In this document: in pieces, positions 1 through 54,138 of the stretch | How positions within the stretch are numbered: the first letter of the stretch is position 1 | Layout: each line of letters opens with the position of its first letter | Assembly: GCA_036479895.1 (NCBI GenBank) | Contig: JAZGFW010000302.1 | Location: 1-54,138 of the forward strand | DNA length: 54,138 nucleotides | Direction: 5' to 3' | Source: Cocleimonas sp. | GTDB lineage: Bacteria; Pseudomonadota; Gammaproteobacteria; Thiotrichales; Thiotrichaceae | The notes under the pieces: generated by a model | The model's input: the letters and a program-made list of their open reading frames with translations, nothing else | Told to the model about the DNA's origin: nothing | Databases searched by the model: none | Made by a program: the position numbers and the translations under genes

Positions 1-127
1 CAATTGGGAAATGAAGAGGAAGCAATAGCAGCATCTAAAGAAATTTTAGAAACAGCTTGTAAAAAATGCGGATGCGGTCCTGGTTTACATCCTGATAATG
101 GTAAATGTGAATTTTGTACTGGTCATC
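1..127 (+). repeat. Terminal direct repeat copy 1 (assembly circularisation overlap)
   Basis: caattgggaaatgaagagg...ggtcatc is identical to 54012-54138. Confidence 0.97.
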
Positions 128-471
128 CCTCGAGTAATCCAGCGTGTCCTGGTTATGAAATAGAAGAAAAATCTTATACAATGACTTATTATGGAGATAG
201 ATCTGATCAATATGAAATGGCAACTTTTGATCTTAAATGGGCCAAAGATGATCCAAGACTAGAAAACTTTTGTAATATGCCCTATAATACCATTTTAAGT
301 TACAAGATAAATAAAGATGGAACTAAAAAATTCATTGAAGTAGAAATAGACGGAAAGAAATTTGTTTCCGTTGCTGAATTAAAACGCGTATTAATATTAA
401 TTGAGGATCCTACGGTAAGACGATTAAATATTAAAGAACCGATAGATATACTAAAGGGGTTATTAAAATGA
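1..471 (+). CDS. Cys/His-rich hypothetical protein spanning the circular junction (true start ATG at 53994)
   Basis: MNEEENQLGNEEEA... reads through the overlap; CKKCGC..H..C..C motif; TAATG coupling to the upstream RHH gene. Confidence 0.8.
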   Translation, partial: QLGNEEEAIAASKEILETACKKCGCGPGLHPDNGKCEFCTGHPSSNPACPGYEIEEKSYTMTYYGDRSDQYEMATFDLKWAKDDPRLENFCNMPYNTILSYKINKDGTKKFIEVEIDGKKFVSVAELKRVLILIEDPTVRRLNIKEPIDILKGLLK

Positions 472-902
472 GAAAGTTTCTAAATCGAATTGTAAAACCA
501 AATAAACGCCTAACAACGGCAGGAGATAATATTAGTACTATAACAATACCTGATAATGATTTTATAGGAATTCCAAAAAGATTCCGACTTATCCGAGGCA
601 AGAAAATGCCACCTAATTCTAAAATGGTTTCAAGACCTTCTAGATGGGGCAATCCAAAGAAAATTGGCGATGTAGTACAAGGCGTTGAATTAGACCGGGA
701 TGGCGTAATAGTTTTCTATGAAGAATGGTTGGACGGGAACCTATTTATTAATCCTAATTTCCTAGATCCACTTAGGGGTTTTAATTTAGGATGCCCCTGT
801 CCTTTAAATTTAAAATGTCATGTCGATATCATTTTTAAGAAAATGAGAAAATTATATCCCGGCGAATTTGAACCTAATATTAAATTGGAGGAAAACAAAT
901 GA
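468..902 (+). CDS. DUF4326-family protein
   Basis: VSRPSRWGNP and LRGFNLGCPC..CHVDII motifs typical of the family. Confidence 0.8.
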   Translation: MRKFLNRIVKPNKRLTTAGDNISTITIPDNDFIGIPKRFRLIRGKKMPPNSKMVSRPSRWGNPKKIGDVVQGVELDRDGVIVFYEEWLDGNLFINPNFLDPLRGFNLGCPCPLNLKCHVDIIFKKMRKLYPGEFEPNIKLEENK

Positions 903-1285
903 GTGAAGATAAAACCACTTCAGAAATAGTTAAAAATATATTTGGTATTATAGACAAAGAAACGGCCGAATATAAAATTTATCAATGGCTTGATAGTTAT
1001 AGTAATGCGGATTTTTATAGAATTGATGTTTATCGCGATGAAATGAAAAGGGATTGGTTTGATCCCGTGGGGCGATCTTTATTAGAAAGATTGGACGATA
1101 TCAAAGAATGGCTATTTGAACCTGATAAAATAAAATATACATTTGTGATAAAAACATTTGAAAAATGGGTTAAAGCGGATTTCATAGACGGAAAATATAC
1201 CAATTGGACCACTTTAATTGAAGATCCCAAGGATTATAAAGTATTGCTGGAAATGGCTAAAAGCATTTCTAATATGGTTGTATGA
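899..1285 (+). CDS. Hypothetical protein
   Basis: ATGA overlap with the upstream gene; GGAGG SD. Confidence 0.7.
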   Translation: MSEDKTTSEIVKNIFGIIDKETAEYKIYQWLDSYSNADFYRIDVYRDEMKRDWFDPVGRSLLERLDDIKEWLFEPDKIKYTFVIKTFEKWVKADFIDGKYTNWTTLIEDPKDYKVLLEMAKSISNMVV

Positions 1286-1289
1286 TATA

Positions 1290-1523
1290 ATGGGATATAC
1301 CGAAGAAAAGCTGTTATTAAAAAAGGAACGAGAATTTTCATTACTTGAATTAGTCAAAGAAACACCAGGTATTACGGCATATCATATTAGCAAAAAATTA
1401 GATGTTGCTTATGGTTCGATTGAAAGAATAATAAGAGATCTTTTGGAAAATAATTTTATTAAAATCATTGAGATAAGAAGAAGAGGCCACACAAGAAAAA
1501 CAATACATTTGAATACCAAATAA
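1290..1523 (+). CDS. Winged-helix DNA-binding protein
   Basis: PGITAYHISKKLDVAYGSIERIIRDLLENNFI HTH plus wing; start moved to the in-frame ATG at 1290. Confidence 0.75.
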   Translation: MGYTEEKLLLKKEREFSLLELVKETPGITAYHISKKLDVAYGSIERIIRDLLENNFIKIIEIRRRGHTRKTIHLNTK

Positions 1524-1593
1524 TATTATTTTATATAAAATATCTTATGATATTCAATACTTTAATATATTGCATATAAAATATAGACTTAAT

Positions 1594-1761
1594 ATGGCAT
1601 TAGAACGAACGGTGTTGTTAACATCAAAACAACATGAATTACTTATAAAAGTCCAAGCAGCTTATTTATTACAATATGGCGAAAAGTTGAAACTTAGAGA
1701 TTTAGTATACACGGCGTTAAGTGGTTTTGTGACCTTAAAGGAGCTGAAAATAAATGATTGA
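1594..1761 (+). CDS. RHH-like small regulator leading an operon
   Basis: MALERTVLLTSKQHELL beta-alpha-alpha pattern; AT-rich TATA-like region upstream. Confidence 0.5.
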   Translation: MALERTVLLTSKQHELLIKVQAAYLLQYGEKLKLRDLVYTALSGFVTLKELKIND

Positions 1762-2509
1762 ACATTTAAAGAAATTTTGGGTTAATAATATCCAGAAAGT
1801 AGATAGAGGATTTTCTTATATTCCAGGATTAGGAGAATATCGTGCTTCACAAATACCTTATTGCCCGAAAAAACAAATATTAAGGAAAAAACCTGAATGG
1901 ATGGATCCAATTGTTTTGGATTTAATTATACCAGATAAATTATTAGTTAATGACCCGGTGGCCTTGGGTTCTAATCAATCAGGAAATGCTATACACGAAA
2001 ATGTGCAAAATACCGTTAAAAAATCAATTGAAACCTTTGCAATAGAAAAAAAGGTAAAGTCAACATTTTTTGGTTCTGTAAATGGTCTGCTAGAACCTTT
2101 TACAATTGGGGGTCATATTGATCTTATTCTATTATTGGGCAATAAATTATGCATTGTGGATATTAAAACCTTTAAACGGGTTGAACGATATCCAGCGGAA
2201 AGATATATGCCTAACGAGAAATATCTAGATCAATTGGCTATATATATGGGATTGACTGGAATTAAGAAGGGATTTATTTTATACATTAATCGTGAAGATT
2301 TTGAACCTTTGTTTTACGATATTGATAGACCGGATATTAGATTCACAAATATGCTAAAAAAATGTAATGAAATGTTAATCCATGAAACAAACGCCACCCT
2401 ACCAGAAACCTTGCCCAAGGAATACAAAAAATATACAGGGCGAATGGAATTAAATTGGGAGTGTAATTATTGCGAATTCAAGGATTATTGTTTTCAAGAA
2501 GAGGATTGA
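1754..2509 (+). CDS. Cas4-like PD-(D/E)XK exonuclease with probable Fe-S cluster
   Basis: YCPKK, GNAIHE, GHID, IVDIKT, QLAIY and C-terminal CNYCEFKDYC. Confidence 0.88.
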   Translation: MIEHLKKFWVNNIQKVDRGFSYIPGLGEYRASQIPYCPKKQILRKKPEWMDPIVLDLIIPDKLLVNDPVALGSNQSGNAIHENVQNTVKKSIETFAIEKKVKSTFFGSVNGLLEPFTIGGHIDLILLLGNKLCIVDIKTFKRVERYPAERYMPNEKYLDQLAIYMGLTGIKKGFILYINREDFEPLFYDIDRPDIRFTNMLKKCNEMLIHETNATLPETLPKEYKKYTGRMELNWECNYCEFKDYCFQEED

Positions 2510-2512
2510 ATC

Positions 2513-2992
2513 ATGAGATCAAATGAATTTTGGGATAAGGTAAACAGTTTTGATAATGACGGATTACGTGTATGGCTCGTAGAATTATGGTTTTCTAATA
2601 TTGGATCGCATAAAGACGATTTAATTAAATATATATTTGATAGTATAGATAAAACAAAAGATTTAGAAAAACAAATTAATTTGCTAGAAGGATCCATCCC
2701 ATTATCTATTATTCAAAAAATTAGTGACTTAGAATCTAAATTAGAAGAAAAAGATTGTAATAATTGTAGTGGGGGTATACACGGTTTGTGTGCAGGAAAT
2801 TGTTATTGCGGTTGTCCAGAAAGTAATAGTAAACCAAAATTGGTAGACAAAACTATTTATGACGCGTGTTTAAAGACCATAGCTAAATACGAACAGGATA
2901 GAAAAGAGATACATGAATTAATTGATAATATAGAAGAATATAATTTAAGCGATTTATGGATCTTTAATAGGATCCAGGATTTGTGCAAATGA
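2513..2992 (+). CDS. Coiled-coil protein with Cys/His zinc motif
   Basis: CNNCSGGIHGLCAGNCYCGC; GAGG SD. Confidence 0.7.
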   Translation: MRSNEFWDKVNSFDNDGLRVWLVELWFSNIGSHKDDLIKYIFDSIDKTKDLEKQINLLEGSIPLSIIQKISDLESKLEEKDCNNCSGGIHGLCAGNCYCGCPESNSKPKLVDKTIYDACLKTIAKYEQDRKEIHELIDNIEEYNLSDLWIFNRIQDLCK

Positions 2993-3147
2993 GCGATCTA
3001 GAAAAATTTGAAATTTCAAAAAGAACCATGACCTGCAAAGATCAAGACATTGGCTTTGATCATAAGGTCCACAAAGAAAGTTATACTGTTTTAATGCAAA
3101 GCAAAAAAAAGGTAAAAATTACCGTATTTTGGCAGGTGGTTGAATAA

Positions 3148-3468
3148 ATGAGCGAAATATCAAAAGAACAAGCACTTGAACTTTTCAAATCAGAGTTTTG
3201 GAAAACCCTATCCGCAAAAGAAATAGCAGAATTTCAACTTTTCACAAGAAGATTATGTATGCCATTTGTAGTTTTTCACAAAGCAATCGAAAAAGCATTA
3301 GATCGACCTGTTTGGATGCATGAATTTGGATCGAACATAAAAGGAATAAAAAAAGAATTTCTTGGGGAAATAGATCCTCCATCTCTACAAAAAATAATTG
3401 AATTAATTCCTAAAGACAAAAGAATAATTATTATGAAAAATGAATTAGATGACCAGGTGATTAAATGA
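3148..3468 (+). CDS. Conserved phage hypothetical protein
   Basis: FQLF..RLCMPF..FHKAIEKALDRPVWMHEFG resembles a widespread uncharacterised phage family (from recall). Confidence 0.7.
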   Translation: MSEISKEQALELFKSEFWKTLSAKEIAEFQLFTRRLCMPFVVFHKAIEKALDRPVWMHEFGSNIKGIKKEFLGEIDPPSLQKIIELIPKDKRIIIMKNELDDQVIK

Positions 3469-3593
3469 ACAATCCAGGCCAAGTTAAATGTAGCAAATGT
3501 AAGCAACTAATCGATTACTCGGGAACGTGCAATCATTATGATCATACATTATGCGAGGGTTGCTGCGAAGATAAAGACTGGAGGAAATAGTTA

Positions 3594-3791
3594 ATGAGTA
3601 AGATGAAAGAGTTATTTGACGTTGTTAAGGATCATATTAATGCAGCCGATAGACAATTATTGAAGGAATGCTGGGATCATCGTGGATCCAAAGTTAAATC
3701 AGAATTAGATAAAGCCTTAGAAGGGCTAGATAAATTAAAAATATACTTTTATGAAGTTATGATATCAAAATTAGAGGAGTTAGGCGTATGA
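3594..3791 (+). CDS. Hypothetical protein
   Basis: GGAGG SD; coupled in the operon. Confidence 0.65.
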   Translation: MSKMKELFDVVKDHINAADRQLLKECWDHRGSKVKSELDKALEGLDKLKIYFYEVMISKLEELGV

Positions 3792-4045
3792 GTAAAATAG
3801 ACGGTCTTAGTGCGGATAGTGTAAAAAGTTTTAATTTCGGTGGTATAGAATATGAGAAACACGGGGATTTCTTTTATGATCCAGATATCCCCTTGAATAA
3901 ATTAAATACCACTGATTATGTATTTGGATTAAAAATTAGGTATTTTAAACCTTGGAATAAAAAATTAATCGATCGAATAAAACCCCCCAAATGGTTTATT
4001 TTCATTACTTTATTTATTATTATAATTGAAATGGTGATTCTATAA
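3788..4045 (+). CDS. Small protein with C-terminal transmembrane helix
   Basis: WFIFITLFIIIIEMVIL; ATGA overlap. Confidence 0.65.
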   Translation: MSKIDGLSADSVKSFNFGGIEYEKHGDFFYDPDIPLNKLNTTDYVFGLKIRYFKPWNKKLIDRIKPPKWFIFITLFIIIIEMVIL

Positions 4046-4263
4046 TGGTTAATAGTACGGAAGGCTATAAACAGCATAGACAAATAATACAACTAAAAGC
4101 AAAAACAATGACAAAAATATTTGAGGGGCTTTCCCCTAAGGGTTGGATGGCCGATGTTTTAGAAGTATGTAAACCAGAATTTACCAAGAATTCAGGTAAT
4201 AGGACAACAATCAAAAGTCTAGGCTTTGATTTATTAAGAGCGAGGTTTGATAATGAGCAATAG
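4045..4263 (+). CDS. Hypothetical protein
   Basis: TAATG coupling; GGTGA SD. Confidence 0.6.
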   Translation: MVNSTEGYKQHRQIIQLKAKTMTKIFEGLSPKGWMADVLEVCKPEFTKNSGNRTTIKSLGFDLLRARFDNEQ

Positions 4264-4477
4264 TACAATCTTAAGCAAATTTAGGAGTAAAGCTAAATCT
4301 AAAATGTACAAAATAATAAAAGAAAATCCTGGAATATCCGCGATGCCTAGTGCTATTGGAAAAAAAGCAGGGCTTAATTTAAATAAAAGTACTTATTGGG
4401 GTCATATCCAATATTTGAAAGCAAAGGATTTTATTATAGAAATAAACGGTCGTTATTTTGTTAATGGAGATGTCTAA
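4253..4477 (+). CDS. Winged-helix DNA-binding protein
   Basis: IIKENPGIS...STYWGHIQYLKAKDFIIEINGRYFV. Confidence 0.7.
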   Translation: MSNSTILSKFRSKAKSKMYKIIKENPGISAMPSAIGKKAGLNLNKSTYWGHIQYLKAKDFIIEINGRYFVNGDV

Positions 4478-4693
4478 ATGAATTCAGAGATAATTTCAAC
4501 TAAACACAAATGTTTGAATATAGGCTTTAAAAACCGGTTTGGAGATAAAAAGGAATATTCTTGTTTGGATTTACCCCCTTCATTAATACATAAGGCTATT
4601 AGAGAATGGTTATGTTTTAATTGTGCAGAAAAACAAGTTAGATTTCATAAATTAAAACAGCACTCTTCACGTTATGGAGATGATTTCTTATAA
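4478..4693 (+). CDS. Cys-containing hypothetical protein
   Basis: GGAG SD; WLCFNC. Confidence 0.6.
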   Translation: MNSEIISTKHKCLNIGFKNRFGDKKEYSCLDLPPSLIHKAIREWLCFNCAEKQVRFHKLKQHSSRYGDDFL

Positions 4694-5061
4694 CAAATGA
4701 TATAATAGAACATTTCTGTGATGATTGTGGCCGGTCTCTATCCGGAGATGAATATCCTTATCATTCTTCTGATCATTCAATTAAAACATTAACTAAATAT
4801 AATTCTAAATGGTGTGCTAATTGTAATGAGGCAAAACATGATCAATGTTCTAAAATTATTAAAAATGCGATAGAAACAATAAAATGTATTTGCCCTCACG
4901 AAATTGAATTTGATAGAGATGAATTGTGGTATATTAGGATGCAATTAAAGAAAGCAGCCAAAGGCACGCTAAATGGGTATGAAATAGGTATTTATCAAAA
5001 AATAGCCATAATGAGAGGCGAAAAAACTCAAGAAGAGGTAGCATTAGAAAATGAATACTAA
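4690..5061 (+). CDS. Zinc-finger protein with probable ATA start (missed by ORF track)
   Basis: 123-codon open frame filling the gap; HFCDDCG and WCANC..H..C..CIC; in-frame TGA at 4681; GGAG SD before ATA. Confidence 0.7.
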   Translation: MTNDIIEHFCDDCGRSLSGDEYPYHSSDHSIKTLTKYNSKWCANCNEAKHDQCSKIIKNAIETIKCICPHEIEFDRDELWYIRMQLKKAAKGTLNGYEIGIYQKIAIMRGEKTQEEVALENEY

Positions 5062-5266
5062 ATCAGTTGTAGTTGGGGGTATAAGAAAAGATAAAATGCC
5101 TGAAGATTCCGGATTTCATATTTATTCTTTAGATGAATTTCAAAAAGCCGATCTGCTTAATTTAGTAGTAACAATAGCTTATCAAAATGGATTAGCAATG
5201 GAAGACGCTAAAATTATAATTAAATCTTACATAGATGATATTATTACAAAGGAGGAAACCGAGTAA
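5051..5266 (+). CDS. Hypothetical protein
   Basis: GAGGT SD; operon context. Confidence 0.6.
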   Translation: MNTKSVVVGGIRKDKMPEDSGFHIYSLDEFQKADLLNLVVTIAYQNGLAMEDAKIIIKSYIDDIITKEETE

Positions 5267-5377
5267 ATGAGTGAAAATATCGAAGATCAACAATTTTATT
5301 GTTTGTCTTGTCAATTTAGCGAACATTGTTTCGGATTATCAGAATGGTGTGAATGCGAATGCACACGGAGGAGTTAA
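5267..5377 (+). CDS. 36-aa Cys-rich microprotein
   Basis: MSENIEDQQFYCLSCQFSEHCFGLSEWCECECTRRS; GGAGG SD. Confidence 0.6.
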   Translation: MSENIEDQQFYCLSCQFSEHCFGLSEWCECECTRRS

Positions 5378-5380
5378 TAA

Positions 5381-5542
5381 TTGACTGGTTCAGTTATATC
5401 CAAGAAACCACGTGAACATTGTATTTGTGGGAAATTTACCCCAAAAGAAGATGGTGTATTTCTTGAATATTGCAGTGAAGAATGCTGGTCGGCGTCATTT
5501 GAAGAACCACCTGTTAATGAAATTGGTGAATCAATTGAATAG
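5381..5542 (+). CDS. Zinc-finger microprotein (TRASH-like CxCG...YCSEEC)
   Basis: TTG start after GGAGGAG; HCICGK and EYCSEECW. Confidence 0.6.
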   Translation: MTGSVISKKPREHCICGKFTPKEDGVFLEYCSEECWSASFEEPPVNEIGESIE

Positions 5543-5741
5543 TGAAAGTCATTTAACCAAGGATAATCAACGCAAAGATTGTAAATTACACGGATTTGCA
5601 CAATATGACGATGGCAGTTTTCATCTAGAGGTTGAATTACCATATGAAATTATAGTCGAAAAAACACAAACTAAATTTCTTAGATTATTTTTTGATAAAA
5701 GCAGCAAAGAATTTATTCAAATGATGGGGATTGAACTTTGA
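5535..5741 (+). CDS. Hypothetical protein
   Basis: TTG start after GGTGA; 3' part of the ORF-track call 5412..5741. Confidence 0.55.
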   Translation: MNSESHLTKDNQRKDCKLHGFAQYDDGSFHLEVELPYEIIVEKTQTKFLRLFFDKSSKEFIQMMGIEL

Positions 5742-6076
5742 GTAAAGAAATTAATATTGGTAATGTTGAAACAGTCAATACTTGGTGTGATGTTTGTAAT
5801 AAACGAACAAAATCATTTTTCTTTGGAGCTAGATTTGTATGCACTGAATGTGAAACAGAATCAAATTATGAGGAATCCGAAATGAGTACAGAAACGAGTG
5901 ATCCAGCAATTATTATTATTCCAAATAAGGAAACAAAGGAATTATCTCAAACATGCTGTAGGCTAATTGCTGGATTAATAAAAAATGTAAAAGATACTAC
6001 ATTCACCTTAGAGGAAACAGATACTCATTTTATCCATAAGATAGAATTGAGATTGAAAAAAAGAGGCGATGGATAA
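5738..6076 (+). CDS. Zinc-ribbon protein
   Basis: WCDVC...FVCTEC. Confidence 0.6.
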   Translation: MSKEINIGNVETVNTWCDVCNKRTKSFFFGARFVCTECETESNYEESEMSTETSDPAIIIIPNKETKELSQTCCRLIAGLIKNVKDTTFTLEETDTHFIHKIELRLKKRGDG

Positions 6077-6232
6077 TGTGTATAATCTGGATTATAAGCA
6101 AATTGAGACATTGGTGGCATATTCATATACGAAAAATGTGGTGGGGGAAATGTCGCTATTGTAATCCCACACCTTCTTGTAAATGTAAAGATTGTTTAGA
6201 AGAAACTTTCAAACCTTATGAGGTAGGATTTC

Positions 6233-6442
6233 GTGAATGAGCGTATAACCAAGAAAAAATCAGTAATTCATTATGATTTGGATTTAGAATACGGGTATGT
6301 TTCCATTGCTTGTTATTATACATATTGGAAAAATCAAGGAGATATTAATATGCCTAATTGGAAAAATACAACAGATGAAGATAAAGTTACTTGTAAAAGG
6401 TGTTTAGGCATGTTAAAAACAGATTTAAGGAGTATTGAATGA
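6233..6442 (+). CDS. H-C-CxxC zinc-finger microprotein
   Basis: IHY...IAC...VTCKRCL. Confidence 0.65.
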   Translation: MNERITKKKSVIHYDLDLEYGYVSIACYYTYWKNQGDINMPNWKNTTDEDKVTCKRCLGMLKTDLRSIE

Positions 6443-6744
6443 AAACACTAAAAGAAATAATTAATAAAACATTAAGAGAGATAGGTAGCCAACAGGCTAG
6501 GTTAGAGGACGATTTTGTTTTCAAATTTATGTATAACCACATTTTAAGTTGTGATAACTGGGATTTTAATAATTACCAATTAATAGTTAAAATTAATCAT
6601 GGTTGCTTTTATTCAGATATAATTGCCGTTTGTCTAGAATGTGGATGTACATCAAATATTAAATTTCCAGAAATATTAAATTCATATAATCTAATTAACA
6701 CAAATAAGAGGAATAACTTAAATAGTATTAATACCCATATATAA
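6439..6744 (+). CDS. Hypothetical protein
   Basis: ATGA overlap; CLECG. Confidence 0.6.
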   Translation: MKTLKEIINKTLREIGSQQARLEDDFVFKFMYNHILSCDNWDFNNYQLIVKINHGCFYSDIIAVCLECGCTSNIKFPEILNSYNLINTNKRNNLNSINTHI

Positions 6745-6749
6745 TTATG
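6702..6749 (+). promoter_or_regulatory. Conserved leaderless promoter, copy 1
   Basis: aaataagaggaataaCTTAAATAGta...atatataattATG; TATA 30 nt before ATG; matches the element at 38116-38163. Confidence 0.7.
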
Positions 6750-7049
6750 GAAATACAAACCTTTAACTTTTCAAAAGAATTGATCAAACCTATCAAAGGC
6801 GTTAACGCAGTTACACACGCCACTTTGAACTATTCGGACGCAGTTTGTGGGTATGAATCATCTTTCATAACAATAGCCTCTATTTCCGGTAGGGGTTTGG
6901 TAAATTGTGAAGATTGCTTTAATAATAAAAAAATAATTTTTATCTGTGAATGTGGATCTGTTGAAATAGACCAAAGAAGAAGATATCCATGTGCTGTATG
7001 CGGTACCGGAAAAATGAAAATCACAAGACGAGTGATAAAAATTGAGTAA
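6747..7049 (+). CDS. Double zinc-finger early protein
   Basis: THA..AVCG..NCEDC and CECG..CAVCG; own promoter. Confidence 0.7.
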   Translation: MEIQTFNFSKELIKPIKGVNAVTHATLNYSDAVCGYESSFITIASISGRGLVNCEDCFNNKKIIFICECGSVEIDQRRRYPCAVCGTGKMKITRRVIKIE

Positions 7050-7200
7050 GGAAATAGAGCTTGATAACCTACAAGTATCTGTAGAAGGCGATCGACTTAG
7101 TTTTTTTATATACGGTGAGGACGGCTCAGCAATTCAACTTATATCACCCGGCGAAGCCAGAAAATTGTATGAATTTATAGGTGAATATTTACTAGAATAA
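7042..7200 (+). CDS. Hypothetical microprotein (TTG start)
   Basis: 52-aa open frame filling the gap; GAGTGA SD. Confidence 0.55.
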   Translation: MSKEIELDNLQVSVEGDRLSFFIYGEDGSAIQLISPGEARKLYEFIGEYLLE

Positions 7201-7213
7201 GGAATTGAATTAA

Positions 7214-7366
7214 ATGAAAATACACGAAATTAAAACTCACTTGGGAAACCAAAAATACACATCCGTCTGTGGGTTAAAAAATTTACAAAGAGATCAAGTA
7301 ACTATTATGGGAATAGGCTTAGCTTGTTTAAATTGTAAACGAATATTAAATAGTCGGAGTAATTAA
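7214..7366 (+). CDS. H-C-CxxC zinc-finger microprotein
   Basis: MKIHEIKTH...SVCG...LACLNCKRIL. Confidence 0.6.
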   Translation: MKIHEIKTHLGNQKYTSVCGLKNLQRDQVTIMGIGLACLNCKRILNSRSN

Positions 7367-7367
7367 A

Positions 7368-7601
7368 ATGACCAGAAAAGAAGAGATTATAAAAATATTA
7401 GATGATTGTGATTTTTGCTCATCTTCAGGCTGTTGTATGGCCTGCGATGATACATGCGATAATCATAAAGATATTCGAAAAGAATTGGAAGAAATATTCC
7501 GTATTGAGAGAAAGGACAAAATATTATGTGAAGAATGTGGTGCTTTATCTGATACAGAAGAATGTGATTATTGCCAAAACGAAGAGGAAAACGGAATATG
7601 A
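7368..7601 (+). CDS. Cys-rich microprotein
   Basis: CDFC..CCMAC..C and CEECG..CDYC. Confidence 0.65.
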   Translation: MTRKEEIIKILDDCDFCSSSGCCMACDDTCDNHKDIRKELEEIFRIERKDKILCEECGALSDTEECDYCQNEEENGI

Positions 7602-7903
7602 AACTACCCAAAATAAAACTAGAAAAAGAATTAAAAAATCATAATGATTTAATTGTAAATATTGAAATAATCAATATTAAGAAAGCATATTCAAATTATA
7701 AAATCAATAAAATGTTACATTACAAAAAGGAAATGAAATACCAAATGGAACCAAAGAAAACAAAGGAAAGAGAGGAATTAGAAAAAATGTACGAGCAAGG
7801 AGATTGTATGCTTGATTGTGCAATGTGTTTGGAAGCACCAAGACCAAGTATAGCAGAACCATATTGTAAAGATTGCAGAAAGCGAATTGGTGAACCAATA
7901 TGA
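7598..7903 (+). CDS. Zinc-finger hypothetical protein
   Basis: ATGA overlap; CAMC...YCKDC. Confidence 0.55.
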   Translation: MKLPKIKLEKELKNHNDLIVNIEIINIKKAYSNYKINKMLHYKKEMKYQMEPKKTKEREELEKMYEQGDCMLDCAMCLEAPRPSIAEPYCKDCRKRIGEPI

Positions 7904-8142
7904 GACGTACTGAATTTATTCCAGGAAAACCTATTTTGTTTTTCCATCTTGAAAAAATGAAAGCTGATATTAAAATGAAATGGAAATCATTAGAAGGATA
8001 TTTAGCCTATCGAACTATTGATGCTTGGATCTGTGATAAGAATAATTGCATCCAAGATTTATTTCCAACAGAGTTAAGAATTTCTAAAAATGATCTTGAA
8101 ACCATTATTAGTAAATTAAGCGGAAGTGTAGATTCAGAATAA
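7900..8142 (+). CDS. Hypothetical protein
   Basis: ATGA overlap; GGTGA SD. Confidence 0.6.
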   Translation: MRRTEFIPGKPILFFHLEKMKADIKMKWKSLEGYLAYRTIDAWICDKNNCIQDLFPTELRISKNDLETIISKLSGSVDSE

Positions 8143-8333
8143 TGAAAAAAGAACAATTAATATTTGAGCTGCAACAGGAATTGAGAGCCAATAAACTAGA
8201 AAAGATTTTGATAGAAAAACCTACTAGTTTAAAATTTCTGGATACACTCAATTTTTGGTTAGCCCCCTTTCCAAGATCTTATGGTACATGGATACAAAAT
8301 TTATACAAATTAGAACTTAAGGTGGCAAATTAA
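8142..8333 (+). CDS. Hypothetical protein
   Basis: TAATG coupling on both sides. Confidence 0.6.
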   Translation: MKKEQLIFELQQELRANKLEKILIEKPTSLKFLDTLNFWLAPFPRSYGTWIQNLYKLELKVAN

Positions 8334-9088
8334 TGACTGAAGATTTTATTATAGAAAATGACGTCCTATATATTGATACAAGAGAAACTAGCGTATTATT
8401 TAAAATAATTCCTTTTATGAATGCTAAAGGCATATCTATAAAAACAATTCCTATTACCGAAAGTTTGGATATGAGTGGTGATTATTATTATAAATGTGAT
8501 AAAGGAGAATTACTTATTGAAAGAAAGCAAATGGCAGATCTAGACGGTTCTATTGATGACGAGAGCGTTTTTTATCAATCTCAAAAAATGGCTTTATGGC
8601 TTCAAGCTGGAAATAAAAGATATGCTTTTATTAAAACAATAGGTAATAATGATACAATGAATCATCATGCGAATATAAATTTTGCACAAAGGATCGGAGC
8701 AACGGAATCAGTAACGTCACGCACCGGTATTCCTTTACAAAATTATTCACATGAAAGGGGATTTATTTGGAGTATATACAAAAACATACGATCGCTAAGA
8801 GAAGGTAAAATGGGTCAATTCAGAACACTTGATTTATTTAAGTATGTATTTCCGGATATCGATTTAAAATTAGAAGACCAAAAAACAATTCATATTAACG
8901 TCCTTCGTTGTTATGGTGCATCGAAAAAACAAGCAATTGAAATTGTTAATGAATTTGATATTGAAAGTTATGAAAGTCTAGGTTTACTATCAAAAATTAA
9001 GGATCTTAAGGGTATTAAAGGGGTAGGTTCGAAGACTTCTGAAAAAATATTTAAAAGAATGAGAATATCAGGAAGTAATAATAAATGA
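8333..9088 (+). CDS. ERCC4/XPF-family nuclease with C-terminal HhH (probable resolvase)
   Basis: IDTRE, GDY, IERKQMADLDGSI.D catalytic motifs; GIKGVGSKTSEKI HhH. Confidence 0.88.
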   Translation: MTEDFIIENDVLYIDTRETSVLFKIIPFMNAKGISIKTIPITESLDMSGDYYYKCDKGELLIERKQMADLDGSIDDESVFYQSQKMALWLQAGNKRYAFIKTIGNNDTMNHHANINFAQRIGATESVTSRTGIPLQNYSHERGFIWSIYKNIRSLREGKMGQFRTLDLFKYVFPDIDLKLEDQKTIHINVLRCYGASKKQAIEIVNEFDIESYESLGLLSKIKDLKGIKGVGSKTSEKIFKRMRISGSNNK

Positions 9089-9483
9089 AGTGTATTTGTG
9101 GTACTAATAATCCTTTTAATTCTAAATTCTGTATAGAATGTGGTGTTTATCTAGAAAAGAATAACGCATCCAATGTATTACCAATAAAACCAATTTCTAG
9201 TCTTTGTGGAATATGTGGGTCTATTAAGTGTATATCTAAGCACATACCGTCGATATCTCAACAATACAATGAAGCATTAGAAAACATACAGAAATTTAGG
9301 CATAAACGATATTTAAGAAATATTTGGAAAGATAAACCATATCCTATGTTGCTTGCATCTGAACAGACTAGGCGATTAATGTCAAAAACTTTTGGTGTGG
9401 AAGCTGTTATGTCTAGGAAAATTCGATCGATTGATCGATATAAGGAAAAACAATCGTATATAAAGGGTGGTTATGAATTATAA
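9085..9483 (+). CDS. Zinc-ribbon protein
   Basis: MKCICGTNNPFNSKFCIECG. Confidence 0.7.
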   Translation: MKCICGTNNPFNSKFCIECGVYLEKNNASNVLPIKPISSLCGICGSIKCISKHIPSISQQYNEALENIQKFRHKRYLRNIWKDKPYPMLLASEQTRRLMSKTFGVEAVMSRKIRSIDRYKEKQSYIKGGYEL

Positions 9484-9638
9484 TAAAACATAAACCAAGT
9501 TGTATAATACCACCTGATTATAGAATTATTCCTAATCCTTATCATAATCTAAAGGATTTTATTATTGAGATAGAAGATGGATATCATTTTATAGATGACG
9601 TTAAATATTGTCCTTTTTGTGGTATTAAATTAGAATGA
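9480..9638 (+). CDS. Zinc-ribbon microprotein with probable ATA start
   Basis: Ends in VKYCPFCGIKLE; in-frame stop at 9474; ATAA overlap upstream and ATGA overlap downstream. Confidence 0.65.
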   Translation: MIKHKPSCIIPPDYRIIPNPYHNLKDFIIEIEDGYHFIDDVKYCPFCGIKLE

Positions 9639-10426
9639 TCTATCCAGATCGCAATAATATAATTCTAGACGTACGCGGTGCATTATGGTTCCTGGAGAAT
9701 TTACCAGAAGAAAGATGGGAAACTATTGATACTATTGTATTGGATCCTCCTTACTATGATTCAGACAAAAAAACCGATGTTGAAAAAGTAAACTCGAGAA
9801 CTAAATTAAAAAAACCTTCTAGAAGTAGGATTAGAGTAAAATATTTTAGCCCGCATACTCGTTTAATGAATAGTTTTATCCGAAGAAAAATAATAGGATA
9901 TATCAAATATAAAATGAATGAAGATACACGGGTTTTACATTTTCATAGTGTACGGGATAGATTACCCAAATTAGAAAATTTTTGCTGTGATCATGAGTGG
10001 ATTAAACCCATTAAAATAGTTATGACCGGAAATAATGATAGAAAGAATATAGAATATATCCGGATTGAAGGACCTAAAATAGAAGGAAACACTATGGTAG
10101 GTCGAACATTAAATCAAGCAATTGTTAATTGCGAACCAGAAATGATTATCGGAAATAAAGCCCCTACTATTGTTAGGGCTTGTGCCAAACCAGAAAAATT
10201 ATTTATTGAATTATTTAGGCATTTAGATAGTAGACATGTTCTAGATCCTTTTGCTGGATGGGGTAGATCTATAAGTGCTGCTTTGAAAATGGGCCTAAAA
10301 ATAGATGCCTGTGATTCCGATGTATTGGATCCAAGATTAAAGAAACAATATAATATCTATAAATCAATGGAATACAAAGAATATGTTCAAAAAATGCAAA
10401 CAACAATAGATTATGAATTTGAATGA
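9635..10426 (+). CDS. DNA amino-methyltransferase (beta class, probably m6A), divergent
   Basis: LDPPYY motif IV precedes KPEKL and VLDPFAGWG motif I. Confidence 0.8.
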   Translation: MIYPDRNNIILDVRGALWFLENLPEERWETIDTIVLDPPYYDSDKKTDVEKVNSRTKLKKPSRSRIRVKYFSPHTRLMNSFIRRKIIGYIKYKMNEDTRVLHFHSVRDRLPKLENFCCDHEWIKPIKIVMTGNNDRKNIEYIRIEGPKIEGNTMVGRTLNQAIVNCEPEMIIGNKAPTIVRACAKPEKLFIELFRHLDSRHVLDPFAGWGRSISAALKMGLKIDACDSDVLDPRLKKQYNIYKSMEYKEYVQKMQTTIDYEFE

Positions 10427-10692
10427 ATGCTAGTTTACTAGTGACAAAAATTAATATATAAAGGGGTCTTTAGTAGGAACTAATGTATCCAAAATTTGTC
10501 CGTAATCGAATTTTAAGAGACTTATTTACCAAGTAAGCACAAATATATTCAATAGATAATATAAGTACTAAATCAATTATAGAACAAATATTTTCAATCA
10601 TCAGACGTATTTAATGAAATAATATTATTGATAATAAATCATTAGTGCAAAAAATAACTTCATAAAAGAAGAATTAATCTTCATTATTGAAG

Positions 10693-10740
10693 AAAATAAC
10701 TGCAATGTTTATATATCTCCACGACGTATATATAATTATG
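10693..10740 (+). promoter_or_regulatory. Conserved leaderless promoter, copy 2
   Basis: aaaataac...TTTATATA...tatatataattATG; TATA 30 nt before ATG. Confidence 0.65.
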
Positions 10741-10905
10741 GCAATTCAAACCACTAACTTCTTCTCTGGAAACAAAACATTCGATACTAAACCCGAAGCT
10801 CAAAAATACTATGATAAAATGAATGTAGATTACAAAAATATTCATTTCTTCCCCCTTCAAGGCGGAGGTTATATTATCAGCTTTTTAAATGCAAAATTAA
10901 GATAG
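10738..10905 (+). CDS. 55-aa early orphan protein
   Basis: MAIQTTNFFSGNKTFDTKPEAQKYY; leaderless start, corrected from 10687. Confidence 0.7.
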   Translation: MAIQTTNFFSGNKTFDTKPEAQKYYDKMNVDYKNIHFFPLQGGGYIISFLNAKLR

Positions 10906-10929
10906 TTAAAGGATAAGGAATTGAATTAA

Positions 10930-11160
10930 ATGGGAAAACTAAATAAAATCAAAATAATCAAAATGTTTTTGGAACATGATATAATTAGTTTGGATCTAGT
11001 TATGGAGCTACATTCATCAAGCAAAAATGCTACCAGAATGATATTAGCTGATATGACCAAGAGAGGGATCCTAATTAAATTACACGGATATACTTATCTA
11101 CTTAATACTAAACCATTAATAAAAATGGCTGTGCAATTTTACGAAGAATTCAATTTATAA
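10930..11160 (+). CDS. Winged-helix protein
   Basis: SKNATRMILADMTKRGILIKLHGYTYLL. Confidence 0.65.
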   Translation: MGKLNKIKIIKMFLEHDIISLDLVMELHSSSKNATRMILADMTKRGILIKLHGYTYLLNTKPLIKMAVQFYEEFNL

Positions 11161-11227
11161 TGTATTACAAAAATGTATTACATATTCGATAAATTTATAA
11201 TAATAACAATAAAAATGTATTTTACCG

Positions 11228-11401
11228 ATGGATAAAATAAAAAAAAGCCAACTTATATCCTTTAGAATAAATGAGGAAGAACAAAAGAATTTGGATATTA
11301 TTTTAGAAAGTAAAAAATTTAAAAATCGGTCTAATGCAATTAAAGAATCTATAAAATTAATGAGTAAATCAATATCGCAAGAATTAGCTGGAGAGACATA
11401 A
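11228..11401 (+). CDS. CopG/RHH transcriptional regulator (not in ORF track)
   Basis: SQLISFRINEEEQKNLDIIL...FKNRSNAIKESI, a canonical RHH pattern. Confidence 0.8.
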   Translation: MDKIKKSQLISFRINEEEQKNLDIILESKKFKNRSNAIKESIKLMSKSISQELAGET

Positions 11402-13134
11402 AGGGGGCGTTTTATATTAAGTCTGGATTAGAAATACCACGTGTTAAAGAAAGCCCATTTCGTACCAAAAGAACAGAAATAATAGATGAATTGTTTACTA
11501 TCCAAGAAAAATTACCACACTATCTATACACACTATCCACAAAGGAACGGCACATGATTCATTATAGTGAAATTGAGGGAATTTATAAAAGAGATATAGA
11601 CGATTCTTTTATTGAAAAAGTAATAGGCGATATTATGTTACAGAAAGCGGATTGGTATAACACGGAAAGCAACAAATCGGAAATTGTAACCGGTAGAAAT
11701 GGATTATTATCTTGGTTCCATTTGAGAAGGGTGGGGGAAATAACCAAGATAATTAATGAATATAAGTTAGAACTTAATGTCTGTGGGTTAAATAGTGACA
11801 TTGAAGAATTTAGTCGTTTCAGTAAGTTTGACCCGGAAGAACAAACGGTTCTTTTTAACATGAAAAATACAGCAATTAAATTTAATTTAATAACTAAAAA
11901 AATGGAAGATATAGGTTATTCAAAAGACAACATGTTTCTATCTAAATTACAAGTAGATTATGATCCTGATTTCGATAATTCGCTTTGGCTAAAATCAATC
12001 AGGCAAATTATACCAAATGAAAAACAACGGAAGATATTACAAAGATGGGTAGCCTATTCATTAATTAATAAATATTTCAAATGGCAAGTATCAATATTAT
12101 TGTATGGTCCAAGGGCCAATAACGGAAAAAATACTGTAATGAATTCAATTGGTTCATTATTTAGTTTTCCAAAAACGACAACGTTAGAAAGAATATCTAA
12201 TAAATTTGGCCTTTATCAATTAAGAAATTCAGATTTTATTATTGCGGATGAATCTGATGCTTATTTTAATAATACATCTAATTTCAAAAATCTAATAACT
12301 GGGGAAAAAATGACAATAGAAGGTAAGGGGCTTAGTGAACAAGAAGCATTAATTGATGCTAAATTAATTATTGCAGCTAATAAATTATCCCCGGCTATTG
12401 TTAGTGATAAAGGAACTATGCGTAGAATAATTGTATTACTAACCCCTGAATCTTTTGCAAATTCCGATGTTAGAGACCCTTATTTAGAAGAAAAATTAAT
12501 AAGCCAGAATACAGGCATATTCAATTGGGCACTCGAGGAATTACCTAATTTAATAAATAATGTAAAATCATATCAAGAAGGGGTTGCCGAACGTACTAAG
12601 AAAATATTTGAAGATAATCAAAATATATTTGCCAATTTTATGGTTTCTTATTGTTTAGAAAACGGCGATTGTAAATTAGATGAGCTTAGTTATTGGTATG
12701 ATCAGTATTGTGACAAATACCAAGGTGTATCCCTTAATAGAGTAAAAATAGGCATGTTAATAAAAGAAATGTATTCACCTGATAGAGTATCAAAAAGTGG
12801 AGTAAAATCTGATATGGATCATACTAAGTCCACTACTTTATATACGGGTATATCATTAAATAAACATAAATTATTGAATGAATTTCCTAATTATGTAGAA
12901 ATAAAAAATCAATTAGATTTCTTTGGTGATGACGAAGAAAATCATATTAAATTATTAAGATGGGTAATAGAAGAATTGGAAGTTCAGAAAGAAGGTATAA
13001 TATATACCAGTATATACGATCAAGGAAAGAAATTCGGAATGAGGAAAGAAGAATGTAAGGAATGGCTCAATAAATGGGTAAGTGACGGATTATTAATAAA
13101 AAATGCTGGAGTGGTTAAAATTGGAAAAATATAA
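11398..13134 (+). CDS. D5/P4-like superfamily 3 helicase with C-terminal winged helices; no primase domain recognised
   Basis: LYGPRANNGKNT Walker A, IADE Walker B, IIAAN, RRI; the frame is open upstream of 11491 back to ATA at 11398. Confidence 0.88.
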   Translation: MKGAFYIKSGLEIPRVKESPFRTKRTEIIDELFTIQEKLPHYLYTLSTKERHMIHYSEIEGIYKRDIDDSFIEKVIGDIMLQKADWYNTESNKSEIVTGRNGLLSWFHLRRVGEITKIINEYKLELNVCGLNSDIEEFSRFSKFDPEEQTVLFNMKNTAIKFNLITKKMEDIGYSKDNMFLSKLQVDYDPDFDNSLWLKSIRQIIPNEKQRKILQRWVAYSLINKYFKWQVSILLYGPRANNGKNTVMNSIGSLFSFPKTTTLERISNKFGLYQLRNSDFIIADESDAYFNNTSNFKNLITGEKMTIEGKGLSEQEALIDAKLIIAANKLSPAIVSDKGTMRRIIVLLTPESFANSDVRDPYLEEKLISQNTGIFNWALEELPNLINNVKSYQEGVAERTKKIFEDNQNIFANFMVSYCLENGDCKLDELSYWYDQYCDKYQGVSLNRVKIGMLIKEMYSPDRVSKSGVKSDMDHTKSTTLYTGISLNKHKLLNEFPNYVEIKNQLDFFGDDEENHIKLLRWVIEELEVQKEGIIYTSIYDQGKKFGMRKEECKEWLNKWVSDGLLIKNAGVVKIGKI

Positions 13135-13366
13135 AATAAAAAAAATTGAAACAAGCATAAGATATTATAAAATTCTTTTAGATAAACAAAAGAATATATT
13201 AGAAATAGGTTTTACTAATGAGAAGGAACTCGATCAATTCTATTTCCTTTGTCATTCTTGTAAAGATGGGTTAAGATCAAATCAAGGGCATGATAATATA
13301 ATTATCCAGGCAATAGGGCATATGGCTTCTGAAAACCATATGATATTATTAAGTAAGGGGGATTGA
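13103..13366 (+). CDS. Hypothetical protein (C2H2-like CHSC...H...H)
   Basis: Operon context; exact start uncertain. Confidence 0.55.
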   Translation: MLEWLKLEKYKIKKIETSIRYYKILLDKQKNILEIGFTNEKELDQFYFLCHSCKDGLRSNQGHDNIIIQAIGHMASENHMILLSKGD

Positions 13367-13368
13367 TT

Positions 13369-14184
13369 ATGAACAAATATCATTCACCAAAAATCTATAA
13401 TAAATCAAGTGAACAAATGACTGAAATAGAAAACGATACAGTTCATCTTGTTATTACTTCCCCCCCTTATAACGCAGGAATAGATTACGAAGGATATAAT
13501 GATACACAAGTATGGAGTGCATATATCAAAATGATTTCTCAAGTATTTAGCGAATGTTTTAGAGTTTTAGTTCCAGGAGGACGTATCGCAATTAATTGTG
13601 CTAATTTGGGTCGTAATCCTTATTTTCCTCTTAGATCATTACTTGAGGCATGTTTGCTTAAATCTGATTTTGATCTTATGGGTGAAATAATTTGGGAAAA
13701 AACATGGGGTACTGATTCTCATGCTTGGGGTTCATATAAGAAACCAACACGCCCGGCTATTCGCGATGTTCATGAATATATATTACTTGCTAGTAAAGGT
13801 AGAAATCCAATAACAAATGATTGTGAAGGAGAAATTACATTAGAAAAAAATGAATTTGCGAAATCTACTTTATCTATTTGGAAATTAAATCCAAGCAAAG
13901 ATAGAAATGGAAAACATCCAGCACCTTTTCCTGAAGCAATTCCAAGAAGATTAATTCGATTATTTACATTTACAAATCAGATAGTTTTAGATCCTTTTGC
14001 AGGTAGTGGAACTACATTAAAAGTGGCAGGAGAATCAAAAAGACGTTCTATTGGATATGAAATAAGTAAATCGTATTATGATAAATTTCTTATGCGATTA
14101 TTAAAATCAGGTATTCAATCGAATTTATCAGATTATTATATTAATTTATTTGAAAATACAAAGGAGCCTGTTTATAACAAATGA
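13369..14184 (+). CDS. N4-cytosine/N6-adenine DNA methyltransferase (beta class)
   Basis: VITSPPYN, HPAPFP, VLDPFAGSGTT, IGYEI. Confidence 0.93.
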   Translation: MNKYHSPKIYNKSSEQMTEIENDTVHLVITSPPYNAGIDYEGYNDTQVWSAYIKMISQVFSECFRVLVPGGRIAINCANLGRNPYFPLRSLLEACLLKSDFDLMGEIIWEKTWGTDSHAWGSYKKPTRPAIRDVHEYILLASKGRNPITNDCEGEITLEKNEFAKSTLSIWKLNPSKDRNGKHPAPFPEAIPRRLIRLFTFTNQIVLDPFAGSGTTLKVAGESKRRSIGYEISKSYYDKFLMRLLKSGIQSNLSDYYINLFENTKEPVYNK

Positions 14185-14846
14185 AATCAAAACAGTTAAT
14201 AATAGATTTGTGTTGTGGTGGTGGGGTTTTAGCGGAAGCATTTTATGATTCAGTTGGATTGGATAATAATAGAAAAGCATTAGAATATTATCCTAATATG
14301 AAAGTATTAGGTGATGCAACAAAAACGCCTTTTAGAAACAAGGCGAGTAGTTTTGTTCATAGTTCTCCTCCTTGTCAAAAATTTAGTTCTGCTAGTCATG
14401 GTAATCAAGATAAACATATTAATATTATTGATAATGTTAGAGAAGAACAGTTAAGAATAACATCGGAGCATTACTGTATAGAAAATGTTCCTGGAGCACC
14501 AATTAGAGAAGATTTAATCTTGTGTGCCGCTAATTTTGAATTACCTACAATTAGACATAGAAAATTTGAATTATCGTTTTATGTACCACAAATGAAATGT
14601 AAAACTCATAAACCTATGATTAGGCCAAAATCAGTTTATGCTAAAGATAGAGGTTGGAGAACAAAATATTATTTTGCTAATCGTAAAGGAAACAGTAAAA
14701 GAAATCAATTAATGTTAGGTTGTCGTGATCTCCCTGGTGAAATATCAGGTGAAGGCGTTCCATCAGCATATATGCGATATATATTAGAATATCTAGATAA
14801 AGATATTAAACAACCAAAATTAGAGGAATATTTTGAAAATGAATGA
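14181..14846 (+). CDS. Compact C5-cytosine DNA methyltransferase
   Basis: IDLCCGGG, SPPCQKFS, IENVPGA, RHRKF. Confidence 0.85.
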   Translation: MKSKQLIIDLCCGGGVLAEAFYDSVGLDNNRKALEYYPNMKVLGDATKTPFRNKASSFVHSSPPCQKFSSASHGNQDKHINIIDNVREEQLRITSEHYCIENVPGAPIREDLILCAANFELPTIRHRKFELSFYVPQMKCKTHKPMIRPKSVYAKDRGWRTKYYFANRKGNSKRNQLMLGCRDLPGEISGEGVPSAYMRYILEYLDKDIKQPKLEEYFENE

Positions 14847-15129
14847 AAATAATAATTATGACTTGGCTGTTTTACAGTCAATAATAGATGAAAAGAAAGA
14901 TTTCTTAATAAGAAAGCAAAATGAACTAAAATTAATTTCTATGGAAATTACACAAGTAAGTAGACAAATAGACGAATTAGACGCCGTTCATAAAAAATTG
15001 GATAATTTTAACAAAATATCTAATCTTCCCGTTTGTCGTATTTGCAATGCGACATTTTATCATGATTTTGAAAAATCAGATAATGTATGTTTAAAATGCG
15101 AACCTAAAGAAGTGACATCCCATGACTAA
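14839..15129 (+). CDS. Coiled-coil/zinc-finger protein
   Basis: CRIC...VCLKC; GAGG SD. Confidence 0.65.
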   Translation: MNENNNYDLAVLQSIIDEKKDFLIRKQNELKLISMEITQVSRQIDELDAVHKKLDNFNKISNLPVCRICNATFYHDFEKSDNVCLKCEPKEVTSHD

Positions 15130-15898
15130 GATAGAATGGACCCAAACAATCGATAAAAAAGGTAATAAAACAAAAGGAAAATCCTGGAACCCAATTACGG
15201 GTTGTACTCAAATTTCAAAAGGCTGTCGATCCTGTTATGCTAAGGTAATGCATAAGAGACTTAAAGGAATGGGTAAAAAGAAATATCAATTTGATTTTAA
15301 AAAAGTAATATTCCATGAAAGTGAATTAACTATCCCCGCAACCTGGAAGAAACCAAGAAAGATATTTGTTTGTAGTATGTCAGACCTATTTCACGAAAAA
15401 GTAGAAGATCGGCAAATAAGGGCCATTCTAGGAATAATAGAAGTTAATCCTCAACATACTTTCCAATTACTTACCAAAAGAGCAGAAAGATTGCCAAACT
15501 TCGTGTATCCATCTAATGTATGGCTAGGTGTAACGATCGAGCATAATGATTATGTTAAGCGTGCCGATTATTTAAGAAAAACGAATGCTAAAGTCAAGTT
15601 TATATCGGCAGAACCACTTCTAGGATATCTTATTGATATTATATTAACAGATATAAATTGGGTAATCGTTGGTGGGGAATCTGGACCAAAAACAAAGGTC
15701 AGAAGAATGCACTATCCTTGGGTTAGACACCTTAAAGATAAAATAGATCGGTATGATAATATTAGGTTCTTCTATAAGCAAGGTGGTTCACATAATCAAT
15801 GTCATTCTTTTGTAAAGGAATATCACAAAGACGATCCAGGGTGTAATTCTAAAGGATGTAAAATATTGGATGGCCGTGTATGGGAGGAATTGCCATAA
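15122..15898 (+). CDS. Phage Gp37/Gp68 (DUF5131) radical-SAM-like protein
   Basis: TKIEWT, WNPITGCTQISKGCRSCYA (CX6CX2C), FVCSMSDLFH, LLTKR, SAEPLL, WVIVGGESG, FFYKQ. Confidence 0.92.
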   Translation: MTKIEWTQTIDKKGNKTKGKSWNPITGCTQISKGCRSCYAKVMHKRLKGMGKKKYQFDFKKVIFHESELTIPATWKKPRKIFVCSMSDLFHEKVEDRQIRAILGIIEVNPQHTFQLLTKRAERLPNFVYPSNVWLGVTIEHNDYVKRADYLRKTNAKVKFISAEPLLGYLIDIILTDINWVIVGGESGPKTKVRRMHYPWVRHLKDKIDRYDNIRFFYKQGGSHNQCHSFVKEYHKDDPGCNSKGCKILDGRVWEELP

Positions 15899-16197
15899 AA
15901 CGAAGTAAAATAGATCATCTAGCATTAATGCGTCTAAAAGATAAAGAAAGGCAATATCCTGAAAAAGTCCATACTTTAACGAGAAATAAAATTTTTGAAT
16001 TTTTTCCTATTATTAATTTTGATATACCTAATTTCATAATGATTAATACAAAAGAAAATCCTTCTAAACATATAGGTATAACATTTACTAAAACTAGATT
16101 ATTAGGATATATATTCTTTAGATATGACAACGTTTTTAAGTCGATTCCTTTCGGATTAAAATGTTTTAATATATTAGATTTGAGGCCTTTGTTATGA
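15895..16197 (+). CDS. Hypothetical protein (probable ATA start)
   Basis: GGAGG SD then ATA overlapping the upstream TAA. Confidence 0.55.
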   Translation: MKRSKIDHLALMRLKDKERQYPEKVHTLTRNKIFEFFPIINFDIPNFIMINTKENPSKHIGITFTKTRLLGYIFFRYDNVFKSIPFGLKCFNILDLRPLL

Positions 16198-16436
16198 CCC
16201 GATTAAAAATTACAAGTAATAAAACAGGAATATTTAATATTTCAATTGATGATATTGATATTTCACATATGCTTGAAAAAGTTAGTTTTGATTTAAATCC
16301 TAATACAATGCCAATAGTAAACATAACCCTAAAACCACTTGAAGTATTAATTGATATAGAAGATATAAATTACATAATAAAAGCAAAAGAGAAATATCAT
16401 AAAAAATTACAACTTTTGAAAAGAATTAAACCCTAG
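16194..16436 (+). CDS. Hypothetical protein
   Basis: ATGA overlap. Confidence 0.6.
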   Translation: MTRLKITSNKTGIFNISIDDIDISHMLEKVSFDLNPNTMPIVNITLKPLEVLIDIEDINYIIKAKEKYHKKLQLLKRIKP

Positions 16437-16489
16437 TTGGATCAACGGATAACAATGATTTTATGTTTTGTAGACTTATATAAATTATA

Positions 16490-16822
16490 GTGGCCGAAGA
16501 ATATCGAACATTTATGACAGCTTTACTTGCATCTATGAAAGAACTTAGAGAGGCTTATAACAAAAGTATATCTGAATTTAATCAAAATATAGAACGACAA
16601 TTAGAAGTTCATGAATCATTATTATTTGTACATAAAGACATTATGAAAAATGTTCAAGATATGAGTGTTTTTATGTCTGAAGTTCCTGATTTATTAATTT
16701 CAATAGAGGCGTATTCCAGGCGTGTTTCAGATACTTATAATGGGTACGGTCTAGGTTTCAATGAAATACAAGAAAAACTTGATAAATTGTTAGAAAAAGT
16801 CACAGGAAATAATAATGAGTAA
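16490..16822 (+). CDS. Coiled-coil protein
   Basis: Helical heptads; GTG start. Confidence 0.65.
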   Translation: MAEEYRTFMTALLASMKELREAYNKSISEFNQNIERQLEVHESLLFVHKDIMKNVQDMSVFMSEVPDLLISIEAYSRRVSDTYNGYGLGFNEIQEKLDKLLEKVTGNNNE

Positions 16823-17507
16823 AAATATTATGAAAAAAACTAGTTCTATATTTAATTTTGTAGAACTATTACAGAGAAAATGGGAATTCTTTAAAGAAGA
16901 TCACCTTCTTAGTTTAATCTTAACAATGGTAACTGCTTCATTTATTAAAATGATATTTACGCGAGAATGGTTCGATTTAATCATATTTGGGTTAATTCTA
17001 ATTACGTTGATTTTTGCGACTTTTTGGAAATATTATTTTGATTTACAAAATAGAAAGCAGCGATTATTAGAAGAAAAACAAGACGCAGAACTTTCTATGG
17101 AACGTGTCAATTCATGGAAACAAATAAGAACAATTGATTTGATGGTGCAAAATAACTTTGAAACAAGTCAAACTTTAATTCACGGAGCATTTACAGAATT
17201 AAAAAAACTAGATACAAATCATTCTTTTAATTCTCATGTTAATTCAGTAGATGAAACCCTCGAGTTATTAAGAGGCAAAATAAAACTTTATTCTATGAAT
17301 TATAAGGAATTTATTATCAAATTTTATGGTGGGGATAAATTAGAAGCTGATGAACCCCGTCTAGATAATTTACCAAGATTAGATTCAGATGAACTAGTTT
17401 CTGAACTTCAACAATCTAAATTAATTGATAGTAACGATATAAGCATAGGTAAAAAGACAAAAGAGATAAAAGATTATCACCCGGATACTCACGAACTTAA
17501 CACTTAA
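16815..17507 (+). CDS. Two-TM membrane protein with coiled-coil tail
   Basis: Two hydrophobic segments followed by a charged helical region. Confidence 0.7.
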   Translation: MSKNIMKKTSSIFNFVELLQRKWEFFKEDHLLSLILTMVTASFIKMIFTREWFDLIIFGLILITLIFATFWKYYFDLQNRKQRLLEEKQDAELSMERVNSWKQIRTIDLMVQNNFETSQTLIHGAFTELKKLDTNHSFNSHVNSVDETLELLRGKIKLYSMNYKEFIIKFYGGDKLEADEPRLDNLPRLDSDELVSELQQSKLIDSNDISIGKKTKEIKDYHPDTHELNT

Positions 17508-17799
17508 TTAATTGGGAATAATAGGCCTTACTCGTAAATCTCTTTACAATTTGTTTATTATATTTTTTATCATATAATCCAGCCATCTTTAATTTCCATT
17601 TATCTATTTTTTCTAATTCAATTTCATAACTACGTCGATAATCGCTAGGGGCTAATAAAGAAGATATGCCGTCTAATTCATATTCTTCAATAGAAGTCCA
17701 TTCGCCTTCTTCTACATATTCTAAAACAAATTCGGCGGTATCAGCAGCATCAGTTTGAATATAATCTTTATTCGTATTTACCACTATAATATAATCCAA
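17497..17799 (-). CDS. Hypothetical protein
   Basis: Last gene of a small - strand unit, preceded by two short ORFs at ~17820-18084. Confidence 0.55.
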   Translation of the reverse strand: MDYIIVVNTNKDYIQTDAADTAEFVLEYVEEGEWTSIEEYELDGISSLLAPSDYRRSYEIELEKIDKWKLKMAGLYDKKYNKQIVKRFTSKAYYSQLIKC

Positions 17800-18200
17800 T
17801 TAATAATTTATTAAACTATTTATGGCATATCGGTTCCATATCTACCCACAATATAAGTTAGTGGTACTATGATTAGGATCCAATACCAGTTATTAATTAT
17901 CCAGTCTATTATGCTTTTGCTATTCATTTTAAAGCCCCCACTTTTGTTTCTTCTTCTGTTAAAACCACTATATATTCACATTTAAAACATTCAAATGCAA
18001 ATCCTTTAGTTTCCGTTTGTTCTGGATGGGTATTAATACACTCAACCCTTTTTTGCGTCATACCGTCATAATTAAAACATACCATTAATTTTTTTATTAT
18101 ATTGATCTTTTAAAAATATTTATAATAATATTTATAATAATAAATAAAAATATAAAATAAAATAAATATTTTTTTATAGATAAAAATAAATACAATATTA

Positions 18201-18359
18201 ATGTCAGAAAAATCAAAGACAGTAAGTTTATCCGATAAGGCACATGAAATTCTTGTGAAGGTATCGGGCATGCGTAAAGCTAACAAGCGTAATGATTGGA
18301 AGATGCAAGATATCGCATCTGAATGCATTATCGAGAAATACACAAAAGGTGATCAATAA
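18201..18359 (+). CDS. RHH-like regulator leading an operon (not in ORF track)
   Basis: MSEKSKTVSLSDKAHEIL...MQDIASECIIE; TTTTATAG about 29 nt upstream. Confidence 0.65.
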   Translation: MSEKSKTVSLSDKAHEILVKVSGMRKANKRNDWKMQDIASECIIEKYTKGDQ

Positions 18360-19127
18360 ATGGAAATAATAGCAAAAGTAGTAAGATATAATGGAATGTT
18401 ACAGAATAATTATCAGGCTTGGGATATTGAAATAGAAGGTAAATTACACTTTTTAACTTCTGAAGAAAATAGGAGTAACGAATTAAAAGATGGCTTGACT
18501 TATAAATTATTAGTTAATCCATGGCAATCAGGCACGACAACAAAATATATACTGTTACCGAAAAGTGAAATAGTATTATATGCTAAAGAAACGGAAACTA
18601 AAGCAGAAGGAACGGGACCGTTAGGATTAGACGCAACAGGTCTTGAAAAGGATAAGCCTGGATATTACGAGGGGACAGGTCCACTGTCTTCTGTGGGCAC
18701 AAGTGATAATCAATCTTTAACAGTTACCAGACAAGCTATGATTCAACAATTCGATGATTATCAATATGTTATGAATAGAATTGTTGACAAAAAAGATTGG
18801 GTAATTATAAAAGGTAAAGAAGTTTTGAAAAAATCCGGGTTTATTAAAATAGCTACTTTCTTTGGGGTATCCGTTTCTATCAATCGATCTGATATTGAAG
18901 ATTTATCAATTGGTGGTAATTTTAAATTTCGAATGCGGGCTAAAGCAACAATGCCCAATGGTCGATTTATGGAAGCCGTGGGGATGTGTTCGTCCGAAGA
19001 ATATCACGATCAAAATTTTTCACGATCCGAGCACGTCATATACGCAACAGCGGAAACAAGAGCATCCGTGCGTGCTATTTCTAAATTGATGGGTATGGGT
19101 ATGGTATCAGAAGACGAGATGATTTAA
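18360..19127 (+). CDS. Single-strand annealing recombinase (Rad52/ERF-like C-terminal domain) with beta-rich N-terminal domain
   Basis: LKKSGFIKIATFFGVS, GRFMEAVGMCS, ATAETRASVRAIS..GMVSEDEM. Confidence 0.7.
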   Translation: MEIIAKVVRYNGMLQNNYQAWDIEIEGKLHFLTSEENRSNELKDGLTYKLLVNPWQSGTTTKYILLPKSEIVLYAKETETKAEGTGPLGLDATGLEKDKPGYYEGTGPLSSVGTSDNQSLTVTRQAMIQQFDDYQYVMNRIVDKKDWVIIKGKEVLKKSGFIKIATFFGVSVSINRSDIEDLSIGGNFKFRMRAKATMPNGRFMEAVGMCSSEEYHDQNFSRSEHVIYATAETRASVRAISKLMGMGMVSEDEMI

Positions 19128-19478
19128 ATGGATGTAGACGAAAAAATAAGGCGTCAAATAAACGCCAAGGTAAGAGAATTATATCTTATTTCAGGTGGGG
19201 TTTCCTTAATTAACTATACAATCACGATATCTGAAGAATATGAAGCCAACGAAAAAAAATTATATCAAAAAATGTCATTTAATTTGGAGATATCCGCTTC
19301 TGGAACCAGCGAAGATAAAACTAACGTGGTTATCCGTTTTGGAGGAGATAAAATAATAATCGCTTTTGTAGAAAAATGGTATATTAAATTATCAGAACTA
19401 ATGTTTAAACTATACAAACTGGATAAGAAAATGGGGGCTAAAATATATCTAGATAAATTTGTGGAGGTAGGCGAATGA
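19128..19478 (+). CDS. Hypothetical protein
   Basis: Directly coupled in the operon. Confidence 0.65.
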   Translation: MDVDEKIRRQINAKVRELYLISGGVSLINYTITISEEYEANEKKLYQKMSFNLEISASGTSEDKTNVVIRFGGDKIIIAFVEKWYIKLSELMFKLYKLDKKMGAKIYLDKFVEVGE

Positions 19479-20503
19479 CTGAAAAAGATTTAGTAGAAGA
19501 AATCCTGGGAAAAGACAATAATGAATTAGACCCAAATTCAATGTTGATTTGGTGGGAGCTTACTAACAAGGTTAATGTAGCCCAACCTAAGACCCGTATT
19601 ATTCGATTGACAATCAATGAGGCTAGATCCGGGGAAGATTTTCTTTCTGAAAAAGTAAACGAAAAAATTATGGGTAAAATAAAGAAGTTAGTTGATGACG
19701 GTTCATTTAAATATCCTCTATTTATTAGAACAGACCTTTCTAGTATTAAACATGATTTTATTAATACTTGTTATATTGAAAAAGAAGAAAATTTGGAAAG
19801 AAACCTCGATAATTTAATAATGGAAAATAGATGTCTTGGATTTATGGGTGTCCCTTTCTTAGCTATTGTAATTAGGGAATATATACCCCTTGATTCTCGA
19901 TTTAAAGCCTTTTTTGGTCATATGCCTGTTGCCCCGGAAATCAGATTTTTTTATAAAGATGGAAAATTTGAATGTTATCATAATTATTGGCCTAAAGATT
20001 CAATACAAGATAATCCAACAAACGATCCAGATGAATGGGAAAAGAAATGGGAAGAAATGGATACTGAAATACATCAAATAGCTGACGAAGTAATGAAAGA
20101 TGCTGATAAAATAGCAGCCGTTTTAGATGGTTATTGGTCCATTGATTTTGCAAAGGCAAAAGACGGAAGATGGCTGTTTATAGATTCGGCACAAGGGGAT
20201 GCTTCATATCATGGTCCACATCCACTAAAATATACCGGACCGTTAGATATTAAAGAAAAGAAAATTTATACGCAAGAGGAAATGGATAATGCAATTAGAA
20301 ATATAAAATTTTCAGAAATGAAATTCGATTTATCAGAAGATATAGAATTTAAAATAACATATGAACACCAAGAGCATTTCGTAAAATTTATGCAAAAAGT
20401 TCTATCCGTTAAAAAATATCAGAAATTAGCTGATAAATTAGGTCTTGTTTTTGAATTCATGGAAGAGGACGAAGAAAAGATCTCCGGCAACATTCAATCC
20501 TAG
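19475..20503 (+). CDS. ATP-grasp enzyme (R2K-like)
   Basis: YPLFIRTDLSSIKH, IVIREYI, PEIRFF, WSIDFA..DGRWLFID. Confidence 0.78.
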   Translation: MTEKDLVEEILGKDNNELDPNSMLIWWELTNKVNVAQPKTRIIRLTINEARSGEDFLSEKVNEKIMGKIKKLVDDGSFKYPLFIRTDLSSIKHDFINTCYIEKEENLERNLDNLIMENRCLGFMGVPFLAIVIREYIPLDSRFKAFFGHMPVAPEIRFFYKDGKFECYHNYWPKDSIQDNPTNDPDEWEKKWEEMDTEIHQIADEVMKDADKIAAVLDGYWSIDFAKAKDGRWLFIDSAQGDASYHGPHPLKYTGPLDIKEKKIYTQEEMDNAIRNIKFSEMKFDLSEDIEFKITYEHQEHFVKFMQKVLSVKKYQKLADKLGLVFEFMEEDEEKISGNIQS

Positions 20504-20521
20504 TTATTATGGGTGATAAAA

Positions 20522-20740
20522 ATGAAAATCAAAGAATTAATTGAAAAATTGAAATCATGTGATCCTGAAGAAGAAGTTATATTAGCTAAGGATAATGAAG
20601 GAAATGGATATAGTCCATTGTCTAATATTAGTCATGACATTTATAGACCTGAATCTACTTGGAGTGGTGAACTTGTAGAATATGAACGAAATCGTAAAGA
20701 TGGAGATATTGATGTAGTTACTTTGTGGCCGGTGAATTAA
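20522..20740 (+). CDS. Conserved small phage protein
   Basis: MKIKELIEKL...KDNEGNGYSP...LWPVN. Confidence 0.7.
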   Translation: MKIKELIEKLKSCDPEEEVILAKDNEGNGYSPLSNISHDIYRPESTWSGELVEYERNRKDGDIDVVTLWPVN

Positions 20741-21262
20741 ATGAACGAAAAAGAAATTAGAAAATTAATACACGAAAATAGTATTTACATAGCAAATAAA
20801 TTATGCGATTTAGATCACGAAATAGTAAAATATTTCGTGAAAACTAATAATTATATTCCACCGGATTATGCATATGTTGATCATAATGCTGGACGTAATA
20901 GGAAGTTAATTTTAAGATGGATTGCTTTAGCAATTGAAGCACAATTTGCTGATAGTAATTGTATTATAATTACGGGGCATGATACCTATAAAGCAATTGC
21001 ATTAATTTTAAAAGGAACAATTTCAAAATCAAATATTATATTAAGTGGAGAATTGTTATCTCAATTGATCGATCAAGAAGTATCTGATATTCCCGTAATT
21101 GCAATAGATGGTTTGCTTAAAGATACAATTACTAGAATATATATAATAAAACAAGATAGTATAAAATATTATAATGGAAATTTAACATTAGAATTCTCAA
21201 AAGAACATAAATTAGGTATAATAAAAGATCTTCATGGAGGAGTAGAATTATTACTAAAATAA
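20741..21262 (+). CDS. Truncated HK97 major-capsid-protein paralogue (C-terminal part)
   Basis: YVDHNAGRNR / IIITGHDT / IPVI..DTITRIY / IIKDL are colinear with MCP YVDHNSDVDR / VLITGPN / YPII..DTLERIY / QLRDY. Confidence 0.7.
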   Translation: MNEKEIRKLIHENSIYIANKLCDLDHEIVKYFVKTNNYIPPDYAYVDHNAGRNRKLILRWIALAIEAQFADSNCIIITGHDTYKAIALILKGTISKSNIILSGELLSQLIDQEVSDIPVIAIDGLLKDTITRIYIIKQDSIKYYNGNLTLEFSKEHKLGIIKDLHGGVELLLK

Positions 21263-21468
21263 AATTAACCTGTTCTATAACGTGGAAAACAAATAAAGGA
21301 TCCAAAAGCGAGAAAGAAGATTTTACCATCGATACTGAAAAACTAGATAATAGTTCAGTCGCTTTAGAACAAAAAGAAGCATTTGATAATTTTACCAAAC
21401 TAATCGTTAAAAAAATAGGTAAAGACGAATATAATGAACGACAATCCAGCATCGAAGAATATGATTAA
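21259..21468 (+). CDS. Small protein with non-ATG start and PIP-like C-terminus
   Basis: 69-codon open frame without ATG, ending in RQSSIEEYD; ATA overlaps the upstream TAA (ATT at 21250 is also possible). Confidence 0.55.
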   Translation: MKLTCSITWKTNKGSKSEKEDFTIDTEKLDNSSVALEQKEAFDNFTKLIVKKIGKDEYNERQSSIEEYD

Positions 21469-21491
21469 CTATCTAGTATAACTATCTAGTA
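21466..21491. repeat. 13-bp tandem repeat at the convergence of the two arms
   Basis: taactatctagta x2. Confidence 0.85.
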
Positions 21492-21548
21492 TACCTATTA
21501 AAATATCTAATAAAGATAAAAATAACAAGTATCATATCGATCTTTTGT

Positions 21549-21806
21549 CTAATTAATTGGATATAATTCATTACTAAATATTTTGTCTTTATGCGGGTAA
21601 TATTTTGCGGTTAATCTCCCTAAATATATGAAAATTGATATTTTAAATAATGTAAATATATATGGGAAGGGGTCATAATTAATTTCGGTTGATGAATAAA
21701 TCCAACTTTGGTTCATGCGTAACCAATATGACCACACATCAATATTAAAATAATAAATACAATTAATGGCTAATGTTATTAAAACTGCTAAATATCTTTT
21801 TTTCAT
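21549..21806 (-). CDS. Two-TM small membrane protein
   Basis: Hydrophobic segments; last gene of the late arm. Confidence 0.6.
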   Translation of the reverse strand: MKKRYLAVLITLAINCIYYFNIDVWSYWLRMNQSWIYSSTEINYDPFPYIFTLFKISIFIYLGRLTAKYYPHKDKIFSNELYPIN

Positions 21807-21807
21807 T

Positions 21808-23970
21808 CTAATTATTTTCCAAAACTTTTATTCTTTGGTTGAGTTTTTTCATTTCTTCAATAATAATTACCGTCATTCTTGCCCTATAATCAATTGAATC
21901 GGGCCGACCTTTAATATCATAATTAATTACTTCAGGAAGAATTTCACTAATATCTTCTGCCATATATCCAAAAAGATTAATTTTTTTATTGGAAATCAAA
22001 TTAAATGTTTCTGGTTCAGGAAACTGATAAATAATTGATGTATCAAGTTCAAAATTTCCAAAGTTCTCTTTGTATCTTTTACTAGATGATGATTTAGCAA
22101 CCTGTCCCGCGGCGTCTATTTCAACGGCTGTCCCCGAAACGGTCGGTGTATCATTCATCCAAAAGGCGTTCCATCTATTTGAAGCACCCCCTAAATTAAC
22201 GCTATCAGATGAAGTTGGTCTAATGGCTGATGTTGATAATAAACCAGTTAACGTCGCAGTTCCATTAATAATTAATGCTCCAGAAGCTAGTTGTAATAAA
22301 TCGGTATCTGCGGTAATACCAATATCCCCACCGTCAACTAAAAGATTATTGGATAACGTTACAAGTCCAGCAGTACTTATCGTAATTGCACTAGCGGCAC
22401 TAGCGGTCGCTAATATAAGACTACCAGTTGTTTCATTTTTTATGACAAAATCATCATTTCCACTACTAGAATGACCAATAAAACCAGTATTGCCTCCTTG
22501 ATCACGAAATTGTATAACATTAGAAGGTGTTCCAGAGGTATTTGCATCTATTATCAAACCCGTACCACCATCATGATTTATAACAATATCTTGGTTTACG
22601 GTAAGAGCTACATTGAATATAGCTAAATTAGATCCTGCACTCACATCAAATAATATTGCATCGCTATCATCTCTATCCAATACACGGAAAGATCCTCTCG
22701 TTCTAGCATATATATGGCCACTATCCGCGTTATCTAAATATAAATTTCTTGTACCCGTAGCGGATATAATAGAAATCCACGAATCCGTGGTATCATGGAA
22801 AATCTGCATATCTCCTCCAGAGGCACTTCCTAATCCAATTATAGCATTATCAGGTAAATGTAAATTTTGGGTGGGTATGATACCAAACCCCACGTCGCCT
22901 CCGAGAAGATTAAAAACTATATTTTTTAACGTATTATCGGTATGTTGAGCTTGTAACCAACCAAAAGTAGAATCAGTTGAAATACCCGAAGTTAACGTAG
23001 TTCCTGTTCCTGTTTTTGCTATTTGGGATGCAGCATTAGCAATCGTTGTTGAATGGGTTACATTTGGATCTCCACCTGCGTTCTTTAAATGTAATAGAGA
23101 CGTAGGTGTGACACCAACCCCCATTTTCATAGCCGTTCCGGAAGCCGCGGATAATTCTAATGTTCTATTACTTGTATCCAAATCGAATAAAGTAAGATTA
23201 CTGTCATCTTGATCTATTATTAAAAATTTGTTTCTAAGATTAGCTTGGATATTCCCGTCACCCGAATTATTTTGAAGATGTATATGTTGACCATTACCGC
23301 TACCAGATTGAAATATCACAAGACGACCATTAGTTATAGTACTAGTGTTCGTTAACCAACTATCCGTCCCATCGTGATACATTCTTAAATCGTCGCCTGC
23401 ACCGGCGAAGAACCCCTCATTATCTGCTTGGTTTTTTGTACTACCTGTAACATAAACATCACCCGAAAAATAACCTCCATTCGGGGCATATATAATTTGA
23501 TTATTTATTTGATTAGCATCTAATATACTATCTGAAGTTCTAAGATATATCCAAGCCAAAGGTGTAGTATCAACCGGGGTCCATCCAGTACTTGAAACCT
23601 CTGGCAATTGATTACCGTCCGTTGTAATGTCACCTGAACTAGTACTAACAACCCCCGAGCTATTGATATATATCAAAATAAATCTAGCTTGACCCGCGGA
23701 CATTGCATTAAAAGCCGTGGATAAATCAATTTTAGTATTACTAATTGTTCTTTTTGCCCCGTTATTAAAAGATACCCCGGCAGCAACATCAAGATGATCA
23801 CCTGAAGCTGTTAAATCTGTTTCTGTATCTACGGTAACGTCGCAACCGGATACAACCTGATTTCCTTGACTACCCATGATTATTTCATTGATATCTTCGG
23901 CGAAATATCGATTATTACCAGATCCTGCAGAATGAAAATCCTGATAAAATATTTGTTTTCCAAAGGCCAT
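21808..23970 (-). CDS. Tail fibre/spike with C-terminal peptidase S74 intramolecular chaperone
   Basis: G/T/S/N-rich; MGVGVTPTSLLH and VGFGIIPTQNLH repeats; SSKRYKEN...GYMAEDISEILPEV..IDY...coiled coil. Confidence 0.88.
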   Translation of the reverse strand: MAFGKQIFYQDFHSAGSGNNRYFAEDINEIIMGSQGNQVVSGCDVTVDTETDLTASGDHLDVAAGVSFNNGAKRTISNTKIDLSTAFNAMSAGQARFILIYINSSGVVSTSSGDITTDGNQLPEVSSTGWTPVDTTPLAWIYLRTSDSILDANQINNQIIYAPNGGYFSGDVYVTGSTKNQADNEGFFAGAGDDLRMYHDGTDSWLTNTSTITNGRLVIFQSGSGNGQHIHLQNNSGDGNIQANLRNKFLIIDQDDSNLTLFDLDTSNRTLELSAASGTAMKMGVGVTPTSLLHLKNAGGDPNVTHSTTIANAASQIAKTGTGTTLTSGISTDSTFGWLQAQHTDNTLKNIVFNLLGGDVGFGIIPTQNLHLPDNAIIGLGSASGGDMQIFHDTTDSWISIISATGTRNLYLDNADSGHIYARTRGSFRVLDRDDSDAILFDVSAGSNLAIFNVALTVNQDIVINHDGGTGLIIDANTSGTPSNVIQFRDQGGNTGFIGHSSSGNDDFVIKNETTGSLILATASAASAITISTAGLVTLSNNLLVDGGDIGITADTDLLQLASGALIINGTATLTGLLSTSAIRPTSSDSVNLGGASNRWNAFWMNDTPTVSGTAVEIDAAGQVAKSSSSKRYKENFGNFELDTSIIYQFPEPETFNLISNKKINLFGYMAEDISEILPEVINYDIKGRPDSIDYRARMTVIIIEEMKKLNQRIKVLENN

Positions 23971-23982
23971 TTATTATTCTCC

Positions 23983-24324
23983 TTATTTTGTTGCGGTGAT
24001 TTTACGCACGACTTCATCAAATTGATTAGGAAAGGCCTTATGCAATTTATTATTCAATTCTAAGTCATCTTTAATTATTTGATCTTTTTCTTCTGTGGTC
24101 ATTCCTGGAATAATTATTTCGTATAACTTAGTTATTTCTATATTCTCGTCAGATAATGATTGTTGTAATTCATCTATTTCCGCTTGTACTTTTTGTATTC
24201 TTGCTAGATATCTTATTTTGCTATCTGCGAGTTCACTTAGAAATTGACGTCTATTAACAATTTTGGTTTCTGATTTACTGATGGCTATATTCCCATCATT
24301 ATCAATTAAAATTTCTTCTGACAT
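23983..24324 (-). CDS. Coiled-coil protein, paralogue of 30277..30594
   Basis: IDNDGNI...RQFLSEL...LHKAFPNQF. Confidence 0.65.
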   Translation of the reverse strand: MSEEILIDNDGNIAISKSETKIVNRRQFLSELADSKIRYLARIQKVQAEIDELQQSLSDENIEITKLYEIIIPGMTTEEKDQIIKDDLELNNKLHKAFPNQFDEVVRKITATK

Positions 24325-24503
24325 TATGGTTCGGTCCTCATTTGTAACAATATATGATTATTATTGCAATTATTATTTTTGCAATCAGCTCGAGTAACAT
24401 TTCCATCCTTATCGGCAATTAAGATCCAATCTTCCTTGCCACAAACATCACACATTACAACGAAATCTTTTTCTTTTTCGTCTAATTTGGATAAATTAAT
24501 CAT
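24324..24503 (-). CDS. Zinc-ribbon microprotein (not in ORF track)
   Basis: MINLSK...CDVCG...CKNNNC; TAATG coupling. Confidence 0.6.
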   Translation of the reverse strand: MINLSKLDEKEKDFVVMCDVCGKEDWILIADKDGNVTRADCKNNNCNNNHILLQMRTEP

Positions 24504-25030
24504 TATGGTTTCGCCTCCACTTTAATTACAGCCTTTTCTTTGATAATATCCTTCGGTTTATCTTTGGTTTCTACGGTCGTAGTAACATTTTCCTCTTTCA
24601 TAGCATCTAAAATTTCTTCCTTGGTAACATTTGTCTCTTCTTTAGTTTCGGATTCTTCTTCCTCAATAAGACCCAAACTTTGAATTTGTTCTTTATTCAA
24701 ATTCTCATGTGGATAAACTTCTAATATGACATCAATTAATATTTCTAGTTTGTCTTCAATATTTACAATACGACCATTCAATTCATTTTTATATATTTCA
24801 TTTTCTTGATAAAATTGATTAGATGTCCTATCAAGGGCTGATATTTTCTCTTTTGCACCCGCAATATCATCACTAAGGGCATTTCGAACATCCGTTATTC
24901 TATTAAATACAATAGCGTCATTTTGCGTTAATTGCTGGACGAGTTTATTGTCTTTATTTTTAGCCTTTTCAGCTATTTGTTTATTTTGTCTTATGAATTT
25001 TCTATCTTTGTTTTTACTTTTTTTTGTCAT
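24503..25030 (-). CDS. Coiled-coil hypothetical protein
   Basis: GGAG SD; late operon. Confidence 0.7.
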   Translation of the reverse strand: MTKKSKNKDRKFIRQNKQIAEKAKNKDNKLVQQLTQNDAIVFNRITDVRNALSDDIAGAKEKISALDRTSNQFYQENEIYKNELNGRIVNIEDKLEILIDVILEVYPHENLNKEQIQSLGLIEEEESETKEETNVTKEEILDAMKEENVTTTVETKDKPKDIIKEKAVIKVEAKP

Positions 25031-25043
25031 TTTATTTGCTCCT

Positions 25044-27602
25044 TTATATTGCTTCTCTAAAACTTATTCTGGCTCTTGTTTTTACATTTTCACCCGTTTT
25101 TTTATTCAATGGAGAGCCTAATATTAATCGAGCCATTAAATTATTATTTTCAAATAACCCCCATTCTGTTGCTGAAAAAGTTACGATATCGCCGTCTTCA
25201 ATTAAATTTTCAAATATCGCTTCTCCTATCCCAGTATCGTCTTGAGGAAATCCTGCTTCCATTCCTTGTCGGGTACCCGGCAAACTATCATTATCAAGAT
25301 CTGTATCGCTAGTTGTTACGGGTGTTGTTCCTGTCCCGTATTCCATGATAGTATTAGCGTTATTTAATGGATTTACTATCTTACCTTGGCATAAATCCCT
25401 CATAAGATTAAGAAAGGCAATCATCAATTTAATAGGATCATTATCACTAAATGCACTAGTTATTCTTATTCTAAATATCTCATCTGCGGATTTAGAAAAA
25501 CTAGATCCTAATACTACCCGTGCCATTAATATTCCATCTACCTTGAATCCTATTTCTTGTGCAGTAAATGTAATAATATCGCTATCTGATAAACTAGATT
25601 GATGTTCCATTTCAGCGTCACCACCGTCTCCGGGATATCCGGAATCCATTTCTTTATCAGTGCCTGAAATCGGAATATCCAATGCAGAATCTGTTATCAT
25701 TACCCCGGTTGTTCCACTTCCAAGTTCTATTGTTGTATTAGCAGCGTCGAATTTTGTTACTGCTTCACCTTGTACAATATCACGTAATCTATCAAGCATA
25801 ACAGTTAATGGTATCATATCGGTTGAAGTAACAACGCTATTCCAAGCGGTGGGTTGTGTATTCCAAATTACGCCGTCATCTTGTCCACTATCATTCCAAG
25901 TATAATTTAAATTAGTTTGTTTCTCAATAACAACACTTGGTGTTATCGCTGCTACTAAAAAAATATCCGCTAAAATAATTAATGGTAAAGAATTATTAAT
26001 ATTTCTTTTTTGTAATTGCCTTTTATCATATAATAAATCTGAAATGGTTTCATCATAATCAGGATTGTAAATATATACCTTAATAATCGTTTCTGGAACA
26101 TCTAACCAATGGGTTACACTATGAATGTATGTTAGTTGATTTACCCATCCTAATTGAGCATAATTAATTCTTATTAATCCTGTTCCTTGAAGATTAAGAT
26201 CCTGCGGTACTGATAAATCGCCGGGTATTATTTCCCCCGAATCTTTAGTTACCCTTGAATTAAGATATTTTCTTATTTGTGGTTCGGTAGTTGCATCAGG
26301 AACATCTAAAAATCCAGTACGCGTGAAATTATCGGCGATGCTTCCTAAATCCTGTTTTTTAAAGACTTGGCCAGCATCATCAATTGCATAGAAACTATTC
26401 TTTATTTTATGTTTTATTTTTGGAAAACTAGGAGTAAAAAAGTCTTCTCCTTCTGTATAATTTATACCCAGATCATTATTAGCTCTGGGTTGGAATCTCC
26501 ATTCTAAAGTAGGCGATAATCTTAAACTATGATTCTCTCTTAAAACTAATTCTTGCATTATTTCTAATGGTGTCATATAAAAAAATATATCATCATACGT
26601 TGTAGTAGTAGGATCCAAATTATAATTAAATAAATTTAATCCATAAGTATCTAAAAGATCAGCAATAATTACATCTGCGGTATTATTATTACAATCATAA
26701 GTTGTAATAGGATCACCATGTAATATAATCGCATAATCAACCGAATAAATATTTAAATATCCATTTTCATTAGGATGCCAATCTTCAACAATCCCCGTAT
26801 ATTTTCCTTCCCCGTTTTGAATTATTTCTAATCGTTTGTTTCCAGTAACTAATAATAGATTCACATTACTATTATCTTCGTCATCTGATATTTCCAATGA
26901 AGCAATATTAATTTGATATACATGATCTACGTCAGTATACTTTCCAATATAAAGATCATTTGTCAATACGTTTCCTTGTATTTGTAAACTAGGTGTGTCT
27001 TGACTTAGATTGTAAATATCGGCTCTTTCAATTTCAGTTAAAACATGATCATAGATACGAACGTCATCCATTTCACCATCATAATCTTGGTTACTCCAAT
27101 TGCCTAATCGAATTTGTGTTGCTGTAGTTGAAGATATAGCTACGGTAATTGTAGTTTGTAAAACATTTCCTTTATAATATCTTAAATCTGTCCCATCATA
27201 CGTTAATGTTACATGAGTTAAAATATCATTCGGAAAATCGGCATGAGCACCATAACTAACGATAGTTACACCATTACTAAAAATTCTTAATTCGTCATCC
27301 CCCGCTGTGGGTTTAATATAAATAATAAGCAAATCAGAAGCATTAGAAGCATGTCCACAACTATAATATACATTAGATGGTGCCCCAGGAGTCTTTAACC
27401 ATCCAGACAACGACCAAGCTGATAAATTGCTTAATTTTGCTAATGTTGATGGTAATGTAATATAATCCGTGGTTCCGTTAAATACCCCCGCATTATTAAT
27501 TTTCCCAGTAACAAAAGTGACACCATTATTAGTTCCATTTTTATTATTCCCTGAATAATCCAGAACATCCTTATCTAACGGATAATAAGCAGCCAAAGCC
27601 AT
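25044..27602 (-). CDS. Tail-tip/hub protein with N-terminal LamG (concanavalin-like) domain and duplicated C-terminal domain
   Basis: AYYPLD..LDYSGN, HVTLTYDG, YDGEMDDVRIYDHVLT; C-terminal repeat LDRLRD..NTTIELGSGTT / LNLMRD..NTIMEYGTGTT. Confidence 0.8.
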   Translation of the reverse strand: MALAAYYPLDKDVLDYSGNNKNGTNNGVTFVTGKINNAGVFNGTTDYITLPSTLAKLSNLSAWSLSGWLKTPGAPSNVYYSCGHASNASDLLIIYIKPTAGDDELRIFSNGVTIVSYGAHADFPNDILTHVTLTYDGTDLRYYKGNVLQTTITVAISSTTATQIRLGNWSNQDYDGEMDDVRIYDHVLTEIERADIYNLSQDTPSLQIQGNVLTNDLYIGKYTDVDHVYQINIASLEISDDEDNSNVNLLLVTGNKRLEIIQNGEGKYTGIVEDWHPNENGYLNIYSVDYAIILHGDPITTYDCNNNTADVIIADLLDTYGLNLFNYNLDPTTTTYDDIFFYMTPLEIMQELVLRENHSLRLSPTLEWRFQPRANNDLGINYTEGEDFFTPSFPKIKHKIKNSFYAIDDAGQVFKKQDLGSIADNFTRTGFLDVPDATTEPQIRKYLNSRVTKDSGEIIPGDLSVPQDLNLQGTGLIRINYAQLGWVNQLTYIHSVTHWLDVPETIIKVYIYNPDYDETISDLLYDKRQLQKRNINNSLPLIILADIFLVAAITPSVVIEKQTNLNYTWNDSGQDDGVIWNTQPTAWNSVVTSTDMIPLTVMLDRLRDIVQGEAVTKFDAANTTIELGSGTTGVMITDSALDIPISGTDKEMDSGYPGDGGDAEMEHQSSLSDSDIITFTAQEIGFKVDGILMARVVLGSSFSKSADEIFRIRITSAFSDNDPIKLMIAFLNLMRDLCQGKIVNPLNNANTIMEYGTGTTPVTTSDTDLDNDSLPGTRQGMEAGFPQDDTGIGEAIFENLIEDGDIVTFSATEWGLFENNNLMARLILGSPLNKKTGENVKTRARISFREAI

Positions 27603-27784
27603 TAAATTACCTCCGTGCTACTATTAAATTTATATCCTGAATTATAATCGGGGTTATTAAACCAAGTTATACACATAAATATATTATATATTGAATAGCA
27701 ATAGTAATAAAATTGATCAAGTAACATAGTTGAAATTATAATTAAATCATCCCCTGTAAAAGTACTATCCAATATTACAATCAT
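27602..27784 (-). CDS. Small hypothetical protein
   Basis: Fills the gap with TAATG coupling. Confidence 0.4.
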   Translation of the reverse strand: MIVILDSTFTGDDLIIISTMLLDQFYYYCYSIYNIFMCITWFNNPDYNSGYKFNSSTEVI

Positions 27785-27789
27785 AAAAA

Positions 27790-28212
27790 TCAGCTCAAAC
27801 TTATACTAGTAACGGCAAAATCTAGTGTGACTATCCATACTATAGGACCTTCTCCACCTCTTACTGTTTTTGTCAAATTTCTTAACATCCCTAGAACGGT
27901 TTCAATATTGCTATTTCCATAATCCACTGATAATTCAACTATTTCAGTAGAGTTTGGATTCCATCTTTCAACCATAAGTTTCCATTTAGCAAATGGGGAA
28001 GTTCCCCCGGCATTTGTAAGCATAAAAGAACTGGTATATTCCGCACCTGTGCGACCAAAGGACGATTGTTTTTGTGTTAATGCAGAACTACTATCTTTTT
28101 TAGGAAAATCTTTTACTTTATCAATAAAATTAGGATTATTAATATCGACTATTGCACCTAAAATCGTTGTAACAACGGTCCCGGATGCTGGTTGTTTTAA
28201 TTCTGTTGCCAT
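27790..28212 (-). CDS. Distal-tail (Dit)-like protein
   Basis: Position after the tape measure; size; beta-rich C-terminus. Confidence 0.55.
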   Translation of the reverse strand: MATELKQPASGTVVTTILGAIVDINNPNFIDKVKDFPKKDSSSALTQKQSSFGRTGAEYTSSFMLTNAGGTSPFAKWKLMVERWNPNSTEIVELSVDYGNSNIETVLGMLRNLTKTVRGGEGPIVWIVTLDFAVTSISLS

Positions 28213-29681
28213 TAGGTTGTATAGCCTCCTCTATTATATTGGGTTATACCTAATATTCCTTCTTTAACACCTCTTTTGGCATTATTTCTAATATTGTCAA
28301 TATCTCTTCGATTAGATACCGTTAAATTATTGAAATTAACATTAATAACAGAACCAAGACTAGATTGATTATTATTTCCTCCGGATAAAGAACGCATAGT
28401 GCCAGCATCAATAATACCTTCATCTGTTCCTACCAAAGCTAAAACATCGTCTGTTGTGGTTCCCGTTTGTCCTACAATTCCACCTTTATCGAATGTTGGT
28501 ATATCAATATCTAGTTTCCAATTAGGTTTTTTTACACCAGGTATTTTATCAACTAAACTAGCAATACTACCAAGAATACTATTAATAGGCGTTTCAATAG
28601 CCGTTTCCAAAGCACCCATAAGTCCATTTAACCCCCCCATAAGGGCATCAATAAGCATACCACCGAATTCCCCTACATCTATTCCAAATATTTTTTCAAA
28701 TAATATTTTAAAAACATCAAAAATTAAACTAATTTTGTTTTCTATTTCATCCCAAACACCTGTAAATATTTGTTTAATTCCATCCCAAGCACGTTCCCAA
28801 TCGCCTGTAAATACCCCCGTAATAAAATTAAGTAATCCAGTTAATATGGTCATATAATTTGTTATTGTATCCATAATACTTTCAAAAATTCTTATAAAAA
28901 CAGGTTGAAGAACGTCTAGTAACCACGCCACTACTGGTTCAAGGGCGTCTAATATCACTTTTCCTAATTCAATAAATAAAGCAATTAAATTACCTATTGT
29001 TTCTTCATTTTCGCTATACCAATTAGAGAATATATCTATTAATGCACCTACCGTTGAATCTACAAAATCTTTTAATCCCCCGAAATTGGTTTTATAAGCA
29101 AGAAATAAAGCAGCAATAGCAAGAATAGCAAGACCCACCGGACCTAAAAGTAAAGTAAAAGATAAACCCATAGTACCTAATGCCGTTGATATTATCCCTA
29201 AACCCGCAGCTAAAGTTATTCCCGTCGCGATAAATGTTTGTACATCACCATCTAACCCCATAAATAAATCTGTTAACTTTTGAATATAAGGTATCAAAGC
29301 CTCAAATAAAGGTGCTATTCGATCTCCTAAAACCGAGAATACCATTTCAAATTGAAATCCTATTTCCGCTAGAGCAGCACCTAGTTCAGGTGATGACTTG
29401 ATCATTGCCCCAAAAAAACCACCGACCACAGCGGTTGCTCCTGCTACGCCTTTTTGAATTCTACTCCAAGATTGAGCTTGTTTTTGCGAACTCGCTTCGA
29501 CTGCGTCATCCATTTGAGGAAGAGTATTTGCAAATATATCATTAAGATAATCATTAGTAAGATCAAGTTGATTAGATATTTTTTCTAAAGTTTTTTCAAA
29601 AGAAGAACCCAAATTATCAATTGAATTTTCTGCATCTTTAGTCACTACTGAAACAACGGCTTGTAAAGGGAATTCTACCAT
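28212..29681 (-). CDS. Tail tape measure protein
   Basis: A/G/L/I-rich helical; FTGDWERAWDGIKQIF; FDKGGIVG; follows the chaperone genes. Confidence 0.9.
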   Translation of the reverse strand: MVEFPLQAVVSVVTKDAENSIDNLGSSFEKTLEKISNQLDLTNDYLNDIFANTLPQMDDAVEASSQKQAQSWSRIQKGVAGATAVVGGFFGAMIKSSPELGAALAEIGFQFEMVFSVLGDRIAPLFEALIPYIQKLTDLFMGLDGDVQTFIATGITLAAGLGIISTALGTMGLSFTLLLGPVGLAILAIAALFLAYKTNFGGLKDFVDSTVGALIDIFSNWYSENEETIGNLIALFIELGKVILDALEPVVAWLLDVLQPVFIRIFESIMDTITNYMTILTGLLNFITGVFTGDWERAWDGIKQIFTGVWDEIENKISLIFDVFKILFEKIFGIDVGEFGGMLIDALMGGLNGLMGALETAIETPINSILGSIASLVDKIPGVKKPNWKLDIDIPTFDKGGIVGQTGTTTDDVLALVGTDEGIIDAGTMRSLSGGNNNQSSLGSVINVNFNNLTVSNRRDIDNIRNNAKRGVKEGILGITQYNRGGYTT

Positions 29682-29693
29682 ATTATAATCACC

Positions 29694-29924
29694 TTATAAT
29701 TTCCAGGCGTCATCTATTGATCCTTTTAATGCTTGCCCTTCTTTTCTAGCTTCCTCGTCCTCTAGAATAAACCATATATCTATCATATTAACGGCATCAA
29801 CTTCATGGGGGAATTTTCCAAACATCATACCAATATCTTTCCGCGTCTTCATAAAAATAGTCCATGGATCCAAATTTTTATTGTCAACATTATCACCTGC
29901 ATACATATAAGAAAATTTCTCCAT
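29694..29924 (-). CDS. Tail assembly chaperone, frameshift (gpT-like) part
   Basis: In the -1 frame of the upstream chaperone at A AAA AAG. Confidence 0.75.
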   Translation of the reverse strand: MEKFSYMYAGDNVDNKNLDPWTIFMKTRKDIGMMFGKFPHEVDAVNMIDIWFILEDEEARKEGQALKGSIDDAWKL

Positions 29925-29932
29925 TAGAAAAA

Positions 29933-30277
29933 CTACTTTTTTCTTTTATCCTCCAGTGCAGCAGTGAACCTATTGGTAAACATTTGAATTTCATCAGGAA
30001 AGAAAGCGTTCCAAATACTTTCAAATACTTCAGAAGATTGCGGAATTTTTACCAATTCCTTAAAAATATCTATTGTAAGATTTGTTTTTTCCTTGACTTT
30101 CATGCTTTCGTCATCAGTATTCATTAATACTCTTATTTGACCCATATTTGGCATTTTAAATACAAATATGCCTTTATCAGTATCGTCCCCTTTGAATTCA
30201 AAAGCTATTTCTCGTTTTCCTAGATCTTCTTTTAATCTTTCATTTAAAATATAAACAGGTTTTTCTTGTACTTCCAT
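29933..30277 (-). CDS. Tail assembly chaperone (gpG-like)
   Basis: Position between tube and tape measure; ends in the slippery site. Confidence 0.78.
   Translation of the reverse strand: MEVQEKPVYILNERLKEDLGKREIAFEFKGDDTDKGIFVFKMPNMGQIRVLMNTDDESMKVKEKTNLTIDIFKELVKIPQSSEVFESIWNAFFPDEIQMFTNRFTAALEDKRKK
29936..29942 (-). other. Programmed -1 ribosomal frameshift site A AAA AAG
   Basis: - strand reads aga aaa aag tag; the -1 frame reads aaa aaa gta gtt ttt cta ATG gag. Confidence 0.78.
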
Positions 30278-30594
30278 TATTTAGTCACCTTTTTCTTTGG
30301 AAAAGTAACGGGAAAAGCTAAATGCATTATTTGATAAGCGTTCCGGTCTATTTGTAATTCCTTCAAGGTTTTAGCGTCCAGTCTCTTTTCGACTAGTTCA
30401 AATTGTTTCTCAATTCCTACTATATTATTTTTCAATGACCTTGATTCAGCATCATAGACTTGTTTAAGATGTCTAAGATCCGTTTTATTATTAATTAATT
30501 TTTGGGATATATCTTTTAGAAAATCACGTAATGAAACTTTTTTCTTCTGTTGAACTTCGCTTATATTTCCTTTTTTATCTATTTCATAACTCAT
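30277..30594 (-). CDS. Coiled-coil protein, paralogue of 23983..24324
   Basis: IDKKGNI...RDFLKDI...MHLAFPVTF. Confidence 0.65.
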   Translation of the reverse strand: MSYEIDKKGNISEVQQKKKVSLRDFLKDISQKLINNKTDLRHLKQVYDAESRSLKNNIVGIEKQFELVEKRLDAKTLKELQIDRNAYQIMHLAFPVTFPKKKVTK

Positions 30595-30608
30595 TTTAAT
30601 ACCTCTAT

Positions 30609-31526
30609 TTATCCTGGATTTGTATAAAGTGCTACACTATCCTCTGCTGAAGCACTCCAAGTTCCTTTTATTTTTACAGGCAATGCTTGTTTCCATGGTC
30701 CTCCTCCTCCTGGGCTTGTAGTATTTGGTTTACCTGTTTTTGCATTAGGAATAGTAATTGTTAAAGTATCATTAACAGCTCTTGTAATTACATGAGATAT
30801 AGCAAAATCGGCGTAATCGTTACGAAGATCAAACAAATCCTCATCAGCCGGTCGAAGAACATAACTAGATACTAATTCTTGACTACCTGGAATTATCTCT
30901 GTTGGAGCACGACTAGAAAGACCATAGCCTGCTTGAAGATTATTTTTATATTGATATTGTGCTCTTTCACATAGAGCCTTATAAGCCACTGAATCAATAG
31001 TTAAAGTCGATGTTTGATGATATTCAAAAGGAACGGTTGCTAATTGTGCCGGTGTACCCGGTGTTTCATCAATTGAACCACTTAATGCAAATCCACTTAA
31101 TGTGACTTCTGGAACTTCACCACTAATAAAAGTTAAATCAAAAGCATCTACTTCACTCCCAAGTAATTTAATACTAAAATCGCCATTTCCATATACAAAT
31201 TCTTGACTAAGTGCAGGTAAAGTATTTGCAATTGTTAAAGCATGTGTATAAGGATCAGATCCCGATGTATTTAATCCACCCATGGCCCAATATAACCACG
31301 TCCAATTCTGAAGAGCTCCCTTTACTTCCCATGGAAAACTTTCTTTTCCGTGAAATAGCTCGTCGTTAAGGTTTCTCGTTTCTATGGCTGAAAAATTAAG
31401 CATTTCATTTTCTGGAGCTGCACTAAATGAACTAATCCTTATTGGATAAGGTTGATAAGAAGCATTCTCGACCCCTTTATCCGATTCTTCACCAAATTGT
31501 GCTTCTCTTAAATCAAGTAATACCAT
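30609..31526 (-). CDS. Major tail tube protein
   Basis: FGEES..G, YTHALTIANTLP, LTITIPNA; position and size. Confidence 0.82.
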   Translation of the reverse strand: MVLLDLREAQFGEESDKGVENASYQPYPIRISSFSAAPENEMLNFSAIETRNLNDELFHGKESFPWEVKGALQNWTWLYWAMGGLNTSGSDPYTHALTIANTLPALSQEFVYGNGDFSIKLLGSEVDAFDLTFISGEVPEVTLSGFALSGSIDETPGTPAQLATVPFEYHQTSTLTIDSVAYKALCERAQYQYKNNLQAGYGLSSRAPTEIIPGSQELVSSYVLRPADEDLFDLRNDYADFAISHVITRAVNDTLTITIPNAKTGKPNTTSPGGGGPWKQALPVKIKGTWSASAEDSVALYTNPG

Positions 31527-31891
31527 TATTGTTTCTCCGGTATTTCCATAATTGAACCGTCTAATGCCCGTTCAACCGTTTGGATTTTATGATCTTGCAT
31601 ATCAATTTCATTTTTGGTTTCTTGGATAGTCCAATCATTTCCCATCATATCCCACATTGAAGGAACCCAAATATTTGTTGATTTATGTTCGCTATTATAA
31701 AATATGAAATGCGGTGCGTATCCTAGATCGTTTTCTTGAATCAACATGACGTACATATCAATTCCGCGTATAATTCCATTCCAACCTTGTCTATATGCAA
31801 GTGCACCTTCTTTCAGTTTTGTCAATACTTGGCTAAAATTCTGACTGGTCAATATTTCTAGCGTATTTTCGTTACTCATTTTATCACTCAT
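31526..31891 (-). CDS. tad2: DUF2829 / Tad2-like anti-defence nucleotide sponge
   Basis: NFSQVLTKLKEG..AYRQGWNG...WVPSMWDMMGNDW matches the F.EAL..LK.G..V.R.GWNG...W.PS..D.LA.DW signature. Confidence 0.8.
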   Translation of the reverse strand: MSDKMSNENTLEILTSQNFSQVLTKLKEGALAYRQGWNGIIRGIDMYVMLIQENDLGYAPHFIFYNSEHKSTNIWVPSMWDMMGNDWTIQETKNEIDMQDHKIQTVERALDGSIMEIPEKQ

Positions 31892-31892
31892 T

Positions 31893-32333
31893 TTATGCCG
31901 TCACATCCTCGTGTATATTATATAATCGTACTTCCATGATGTAACGATAGAATTTATTTCGACTCATATCAATTCCTCTTTGTTCAAATTCCATATAATT
32001 CCAAGGCGAAACAAGATTAGTTAGATTTGCTGCTAGTATATCTTCTACTTTTTCTCTTAATGTCTTAGCTCTATCTTTATTAGTTGATCTTATATCTACT
32101 CTAACTACTGAATCAGATTCTATAATAGGTAAGCATAATGTAGGATGATTTATTGATTCATTTGTACCAAATATAAAAATTCTATCATATCCGATCGAGA
32201 GGGATGGATTAACGCCTTCGTCATCGCGTAACGCTACTTGTACTGTACCCCTATCATAAGCACCCCAATTATCAACTTGAGAAGCATGATCAATGATTAG
32301 GACTGTATTTATCGCGTCTTTTGCTAGCGTCAT
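31893..32333 (-). CDS. Tail terminator/completion protein
   Basis: VRVDIRS..KDRA..LREKVEDIL; position before the tube gene. Confidence 0.65.
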   Translation of the reverse strand: MTLAKDAINTVLIIDHASQVDNWGAYDRGTVQVALRDDEGVNPSLSIGYDRIFIFGTNESINHPTLCLPIIESDSVVRVDIRSTNKDRAKTLREKVEDILAANLTNLVSPWNYMEFEQRGIDMSRNKFYRYIMEVRLYNIHEDVTA

Positions 32334-32433
32334 CTTTATTCCTCACGTCATTTTCGTTTGTGCTCAACGCACTACGTTAAGATAATGTGACTTCTATAAT
32401 TATAATTTAGATTGTATTTAAATGAAAAAATAT

Positions 32434-33168
32434 TCATAAATAAATTGGTTTAAATGATTTATTATTATATTGTTTGATAGTGTCTGCTATTAATTCCGTC
32501 CACCGTTTCTGTAAATCGCCCCAACTAGGACCACCCGAATCTTCACTACGTACAATAGTATCAGGTAACCAATCTAATATTCTAGACGCTGCTCTCATTC
32601 CTGTTGCTTCTCCAATAGAAGCAGGAACGGTTTCATTACCTCCATATCGATATTTTAATCTAATTACGTCATAACCAAAAATAGGCAAATCTCCAAGAAG
32701 ATATAATTTTCCTTCTTTTCCTTGTAAGAAATAATCGCCATTACTATCCTGTGGAGAACCTCCTGATGATCCGGTTATTAATAAATCAGTCCAAGTATCG
32801 GTGGTCGTTAATAATTCAAGTACATCGCCCTCACCATTATCTAAAGTCATGATTTCATCAAATTTTAAATCTTTAACTACACTCTTCCGACCATAGCCAC
32901 CATAACCCCAATAACCAGCACCATAATAATCTCGACTTAAAAAATCGTGATATTCATAATCATCTACTGTTTTTAATCGCCAAGCACGATTACATTTATC
33001 ATCTAGATGTTGCTCTGCACCCTCAATATAATCATTAATAATAGCTTCACTAATAGATCCTGCTAATTCATCAATATTGCCAGATGTAATTGCATCACCG
33101 TTTGCTGTTGTTAAATTAAGAATATTTGCAACTCTAACGGCTGTTACATAGGTTGGAGAAAATACCAT
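32434..33168 (-). CDS. Head-tail adaptor protein
   Basis: YVTAVRV, IEGAEQHLDDKCNRAW, IRLKYRYGG..VPASIGEA. Confidence 0.8.
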   Translation of the reverse strand: MVFSPTYVTAVRVANILNLTTANGDAITSGNIDELAGSISEAIINDYIEGAEQHLDDKCNRAWRLKTVDDYEYHDFLSRDYYGAGYWGYGGYGRKSVVKDLKFDEIMTLDNGEGDVLELLTTTDTWTDLLITGSSGGSPQDSNGDYFLQGKEGKLYLLGDLPIFGYDVIRLKYRYGGNETVPASIGEATGMRAASRILDWLPDTIVRSEDSGGPSWGDLQKRWTELIADTIKQYNNKSFKPIYL

Positions 33169-33178
33169 TTATAGCCCC

Positions 33179-33622
33179 CTATCGCAATGGCAAGATCGGG
33201 GTAAATTTAATTATTCTATCATCATTAACCGCAACAGAAGAAGTTAAAGCAATTCTGTGTTTACCAAATAAAAATCGATCTAAATTATTTGTTGTATTTT
33301 CAGCAATAATAATATAATGATCTGTTGTATTTGCCAAACCTGTAACCTCTACTATTTTCATAGCTGCTACACCTGTTTTTGCATCAGCATCATTTACATC
33401 AGCAGGATAAATAGCTATTCCTAATGTAGCCGCACCACCATCTAAAGCTGGTATTTCTAAAAGAAAAGAATGAAATCTCCCGTACGCCTCAAATGTATCA
33501 GTTTTCTGTGTTTGACCATTTGCAATGGTTAATGATTTAGTTCGACCTAGATGACCTCTTGCTACATCAATTTTTGTTGAACTACCACGCCTATCTTCAT
33601 CGAGAGCAGTATCTAATGGCAT
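33179..33622 (-). CDS. Putative virion structural protein
   Basis: Beta-rich; head module. Confidence 0.55.
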   Translation of the reverse strand: MPLDTALDEDRRGSSTKIDVARGHLGRTKSLTIANGQTQKTDTFEAYGRFHSFLLEIPALDGGAATLGIAIYPADVNDADAKTGVAAMKIVEVTGLANTTDHYIIIAENTTNNLDRFLFGKHRIALTSSVAVNDDRIIKFTPILPLR

Positions 33623-33632
33623 TTGGTATCTC

Positions 33633-33968
33633 CTATTTTGCTGTTATGGTTGTTCGAATAGCACCTAATGCCGCAGCTAAATCAACCGCATTTGCGACTT
33701 GTATTAACGCTCCATCCGCACCAGCATCATAGTCTGCATAATAAGCTAGAATTTTTCCATTTGTTTTATCATATTGCAAAATATATGTAGCAGTATCAAA
33801 TTTAACGTCTATGATTGATCTAAGATTAAGTGCTGCTGCCAGATCTAATGTATCACCACCAGTAGCATAAGAAGCATTCATAGTAACGTCACGTATAAGT
33901 TCTTTTAGAGAACCCTTGCGGTTTACACGTGGTACGTTTGATACGACTGCTATTGTTGCTGCACCCAT
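33633..33968 (-). CDS. Putative capsid decoration/minor capsid protein
   Basis: Ala-rich; SYATGGDTLD; near the MCP. Confidence 0.55.
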   Translation of the reverse strand: MGAATIAVVSNVPRVNRKGSLKELIRDVTMNASYATGGDTLDLAAALNLRSIIDVKFDTATYILQYDKTNGKILAYYADYDAGADGALIQVANAVDLAAALGAIRTTITAK

Positions 33969-34529
33969 TTAATTCGACCTCGCTAGATATCTTATAGCAT
34001 CTTTAACTGCTTCAATCCAGAATTTAGATGGTTTGCCTTTTTTATCTATTATTAATTTTATAGGAACTCGTTTATCAACTAGATGCCTTTTTATATGTTT
34101 TAATGGTATTCCACATTTTTTCGCATATGTTTTAGATATTGCAGGACTCGATTTATCAATTGATAAAGGATGTGATGTTGGATATGCCACCATAAACGTC
34201 CATTCCTTAGATTTTTGCATGAAAAAGGCAATATCTACCGGGTGATTAATTACAACAATATTACCTTGATCAAATTGGATCCCACCTTTCTTTCTTAAAT
34301 ATTGAGATCTACCATTATGCGAATAAGTACGCCCTGTTAATACCATAAATAATAATTCAGGTAATTGTTTAGATGTTTTTAATCTAGCTTCTTCCTCTTC
34401 TTTAGCCTTTAATCTAGCGTTTTCTTCTTTAAGTCTTGCAGCAGCTTCATCCTCTGCTTTGTCCTCGGCTTCTTTTTTTAATCTAGCCTCTTCAATTTCT
34501 TCCTCTGTTATTGTTTCGTTTTCTGACAT
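33969..34529 (-). CDS. Hypothetical protein with acidic EEEARLK repeats
   Basis: Start more likely MSENET at 34529 (GGAG SD). Confidence 0.6.
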   Translation of the reverse strand: MSENETITEEEIEEARLKKEAEDKAEDEAAARLKEENARLKAKEEEEARLKTSKQLPELLFMVLTGRTYSHNGRSQYLRKKGGIQFDQGNIVVINHPVDIAFFMQKSKEWTFMVAYPTSHPLSIDKSSPAISKTYAKKCGIPLKHIKRHLVDKRVPIKLIIDKKGKPSKFWIEAVKDAIRYLARSN

Positions 34530-34530
34530 T

Positions 34531-35205
34531 TTATTTTTCTCCATCTTTGCGGTATGGTTTCTTATACGCACCAATATCTTCTTGCGATAAAACACCATTT
34601 TGTTCTATAAGATCGACCCATAACTGTATTAAATCCTCTTTATAAAAATCATAGATTTTCAATTCTATACCAAATTTATCTGATATAGCATCTATACAAT
34701 CATTCATAGTTAAACCAGTACTATTAATACGAGGATCTACTCCTTTAATTTCATAATTTTTATCTGGTGCGATAACTTCTTGTTTTGGGTCTTCTAGTGT
34801 AACTTGAAAATGATCTTTACCTGCTTTTTCACGTAATATGTGCCTTATATCCGTCCAAATGCGTTCTGCTTTGTCGGGGTGTTTACCTTCAGCTCCATAA
34901 ATACCACGCCATGTATCTCCTAATTTAATGACGGATATTTCTTTCCACATATTTTTAGTTAATGTTATAGGATGCATCCTACGAAATTCAGAACGTAATT
35001 TTAGATCATAAAATTTTAATGGACCCACATAACGGATCCACATTCTTAATTTCAATTTACTATCAAAATCTAATCCACTTTTGAATACTCCTGCTAAATC
35101 ATGATCGAAATCTTTTCTAATTTGTTTTTCAGTCTTATTATAGACATTCTTCCAATCTGCATCTGTTCGGAGTGCTCCTCGAAAATCTATCAGTTTTAAT
35201 GACAT
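34531..35205 (-). CDS. Hypothetical protein
   Basis: Long ORF just downstream of the MCP. Confidence 0.7.
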   Translation of the reverse strand: MSLKLIDFRGALRTDADWKNVYNKTEKQIRKDFDHDLAGVFKSGLDFDSKLKLRMWIRYVGPLKFYDLKLRSEFRRMHPITLTKNMWKEISVIKLGDTWRGIYGAEGKHPDKAERIWTDIRHILREKAGKDHFQVTLEDPKQEVIAPDKNYEIKGVDPRINSTGLTMNDCIDAISDKFGIELKIYDFYKEDLIQLWVDLIEQNGVLSQEDIGAYKKPYRKDGEK

Positions 35206-35266
35206 TTAATGATTCCTATATTTATTTTTTTATTATTATTTATTAATATTAATATTTATTAATAAA

Positions 35267-36544
35267 TTATTTATAATCTCGGAGCTGAAAATTTGCTCTT
35301 GGATTATGACTTTCTAATTCAAGAATAGATAATAGTGCTTCTTTATTCTTGAAAGCATCTAAATCAATATAATCATTAGATGCAAATAGAGTCGTTGGAA
35401 GAAGATCTTTTAAGAATGTTCCAACAGTAGCAGATAGATAAATTCCGTAGATTCGCTCAAGGGTATCAGTTGTAACAGTTGTGTCCTCAATGATAGGATA
35501 ATCACGATATGAAGCAAGAGCATAACCACCTTCTTCTTTACCCACGGTATACATTCCGTTAAATCCGCCGGCCCATTTGGATACTTGCCTTTCAGATCCA
35601 ACAAATCTTTGTTTGGACCCGGCTTCTTGATTCATTCTTTCTAGCATATTAGGACCAGTAATTAAAACAAATTGGCCTCCAGTCATATCTCCTTGTCTAT
35701 ATCTTCTTGTAGCAGCTAAAGCGGTGTCAATATCATCAAATGAGAAATCACGATCAACATCAGAATTATGATCAACATACGGATCTAGATCTGTAGATGC
35801 TGATTTATCAATACCAAAAATATCTTCGTCACCATCATCATAACTAACAGCAACCCTTAAAGCAGTTGTAGCAGTTAATCGATCTAATGATTCAACGTTT
35901 ACTCCAGCTAATGTATTAAAATCCTGGGTAAGATAAGAATCTATATCACGCATATGTTCAGATTTGACTAATGGTCTTTGAGATTCAATACCAGGGATAT
36001 TGTCATCGCCTGTTCTGGAAAGCAATTGAGCTTTTAAAGTTTCTTCATAAGTATGAACAATTTCCTTAGGTACATTATTATATTTTTCTGGTGTTTGATA
36101 ATCGGTATCCGGTAAAACAGCACCTTCGGTCTGACCTCCACCGGTTGCATGCCTATCTACTGCATAATTCCAACCAGACATAGCCCAAGGAGCATGTGGG
36201 AAAACAGTTAATATATTAGCACTTAAATCTTGTGTTTGCCAAAGCCTAGAACCATAAACAATATTAACAAATCCAGCTTCTGTTGATGTTATAGGATCGT
36301 CGGCTTTAGATAGCCAAGTTAAATAATTAGAATCAGTATGTGGATAATAAGTGGCTAGTAAATCTTTTGTGGTTCTAAATTTAAAACTAGTTTTTTTCTG
36401 AAATAGTGGATTTCTTCCATCAAAAGTACGGCCTAAAACCTCCGCTTCATATTGCATACGCTTATCAATCATTGTATCGACATAATTGACTACTTGTGCG
36501 GCTTGGGCTTCGTTTAATTGTCCCCTGCTAGATTGTCTACTCAT
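35267..36544 (-). CDS. Major capsid protein (HK97 fold)
   Basis: NIVYGSRLW...PHAPWAMSGW, EGAVLPDT, PKEIVH, ESLDR resemble halovirus/magrovirus-type MCPs (from recall); follows the protease gene. Confidence 0.9.
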   Translation of the reverse strand: MSRQSSRGQLNEAQAAQVVNYVDTMIDKRMQYEAEVLGRTFDGRNPLFQKKTSFKFRTTKDLLATYYPHTDSNYLTWLSKADDPITSTEAGFVNIVYGSRLWQTQDLSANILTVFPHAPWAMSGWNYAVDRHATGGGQTEGAVLPDTDYQTPEKYNNVPKEIVHTYEETLKAQLLSRTGDDNIPGIESQRPLVKSEHMRDIDSYLTQDFNTLAGVNVESLDRLTATTALRVAVSYDDGDEDIFGIDKSASTDLDPYVDHNSDVDRDFSFDDIDTALAATRRYRQGDMTGGQFVLITGPNMLERMNQEAGSKQRFVGSERQVSKWAGGFNGMYTVGKEEGGYALASYRDYPIIEDTTVTTDTLERIYGIYLSATVGTFLKDLLPTTLFASNDYIDLDAFKNKEALLSILELESHNPRANFQLRDYK

Positions 36545-36545
36545 T

Positions 36546-38045
36546 TTAATTAGCCTCCACTGGTATTTTTAATTGACCTTTTAAATAAGGCATGATTTCG
36601 CTAATATCAGGATTATAACCAGGATCATTTGTCATTTTTCTTAAATGACTAACAACTTGGTTCTCATTAGGAAGGATGATGTCCTCTTTTTTGTCATCAT
36701 CATCTTTTGTTCCTTGCTTACCTCCTCCGGAAATTTTTGTTTTCGGGGTACTAGCAATTGTTAAACCAAAATCTTCTGGATTTTTAAGTAACATTGATTT
36801 AGCTTCCTTTTGAATCATCTTTTGTAAGCCTTCTTCAGTTAATGTACCACCAATCATTTTGACCTGGGATTTAGTAGAAACACCAGAAGTAATAATACTC
36901 TTATCTCCATATTTCTTCATTAAATATTGTTGTGATGGTGATAATTCACTTACTGCCTTTAGTTTTTCAAGTTCTATACTTTGAGAAACTAAATCGTCAA
37001 GTATTTCTGATTGAATAACAACTTGATCAGGCCCTGCTTTTAAATCTGCCATTTTAGTTTTATTCGCTGGCATATCGTATTTATGACCACATTCAGGACA
37101 AGTCATTTTCTTGTATTCCGTATCTTTCTTGTCATCCGTCTTTTTATCATCTTTATCGTTATCCATCTTTTTTTTATCTTTATCATCTTTATCGTCTTTG
37201 TCGTTGTTATCCATTTTGGTTTTTCCACCTTGGGGTTTTTCTAATTCTTTCATTTTTGTTTTCAATTGTAAGTTTTCTTCTTCTAATTTGGCTGTACTCT
37301 TGTTATAATCATCTTTAAGTTTTTTAACTTCATCAACAGTACCTCCACAGTCGTCATTTGCCAATTTATTATCTCCTGGTTTTATTGATTTTAATTTATT
37401 GAGAATAACAGAGTATGGTTTGGATTGTGTCCCATCAGGACAAAAAGTAATACTCCAGAATTTAGTATCAGTAACTTTTTTTCCGCAATTTCCCTCGGCA
37501 TCACACATTTTAACATGATTATGATCTGTTCCATAACCTCTTAATGATACTGCGGATAAAACGCCATCTTCGTACATTTTCCAAATACGGTCATCTAGAG
37601 GCTTAAGATCATCATACATCTTAGAAAATCCGTATATACAAGGTACATCTTTATTTACTTCAATGTTGAGTCTTTCTTTCATTTTGGGAAATTTTTCGGC
37701 TACTTCACCCATTGTCAATTGTTCTAAATGTTTGACTTTTCCAATAATTGTATCTGTGTGCATGAGTGTAGCTGTAACGCCTCTTTCTGATCCAAGCATT
37801 TCTGGGATCATTTTAGCGGCACTAGCCACATCATCTATTTCACCTTCATCATCTACGTGTTCTGATGTAACAATAAAATGGACAATACGCTCTGATAATT
37901 TACTCTTTTTCTTGACTAATTGATTATCTAATATTACTCCACTTAATTCAAAGAAATCACTATATACATGTGATATCCTTCGATCTAATGGGGTTTGTTG
38001 TAAATTGATATTAAGATCATTAACAGTCAATTGATCAGCAGCCAT
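36546..38045 (-). CDS. Prohead protease-scaffold fusion
   Basis: SEHVDDEGE, MHTDTIIG, IWKM..G.LSAVSLRG; acidic low-complexity C-terminal half. Confidence 0.85.
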   Translation of the reverse strand: MAADQLTVNDLNINLQQTPLDRRISHVYSDFFELSGVILDNQLVKKKSKLSERIVHFIVTSEHVDDEGEIDDVASAAKMIPEMLGSERGVTATLMHTDTIIGKVKHLEQLTMGEVAEKFPKMKERLNIEVNKDVPCIYGFSKMYDDLKPLDDRIWKMYEDGVLSAVSLRGYGTDHNHVKMCDAEGNCGKKVTDTKFWSITFCPDGTQSKPYSVILNKLKSIKPGDNKLANDDCGGTVDEVKKLKDDYNKSTAKLEEENLQLKTKMKELEKPQGGKTKMDNNDKDDKDDKDKKKMDNDKDDKKTDDKKDTEYKKMTCPECGHKYDMPANKTKMADLKAGPDQVVIQSEILDDLVSQSIELEKLKAVSELSPSQQYLMKKYGDKSIITSGVSTKSQVKMIGGTLTEEGLQKMIQKEAKSMLLKNPEDFGLTIASTPKTKISGGGKQGTKDDDDKKEDIILPNENQVVSHLRKMTNDPGYNPDISEIMPYLKGQLKIPVEAN

Positions 38046-38115
38046 TACTCTATCAATATTATTAGAAGGGTTTTTAAATAAATCTAATATAAAATAATAT
38101 TTAACATAATTAATG

Positions 38116-38163
38116 TAAATAAGACAATTAACTTAAATAGTATGGTGATAATATATAATTATG
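38116..38163 (+). promoter_or_regulatory. Conserved leaderless promoter, copy 3
   Basis: taaataagacaattaaCTTAAATAGta...atatataattATG. Confidence 0.72.
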
Positions 38164-38487
38164 GACACTACTAAACTTAACCAACTAATCAAAAGACTAG
38201 GTAAAAAATCAGTTTCTCAAGTAGAAAAAGCTAAGAAATTAAATCGATCTTATTCTAAATCTGTTACCGTTAGAAGAGATACCTTTATGAAAATTTACAA
38301 TTCTGAATTATTCAAAACAGTTTACAAATCTGGAACTAATGCAGGACCAAGAGAATTCAATCAATACCTTGACAAATCAGTTAATCTGGATGTTGTTGAT
38401 CTAAAGGCTTCTTGTTATTATGATCCTGAAAATAAAGAATTCTATTATATCGATTGTTATTATAATTCAATGAATTTTACTTATTAA
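38161..38487 (+). CDS. Stand-alone orphan gene inserted antisense in the head module
   Basis: Own promoter; no opposing ORF. Confidence 0.75.
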   Translation: MDTTKLNQLIKRLGKKSVSQVEKAKKLNRSYSKSVTVRRDTFMKIYNSELFKTVYKSGTNAGPREFNQYLDKSVNLDVVDLKASCYYDPENKEFYYIDCYYNSMNFTY

Positions 38488-38972
38488 TTAAATTGTTCAT
38501 TAGCTTCTTTCCAAATCCTTTGTGCTTCTTTTTTAGTAGACTCTACTGCATTTCTCATAAATGGTCTAGCTCGTAATCCATTTTTTTCTATGTTTTTAGC
38601 AATCGCCCAAGCTACTTTATCGGGTTTTGGTATTCCAACCCTTCTACACCACGCAATTAAAGGAGCGATTGGTGGTCGGTGTCCGGGTTCCGTTCCAAAT
38701 TCAACAGGTAAAACATAATCATCTGTATCAGGTCCTCCAAAACCAACAATACCTGTATTATTTTCCAGATCAACAATAGTTACTCCTGAACTATGCAACG
38801 CCCCTGTATCAAATGCTTTTGTTTCTCCAATAGTTAAATTATCCATGGCCTTTCCAAGTAGAAAATCAGTTGTGGCGTCTAGATACCATTTAATAACTTG
38901 TTTTTGAATCGATTTTGATTTTGATATAAATTGTTCAAATTGTTTTTTATCAAATGTTATATCTATACTCAT
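38484..38972 (-). CDS. HK97-gp10-like neck/tail completion protein
   Basis: DTGALHSS, YVLPVEFGTEPG..PP, ARPFMRNAVE; start likely MSIDITF. Confidence 0.85.
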   Translation of the reverse strand: MSIDITFDKKQFEQFISKSKSIQKQVIKWYLDATTDFLLGKAMDNLTIGETKAFDTGALHSSGVTIVDLENNTGIVGFGGPDTDDYVLPVEFGTEPGHRPPIAPLIAWCRRVGIPKPDKVAWAIAKNIEKNGLRARPFMRNAVESTKKEAQRIWKEANEQFN

Positions 38973-38980
38973 TATATCGC

Positions 38981-39796
38981 CTATTGTATTGGCTCTACTG
39001 TTATATCCATTGCACATCCAACAGAAGTATTATTAGAACTTACATTATTAGCCCTCAATTTAAATAGAGTTAATGGAGAGAGTTTTCTAGGAGGTCTATA
39101 AACAATAGGAACCGATGAACTACCTAATGAAACTACGCTAATAGTTGCTTTTACTTGCCAAACTTCCCCCATTGGTTTAGATAATAATGTAATTTCAGCA
39201 TCATTTGCTAAACCTTGTGTTCTTAAAATATGAGGTTGCAAGGAATGAATGAATGCTTCTTTACCGGATTCGACCGCAAAAACTGCCATTAAAGTTTCAT
39301 TATTACCAGGTAAAATTACTGCCATGGTAATTCCTGAATCAACGGAACCTGTGGCAATTATAATTCCAGCATTTTCTCCACCGGACCCACCTGTCCTGAT
39401 TATTGCCCTGAATAGACATTTATATGATTTGCTTGAAACTATTGGTGTAGTTCCATTTAGATTTAAAATCTCTGATTCTTTGATATCATTATTATCTATT
39501 CCTTCTATTTCTATTGTTCTTGCACCGGCCCCCCCAATATTATCAGTAGAATTATCAGATACAATAGAAACAGTTTGAGCACCGGACGGAAACCAATCCC
39601 ATGTAAAACCATTATCTGTTATATCTTTTGTTTGTCCAGTATCTATATCCGGATTCCCACCAAATTTATTAACTGGATATGCACCTTCAATTATATTTTT
39701 GGCAATGGCTTCCTTATGATCTAGTCGTACAAATTCTCCTTCTTTACTTGTTTTAATAGGAACCCAATTATTATCTTTATCTTTTCCCCATCCCAT
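38981..39796 (-). CDS. Putative virion protein, tandem paralogue B
   Basis: VNKFG.NPD, VSIVS, GARTIEIEGID, LNGTTP, GNNETLMAVF. Confidence 0.75.
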   Translation of the reverse strand: MGWGKDKDNNWVPIKTSKEGEFVRLDHKEAIAKNIIEGAYPVNKFGGNPDIDTGQTKDITDNGFTWDWFPSGAQTVSIVSDNSTDNIGGAGARTIEIEGIDNNDIKESEILNLNGTTPIVSSKSYKCLFRAIIRTGGSGGENAGIIIATGSVDSGITMAVILPGNNETLMAVFAVESGKEAFIHSLQPHILRTQGLANDAEITLLSKPMGEVWQVKATISVVSLGSSSVPIVYRPPRKLSPLTLFKLRANNVSSNNTSVGCAMDITVEPIQ

Positions 39797-39797
39797 A

Positions 39798-40613
39798 TTA
39801 CTGCACCGGTTCCACTGTTATATCCATACTCCCACCTATTAATAAATTGGTAGTACTAACATTACTTACATTTAATTTAAATAAAGTTAGAGGATCAAAT
39901 TGTTTTGGAGGATCAAAAAGAACCACTGGAGCTGAATCGCCCGTTGTTTCCATACTAAAACGCTCTTTTACCTGCCATACCTCGCCGTTAGGCTTTGCTA
40001 ATAAGGTAATTTCCGCAGAAACAGCAACGCCCGCTGTTCTTAAAGTTCTTAATTTTATTCCATGGATAAAACCCTCCTTACTTGTTTCGATTGCAAAGAC
40101 GCACATCAAGGTTTGATTATTTCCTATTAATATTACGAACATAGTTGTTCCTGAATCAGTTGAACCTGTGCATGTAATATTCCCAATATTGGCTCCAACA
40201 GAACCAGCTGTTCTTATTATAGCTCTAAATAATAATTTGTAGGTTTTAGTCGATACAACGGGTGTAGTGCCATTTAAATTAATGGTTTCCGATACCTTCG
40301 CGTCATTTTCGTCTATTCCTTCGATAAATATTGTTAAAGCCCCGGTATCAGTTCCTGCTCCTCCATCTTCATCGTCACTTGATACAATGGAAACAGTCTG
40401 TGCGCCAGAAGGGAATAAATCCCACGTGAATCCGGTATCGGTCATATCCTCCGCTGCATCTACATCAGGATTTTCACCGAACTTATTAACAGAATAAGCT
40501 CCTGCAATTATACTTTTAGCGACCGCAGTTTTATGATCCATCCTTACAGGTTCTCCCTCTTTACTACCCACTGATTCTACCCAGTTACCATCTTTATCTC
40601 TGTGCCAAGTCAT
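39798..40613 (-). CDS. Putative virion protein, tandem paralogue A
   Basis: Same length (271 aa) and colinear with paralogue B; both end in MDITVEP(I/V)Q. Confidence 0.75.
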   Translation of the reverse strand: MTWHRDKDGNWVESVGSKEGEPVRMDHKTAVAKSIIAGAYSVNKFGENPDVDAAEDMTDTGFTWDLFPSGAQTVSIVSSDDEDGGAGTDTGALTIFIEGIDENDAKVSETINLNGTTPVVSTKTYKLLFRAIIRTAGSVGANIGNITCTGSTDSGTTMFVILIGNNQTLMCVFAIETSKEGFIHGIKLRTLRTAGVAVSAEITLLAKPNGEVWQVKERFSMETTGDSAPVVLFDPPKQFDPLTLFKLNVSNVSTTNLLIGGSMDITVEPVQ

Positions 40614-40646
40614 ATGTTATATCTATATATATTATAACGATCAATT

Positions 40647-41414
40647 TTAAACGATTCTTCTTGGGGCAGATCTACAATTCCAATGCGGATTCAATTCCCT
40701 CTGATCGAATTTAGGAAAATGTTTTGCACCTACAAAGTCTACTATTTGAATTAGACGCGATAATGGAACTCCTGGTTTATTATAATATTGCATACCTTCA
40801 GCCTCAACAGTAGCTTTTATTTCTTTACAGCAATCTGTTGTCCTATGATCTCTACCAATACTCCATCCAAACAAATATGTTCCTCGAGGATCTCGTTGAT
40901 TCCATTCTATCATTCGGCCTTGATTTATCACGTATTGTGAATCTGTTCTATTTACAGTTTCATATTTTCTTAATTCAGAAATTGCAATGCTTTTTAATAT
41001 TTCTTCTAATTCAACCGCCGGGTCTATTAAAGCAGACATTAATTCAGGGATTTGAGTTAATCGACTAGCTAATCTTCCAGCTAAATTTACAATTCCCTCT
41101 TCTATTTTTGTATTTTTCATTACTTGATTAAATGCAATATCTATTAATTCTTTAGGGTAATATTCACGCCTACTACCTTCAATAAAGCCTAGTCTTAATA
41201 TATTTCTAAGATGACTTTCGACACGTCCGTATAACTCTGTATATAATGATTGAGTTATTTCACTTATACTAGCATTAAGATCTAAATTGCTTTTAATATC
41301 AGTAATTACAGGCATTATTTCTTTACGCCAATAATCCACAACCGAATTTAATAATTTTTTTTCTAATTTTTCTTGACGTTTATCAGTTAATCTTAGAGGA
41401 CCTGAAAACATCAT
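40647..41414 (-). CDS. MuF/SPP1 gp7-like head morphogenesis protein
   Basis: TVNRTD, DHRTTDCC, PHWNCRS; follows the portal gene. Confidence 0.82.
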   Translation of the reverse strand: MMFSGPLRLTDKRQEKLEKKLLNSVVDYWRKEIMPVITDIKSNLDLNASISEITQSLYTELYGRVESHLRNILRLGFIEGSRREYYPKELIDIAFNQVMKNTKIEEGIVNLAGRLASRLTQIPELMSALIDPAVELEEILKSIAISELRKYETVNRTDSQYVINQGRMIEWNQRDPRGTYLFGWSIGRDHRTTDCCKEIKATVEAEGMQYYNKPGVPLSRLIQIVDFVGAKHFPKFDQRELNPHWNCRSAPRRIV

Positions 41415-43720
41415 TTTTCTATTTTTCCACCACGTCGTATTGTTTCCTTTTCGATGTCGTTTAGTTGATTAATAATATCTTCTGGGATAAACTTCCCTCC
41501 TTTATAAAATTCACCAAGAATATTTAATCCACCTTTAGGTGCTCTTAATTGTTGTTTTGCTTGCATTTTTTTACTAATATTTGCTCCCTCTTTAGCACGT
41601 ACAACGGCGACTCTAACGGTTTCCTGTTCTTTTTTATCAAGTACGTATTTTCTATGATTACCGTCTAATAGATTAAGATTTGAATCTACTATAAGTGGCT
41701 GCATTTCATTTTTTTCTGTTAGATAATAAATAATTGTTCCTGCTCTTACTCTGGGAGATCCGTTCTTTATATCTTCTTCTTTAATTTCATAATCTGGGTG
41801 GGATTGTATTTCCCCTCTTTCTACCGTACGAAATTCAGTAAGTTCATAATCGTCTTCCCATTCCCATTCTGGCATTTCATCAACAAAAGTATAATAATTA
41901 TTTTTTAATATAGGGGAATCTATAATTTCGTATCCTTCCGCTTTATTATCGCCTTCAGCCATTTTTTTTACATTAGGATATCCAGGTGCACCTTGGTATT
42001 TATCGGCCGCTGCCTGTTGATCTTTATCTATATCTAATTGTTTAACATCTTTTGTTGGATAAATTGATTGATAATTGGCTGGATCATCAGTGAATAAATC
42101 TGCATAAGGATCCTCTATTTTTTCACGTTCAATAACTTGTAATTCATTATTAGAATCCAATGTGCGATCAAACCTTAGTTGGTTTACCATAATTGCAACA
42201 TACAACGCTTTCTTAGTTTTTAATTCTACTTCTGCAACTTCATCCTGTTCTTCGCTAGGAGCTAATTCTATGACCCAATCATTCAAACCTATTAATTTTG
42301 ATAATGGACCTAAAATATTTAAATTCCAGGCATTTTGACCCGTTGCAATTGCTCGGTTAGTAACCGTAAATTGTAAACCTTCATTATTTAAGCCCCCACC
42401 TTGACTTACATCACCTCTAAATATTCTAGATACACCAAAAAATGCACCCATAGAATCTTTTGATTCGTCCCTTACCGCGATAAATTCCATTTCCACCGGT
42501 GAAGTATCAAATTTAACAAATTCTGGTTTTGCTCCTCCGGGTGATGGTTCATAAGGAAGTATACCTATGGCATTAGCATCTTTATCTAATATTCTACGCA
42601 TTTTTTTTGCTTCTTCCCATACGTCTTCCCAAGAGCTAGCAGTAGGTAGTAATAAATATCCTGGTAATTTATGATAATGAGTATCGTCATAATAATCAGA
42701 CATATGTTTTAATTGATTAGTTGTCAATGATAATTCATATCTAAGAGTTACGGCCGGTGGATATCCATATAAAGCTGAAGGACTATGTAATGACGAATGA
42801 AGAATTTCATTTTGAATATATTTAGTAATAACTGTATTTGTACCTGGTTCATAGCCATAAGCAATAACAGGATAGAGAAAATTATTACAATTATCAATAT
42901 CGCATAAACCATCCGCATACCTCGAGGAATATTTTCTATGATCAACACAAGTATATTCATAAGTGCCTATTCTATTAGTTTTTGGCTCAACGGACCAAGC
43001 AATATTAGCTGGGTGTACCACCCATAATTGTTTAACTTCTGCAAAAACAATTAATCCGTTTTTAAGGATATAATCATTTTCAACTAATACCCACATATCA
43101 TCAACCATATCGACGTATCGTTGATTTTCTTTTATGATATCGATTAAATGTTGGTTATTAGTATTAACAGTATAAGAGGCGTCGATCCATTCTTCTCCAA
43201 TTTCTTTTTCTGATTCACTAGGAAATATAAATGGATATATATCTTCGGTATTTCCGCAATTATCACAACTTTCTGTTATCTGGTCATAATCAACGTTACA
43301 TACAGGACATTTACAAGAAAATTTAGAAGTAATTTGTAAACCGTTTCGTGTTATTTCTTGCGTTCTCGCTTGTAATAATTGTCTTGCCGTAGAATTATAC
43401 ATCATTGACATGACCATTTGATCATAGGCTTCAGACGGGAATGAGACTATTTCCCCTGATTCTCCATAATAGTTCTGACGTGAAGATAAGACGTTAATAT
43501 ATGATTTTGATTTTTCTAATTGTATAGCGTTAGATTTTGCTTGAAATAAATTCTGTAATTGATTTGTAATACTTGATTTTGATTTTAATTCTTCTATTTG
43601 AGTGCTTAATATATCAATATTAGTTTGATATGAATCCAAAGTCCTACCCATGAAAAAACGAGCTAATCTACTTGTTTTGATATTAGTTTTTGTTTTGCTT
43701 TCTGATACAGTTGATGACAT
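41411..43720 (-). CDS. Portal protein with zinc-finger insertions and C-terminal ParB/Srx-like extension
   Basis: After TerL; LYGYPP, MEFIAVRD, FFGVS, GGLNNEGLQ; C-terminal PLIVDSNLNLLDGNHRK. Confidence 0.85.
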   Translation of the reverse strand: MSSTVSESKTKTNIKTSRLARFFMGRTLDSYQTNIDILSTQIEELKSKSSITNQLQNLFQAKSNAIQLEKSKSYINVLSSRQNYYGESGEIVSFPSEAYDQMVMSMMYNSTARQLLQARTQEITRNGLQITSKFSCKCPVCNVDYDQITESCDNCGNTEDIYPFIFPSESEKEIGEEWIDASYTVNTNNQHLIDIIKENQRYVDMVDDMWVLVENDYILKNGLIVFAEVKQLWVVHPANIAWSVEPKTNRIGTYEYTCVDHRKYSSRYADGLCDIDNCNNFLYPVIAYGYEPGTNTVITKYIQNEILHSSLHSPSALYGYPPAVTLRYELSLTTNQLKHMSDYYDDTHYHKLPGYLLLPTASSWEDVWEEAKKMRRILDKDANAIGILPYEPSPGGAKPEFVKFDTSPVEMEFIAVRDESKDSMGAFFGVSRIFRGDVSQGGGLNNEGLQFTVTNRAIATGQNAWNLNILGPLSKLIGLNDWVIELAPSEEQDEVAEVELKTKKALYVAIMVNQLRFDRTLDSNNELQVIEREKIEDPYADLFTDDPANYQSIYPTKDVKQLDIDKDQQAAADKYQGAPGYPNVKKMAEGDNKAEGYEIIDSPILKNNYYTFVDEMPEWEWEDDYELTEFRTVERGEIQSHPDYEIKEEDIKNGSPRVRAGTIIYYLTEKNEMQPLIVDSNLNLLDGNHRKYVLDKKEQETVRVAVVRAKEGANISKKMQAKQQLRAPKGGLNILGEFYKGGKFIPEDIINQLNDIEKETIRRGGKIEK

Positions 43721-43808
43721 TTATTCATTAATAATAATTTAATGTTTTATAAAATAGAAAATGTAATTTCAACGGATAATAACGGAAAATTATCGGTTAA
43801 TTATTGTA

Positions 43809-45557
43809 TTAATTTTTACCAAATCCTACTTGACCTTGTTTCATTAATCTTTTTGCAATCCGGGTCATCCACCATCCTATTGTAGTATCGTCATATGCTG
43901 CTTTAGATTTATATTCTTTCTTAGCTGGAATTAATTGCCATCCTTTTAGTTCGTGAACAAAAGGTGCCATTGTTTGTATACTATATGTATCTCTTTGAGG
44001 AATGACAAATCGATTATCTCGAAAAGGTATATCAAGAGATGGAATCCCTATTGTTCTATTATGCTTATCACTCCCGGTACGATAAGGCGTAACATCAAAT
44101 CCTTTTTTCCGACTAACATTACCAAACATTCTTTGAAATCCATTTTCTTCAGCCACGGCCTTTTTTATATATTCATCCCATTCATCTAGAAAATCATTCA
44201 TTTTCCATTTAATATAATCCTCAACTTCTCCTTGTAATCCAAAACCAGGATCACGCTCGGTATTAAGATCAGCACCCTTGAAACGAACCATATCTAAAGG
44301 AATTTCAAGATTGTCTACCCATTCGGTAAGAAAGAAAACATTATAATCAGCGGAAACAGAAGGACTAATGGAAAAATCGAAACCTGCTGTAACGTCGCCC
44401 TCGGGGGTTCTTCTTAATTTCCAATCTTTTCCCTTTTCTTTTGCTCTATTAATCCAGCTATCTTTGAATAAAGCTAATTGTTGATTAGTTAATTTTAATA
44501 AAATTTCTCTTTCGTAATATATTTCTCCTTGTGTATCCCATTGTTCTATATGATAAGGAATGGGTCTTTTTTCAGGCCATAATACTCTTGGTTTTGGAGA
44601 AACGACACGAGTCATTATTATTGTAATAATTTCTTTAGTAAGATCTTTTACGCCATTTTCAATCAATTCATTTTCGATAGTATAGAATTCGCCTGAATCC
44701 ATTATCTTTATTTTATGATCGTGCCATTCACTAACATAATCTCTCCAGATTTCAATATCTTCTTCCAGAATACCCGGATATTCTCCTCCACGAAATATTC
44801 CTTTTGCTATTTCTCCTTTCCTGATTTTATCTAATGGGTCTCCTTCTTCAACAACTGTTCCAATATACAATACTTGTGCGTTTTTACCTTCTATATTAGG
44901 CGTACGTGTACCAAAGACCGCACCAAGCAATATATTTTCTATATCAGCAATCGACATATTCATTCGTTCATTAATTATATCGTCAAGGGTGATTCTATCC
45001 GTATGCTTCATACGTACATTTCCACCCATTGATCGACCTATACTCGCGGATCCAATAGGAATGCCATTTGGAGCAATTCCTTTTAGAGCAATATTAGTTT
45101 TATTGTCAACGCTAAAATCATAACCTAAATCTAGATTTTCCGAAGCATGGATTAACATTCCTTTTAATCCACCCTCTCCATCTAGTCCTGTATGCCATTC
45201 CATTGCCTGATCTTTAGAATAACTTAATTGTAAATTAGTAAAGGATCTTTTGAAACGAGAAGGATAAGCTAACATATCTTGTGCGTTTAGCATTTGGGTC
45301 CATGTAGTTTTGATATGACCTCTCGAACTAGCTTCAAATACTGTATTATATATTTCCGCGTGATAATTCCATTTGCCATGAAAATCCGTTGGATGTTTTA
45401 AACAATCTTTGTATTTTAAACACGATTTAACGTCATTTCCCATGACATGCTTTTGAAAATAGGTTTTATTATTGAAGGCAAATTTACGGTGTACCTGCAT
45501 CCCTGCGGTTGTTCTAGGTTCTTTGATTAATTCAGGTGCAGGAGCATGGTATACCAT
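43809..45557 (-). CDS. terL: Terminase large subunit
   Basis: SRGHIKTT Walker A, ITLDDI Walker B, IGT, LWPE, AGFDFS, EENGFQ, YDDT nuclease motifs. Confidence 0.9.
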   Translation of the reverse strand: MVYHAPAPELIKEPRTTAGMQVHRKFAFNNKTYFQKHVMGNDVKSCLKYKDCLKHPTDFHGKWNYHAEIYNTVFEASSRGHIKTTWTQMLNAQDMLAYPSRFKRSFTNLQLSYSKDQAMEWHTGLDGEGGLKGMLIHASENLDLGYDFSVDNKTNIALKGIAPNGIPIGSASIGRSMGGNVRMKHTDRITLDDIINERMNMSIADIENILLGAVFGTRTPNIEGKNAQVLYIGTVVEEGDPLDKIRKGEIAKGIFRGGEYPGILEEDIEIWRDYVSEWHDHKIKIMDSGEFYTIENELIENGVKDLTKEIITIIMTRVVSPKPRVLWPEKRPIPYHIEQWDTQGEIYYEREILLKLTNQQLALFKDSWINRAKEKGKDWKLRRTPEGDVTAGFDFSISPSVSADYNVFFLTEWVDNLEIPLDMVRFKGADLNTERDPGFGLQGEVEDYIKWKMNDFLDEWDEYIKKAVAEENGFQRMFGNVSRKKGFDVTPYRTGSDKHNRTIGIPSLDIPFRDNRFVIPQRDTYSIQTMAPFVHELKGWQLIPAKKEYKSKAAYDDTTIGWWMTRIAKRLMKQGQVGFGKN

Positions 45558-45563
45558 TTAAAT

Positions 45564-45869
45564 TCAATTTTTCTTATCAATACCGAATATATTATTATCA
45601 CCGGCATTCTCTTTTGAATAATCGATTTCTATTTTACGACCTTCTTCGTATTTTATACAATCACATTTATTGCAATCCAATATTACAATCATTTGTCGTG
45701 AAGGTGAATTTAATGGATCATCCACATTTTTTGTTCTATGACAATCTCTATCATGAATACAAACACAATAATATTTATATTTAACCACTCGGTCCATTGA
45801 TTCAAATTCATCATTTGCTAATGTATTTGTATCTTGACAAAGATAACTATTTATTGATTGATCTTCCAT
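45564..45869 (-). CDS. Cys/His zinc-binding protein
   Basis: CVCIH..CH...CNKCDCIKY. Confidence 0.6.
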   Translation of the reverse strand: MEDQSINSYLCQDTNTLANDEFESMDRVVKYKYYCVCIHDRDCHRTKNVDDPLNSPSRQMIVILDCNKCDCIKYEEGRKIEIDYSKENAGDNNIFGIDKKN

Positions 45870-46003
45870 AACAATAATATTTATTTATTTATATAAAAAT
45901 ATATTTCTATTATTTCGTTTGATTATTCATTAAATAAATAATTAATAAATTAATATTGAACTTACCTTATTTTTATTAATCACGTAGTTTTGTTATAGTA
46001 TGT

Positions 46004-46948
46004 TTGAATATTATTTTTGATATACCTAAAGAAAATAATAACCCTAAAACCCATAAATTCTGTTATGATTGTGGTTCCTATAAATTCATTAAAACCATTT
46101 CTAATATTGTTTGTACGGTTTGCGGATTATGCACTAGTGAAAAATTATATTCAACCTTACAACCATTCAAAGAAGTAGCAGATTATTCACAACCAATTTT
46201 AACAAACAACAAAAAAGCTAATGAAGTAACGGACCGATTATTATACTGGATCCAACTGGAGATATCAATCGAGAAAAAAATTACATTGATTGTTGATATT
46301 AATACTTTAGCTAATGAATTTCATATTTTATCATTAAATTATCCTTCTGAATATTATCTTGCAGCAGCAATTATTTTTTCTAAACAATTTATATTTTTAT
46401 CGCGTGAAATGGTAATAGGATACTTATTCAATGATTTTAACAAGGCATGTGGAAAAATGCTAAAAAAAATAGATAAATTAACGCGTGATAAGTACGATAC
46501 CTTCGGAAATGACTTGAATACTGGATTAATATACTTAAAAGATAAATCAAATAATAAAAATGATAATCATTACAATGAATACTTAAGTAAATATTGGGAA
46601 AAGAAAATAATTCAAGTAAATAATATTGTTAATGGTAAGAAAATGACACAAACAAACGTATTAAAAAAATCTAGACTATCTCAAAATAGTTACTATCGAA
46701 ATAAAAAGAGATTAAATGGATATAACCAATATAAACAACTTGGAAGACCCTCAATAATTGATAGTTGTCCTGAGGCCATTAATATTATATTACAATTATA
46801 TAAAGAAGGAAAAACCCTTATCCAGATTAAAGAATATCTAATAGATAATTTATTGAATTTTGTTGAATTAAAAATATATTATAAAATCATCAGTTTATCA
46901 ATACAAGCTATAAGGAATTATATATTAAAGAATCGAAACAATATTTAA
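46004..46948 (+). CDS. TFB/TFIIB-like protein (zinc ribbon, helical core, extra C-terminal HTH)
   Basis: CYDCGS.......IVCTVCGL is the TFIIB ribbon pattern; YLAAAIIF is cyclin-box-like. Confidence 0.62.
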   Translation: MNIIFDIPKENNNPKTHKFCYDCGSYKFIKTISNIVCTVCGLCTSEKLYSTLQPFKEVADYSQPILTNNKKANEVTDRLLYWIQLEISIEKKITLIVDINTLANEFHILSLNYPSEYYLAAAIIFSKQFIFLSREMVIGYLFNDFNKACGKMLKKIDKLTRDKYDTFGNDLNTGLIYLKDKSNNKNDNHYNEYLSKYWEKKIIQVNNIVNGKKMTQTNVLKKSRLSQNSYYRNKKRLNGYNQYKQLGRPSIIDSCPEAINIILQLYKEGKTLIQIKEYLIDNLLNFVELKIYYKIISLSIQAIRNYILKNRNNI

Positions 46949-46950
46949 TT

Positions 46951-47226
46951 TTAAAATCCGCCACCTAGTTTTGGTTTTTCTAATTTTTGTCCAGTAACAG
47001 TTATTAAATCAGAAGAATTATCTATCCAAGAAATTTCGCCCCATTCTACAATAATTAATTCTTTATCACAGCTATTCCAAGTATTATTTTCTTCTGGTGC
47101 ATATCTTCGATTACATCCAGGACAACTGATCCATAGGAAAAGCATTGGATCGAATTCTACTTCAAATTTAGTATTGCACCTAGAACATATTACAATTTTA
47201 GGTAGCTGCACGTTTTCAATTTTCAT
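46951..47226 (-). CDS. Zinc-ribbon protein
   Basis: ICSRC...ISCPGC. Confidence 0.65.
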   Translation of the reverse strand: MKIENVQLPKIVICSRCNTKFEVEFDPMLFLWISCPGCNRRYAPEENNTWNSCDKELIIVEWGEISWIDNSSDLITVTGQKLEKPKLGGGF

Positions 47227-47231
47227 TTTTC

Positions 47232-47435
47232 TTATCTCCTAATAATATATACATATTTTTTTAGAACTTTTAATTTATCCCTTCCTTCGGCCAAATCAAT
47301 AATTTCATCATCAACTAGATCTCGGATTGCTTTTTCAATTTCAACAAAAGGATAATTTAGATTCATAACGAGATCTGCTATATTGATAGATTGATTAACT
47401 GGTGCCATTTTTAATATTTCTGATTTTAAATTCAT
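47232..47435 (-). CDS. Winged-helix microprotein
   Basis: IADLVMNLNYPFVEIEKAIRDLVDDEII. Confidence 0.65.
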   Translation of the reverse strand: MNLKSEILKMAPVNQSINIADLVMNLNYPFVEIEKAIRDLVDDEIIDLAEGRDKLKVLKKYVYIIRR

Positions 47436-47450
47436 TTTATTTATTTGCTC

Positions 47451-47744
47451 CTAAAATTCAGAAACCATCAATTCTGCATATGACTTGACAAAATCCAATA
47501 ATAGATTTGTTTTTTTAATTACCAATTCGTTTTTGTTGATTAATTCTATGTAATCCTTTCTATCATTATATTCAGGTCCTTTTAATTTCATGATATTAAA
47601 ATTGGCTTGTTTGATTATTCCTTCAAATCTATATTGAATTTGAAGAATATTTGTAACATCATCAGATGCTTTGTAATATTGTAAAACACCCAATAATTCA
47701 TCAAGTGTTATTTGTTCGGTTAGGGTATTGGTTAGTTGTTCCAT
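47451..47744 (-). CDS. Early orphan protein with own promoter
   Basis: Leaderless ATG 30 nt after TTTAAATAG. Confidence 0.7.
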   Translation of the reverse strand: MEQLTNTLTEQITLDELLGVLQYYKASDDVTNILQIQYRFEGIIKQANFNIMKLKGPEYNDRKDYIELINKNELVIKKTNLLLDFVKSYAELMVSEF

Positions 47745-47790
47745 ATATAATATACTGTATTCGTCCTATTTAAACTAATCGACTTATTTA
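47742..47790 (-). promoter_or_regulatory. Conserved leaderless promoter, copy 4
   Basis: - strand taaataagtcgattagTTTAAATAG...tattatatATG, near-identical upstream block to copy 3. Confidence 0.72.
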
Positions 47791-47905
47791 TGTTATTTGG
47801 GTTAAATTATTATAATTATATATCTTTCCAAATTTCAGATAAATGAAATGTAATATGACCTCGAGGAAGAATGCATTCTATAAATTCACAATCTTGGTAT
47901 ATCAT

Positions 47906-48115
47906 TTAATTAACTTCAAAATGGGATTGATGCTGTCCAAAGAGAGGGTGGCCGTGCTCTTTTACGCATATCCTTTTTTTACATTTCGTGCAATTAGGAT
48001 GAAAATTATCGGGGTTTTTAACTGGAAGCCTTTTATTAATCTTAAGCAACATGCTTCCAAGAGGGGTATTATCCTCTTTAGCTCTTTTTTCCATGATACA
48101 ATACTTACAATTCAT
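47906..48115 (-). CDS. Zinc-finger microprotein
   Basis: CKYC...CTKC..IC..H. Confidence 0.6.
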   Translation of the reverse strand: MNCKYCIMEKRAKEDNTPLGSMLLKINKRLPVKNPDNFHPNCTKCKKRICVKEHGHPLFGQHQSHFEVN

Positions 48116-48120
48116 TTTAG

Positions 48121-48273
48121 TTAGTCTCCTTCCAGTAATCCATGGGGATGACGCTTAATAAATATTAAACATCGTTTACAGGTAACTAACCAAGTCTTTA
48201 ATGATATATATTTTGCCTTCCTATTGCATTTAGTTCCATTCTTTTTTTTCGGATCCTCTAAATGTATTTTCAT
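48121..48273 (-). CDS. H-C-CxxC zinc-finger microprotein (not in ORF track)
   Basis: MKIHLEDPKKKNGTKC...LVTCKRCL. Confidence 0.6.
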   Translation of the reverse strand: MKIHLEDPKKKNGTKCNRKAKYISLKTWLVTCKRCLIFIKRHPHGLLEGD

Positions 48274-48278
48274 TTTAA

Positions 48279-50166
48279 TTATCTTTCCTTATTACAAATG
48301 CAATGGTGAATATTACGACCACACGCCTTGCATCTATTTAAATCGTCTACCTTACCACCGCATTTGATACAGGGCTGCAGGTGGTAAATTTTACTTTGGT
48401 CATAATTGTTTTCAAATTCGAAAAAGTTAGTTAGATTCAACATCTCTGACCTTTTTCCTTCTAACAAATATCGGGAAAATATCAAATGTACTCTGTGCGA
48501 ATAATTCACGTTTTGCATGTACAGTAAAAGCATTCAAAGCTAGCATTAAAGCAAAAATAACAAATGCTTGTAATGGTTGCGGATCGAATATAAATGCCAT
48601 TAAATTAAGACAAAGCAAGAAAATTAATCCAGGATAAAGCCACCAATTTTCAGATTTTTTATGACAACAATCACAAAAACCGTCTTCCGAAAATAAAGAG
48701 TGCCCCTTTGTACTGGATGTTTCTCTTTTACAAAAATCGCACCTCATTAATCAGAACCCCTTTTTAGTAGGTAAATTAAAATATCACTGATAAGCCAACC
48801 TAAACAAAACATAAGAAACGCCCAAAACCATAACGGTATTTTAACGTATATCATTTCAACAGGCTCCTTGTATTCGTATCCATTTTTCTTTACATTTAGG
48901 GCAAATACCATCCCAATCCATATCTTTAGTGATATCACCCACCATTGAAGACACGGTATCATAACTTACTCGATTATTACAAATCACTAGTTGGCATTTT
49001 TCTTTGTCGCCATTATGATATTCAATTGTGATATTTCTTAAAATATGTGTATTATAACTATTCAAATCACATTTCATTGTTGTATAGTAACTATGTGCAT
49101 CGACAATAAATTCACTGATCATATTACTCATTAATTAAATTCCCCATCTAACATTATTCCCATATCAATGTATCCCTGTTCATTTCATATATAATAACAA
49201 ATCTTTGCTTGCATTTAAAACATTCATAAGTTATCATTAATTCTAATTCATCTTTTGATTCCATTTCAACAGCATGGATTTCTTTTTTTCCACATTTAAC
49301 ACAATAAAATTCTTTAAAATCAATTGCTTCAATATTTTTAGTATTAAAACCAATATTTCTTAGATATCCTTTATATGTTATTTGAAAACTATTTATTGCT
49401 TCTTCTTTTTCAACGCTCATTATTCAAATTCCCCATCTAAAATTTTCTTTCGCAGAGTTATAAGCTCATTCAATCTTGCATTTATTTTTCCTCGAGTAAA
49501 AGAACCTTTTGCGTCCATTTTTTCTTGGGTCAATACGCCCATACGACTTAGAATATAATTCATTAAGTTTCCTTGATTCGAACTCATATTAATATCAGTT
49601 AATTTGCAAATACTAAATAGTTATTTATTACTGATTAAATATTTACTTAAAATCTATACTCCCATTTTCTCTTTACCGAATAAGGAATTGGTTTATCCCA
49701 CGGATCATTCCTTTCGTTATGCGATATGTATTGTTTACCATCTTGGACCTTACTTCCATCTAGATCCTTTCTAACAGTACGACTCATCTTTACCACATTC
49801 TTTAGTATGATTTACTAAATCAAGAATTACTTCGGCAGCATTCTTACCAGTACTTACAAGCCCGTGTATTTTACACTCAATAACATATTCTGAAGGATCC
49901 TCTATTAATTTAAAATCTGTAAATTCCTTTAATGCGTCTAGTATAAATGCTTTACCTGGTGTTTTGTATATTGCCATTCACTATCTCCTTATATGATTAT
50001 CGGGATGATAAGGTAAAAGCCTTTGCTTCATTTTGGATCGATCGATATATAATCCTTCTTCTTCATCAACAATTATTATTTCTATTTTATATATCTCTTT
50101 AAGGTCCTCTGGAAGTGCATCTGTTAATAATTTACCCAATATTTCTCTTCCTTTATCTGTTATCAT
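48279..50166 (-). other. Run of about ten short coupled ORFs (zinc-finger and membrane microproteins)
   Basis: ORFs 48279, 48427, 48747, 48856, 49154, 49771, 49981 plus shorter ones; SD motifs and start/stop overlaps. Confidence 0.6.
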
Positions 50167-50188
50167 TTCATATCTCCTTATATAATTA

Positions 50189-50473
50189 TTAACGGAAAAA
50201 CAAATATAACCATGCTACTAAAACCACAATCCAAGAAATACTAATAATTGTTTGACGTTTATCCAAGGTTTTAATTATTTCCGATTGTTTTACAGTGGTA
50301 TCATATAATCGATTTAGATTAGAATTTGTATCAGTTACCCAATTGAGTAATTTGGTATTCGTATCATTATAATGTTTTACCAATTCGTCGAATTCGGTCC
50401 GTGTGGGGACTGGAGGAATATATGATTCTCCACTTGTTGCTCTATTATTAAATTCATTTCCCATAATATCCAA
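50189..50473 (-). CDS. Coiled-coil protein with C-terminal TM anchor
   Basis: IISISWIVVLVAWLYLFFR. Confidence 0.65.
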   Translation of the reverse strand: MDIMGNEFNNRATSGESYIPPVPTRTEFDELVKHYNDTNTKLLNWVTDTNSNLNRLYDTTVKQSEIIKTLDKRQTIISISWIVVLVAWLYLFFR

Positions 50474-50476
50474 TTC

Positions 50477-50893
50477 CTATACAATCATAAATCCTGAAAA
50501 TTTGCAAACTGGATTACTACATTTAACAGGCATTTTAGCAGGAATTGAAGGCAATATAAATTTATCACCAATCAATCGACTATCGCAATCATCACAAAGT
50601 ACATCGAGCAATTGCATTTCTTGTTTCTGTTCCTTTAATTTATCCGCGTTATATTCTGCTAAAGTTTTCATTCTTGACATATTTGTATCACTTTCCATAT
50701 TTATCTTTCCTCTATTCTTTACTGGTCCATCTTGCCAACATTTCCCGCATTTAGGAATATTTTTTAATCCTTCAGATAATGGTTGATCTATTAATTTCAG
50801 AGGTACTACACCACTACCAACATTAATATTTTTCCAATGAATATCGCACTTTGTTTGATAATAATCATCATCTATACCAATATGTAAAATCAT
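50477..50893 (-). CDS. Double zinc-finger protein
   Basis: ILH..TKC..KCGKC and LCDDC..KCSNPVC. Confidence 0.65.
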   Translation of the reverse strand: MILHIGIDDDYYQTKCDIHWKNINVGSGVVPLKLIDQPLSEGLKNIPKCGKCWQDGPVKNRGKINMESDTNMSRMKTLAEYNADKLKEQKQEMQLLDVLCDDCDSRLIGDKFILPSIPAKMPVKCSNPVCKFSGFMIV

Positions 50894-50894
50894 A

Positions 50895-51707
50895 TTAATT
50901 CTCCTTTCTCTGTATTTTATCCTGGATAGATAATTCCTTTAACCCTTCATCTTCAATTGCATCCACAATATCCGCTAATCGTTCTGGACTAACTTCTAAC
51001 AGCAACTCGCTTAGTTTATCAACTTGTTTTTGCTGCATAGTAATACTCTCGGCAGCAGTTCCTTGGTGGAGTGTACCCCATTCACCAATAAAATCATTAA
51101 TTAATTCTCTTATTATTTTCGCTTTTTTATCTGATATTGTAGCATAGATCTTTAATTCGCCCGGAGGAAGTCCTAAATTGACTTGTCCAATGAATTTACG
51201 ATATGCGCTTAGTTCACTAATAAATAAAAATTTACCAGCATATAATAAAACTTCTTGCCAATCCTCTATACTTGGATCCGCACCGATAGCTATCAATTCT
51301 TGCTCTAAATGATCTTTAAATGAATATTTTGGACTACCTCTATTACCTTTACGTGGTCCGTATTTACTTTGTTTATTGGGTTTCCTAGTTCTCTGGTGTC
51401 TTTCGATAGTAGGTTGCTTGGTTAGATTATTAGCTTTTTTGATTTTACGATGGGTTTCCGCTACTTGTTTAATATGACCGCTTGGATCAATACTTGATAT
51501 TTCATAATTATATCGTTCCTTTATTCTCTTTGCTAGATTATAAAACGATTGAATTTTAATTTTATATTTTGCTGCCAATTCCGAAGAGCTTATTTCATTT
51601 TTACGCCATTTTGCATAATCTTCTTTATTGCCAAGTGTTTTAAAAGAATTATTACTATTTAAATCGTCATATTCTAATTCTAATAACGCTGCTACTTGAT
51701 CTGACAT
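50895..51707 (-). CDS. HTH protein, candidate terminase small subunit
   Basis: SSELAAKYKIKIQSFYNL HTH, basic linker, helical C-terminus; first large gene of the late arm. Confidence 0.5.
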   Translation of the reverse strand: MSDQVAALLELEYDDLNSNNSFKTLGNKEDYAKWRKNEISSSELAAKYKIKIQSFYNLAKRIKERYNYEISSIDPSGHIKQVAETHRKIKKANNLTKQPTIERHQRTRKPNKQSKYGPRKGNRGSPKYSFKDHLEQELIAIGADPSIEDWQEVLLYAGKFLFISELSAYRKFIGQVNLGLPPGELKIYATISDKKAKIIRELINDFIGEWGTLHQGTAAESITMQQKQVDKLSELLLEVSPERLADIVDAIEDEGLKELSIQDKIQRKEN

Positions 51708-52020
51708 TATACCAACCTAATATGGCGTTTAACCGTCTATAATAACCGTATTTAACAATGTTACATTGTAACATATAACGAATAGTGTAATGATTATAAT
51801 GTAACGTAATTTAACGGTTATTTAATTATCTATAATAATAAACGTTCATTGATTAATAATAAGTTTTAATATTTTGGACTTATGATTTGCATAATATAGT
51901 CTAATAAATTTGTCAATGGCCTCGTCTTTATTTAGATAATCCATAGTTTAACTAGGTATTCCGGGGTATATCTTAGGCTATGGTATATTAGTTTGTCTGT
52001 TGAAAATTCATAGTACAAAC

Positions 52021-52051
52021 CTAAACTCGAGTTTGTTTGTTTATTTGTTTT
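52021..52051 (+). repeat. 31-bp inverted repeat, left arm
   Basis: ctaaactcgagtttgtttgtttatttgtttt. Confidence 0.9.
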
Positions 52052-52453
52052 AACTATACGAAGTACTTTTTTTAATTCTGGAAGAAGAAGCCAATTTAAG
52101 GCATGTTTTTTATACTATAGATACCTAAAATCAACTATACGATTCAAAATCTGGTATTACAAAGCTGTATTCTATTAAATATTAAGGGTTGACAGACACC
52201 TTACCATTTTTGGTCAATTCAAAACACCCCACATGTTTTGGGAATTGTTGGACGAAAAACGGAATTTCCATTTCCAAAGCGATTAGGAATATACCAACTA
52301 TTAATAGACACCTACTATAGTATATACCTAGTATATTCACTATCCCCCCCTAGAAATAATAATAAGTATATGACTAGAGGAAAGGGAATAGGTACTAGGG
52401 TTATGTACTAGTAAATGCCGTAAAATAGGGTGTCTTCCAAGTATCCTAACATA

Positions 52454-52484
52454 AAAACAAATAAACAAACAAACTTGAGATTAG
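52454..52484 (-). repeat. 31-bp inverted repeat, right arm (29/31 identical)
   Basis: aaaacaaataaacaaacaaacttgagattag. Confidence 0.9.
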
Positions 52485-52630
52485 ACTTATTATTGGATAA
52501 TTTCGTAGGGGTTTTTTTTCTAGTTACGGTAAGTATCTTGAAGGTTTCATGACGAATACTATAAAATTATTTGATTAAATGATTTAATTGTTTGTAAATA
52601 AATTTAATTATTAGTAAATAGTTTATTAAT

Positions 52631-53422
52631 TTAATCTAAAGATTTACCATATATATAAGGAATAATATCATTTAAAATATATTCTGTTGCGATATTCCAA
52701 GCTCGTATTCCACCTGATTGTTCATCTAGTGATTTGTCATCATAATTTAACATTCTATCTTCTAGATATTTCTTGGCAAAATGAATTGCTTCCTGTAAAG
52801 TCATTTTATTATTTAAGGATGTTTTAAAGAAATCACTTATTTCCGTATTAGTTAAAACGAGTACATATTGACATTCAATACATCTAAAATCATTATCATT
52901 AATAAAAATTTTTTCAAGATGATTATTCTTACATTCTTGGATCATTGCTTGACTATTTCCTTTAATAGTAAGATATCCTGGATTTTCTTCTAAACTTTTT
53001 TCTATCGGTTTCAAACTAATATTTGTTTCGGGCCTTAATTTTTTTCCTCTTAATATTCTATCAATATTTGATAGAGCAGCCAACCAAATTTCAGGAGGAT
53101 CCGTCGCATTGGTATCGCCAATAATTGATTTTATACCTGTTAATTTTTCATCCAGATTTTGAAATATTTCAGAAAGTCTATAACTCATATTTCTTAGTGA
53201 TTCAATATGCTCGTTCATTTCAAAATCTGGAACTTTAATTATCTTATCATATCTTATAATATCTTGCATTTTCATAAATATTAATGCATAAGCGATATGA
53301 CTTTGATGATTATCCAAAATTTTATTTTCTCTGATATTGTTCATAATCTCTTCTAGATCATTTAATTCAAATTTATTAATTCTAACGATTTCACTAACTT
53401 TTTTTCCTTCAATGCTATCCAT
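52631..53422 (-). CDS. Hypothetical protein with zinc ribbon
   Basis: Start likely MDSIEG at 53422; CKNNH...FRCIEC. Confidence 0.7.
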   Translation of the reverse strand: MDSIEGKKVSEIVRINKFELNDLEEIMNNIRENKILDNHQSHIAYALIFMKMQDIIRYDKIIKVPDFEMNEHIESLRNMSYRLSEIFQNLDEKLTGIKSIIGDTNATDPPEIWLAALSNIDRILRGKKLRPETNISLKPIEKSLEENPGYLTIKGNSQAMIQECKNNHLEKIFINDNDFRCIECQYVLVLTNTEISDFFKTSLNNKMTLQEAIHFAKKYLEDRMLNYDDKSLDEQSGGIRAWNIATEYILNDIIPYIYGKSLD

Positions 53423-53541
53423 GATTGTATCAATGTATATACTAAATAATATTTTATAAGGATAATGTAAGGATGATATAAAAAAGATAAACGAGAGGAA
53501 CAATTTACCAATAACTTGCAGAGTACTATAAACAGGATTGG

Positions 53542-53627
53542 TTACCGTCAGCCAGTGATCTCAAGCCCTTGGGATATTGGGTAAGCCCCCCTCTAAGGTG
53601 GCATCATAAGGCTGGATTGGGTGGTAA
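53542..53627 (+). ncRNA. Candidate structured RNA element
   Basis: GC-enriched island with nested pairings ttaccg/tggtaa, tcagcc/ggctgg, tgat/atca and internal hairpins. Confidence 0.4.
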
Positions 53628-53649
53628 ACAAATTAACAAGGAGTAAACT

Positions 53650-53733
53650 ATGAAGAAAATCGATCAAACTACAATTCAAGATATTACAATCCAGCAATCC
53701 AATTTTGTCATGACAATTTATAAATTTCACTGA
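53650..53733 (+). CDS. Possible 27-aa peptide
   Basis: AAGGAG SD before ATG; MKKIDQTTIQDITIQQSNFVMTIYKFH. Confidence 0.35.
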   Translation: MKKIDQTTIQDITIQQSNFVMTIYKFH

Positions 53734-53835
53734 AAAAAAATAGATAATAGTTTAATAATTTATTAATATTTTTAGACTTTATAATATCCTTATCTTAGTA
53801 ATATTTAATAGGTAGTAATTACTTATTCAATAAGC

Positions 53836-53994
53836 ATGACAGGAGACAAAAACAATGTTAAGAAAACGTCTTTCAATGTACCTAACGAACTTCTAGATAA
53901 AGCTAAGAAATTGGTAGGACCACATAAAAGATATGCGTCAATTACACATTTTATTAATATTAAACTCCAAGCATTAGTAAAGGGGAATGATTAA
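53836..53994 (+). CDS. RHH regulator leading the first early operon (not in ORF track)
   Basis: KKTSFNVPNELLDKAKKLV...YASITHFI; TTTAATA about 30 nt upstream. Confidence 0.75.
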   Translation: MTGDKNNVKKTSFNVPNELLDKAKKLVGPHKRYASITHFINIKLQALVKGND

Positions 53995-54011
53995 TGAACG
54001 AAGAAGAAAAT

Positions 54012-54138
54012 CAATTGGGAAATGAAGAGGAAGCAATAGCAGCATCTAAAGAAATTTTAGAAACAGCTTGTAAAAAATGCGGATGCGGTCCTGGTTTACA
54101 TCCTGATAATGGTAAATGTGAATTTTGTACTGGTCATC
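54012..54138 (+). repeat. Terminal direct repeat copy 2
   Basis: Exact 127-bp copy of positions 1-127; it falls inside a gene. Confidence 0.97.

Follow-up and report, generated by a model that had tools for sequence, protein, structure and literature searches.

Why should three DNA methyltransferases (MTases) of a single virus end in peptides that resemble the PCNA-binding (PIP) boxes of replication enzymes? The question arises in a window (the whole stretch of DNA analyzed, 54,138 nucleotides) that represents the complete 54-kb circular genome of a tailed virus with 31% GC. An earlier note on this DNA had proposed that this polymerase-less virus tethers methyltransferases of two different classes to the host clamp, so that nascent DNA is methylated ahead of restriction. 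Judging from the sequences, we consider it fairly probable that the PIP-box-like ends of the three enzymes are bound by PCNA and speed the methylation of viral DNA against restriction. The three enzymes and their tails are located as follows.

9635-10426, plus strand: MTase A, a divergent beta-class amino (N6A/N4C) DNA methyltransferase of 263 aa, assigned by fold match
9743-9754 and 10244-10264, plus strand: motifs DPPY and DPFAGWG of MTase A
10397-10420, plus strand: imperfect PIP-like tail of MTase A, QTTIDYEF, starting 9 residues from the C-terminus
13363-14184, plus strand: MTase B, a beta-class N4C/N6A DNA methyltransferase of 273 aa (PF01555, E 2.2e-46)
13459-13470 and 13990-14010, plus strand: motifs SPPY and DPFAGSG of MTase B
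14116-14139, plus strand: strict PIP box of MTase B, QSNLSDYY, starting 22 residues from the C-terminus
14181-14846, plus strand: MTase C, a minimal C5-cytosine-type DNA methyltransferase of 221 aa (phrog_363, E 9e-13)
14367-14378 and 14478-14489, plus strand: motifs PPCQ and IENV of MTase C
14811-14834, plus strand: strict PIP box of MTase C, QPKLEEYF, starting 11 residues from the C-terminus

MTases A and B place the catalytic (D/S)PPY motif ahead of the SAM-binding FxGxG motif, the order of the beta class. MTase A is weakly matched by HMM and is assigned to PF01555 by Atlas features (score 0.96); its AlphaFold model (pTM 0.79) matches CcrM by Foldseek (E 1.5e-8), its best ten Foldseek matches are all beta-class DNA methyltransferases, and the DPPY residues D37, P39 and Y40 are invariant across 30 aligned sequences. 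The monomer model of MTase B has a mean pLDDT of 86. MTase C, whose gene overlaps that of MTase B by ATGA, contains DLCCGGG, PPCQ, IENV, RHR and GEGVP in C5 motif order; we take PCQ, ENV and RxR to be the motifs of C5-cytosine DNA methyltransferases. The protein itself gave no Pfam hit and no PDB sequence hit; it matched 283 phage records, and 6 of 13 homologues possess PF00145. The locus contains three intact methyltransferase genes of two chemical classes, as the earlier note had it, and the PIP register is found in three unrelated families.

Translation yielded QTTIDYEF, QSNLSDYY and QPKLEEYF where they had been described. The strict PIP consensus, Qxx[LIM]xx[FY][FY] scored in the last 40 residues, is matched exactly by the tails of MTases B and C, and the match of MTase A is indeed imperfect, departing at position 7 (E); after a short insertion, its tail aligns with a conserved T-L-E-x-x-F tail of family A. 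In the genome as a whole, the strict consensus occurs in 3 of 101 non-overlapping ORFs of at least 50 aa, namely MTase B, MTase C and a 57-aa ORF antisense to its neighbors, against 0.16 expected from shuffles. The archaeal PCNA clients PolB, PolD, RFC large subunit, Fen1 and RNase H2 are described with a similar C-terminal QxxLxxF register (PMC7776575, PMC6881253), whereas the carriers described here are viral DNA methyltransferases and clients predicted from sequence. Validated PIP boxes are reported to lack the Q in 34% of cases, and archaeal ones to be C-terminal (PMC6881253). Since the tails resemble the peptides with which archaeal replication enzymes grip PCNA, the methyltransferases likely ride the host clamp; there is a good chance that the tails bind PCNA.

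The earlier note had suggested checking the conservation of the motifs, and conservation was found in each family to a different degree. In MTase B, residues Q250 and L253 are invariant in 13 aligned close sequences, and a QxxLxx[FYW] tail is present in 11 of 12 close relatives, whereas just 2 of the 107 distant relatives and 2 of the 82 IMG/VR homologues have one. The PIP register is not enriched in these two more distant sets; equal frequency in bacteriophage homologues had been named as a possible refutation. The close relatives form one clade (SH-aLRT 98 in a quick tree), so the 11 tails count as a single instance. Of the 41 full-length members of family A, 28 carry the core [LIM]xx[FYW] within their final 12 residues (mean 7.6 and maximum 16 over 1000 shuffles; 4/82 and 13/107 in the control sets), the PIP Q being kept in only 6 of 41. 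Many of these members have the box straight after the last core strand and little else. The close relatives of MTase C retain an L-x-x-[WF]-F core in 3 of 3 cases and the Q in none, and the core is absent from all 10 distant homologues. These core tail patterns were defined after the tails had been seen. Searches for further relatives retrieved little: alignment A1 found nothing in IMG/VR and three weak bacterial matches only in GTDB genomes, MTase C as a lone query found no close relatives in IMG/VR, and both metagenome scans for close relatives found nothing.

As previously proposed, the tails follow the catalytic domain, according to the models of MTases A and B and the alignments. In these monomer models, both tails are predicted apart from the catalytic cores and with lower confidence. 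The tail of MTase A is a low-confidence terminal segment (pLDDT below 50 at 259-263) modelled as a helix end, and that of MTase B is a separate predicted helix (253-263, pLDDT 64-73) with further conserved aromatics: QSNLSDYY is followed by an aromatic helix (INLF), and the tail runs into a conserved F/Y-W/Y-x-x-Y/L-F helix, which could pack against the enzyme or its dimer. Such predicted helices would suit a structural role, in which a terminal amphipathic helix lies on the Rossmann core or in a beta-class dimer and is PIP-like by resemblance. We regard this role as improbable, as the linker before the box varies in length in family A, most distant homologues have no such tail, and the register is common to unrelated folds (beta-class, C5, Dam-type and PAPS-reductase-like). 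A related virus (L091) illustrates the range of folds. All 4 of its modification enzymes carry the tail core: SSLERF on a Dam-type MTase, ATLEDFF on a PAPS-reductase/DndC-like protein, FIQDWF on a beta MTase and KNLDDFF on a C5 MTase. Among its 25 remaining ORFs, 1 matched.

Which clamp the tails could meet depends on the host domain, for which two virion genes serve as markers.

35267-36544, minus strand: major capsid protein (all 9 records matched, out of 50,697, come from archaeal viruses)
41411-43720, minus strand: portal protein (all 10 records matched come from archaeal viruses)

Both proteins match archaeal viruses exclusively. The nearest named relatives of the capsid protein are the Druskaviridae HVTV-1, HCTV-1 and HCTV-5 and the methanogen viruses vir519 and vir335 (27-31% identity), and the portal protein shares 22-25% identity with the same set. 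The virus is thus probably an uncultured one of archaeal type. The contig was binned in a bacterial MAG, in which a beta clamp was detected and PCNA was not found; accordingly, and as a correction to the earlier reading, it is capsid and portal that point to an archaeal host, the bin speaking against it. No other of the 309 contigs in the bin has a GC as low, and among the 91 long ones this contig stands furthest apart in its tetranucleotide profile. The MAG bin as the virus host was rejected on the contig composition and the virion genes, and the contig is mis-binned. In addition, the sole family-A member with an organism name, among 20 looked up, comes from a Heimdallarchaeota MAG; cluster look-ups over 30 proteins in total yielded one organism name. 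Taken from sequence evidence, the host is very likely an archaeon with PCNA.

A further possibility is a different binding partner, such as a viral protein, a protease adaptor or some other host hub with a PIP-like pocket, or else the beta clamp of a bacterial host. The binning of the contig points that way, as do the internal QLDFF of the viral helicase, which has a beta-clamp look, and the reported overlap of PIP boxes with further motifs (PMC6881253). We nevertheless judge this very unlikely, in view of the outlying GC and tetranucleotide profile, the archaeal matches of capsid and portal, the Heimdallarchaeota family-A member, and the occurrence of the beta-clamp register in none of the 12 close relatives of MTase B and in 1 of 41 family-A members.

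The description of the virus as polymerase-less held: no DNA polymerase, PCNA or other clamp was found in the window by searches including Pfam and PHROG. Two features lie upstream of MTases B and C.

11228-11401, plus strand: 57-aa ORF, ribbon-helix-helix-like by eye, with no family hit and the fold inferred
11491-13134, plus strand: SF3 / P4-D5-type helicase-primase (PF19263; PHROG primase families; TIGR01613 below cut-off)

The helicase-primase is the only replication enzyme recognized in the virus, and the genes of MTases B and C follow directly downstream in one tightly packed gene run. Its QLDFF lies outside the PIP register and was therefore left out of the PIP counts; a terminal PIP box is absent from the helicase, the Cas4-like nuclease and the ERCC4 nuclease. 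Three AATGTATT copies precede the 57-aa ORF at about 11159-11221, and no origin-like repeat array was found upstream of the helicase beyond these short copies. No tRNAs were found in the window. As a lead only, an ORF at 46004-46948 looks TFIIB-like, with Atlas scores of 0.82 or less. The Druskaviridae are about 100 kb in size and HCTV-5 has its own PolB and RFC, whereas this virus is about half that size and neither was found. We lean slightly toward the view that PCNA binding would concentrate the methyltransferases at or just behind the forks, for which the virus would have to rely on the replisome of its host. Carried by the host clamp, the enzymes would meet viral DNA that has just been copied.

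The genome shows strong, restriction-site-like avoidance, being depleted in GCGC (2 versus 29.5 expected), CTSAG (2 versus 19) and AAGCTT (0 versus 7). Restriction avoidance would account for the GCGC deficit, but so would deamination of methylated GCGC (GTGC/GCAC at 145 versus 124, z 1.9); CG as such is not generally depleted (rho 0.91). An attempt to derive the methyltransferase target sites from composition failed. No cognate restriction endonuclease was recognized among the scanned neighbors with Pfam, PHROG and NCBIfam; restriction endonucleases are often missed by profiles. Whether the pay-off of tethering is quicker protection from restriction, as opposed to some regulatory role, is close to an even call, leaning slightly against protection. 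PCNA-bound tails might instead serve DNA loading or processivity, the regulation of transcription, replication or packaging, or competition with host clamp clients. For such uses speak two C5 homologues that kept the tail, one in L091 missing the RxR motif among about 60 internal residues, the other (P0002) with PYQ for PCQ, as well as the merely 2-fold gain reported for Dnmt1 upon PCNA binding (PMC1934996). They appear unlikely given the selectivity of the tails for DNA-modifying enzymes of several families, the site avoidance and the position of MTases B and C next to the helicase gene. By analogy with Dnmt1, the gain from tethering is probably one of efficiency and not all-or-none.

Clamp-type tails on modification enzymes are less particular to this virus than the proposal had implied. 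Beta-clamp-type ends occur in 25 of 107 distant and 16 of 82 IMG/VR homologues (3.8 and 4.3 when shuffled), and hence clamp tags on methyltransferases seem to be widespread among prokaryotic mobile elements. In the cultured halovirus HCTV-5, both methyltransferases end in VLDF, as does the RFC large subunit (clamp loader), and PolB ends in VLSW. Among 10 MTase-annotated genes of named archaeal viruses, one has QxxLxx-aromatic, two the VLDF end, one a weak match, one a beta-like end and five nothing; clamp-type tails are absent from the STSV2 and YNP1 enzymes. The orphan methyltransferases of STSV1/2, HCTV-5 and HVTV-1 and the mycobacteriophage C5 enzymes belong to the same families and likewise have no recognized cognate endonuclease, and the records examined for such phage and archaeal-virus enzymes do not annotate clamp-type tails, those of HCTV-5 going unremarked.

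In mammalian Dnmt1 (PMC1934996) and the Tetrahymena AMT6 6mA complex (PMC11761967), a PIP box takes a DNA methyltransferase through PCNA to DNA just replicated and makes methylation faster. The box of these eukaryotic maintenance systems lies internally, within a disordered region or a loop, whereas the viral enzymes are small, stand-alone and restriction-modification-type and have it at the end; the likeness would therefore be convergent. Dnmt1 and AMT1-AMT6 have large regulatory domains or partner subunits and MTases A, B and C are single-domain; of the parallel with maintenance methylation drawn earlier, only the functional part survives, the enzymes being orphans of 221-273 aa. SIRV2 is an archaeal virus whose proteins, including Gp1, recruit host PCNA (Gardner et al. 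2014, cited in PMC5537682), but the protein named there is not a methyltransferase and the virus belongs to another class with a crenarchaeal host. We found no prokaryotic methyltransferase described as a clamp client in the literature.

It can be tentatively speculated that prokaryotic viruses in general tether DNA modification to a clamp, a strategy so far unreported, in which unrelated enzymes repeatedly gain terminal peptides matched to the clamp. If so, such ends would be PIP boxes in archaeal hosts, QxxLF or QxxLxF in bacterial ones and, where a virus has its own replisome, an end private to it, and beta-class, C5, Dam-type and PAPS-reductase/DndC-like enzymes would mark viral DNA during its synthesis. 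The tail register might also hint at the host domain of uncultured viruses. If the tails bind, they would readily explain how orphan methyltransferases, slow as they are, match the viral replication burst, and archaeal viruses would have converged, with several enzyme families, on the PCNA-coupled methylation documented in eukaryotes. Should the virus infect an Asgard archaeon, it would provide a prokaryotic, convergent counterpart of the Dnmt1/AMT6-PCNA association in the lineage nearest to eukaryotes.

The window encodes three DNA methyltransferases, A, B and C, which are listed below with the helicase-primase and four early-region genes.

Methyltransferase, replication and selected early-region genes of the window
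1754-2509, Cas4-like nuclease, early region
8333-9088, ERCC4-like nuclease, early region
9635-10426, methyltransferase A, DPPY preceding DPFAGWG
11491-13134, SF3/P4-type helicase-primase, the single replication enzyme recognised in the window
13363-14184, methyltransferase B, a plain PF01555 enzyme
14181-14846, methyltransferase C, a minimal C5-type enzyme (phrog_363)
15122-15898, DUF5131 protein, early region
19475-20503, R2K-clade ATP-grasp protein, early region

The predicted model of A (pTM 0.79) matches CcrM with an E-value of 1.5e-8, and its ten top structural matches are all beta-class DNA methyltransferases. C possesses C5-type motifs, and PF00145 was detected on 6 of 13 C homologues. 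The helicase, an 87-aa ORF, B and C follow each other in this order with overlapping stops and starts, and no restriction enzyme was recognised near the methyltransferase genes using Pfam, PHROG and NCBIfam. Three AATGTATT(ACA) copies (11159-11221), a possible operator, lie just ahead of an RHH-like ORF of 57 aa and the helicase gene.

The metagenome-assembled genome (MAG) containing this contig (2.29 Mb, 78% complete) has a bacterial beta clamp and gave no match to PCNA. We interpret the window as the genome of a tailed archaeal virus that was wrongly assigned to a bacterial bin, and so as a binning contaminant. Its GC content (0.314) is the lowest among 309 contigs of the MAG, and its tetranucleotide profile is the most distant of the 91 contigs of at least 8 kb. 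The contig is a closed circle, as its initial 100 bases reappear at 54012, giving an assembly overlap of 127 bases. The terminase, portal, capsid, neck, tail tube and tape measure proteins are all encoded in it (Pfam, PHROG). Among 50,697 phage records, the capsid has nine matches, all in archaeal viruses (Druskaviridae and a Methanofastidiosa virus), and the portal has ten, again all archaeal; although the capsid is related to that of Druskaviridae, the genome is half their size. Of 30 homologues checked, one carries an organism name: family-A member P0172, from a Heimdallarchaeota MAG, which is a weak lead to the host. Neither a DNA polymerase nor a clamp was detected in the window (40 ORFs by Pfam and 26 by PHROGs, including every ORF >300 aa); the two ORFs >400 aa that have no family match are both within the virion module. 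This module also contains two tandem 271-aa paralogues (38981-39796 and 39798-40613), the first being phrog_8198. An ORF of 314 aa (46004-46948), oriented opposite to its neighbours and carrying a zinc ribbon at its N-terminus, is TFIIB-like by weak Atlas similarity (<=0.82). The Peptidase_M27 assignment of 24503-25030, a low-complexity charged protein, was rejected as noise (Pfam 16 bits vs a cut-off of 27).

The earlier note had placed PCNA-docking peptides (PIP boxes) at the ends of all three methyltransferases, with an imperfect match in A, and translation of the genes agrees: QTTIDYEF in A (10397-10420), QSNLSDYY in B (14116-14139) and QPKLEEYF in C (14811-14834). PIP boxes in the window exceed chance: of 101 non-overlapping ORFs of at least 50 aa, 3 (B, C and a 57-aa antisense ORF) have the strict form Qxx[LIM]xx[FY][FY] within their final 40 residues, vs 0.16 in shuffles. 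The strict pattern is that of the earlier note, and the looser core patterns were written after the tails had been seen. QxxLxxF is the published archaeal PIP consensus (PMC7776575). Archaeal PIP motifs are C-terminal, Q is missing from 34% of validated motifs, and a match to the consensus may be spurious (PMC6881253). A QLDFF peptide with a beta-clamp look, located in a linker of the helicase (12910-12924) 74 residues before the helicase end, is unexplained in an archaeal virus.

Less probably, the tails could be structural helices. The B model has a core mostly at pLDDT >90 to residue 240, followed by a linker and a separate helix (pLDDT 64-73), and the end of the A model is below 50. These monomer models show no firm burial of the tails; additional conserved aromatics of B could pack in a dimer.

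The 12 closest B homologues keep Q and L, and 11 of them have QxxLxx[FYW]; this pattern is at the shuffled level both in the next 107 homologues (2/107; 11 of their 12 named organisms are bacterial) and in a control of 82 beta-class ORFs from 80 IMG/VR loci taken irrespective of host (2/82). A quick tree (76 rows, with every second distant homologue) places the 12 close homologues and the beta enzyme of L091, a related IMG/VR virus locus, on one branch (SH-aLRT 98), hence the B tail counts as one origin, not eleven. A profile search with family A gave 111 hits, 52 of them at E <=3e-7, of which 41 full-length sequences were kept (11 partial and 59 weak hits were left out). The core [LIM]xx[FYW] occurs within the last 12 residues in 28 of these 41 (7.6 on average and at most 16 in 1000 shuffles), vs 4/82 IMG/VR ORFs and 13/107 distant B homologues. 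Just six of the 41 tails have Q; typical ends are QSKINDYF, QPSLEDYI, KTITSWF and EQKLEDFFD, with which QTTIDYEF aligns following a short insertion. For C, an L-x-x-[WF]-F end without Q is found in all three close relatives and in none of ten distant ones. It is less likely that the tails bind another partner; the comparison across unrelated enzyme families makes the PIP reading well supported, and PCNA is the probable partner.

Beta-clamp-type ends occur in 25/107 distant B homologues (3.8 in shuffles), 16/82 IMG/VR beta-class methyltransferases (4.3 in shuffles) and 0/12 members of the B clade. It is these ends, and not the PIP register, that are enriched in the distant and IMG/VR sets. Equal frequency in phage homologues, which the earlier note had named as refuting, is therefore not seen for the PIP register, but having some clamp-type tail does not set archaeal viruses apart.

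L091 (15.5 kb out of a 55-kb contig, found via C) encodes a Dam-type methyltransferase, a PAPS-reductase/DndC-like protein, a beta and a C5 methyltransferase. All four have core ends (SSLERF, ATLEDFF, FIQDWF, KNLDDFF), as does 1 of the 25 remaining ORFs. The stand-alone PAPS-reductase/DndC-like protein (7928-9208, ending ATLEDFF), directly upstream of two methyltransferases, is possibly a clamp-tethered non-methylation DNA modification enzyme. The C5 homologue of this locus (9980-10444) lacks ~60 internal residues including the RxR motif and retains the LDDFF tail. Such tails are not universal: among ten methyltransferase-annotated genes of named archaeal viruses, five have none (two each in STSV2 and HCTV-2, one in YNP1), the HRTV-DL tail is weak and that of SMV3 is beta-like; HCTV-2 gp18 ends in QASLGGY.

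Several sites are avoided in the window: GCGC (2 vs 29.5 expected), CTSAG (2 vs 19), AAGCTT (0 vs 7) and CCGCC (5 vs 25); L091 has no GCGC vs 13 expected. The avoidance fits a host with restriction enzymes, and may be a fingerprint of host restriction systems or of a C5 target. Deamination of methylated GCGC would likewise fit the shortage of this site (GTGC/GCAC 145 vs 124). The targets of the viral methyltransferases are not identifiable from these deficits.

The earlier note proposed that the methyltransferases are tethered to host PCNA, with nascent DNA methylated ahead of restriction. The virus would likely borrow the host replisome, and the terminal PIP boxes would load its methyltransferases onto host PCNA remaining on nascent DNA. 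The enzymes would then be more concentrated locally, and each new duplex would receive its methylation earlier. PCNA binding, fork coupling and an anti-restriction purpose are successive inferences: binding is probable, coupling to the fork is slightly more likely than not, and the anti-restriction purpose is tentative, falling just short of an even chance. PCNA binding for another purpose is the rival to these later steps.

PCNA binding brings Dnmt1 a 2-fold gain without being strictly necessary (PMC1934996), a PIP box of Tetrahymena AMT6 starts post-replicative 6mA maintenance (PMC11761967), and PMC5537682 cites the binding of host PCNA3 by a protein of SIRV2. Two papers on Asgard viruses mention viral PCNA and methyltransferases, in passages that carry no PIP-tail claim (10.1101/2021.07.29.453957; PMC11529989). 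No report of clamp-binding prokaryotic or viral DNA methyltransferases was found in the literature covered, which excludes most subscription journals.

Overall, methyltransferases with putative PIP tails are recurrent in archaeal viruses, and PCNA-coupled viral methylation is plausible. In the cultured halovirus HCTV-5, both methyltransferases and the RFC large subunit end in VLDF and PolB in VLSW; the V-L-[DES]-[FW] end (15320-20846, 27315-28430 and 38752-39660) is also shared by gp68, which adjoins queuosine-pathway genes. This shared end makes HCTV-5 a case that can be tested in culture.

What the first reader, a model, noticed from the sequence alone, without database searches (positions are those of the whole stretch)
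20741..21262. Truncated second capsid protein in the early arm: candidate capsid decoy or assembly interferer
Seen: this 173-aa ORF aligns by eye, in order, with the C-terminal half of the MCP at 35267-36544 (YVDHNAGRNR vs YVDHNSDVDR; IIITGHDT vs VLITGPNM; DIPVI..DTITRIY vs DYPII..DTLERIY; IIKDL vs QLRDY). It lacks the N-terminal half and lies on the opposite strand among non-structural genes. From recall, TGHDT and the G.I.DL ending look closer to MCPs of other archaeal viruses than to this virus's own MCP, which suggests capture. Established: several defence systems (CapRel, Lit) are triggered by capsid proteins, and satellites use capsid-interfering proteins. Inference: a decoy for a capsid-sensing defence or a dominant-negative block on competing viruses.
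Basis: partly seen in the sequence, partly recalled or inferred. Interest (0 to 1): 0.85.

Follow-up and report, generated by a model that had tools for sequence, protein, structure and literature searches.

The report
Stand-alone capsid A-domain viral gene
This likely archaeal tailed virus keeps, besides its normal capsid gene, an intact small gene from a rare conserved family that copies only the central "axial" part of a capsid protein, plus a second gene holding another capsid piece, and these likely act as mimics that distract host capsid-sensing immunity, which is untested.

Summary
The homology is real. ORF 20741-21262 barely beats chance against its own major capsid protein (MCP; BLASTP E 0.03), but it matches an MCP profile clearly (26.4 bits against 6.8 for the best shuffle; profile-profile 98.3%). 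It is not the whole C-terminal half. It keeps the A-domain elements and the MCP's last strand, and lacks the P-domain hairpin between them. Three homologues (166-170 aa, 42-50% identity) share these borders, so it is not a decaying remnant.

New here: ORF 45564-45869 carries the adjacent MCP piece. The two closest related viruses also carry separate MCP pieces, one beside a portal piece.

Capture is not shown: the "foreign" motifs are the majority state among 60 MCPs, and trees reject neither origin. The fold is unverified (pLDDT 43.5). The host is probably archaeal, and the bacterial bin looks like a binning error.

Best reading: a non-virion capsid mimic that competes for a host capsid sensor (0.4, inferred). 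I found no paper on virus-encoded stand-alone A-domains in six searches. This scan noted the same pattern before on other DNA (eight unchecked notes: seven phages, one giant virus).

The parts
20741..21262 (+). 173-aa stand-alone MCP A-domain-derived gene (P0001)
20731..20735 (+). GGTGA ribosome-binding-site-like motif 5 nt before the ATG, inside the end of the upstream gene, whose stop codon abuts the start
   Evidence: sequence; function inferred
20873..21142 (+). A-domain core, residues 45-134, homologous to MCP 256-366
21212..21232 (+). segment matching the MCP's last strand; the P-domain hairpin that precedes it in MCPs is absent
18201..21262 (+). tightly packed non-structural gene run ending in the finding; includes an R2K-type ATP-grasp-like gene at 19475-20503
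   Evidence: PF14243 E 1.2e-5, just under its cut-off
35267..36544 (-). the virus's own full-length HK97-fold MCP (P0002)
   Evidence: phrog_24667 E 1e-43; model pLDDT 77.6; Foldseek HK97 capsids and encapsulins E down to 3e-10
45564..45869 (-). 101-aa gene just upstream of the large terminase, carrying two short MCP pieces (45786-45857 and 45573-45605) around a Cys-rich insert (P0017)
   Evidence: 31.1 bits with the 12-MCP profile; hhalign 87%; 56% identity over 25 aa to own MCP 199-223, 0 of 500 shuffles

Best explanation
The gene is an intact, conserved derivative of a major capsid protein that keeps only the A-domain elements, and its product is likely made with the non-structural genes and would act as a capsid mimic that occupies a host capsid-sensing immune receptor without switching it on. 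Shown: MCP origin, A-domain-only borders, an intact family, position outside the structural arm, and further MCP and portal pieces in this and two related genomes. Inferred: that it folds as an A-domain, is expressed before the MCP, stays out of the virion, and binds a host sensor. The short pieces in other genes would be parallel mimics of other sensed surfaces.
For: Four proteins of 166-173 aa share the MCP-like final strand (three end there, P0001 nine residues later) and the same missing hairpin at 42-50% identity. In a substitution-only neutral simulation only 0.34% of 5000 lineages stayed stop-free at this divergence. A more distant member of the same layout lies in G107 (28.3 bits against 6.6 for the best reversed frame). 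All 3 genomes that share this terminase carry MCP pieces; none of the other 47 of 49 virus records showed a separate small MCP-piece gene. The 25-40-residue pieces are too short to be capsid subunits, and one sits beside a portal piece (0 of 500 shuffles against each of three portals). [quoted passage not shown] DSAD1 is a precedent for competing with a structural trigger for its sensor (PMC11087589, passages).
Against: The host and its defence systems are unknown, and the cited sensors were characterised in bacteria. The same preprint shows that core segments of other triggers suffice to activate their sensors, so an A-domain could be a trigger, not a decoy; its MCP truncation data are in a figure I could not see. 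The family is only about 21-27% identical to MCPs, its own least of all. Invariant residues are not significantly enriched at MCP-conserved columns (13 of 32 against 19 of 81, p 0.10). The fold is unverified. Most of the 47 records without pieces are partial (3 are at least 90% complete). Partial copies are not limited to virion genes: the non-structural ORF 52631-53503 also has two. The contexts of the three homologues were not seen.
Confidence: 0.4

Rival explanations
1. Assembly interferer or modulator: the A-domain joins nascent capsomers through A-domain contacts and, lacking the P-domain and E-loop, blocks shell growth of a competing virus or tunes the virus's own assembly.
For: A-domains form the contacts within capsomers (PMC8346489 passages). 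The family scores higher against other viruses' MCPs than its own, as expected for a foreign target. ORF 45564-45869 heads the terminase gene run.
Against: MCP-conserved residues of the central loop (R313, G330, G340 of the own MCP) are mostly lost in the family. The short pieces and the portal piece cannot form subunits. The genome encodes its own head genes and is not a satellite.
Confidence: 0.2
2. Exapted domain with an unrelated or indirect job, for example binding a host chaperone, protease or other factor that also handles the MCP. The scattered short pieces are by-products of recombination in accessory regions.
For: Long stem branch (0.95-1.5 changes per column) and family-specific conserved stretches. 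Cellular A-domain-only proteins exist beside metabolic enzymes (PMC8346489). A non-structural gene also has partial copies.
Against: Of 36 window-gene profiles, only the MCP profile gave five extra partial hits among 300 small ORFs, though its profile was deeper than most. The same MCP segment recurs as a separate gene in two viruses whose MCPs are 41% identical.
Confidence: 0.22
3. Minor virion protein, such as a vertex plug or decoration derived from the MCP.
For: MCP paralogues serve as minor head proteins (T4 gp24; recalled).
Against: The gene lies outside the head module on the opposite strand. It is absent from the complete relative G108 and sits at a different place in G107. It lacks the lattice-forming parts.
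Confidence: 0.1
4. Decaying remnant of a duplicated or captured MCP gene, or a chance resemblance.
For: Low GC (25.1%, GC3 12%) against 36.2% for the MCP gene. P0001 lacks 15 residues present in its three homologues. The pairwise match to the own MCP is marginal.
Against: Profile matches far above controls; same borders in four divergent intact proteins; neutral decay would leave about 5 stops per lineage.
Confidence: 0.05

Closest known systems
HK97-fold MCPs of the phrog_24667 / SU10_MCP (PF17236)-like group, including haloviruses HVTV-1 and HCTV-1
   Same: Source family: A-domain motifs are colinear and the C-terminal strand is kept. PF17236 hits relatives P0009 and P0010.
   Different: No N-arm, E-loop, spine helix or P-domain hairpin; 173 against 425 aa; outside the head module.
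Family 4 'A-domain encapsulins' (PF08967/DUF1884, PDB 2PK8; PMC8346489, passages read)
   Same: Free-standing A-domain of the HK97 fold; mostly archaeal.
   Different: They are cellular, about 100 aa, and downstream of enzymes in Thermococcales. This family is 166-173 aa, viral at least here, has no PF08967 hit, and derives recognisably from one viral MCP group.
DSAD1 anti-DSR2 protein (PMC11087589, passages read)
   Same: Working model: a phage protein competes with a virion structural trigger for its sensor.
   Different: Different sensor and trigger (tail tube); no homology tested; activity shown for DSAD1 and not here.
Satellite capsid-interference proteins (SaPI Ccm, P4 Sid) and T4 gp24 (recalled, no call)
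   Same: MCP-related or MCP-binding proteins that change capsid assembly.
   Different: As recalled, Ccm and gp24 keep most of the HK97 fold, and satellites lack their own MCP. This virus has its own head genes.

Membership tests
HK97-fold major capsid protein | A-domain homology | tested here: met
   hhalign 98.3%, E 2.2e-14
HK97-fold major capsid protein | N-arm, E-loop, spine helix and P-domain present | tested here: not met
   no match before MCP residue ~254; residues 376-412 absent in all 5 members
HK97-fold major capsid protein | three-dimensional A-domain fold | tested here: inconclusive
   single-sequence model pLDDT 43.5; best Z 5.4; Atlas model pTM 0.29
Family 4 A-domain encapsulins (PF08967) | A-domain only, other HK97 parts missing | tested here: met
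   by sequence homology
Family 4 A-domain encapsulins (PF08967) | match to Pfam PF08967 or to the 2PK8 sequence | tested here: not met
   no PF08967 hit for 5 of 5 members; no such hit in solved-structure searches at E up to 10
Family 4 A-domain encapsulins (PF08967) | cellular gene of about 100 aa downstream of a metabolic enzyme | tested here: not met
   173 aa on a circular viral contig; contexts of P0014-P0016 not seen
Competitive anti-defence proteins (DSAD1-like) | binds the sensor and blocks activation by the trigger | not testable with these tools
   host and sensor unknown
Satellite capsid-interference proteins | encoded by an element without its own MCP (recalled) | tested here: not met
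   own MCP, portal and terminase present
Minor virion protein | present in virions | not testable with these tools
   needs proteomics or cryo-EM

The most novel reading that the evidence does not exclude
A lineage of archaeal tailed viruses builds a dispersed set of decoys from its own virion proteins: a folded stand-alone A-domain, short MCP epitopes and a portal epitope. These soak up structure-sensing immune receptors. That would be a general anti-immunity strategy, evidence for capsid-sensing immunity in archaea, and a map of which capsid surfaces hosts recognise.
Probability: 0.3. Interest if true: 0.85.

Novelty: new variant of a known kind. Interest (0 to 1): 0.62.

Why it matters
Capsid proteins are among the most widely sensed viral triggers, and viruses cannot easily change them. 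A gene that keeps exactly the domain that three known sensor families bind offers a directly testable escape route: co-express sensor, capsid protein and fragment. The fragments could also serve as bait to find capsid sensors in archaea. Even if the decoy idea fails, this is a virus-encoded, independently evolved stand-alone HK97 A-domain family, relevant to how the fold splits into modules.

Tried and rejected
Family and structure libraries gave nothing for P0001: Pfam, PHROGs, NCBIfam and solved-structure sequence searches.

The word-indexed search found only P0001 itself among 74 candidates; the alignment search added no new member beyond P0015, P0016 and P0019. Scans for genomic context of the family found no confirmed locus in viral contigs with P0001, 15 loci with the family alignment (the six new-record loci checked were full-length MCPs), and none in metagenome contigs. 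The terminase alignment found only G107 and G108 in viral contigs and nothing in metagenome contigs. No P0001 or MCP match in 106 other genomes of the bin's family.

No HK97 chain is among the 50 rows listed for that poor model, which is uninformative. The Atlas gave no usable hit. The complex prediction of MCP 215-425 with the family gave no verdict (score 0.00, partner fold uncertain). No sequencing run was listed. The promoter and terminator scan was at chance level (31 sites against 27.6 +/- 5.3).

Rejected: capture from another virus as a shown fact; a recent duplication (45 of 72 nt identical in the best piece); a TFIIB identity for ORF 46004-46948 (not confirmed). A paper I recalled on the origins of capsid proteins was not held and is not used. 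Passages of 10.1101/2023.04.06.535777 and PMC13716836 held nothing on capsid decoys.

Full report
SETTING. The window is a whole contig (G000:C302) with a 127-nt terminal repeat and 31.4% GC, in a bin of 39.4% GC. It encodes a tailed-virus structural arm on the - strand (terminase, portal, MCP, tail tube, tape measure) and replication and methylase genes on the + strand. Two other contigs of the bin read as ordinary Gram-negative housekeeping genes (my reading of the sequences). None of 106 other genomes of the bin's family has an MCP match. All 9 named virus records matching the MCP have archaeal hosts, and 3 of 4 genome contigs with a related MCP are archaeal. I infer an archaeal virus placed in the wrong bin; the host is unknown.

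THE OBSERVATION. The ORF is as described. Its ATG abuts the upstream stop and follows a GGTGA motif by 5 nt. Against its own MCP it is marginal: E 0.03, 115 of 2000 shuffles. Against a 12-MCP profile it scores 26.4 bits, best control 6.8; against 61 MCPs 31.3 bits, best of 3448 reversed frames 6.2. The MCP model (pLDDT 77.6) is HK97-fold by Foldseek. Mapped on it, the ORF covers residues 256-366 and the last strand, and omits the long strand pair at 376-412. I read these as A-domain and P-domain hairpin from established HK97 topology. P0001's own model is too poor to test the fold (pLDDT 43.5).

A FAMILY UNDER SELECTION. A search of 1.84 billion representatives returned 4 proteins at E up to 0.001: P0001 and three homologues of 169, 166 and 170 aa at 50, 48 and 42% identity. 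All begin with Met and lack the same hairpin; the three homologues end at the MCP's final motif, and P0001 runs nine residues past it. The family matches the 60-MCP profile at 98.3%. A 147-aa gene of virus G107 has the same layout but a long branch. Under substitution-only neutral decay, 0.34% of 5000 simulated lineages stay open at this divergence. No DNA was available for dN/dS. Invariant residues were not significantly enriched at MCP-conserved columns (13 of 32 against 19 of 81, p 0.10). The homologues lie on contigs of 50.6 kb, 12.3 kb and 855 nt whose content I could not see, so their viral origin is not shown.

MORE PIECES. The same profile found ORF 45564-45869, directly upstream of the large terminase. 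It holds MCP 199-223 (56% identity, 0 of 500 shuffles) and a further 11-residue MCP motif around a Cys-rich insert. In profile positions it ends at 226 and the finding begins at 234, but the genes are 24 kb apart on opposite strands. G108 (complete, MCP 41% identical) has a 102-aa gene with the same segment (29.7 bits). Both show Y-x-Y after the conserved motif, seen in 0 of 60 MCPs, which is weak evidence of common origin. G107 has, one gene from its A-domain gene, a 215-aa ORF with an MCP-like N-terminal piece (2 of 500 shuffles against its own MCP; not significant against the other two MCPs) followed by a portal piece (44% over 41 aa; 0 of 500 shuffles against each of three portals). I gave 50 of 81 loci to a whole-record search, and 49 records were searched. 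Separate small MCP-piece genes appeared in 2 of 49, G107 and G108, the only viral contigs sharing this terminase. Only 4 of the 49 are at least 90% complete. As a control, 36 window-gene profiles were run on 300 small ORFs of the three genomes. The MCP gave five extra partial hits, the portal one besides the head-morphogenesis genes, and a non-structural gene two. Most control profiles had 1-3 sequences against 20 for the MCP, so sensitivity was unequal.

ORIGIN. The ORF scores better against other MCPs than its own, but the motifs concerned are the majority state (TGxDT in 37 of 60), and the virus's own group has the derived form. In trees of 118 columns (without the long-branched P0019 and P0013) and 82 columns (32 selected rows), the family is one group on a long stem. 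AU tests reject neither own-lineage origin (p 0.56, 0.84, 0.21) nor one foreign donor (p 0.14). Old duplication and capture cannot be told apart.

MECHANISM. Best reading (0.4): a non-virion mimic competing for a host capsid sensor. In bioRxiv 10.64898/2026.01.04.697583 (passages and sections 11-12 read; figures and supplements not seen), Avs7, Avs8 and Avs10 bind the A-domain's penton/hexon interface, while CapRel and Lit detect short MCP motifs. That fits a whole-domain mimic plus short-epitope mimics. DSAD1 shows that competition with a structural trigger works (PMC11087589, passages). Against this: core segments of other triggers activate their sensors, the similarity to the own MCP is low, and no host sensor is known. 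Rivals: unrelated exaptation (0.22), assembly interference (0.2), minor virion protein (0.1), remnant or chance (0.05).

COMPARISON AND NOVELTY. It is not a capsid subunit, and not a member of the cellular Family 4 A-domain encapsulins (PMC8346489, passages; no PF08967 hit), though it shares their architecture. Six literature searches (listings and abstract openings only, apart from the papers named) showed no description of a virus-encoded stand-alone A-domain or capsid-fragment decoy; the library lacks most subscription papers. This scan's earlier notes describe the same pattern in seven phages and a giant virus (unchecked). A look-up by sequence found no look-alike of this protein, and a word search for an archaeal-virus case listed only unrelated notes.

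VERDICT. Real, selected and undescribed in the papers searched; function inferred. New variant of a known kind; interest 0.62.

Noticed in passing
window 45564-45869 (-): Second MCP-derived gene: two short MCP pieces around a Cys-rich insert, first gene of the terminase run, absent at that place in G107.
   Followed up: yes
L091:522-1169 (G107 26681-27325): 215-aa mosaic ORF with an MCP-like piece followed by a portal piece, one gene away from an A-domain gene.
   Followed up: partly
L090:1170-1535 (G108 2313-2675): ORF directly upstream of the G108 MCP-piece gene ends in a stretch resembling the MCP N-terminal motif; weak (14 of 500 shuffles).
   Followed up: partly
L123:510-2339 (G117) and L124 (G110): MCP gene interrupted near its 5' end by an insertion of about 700 nt; in G117 it holds a 218-aa ORF that looks like a homing endonuclease (recalled motif, untested), so possibly an intron.
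   Followed up: partly
L121:1176-2165 (G136) and L122:1075-2622 (G113): A short MCP N-terminal motif is embedded in a head-morphogenesis-like and a prohead-protease-like protein; possibly a shared cleavage or targeting signal.
   Followed up: no
window 19475-20503 (+): R2K-type ATP-grasp-like gene two genes upstream of the finding (PF14243, E 1.2e-5); no link tested.
   Followed up: no
window 46004-46948 (+): 314-aa gene divergent from the terminase run, with an N-terminal Cys pair motif, conserved in G107 and G108; a TFIIB-like identity was not confirmed.
   Followed up: partly
window 38981-40613 (-): Tandem paralogues of 271 aa, 61% identical (phrog_8198), in the head module; no match to them was listed in G107 or G108.
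   Followed up: no
window 17924-18085 (-) and 52631-53503 (-): A 53-aa ORF repeats part of the 290-aa ORF, and another part of that ORF stands alone in G108.
   Followed up: no
window 1-54138: Circular archaeal-type virus contig filed in a bacterial genome bin, probably by error.
   Followed up: partly
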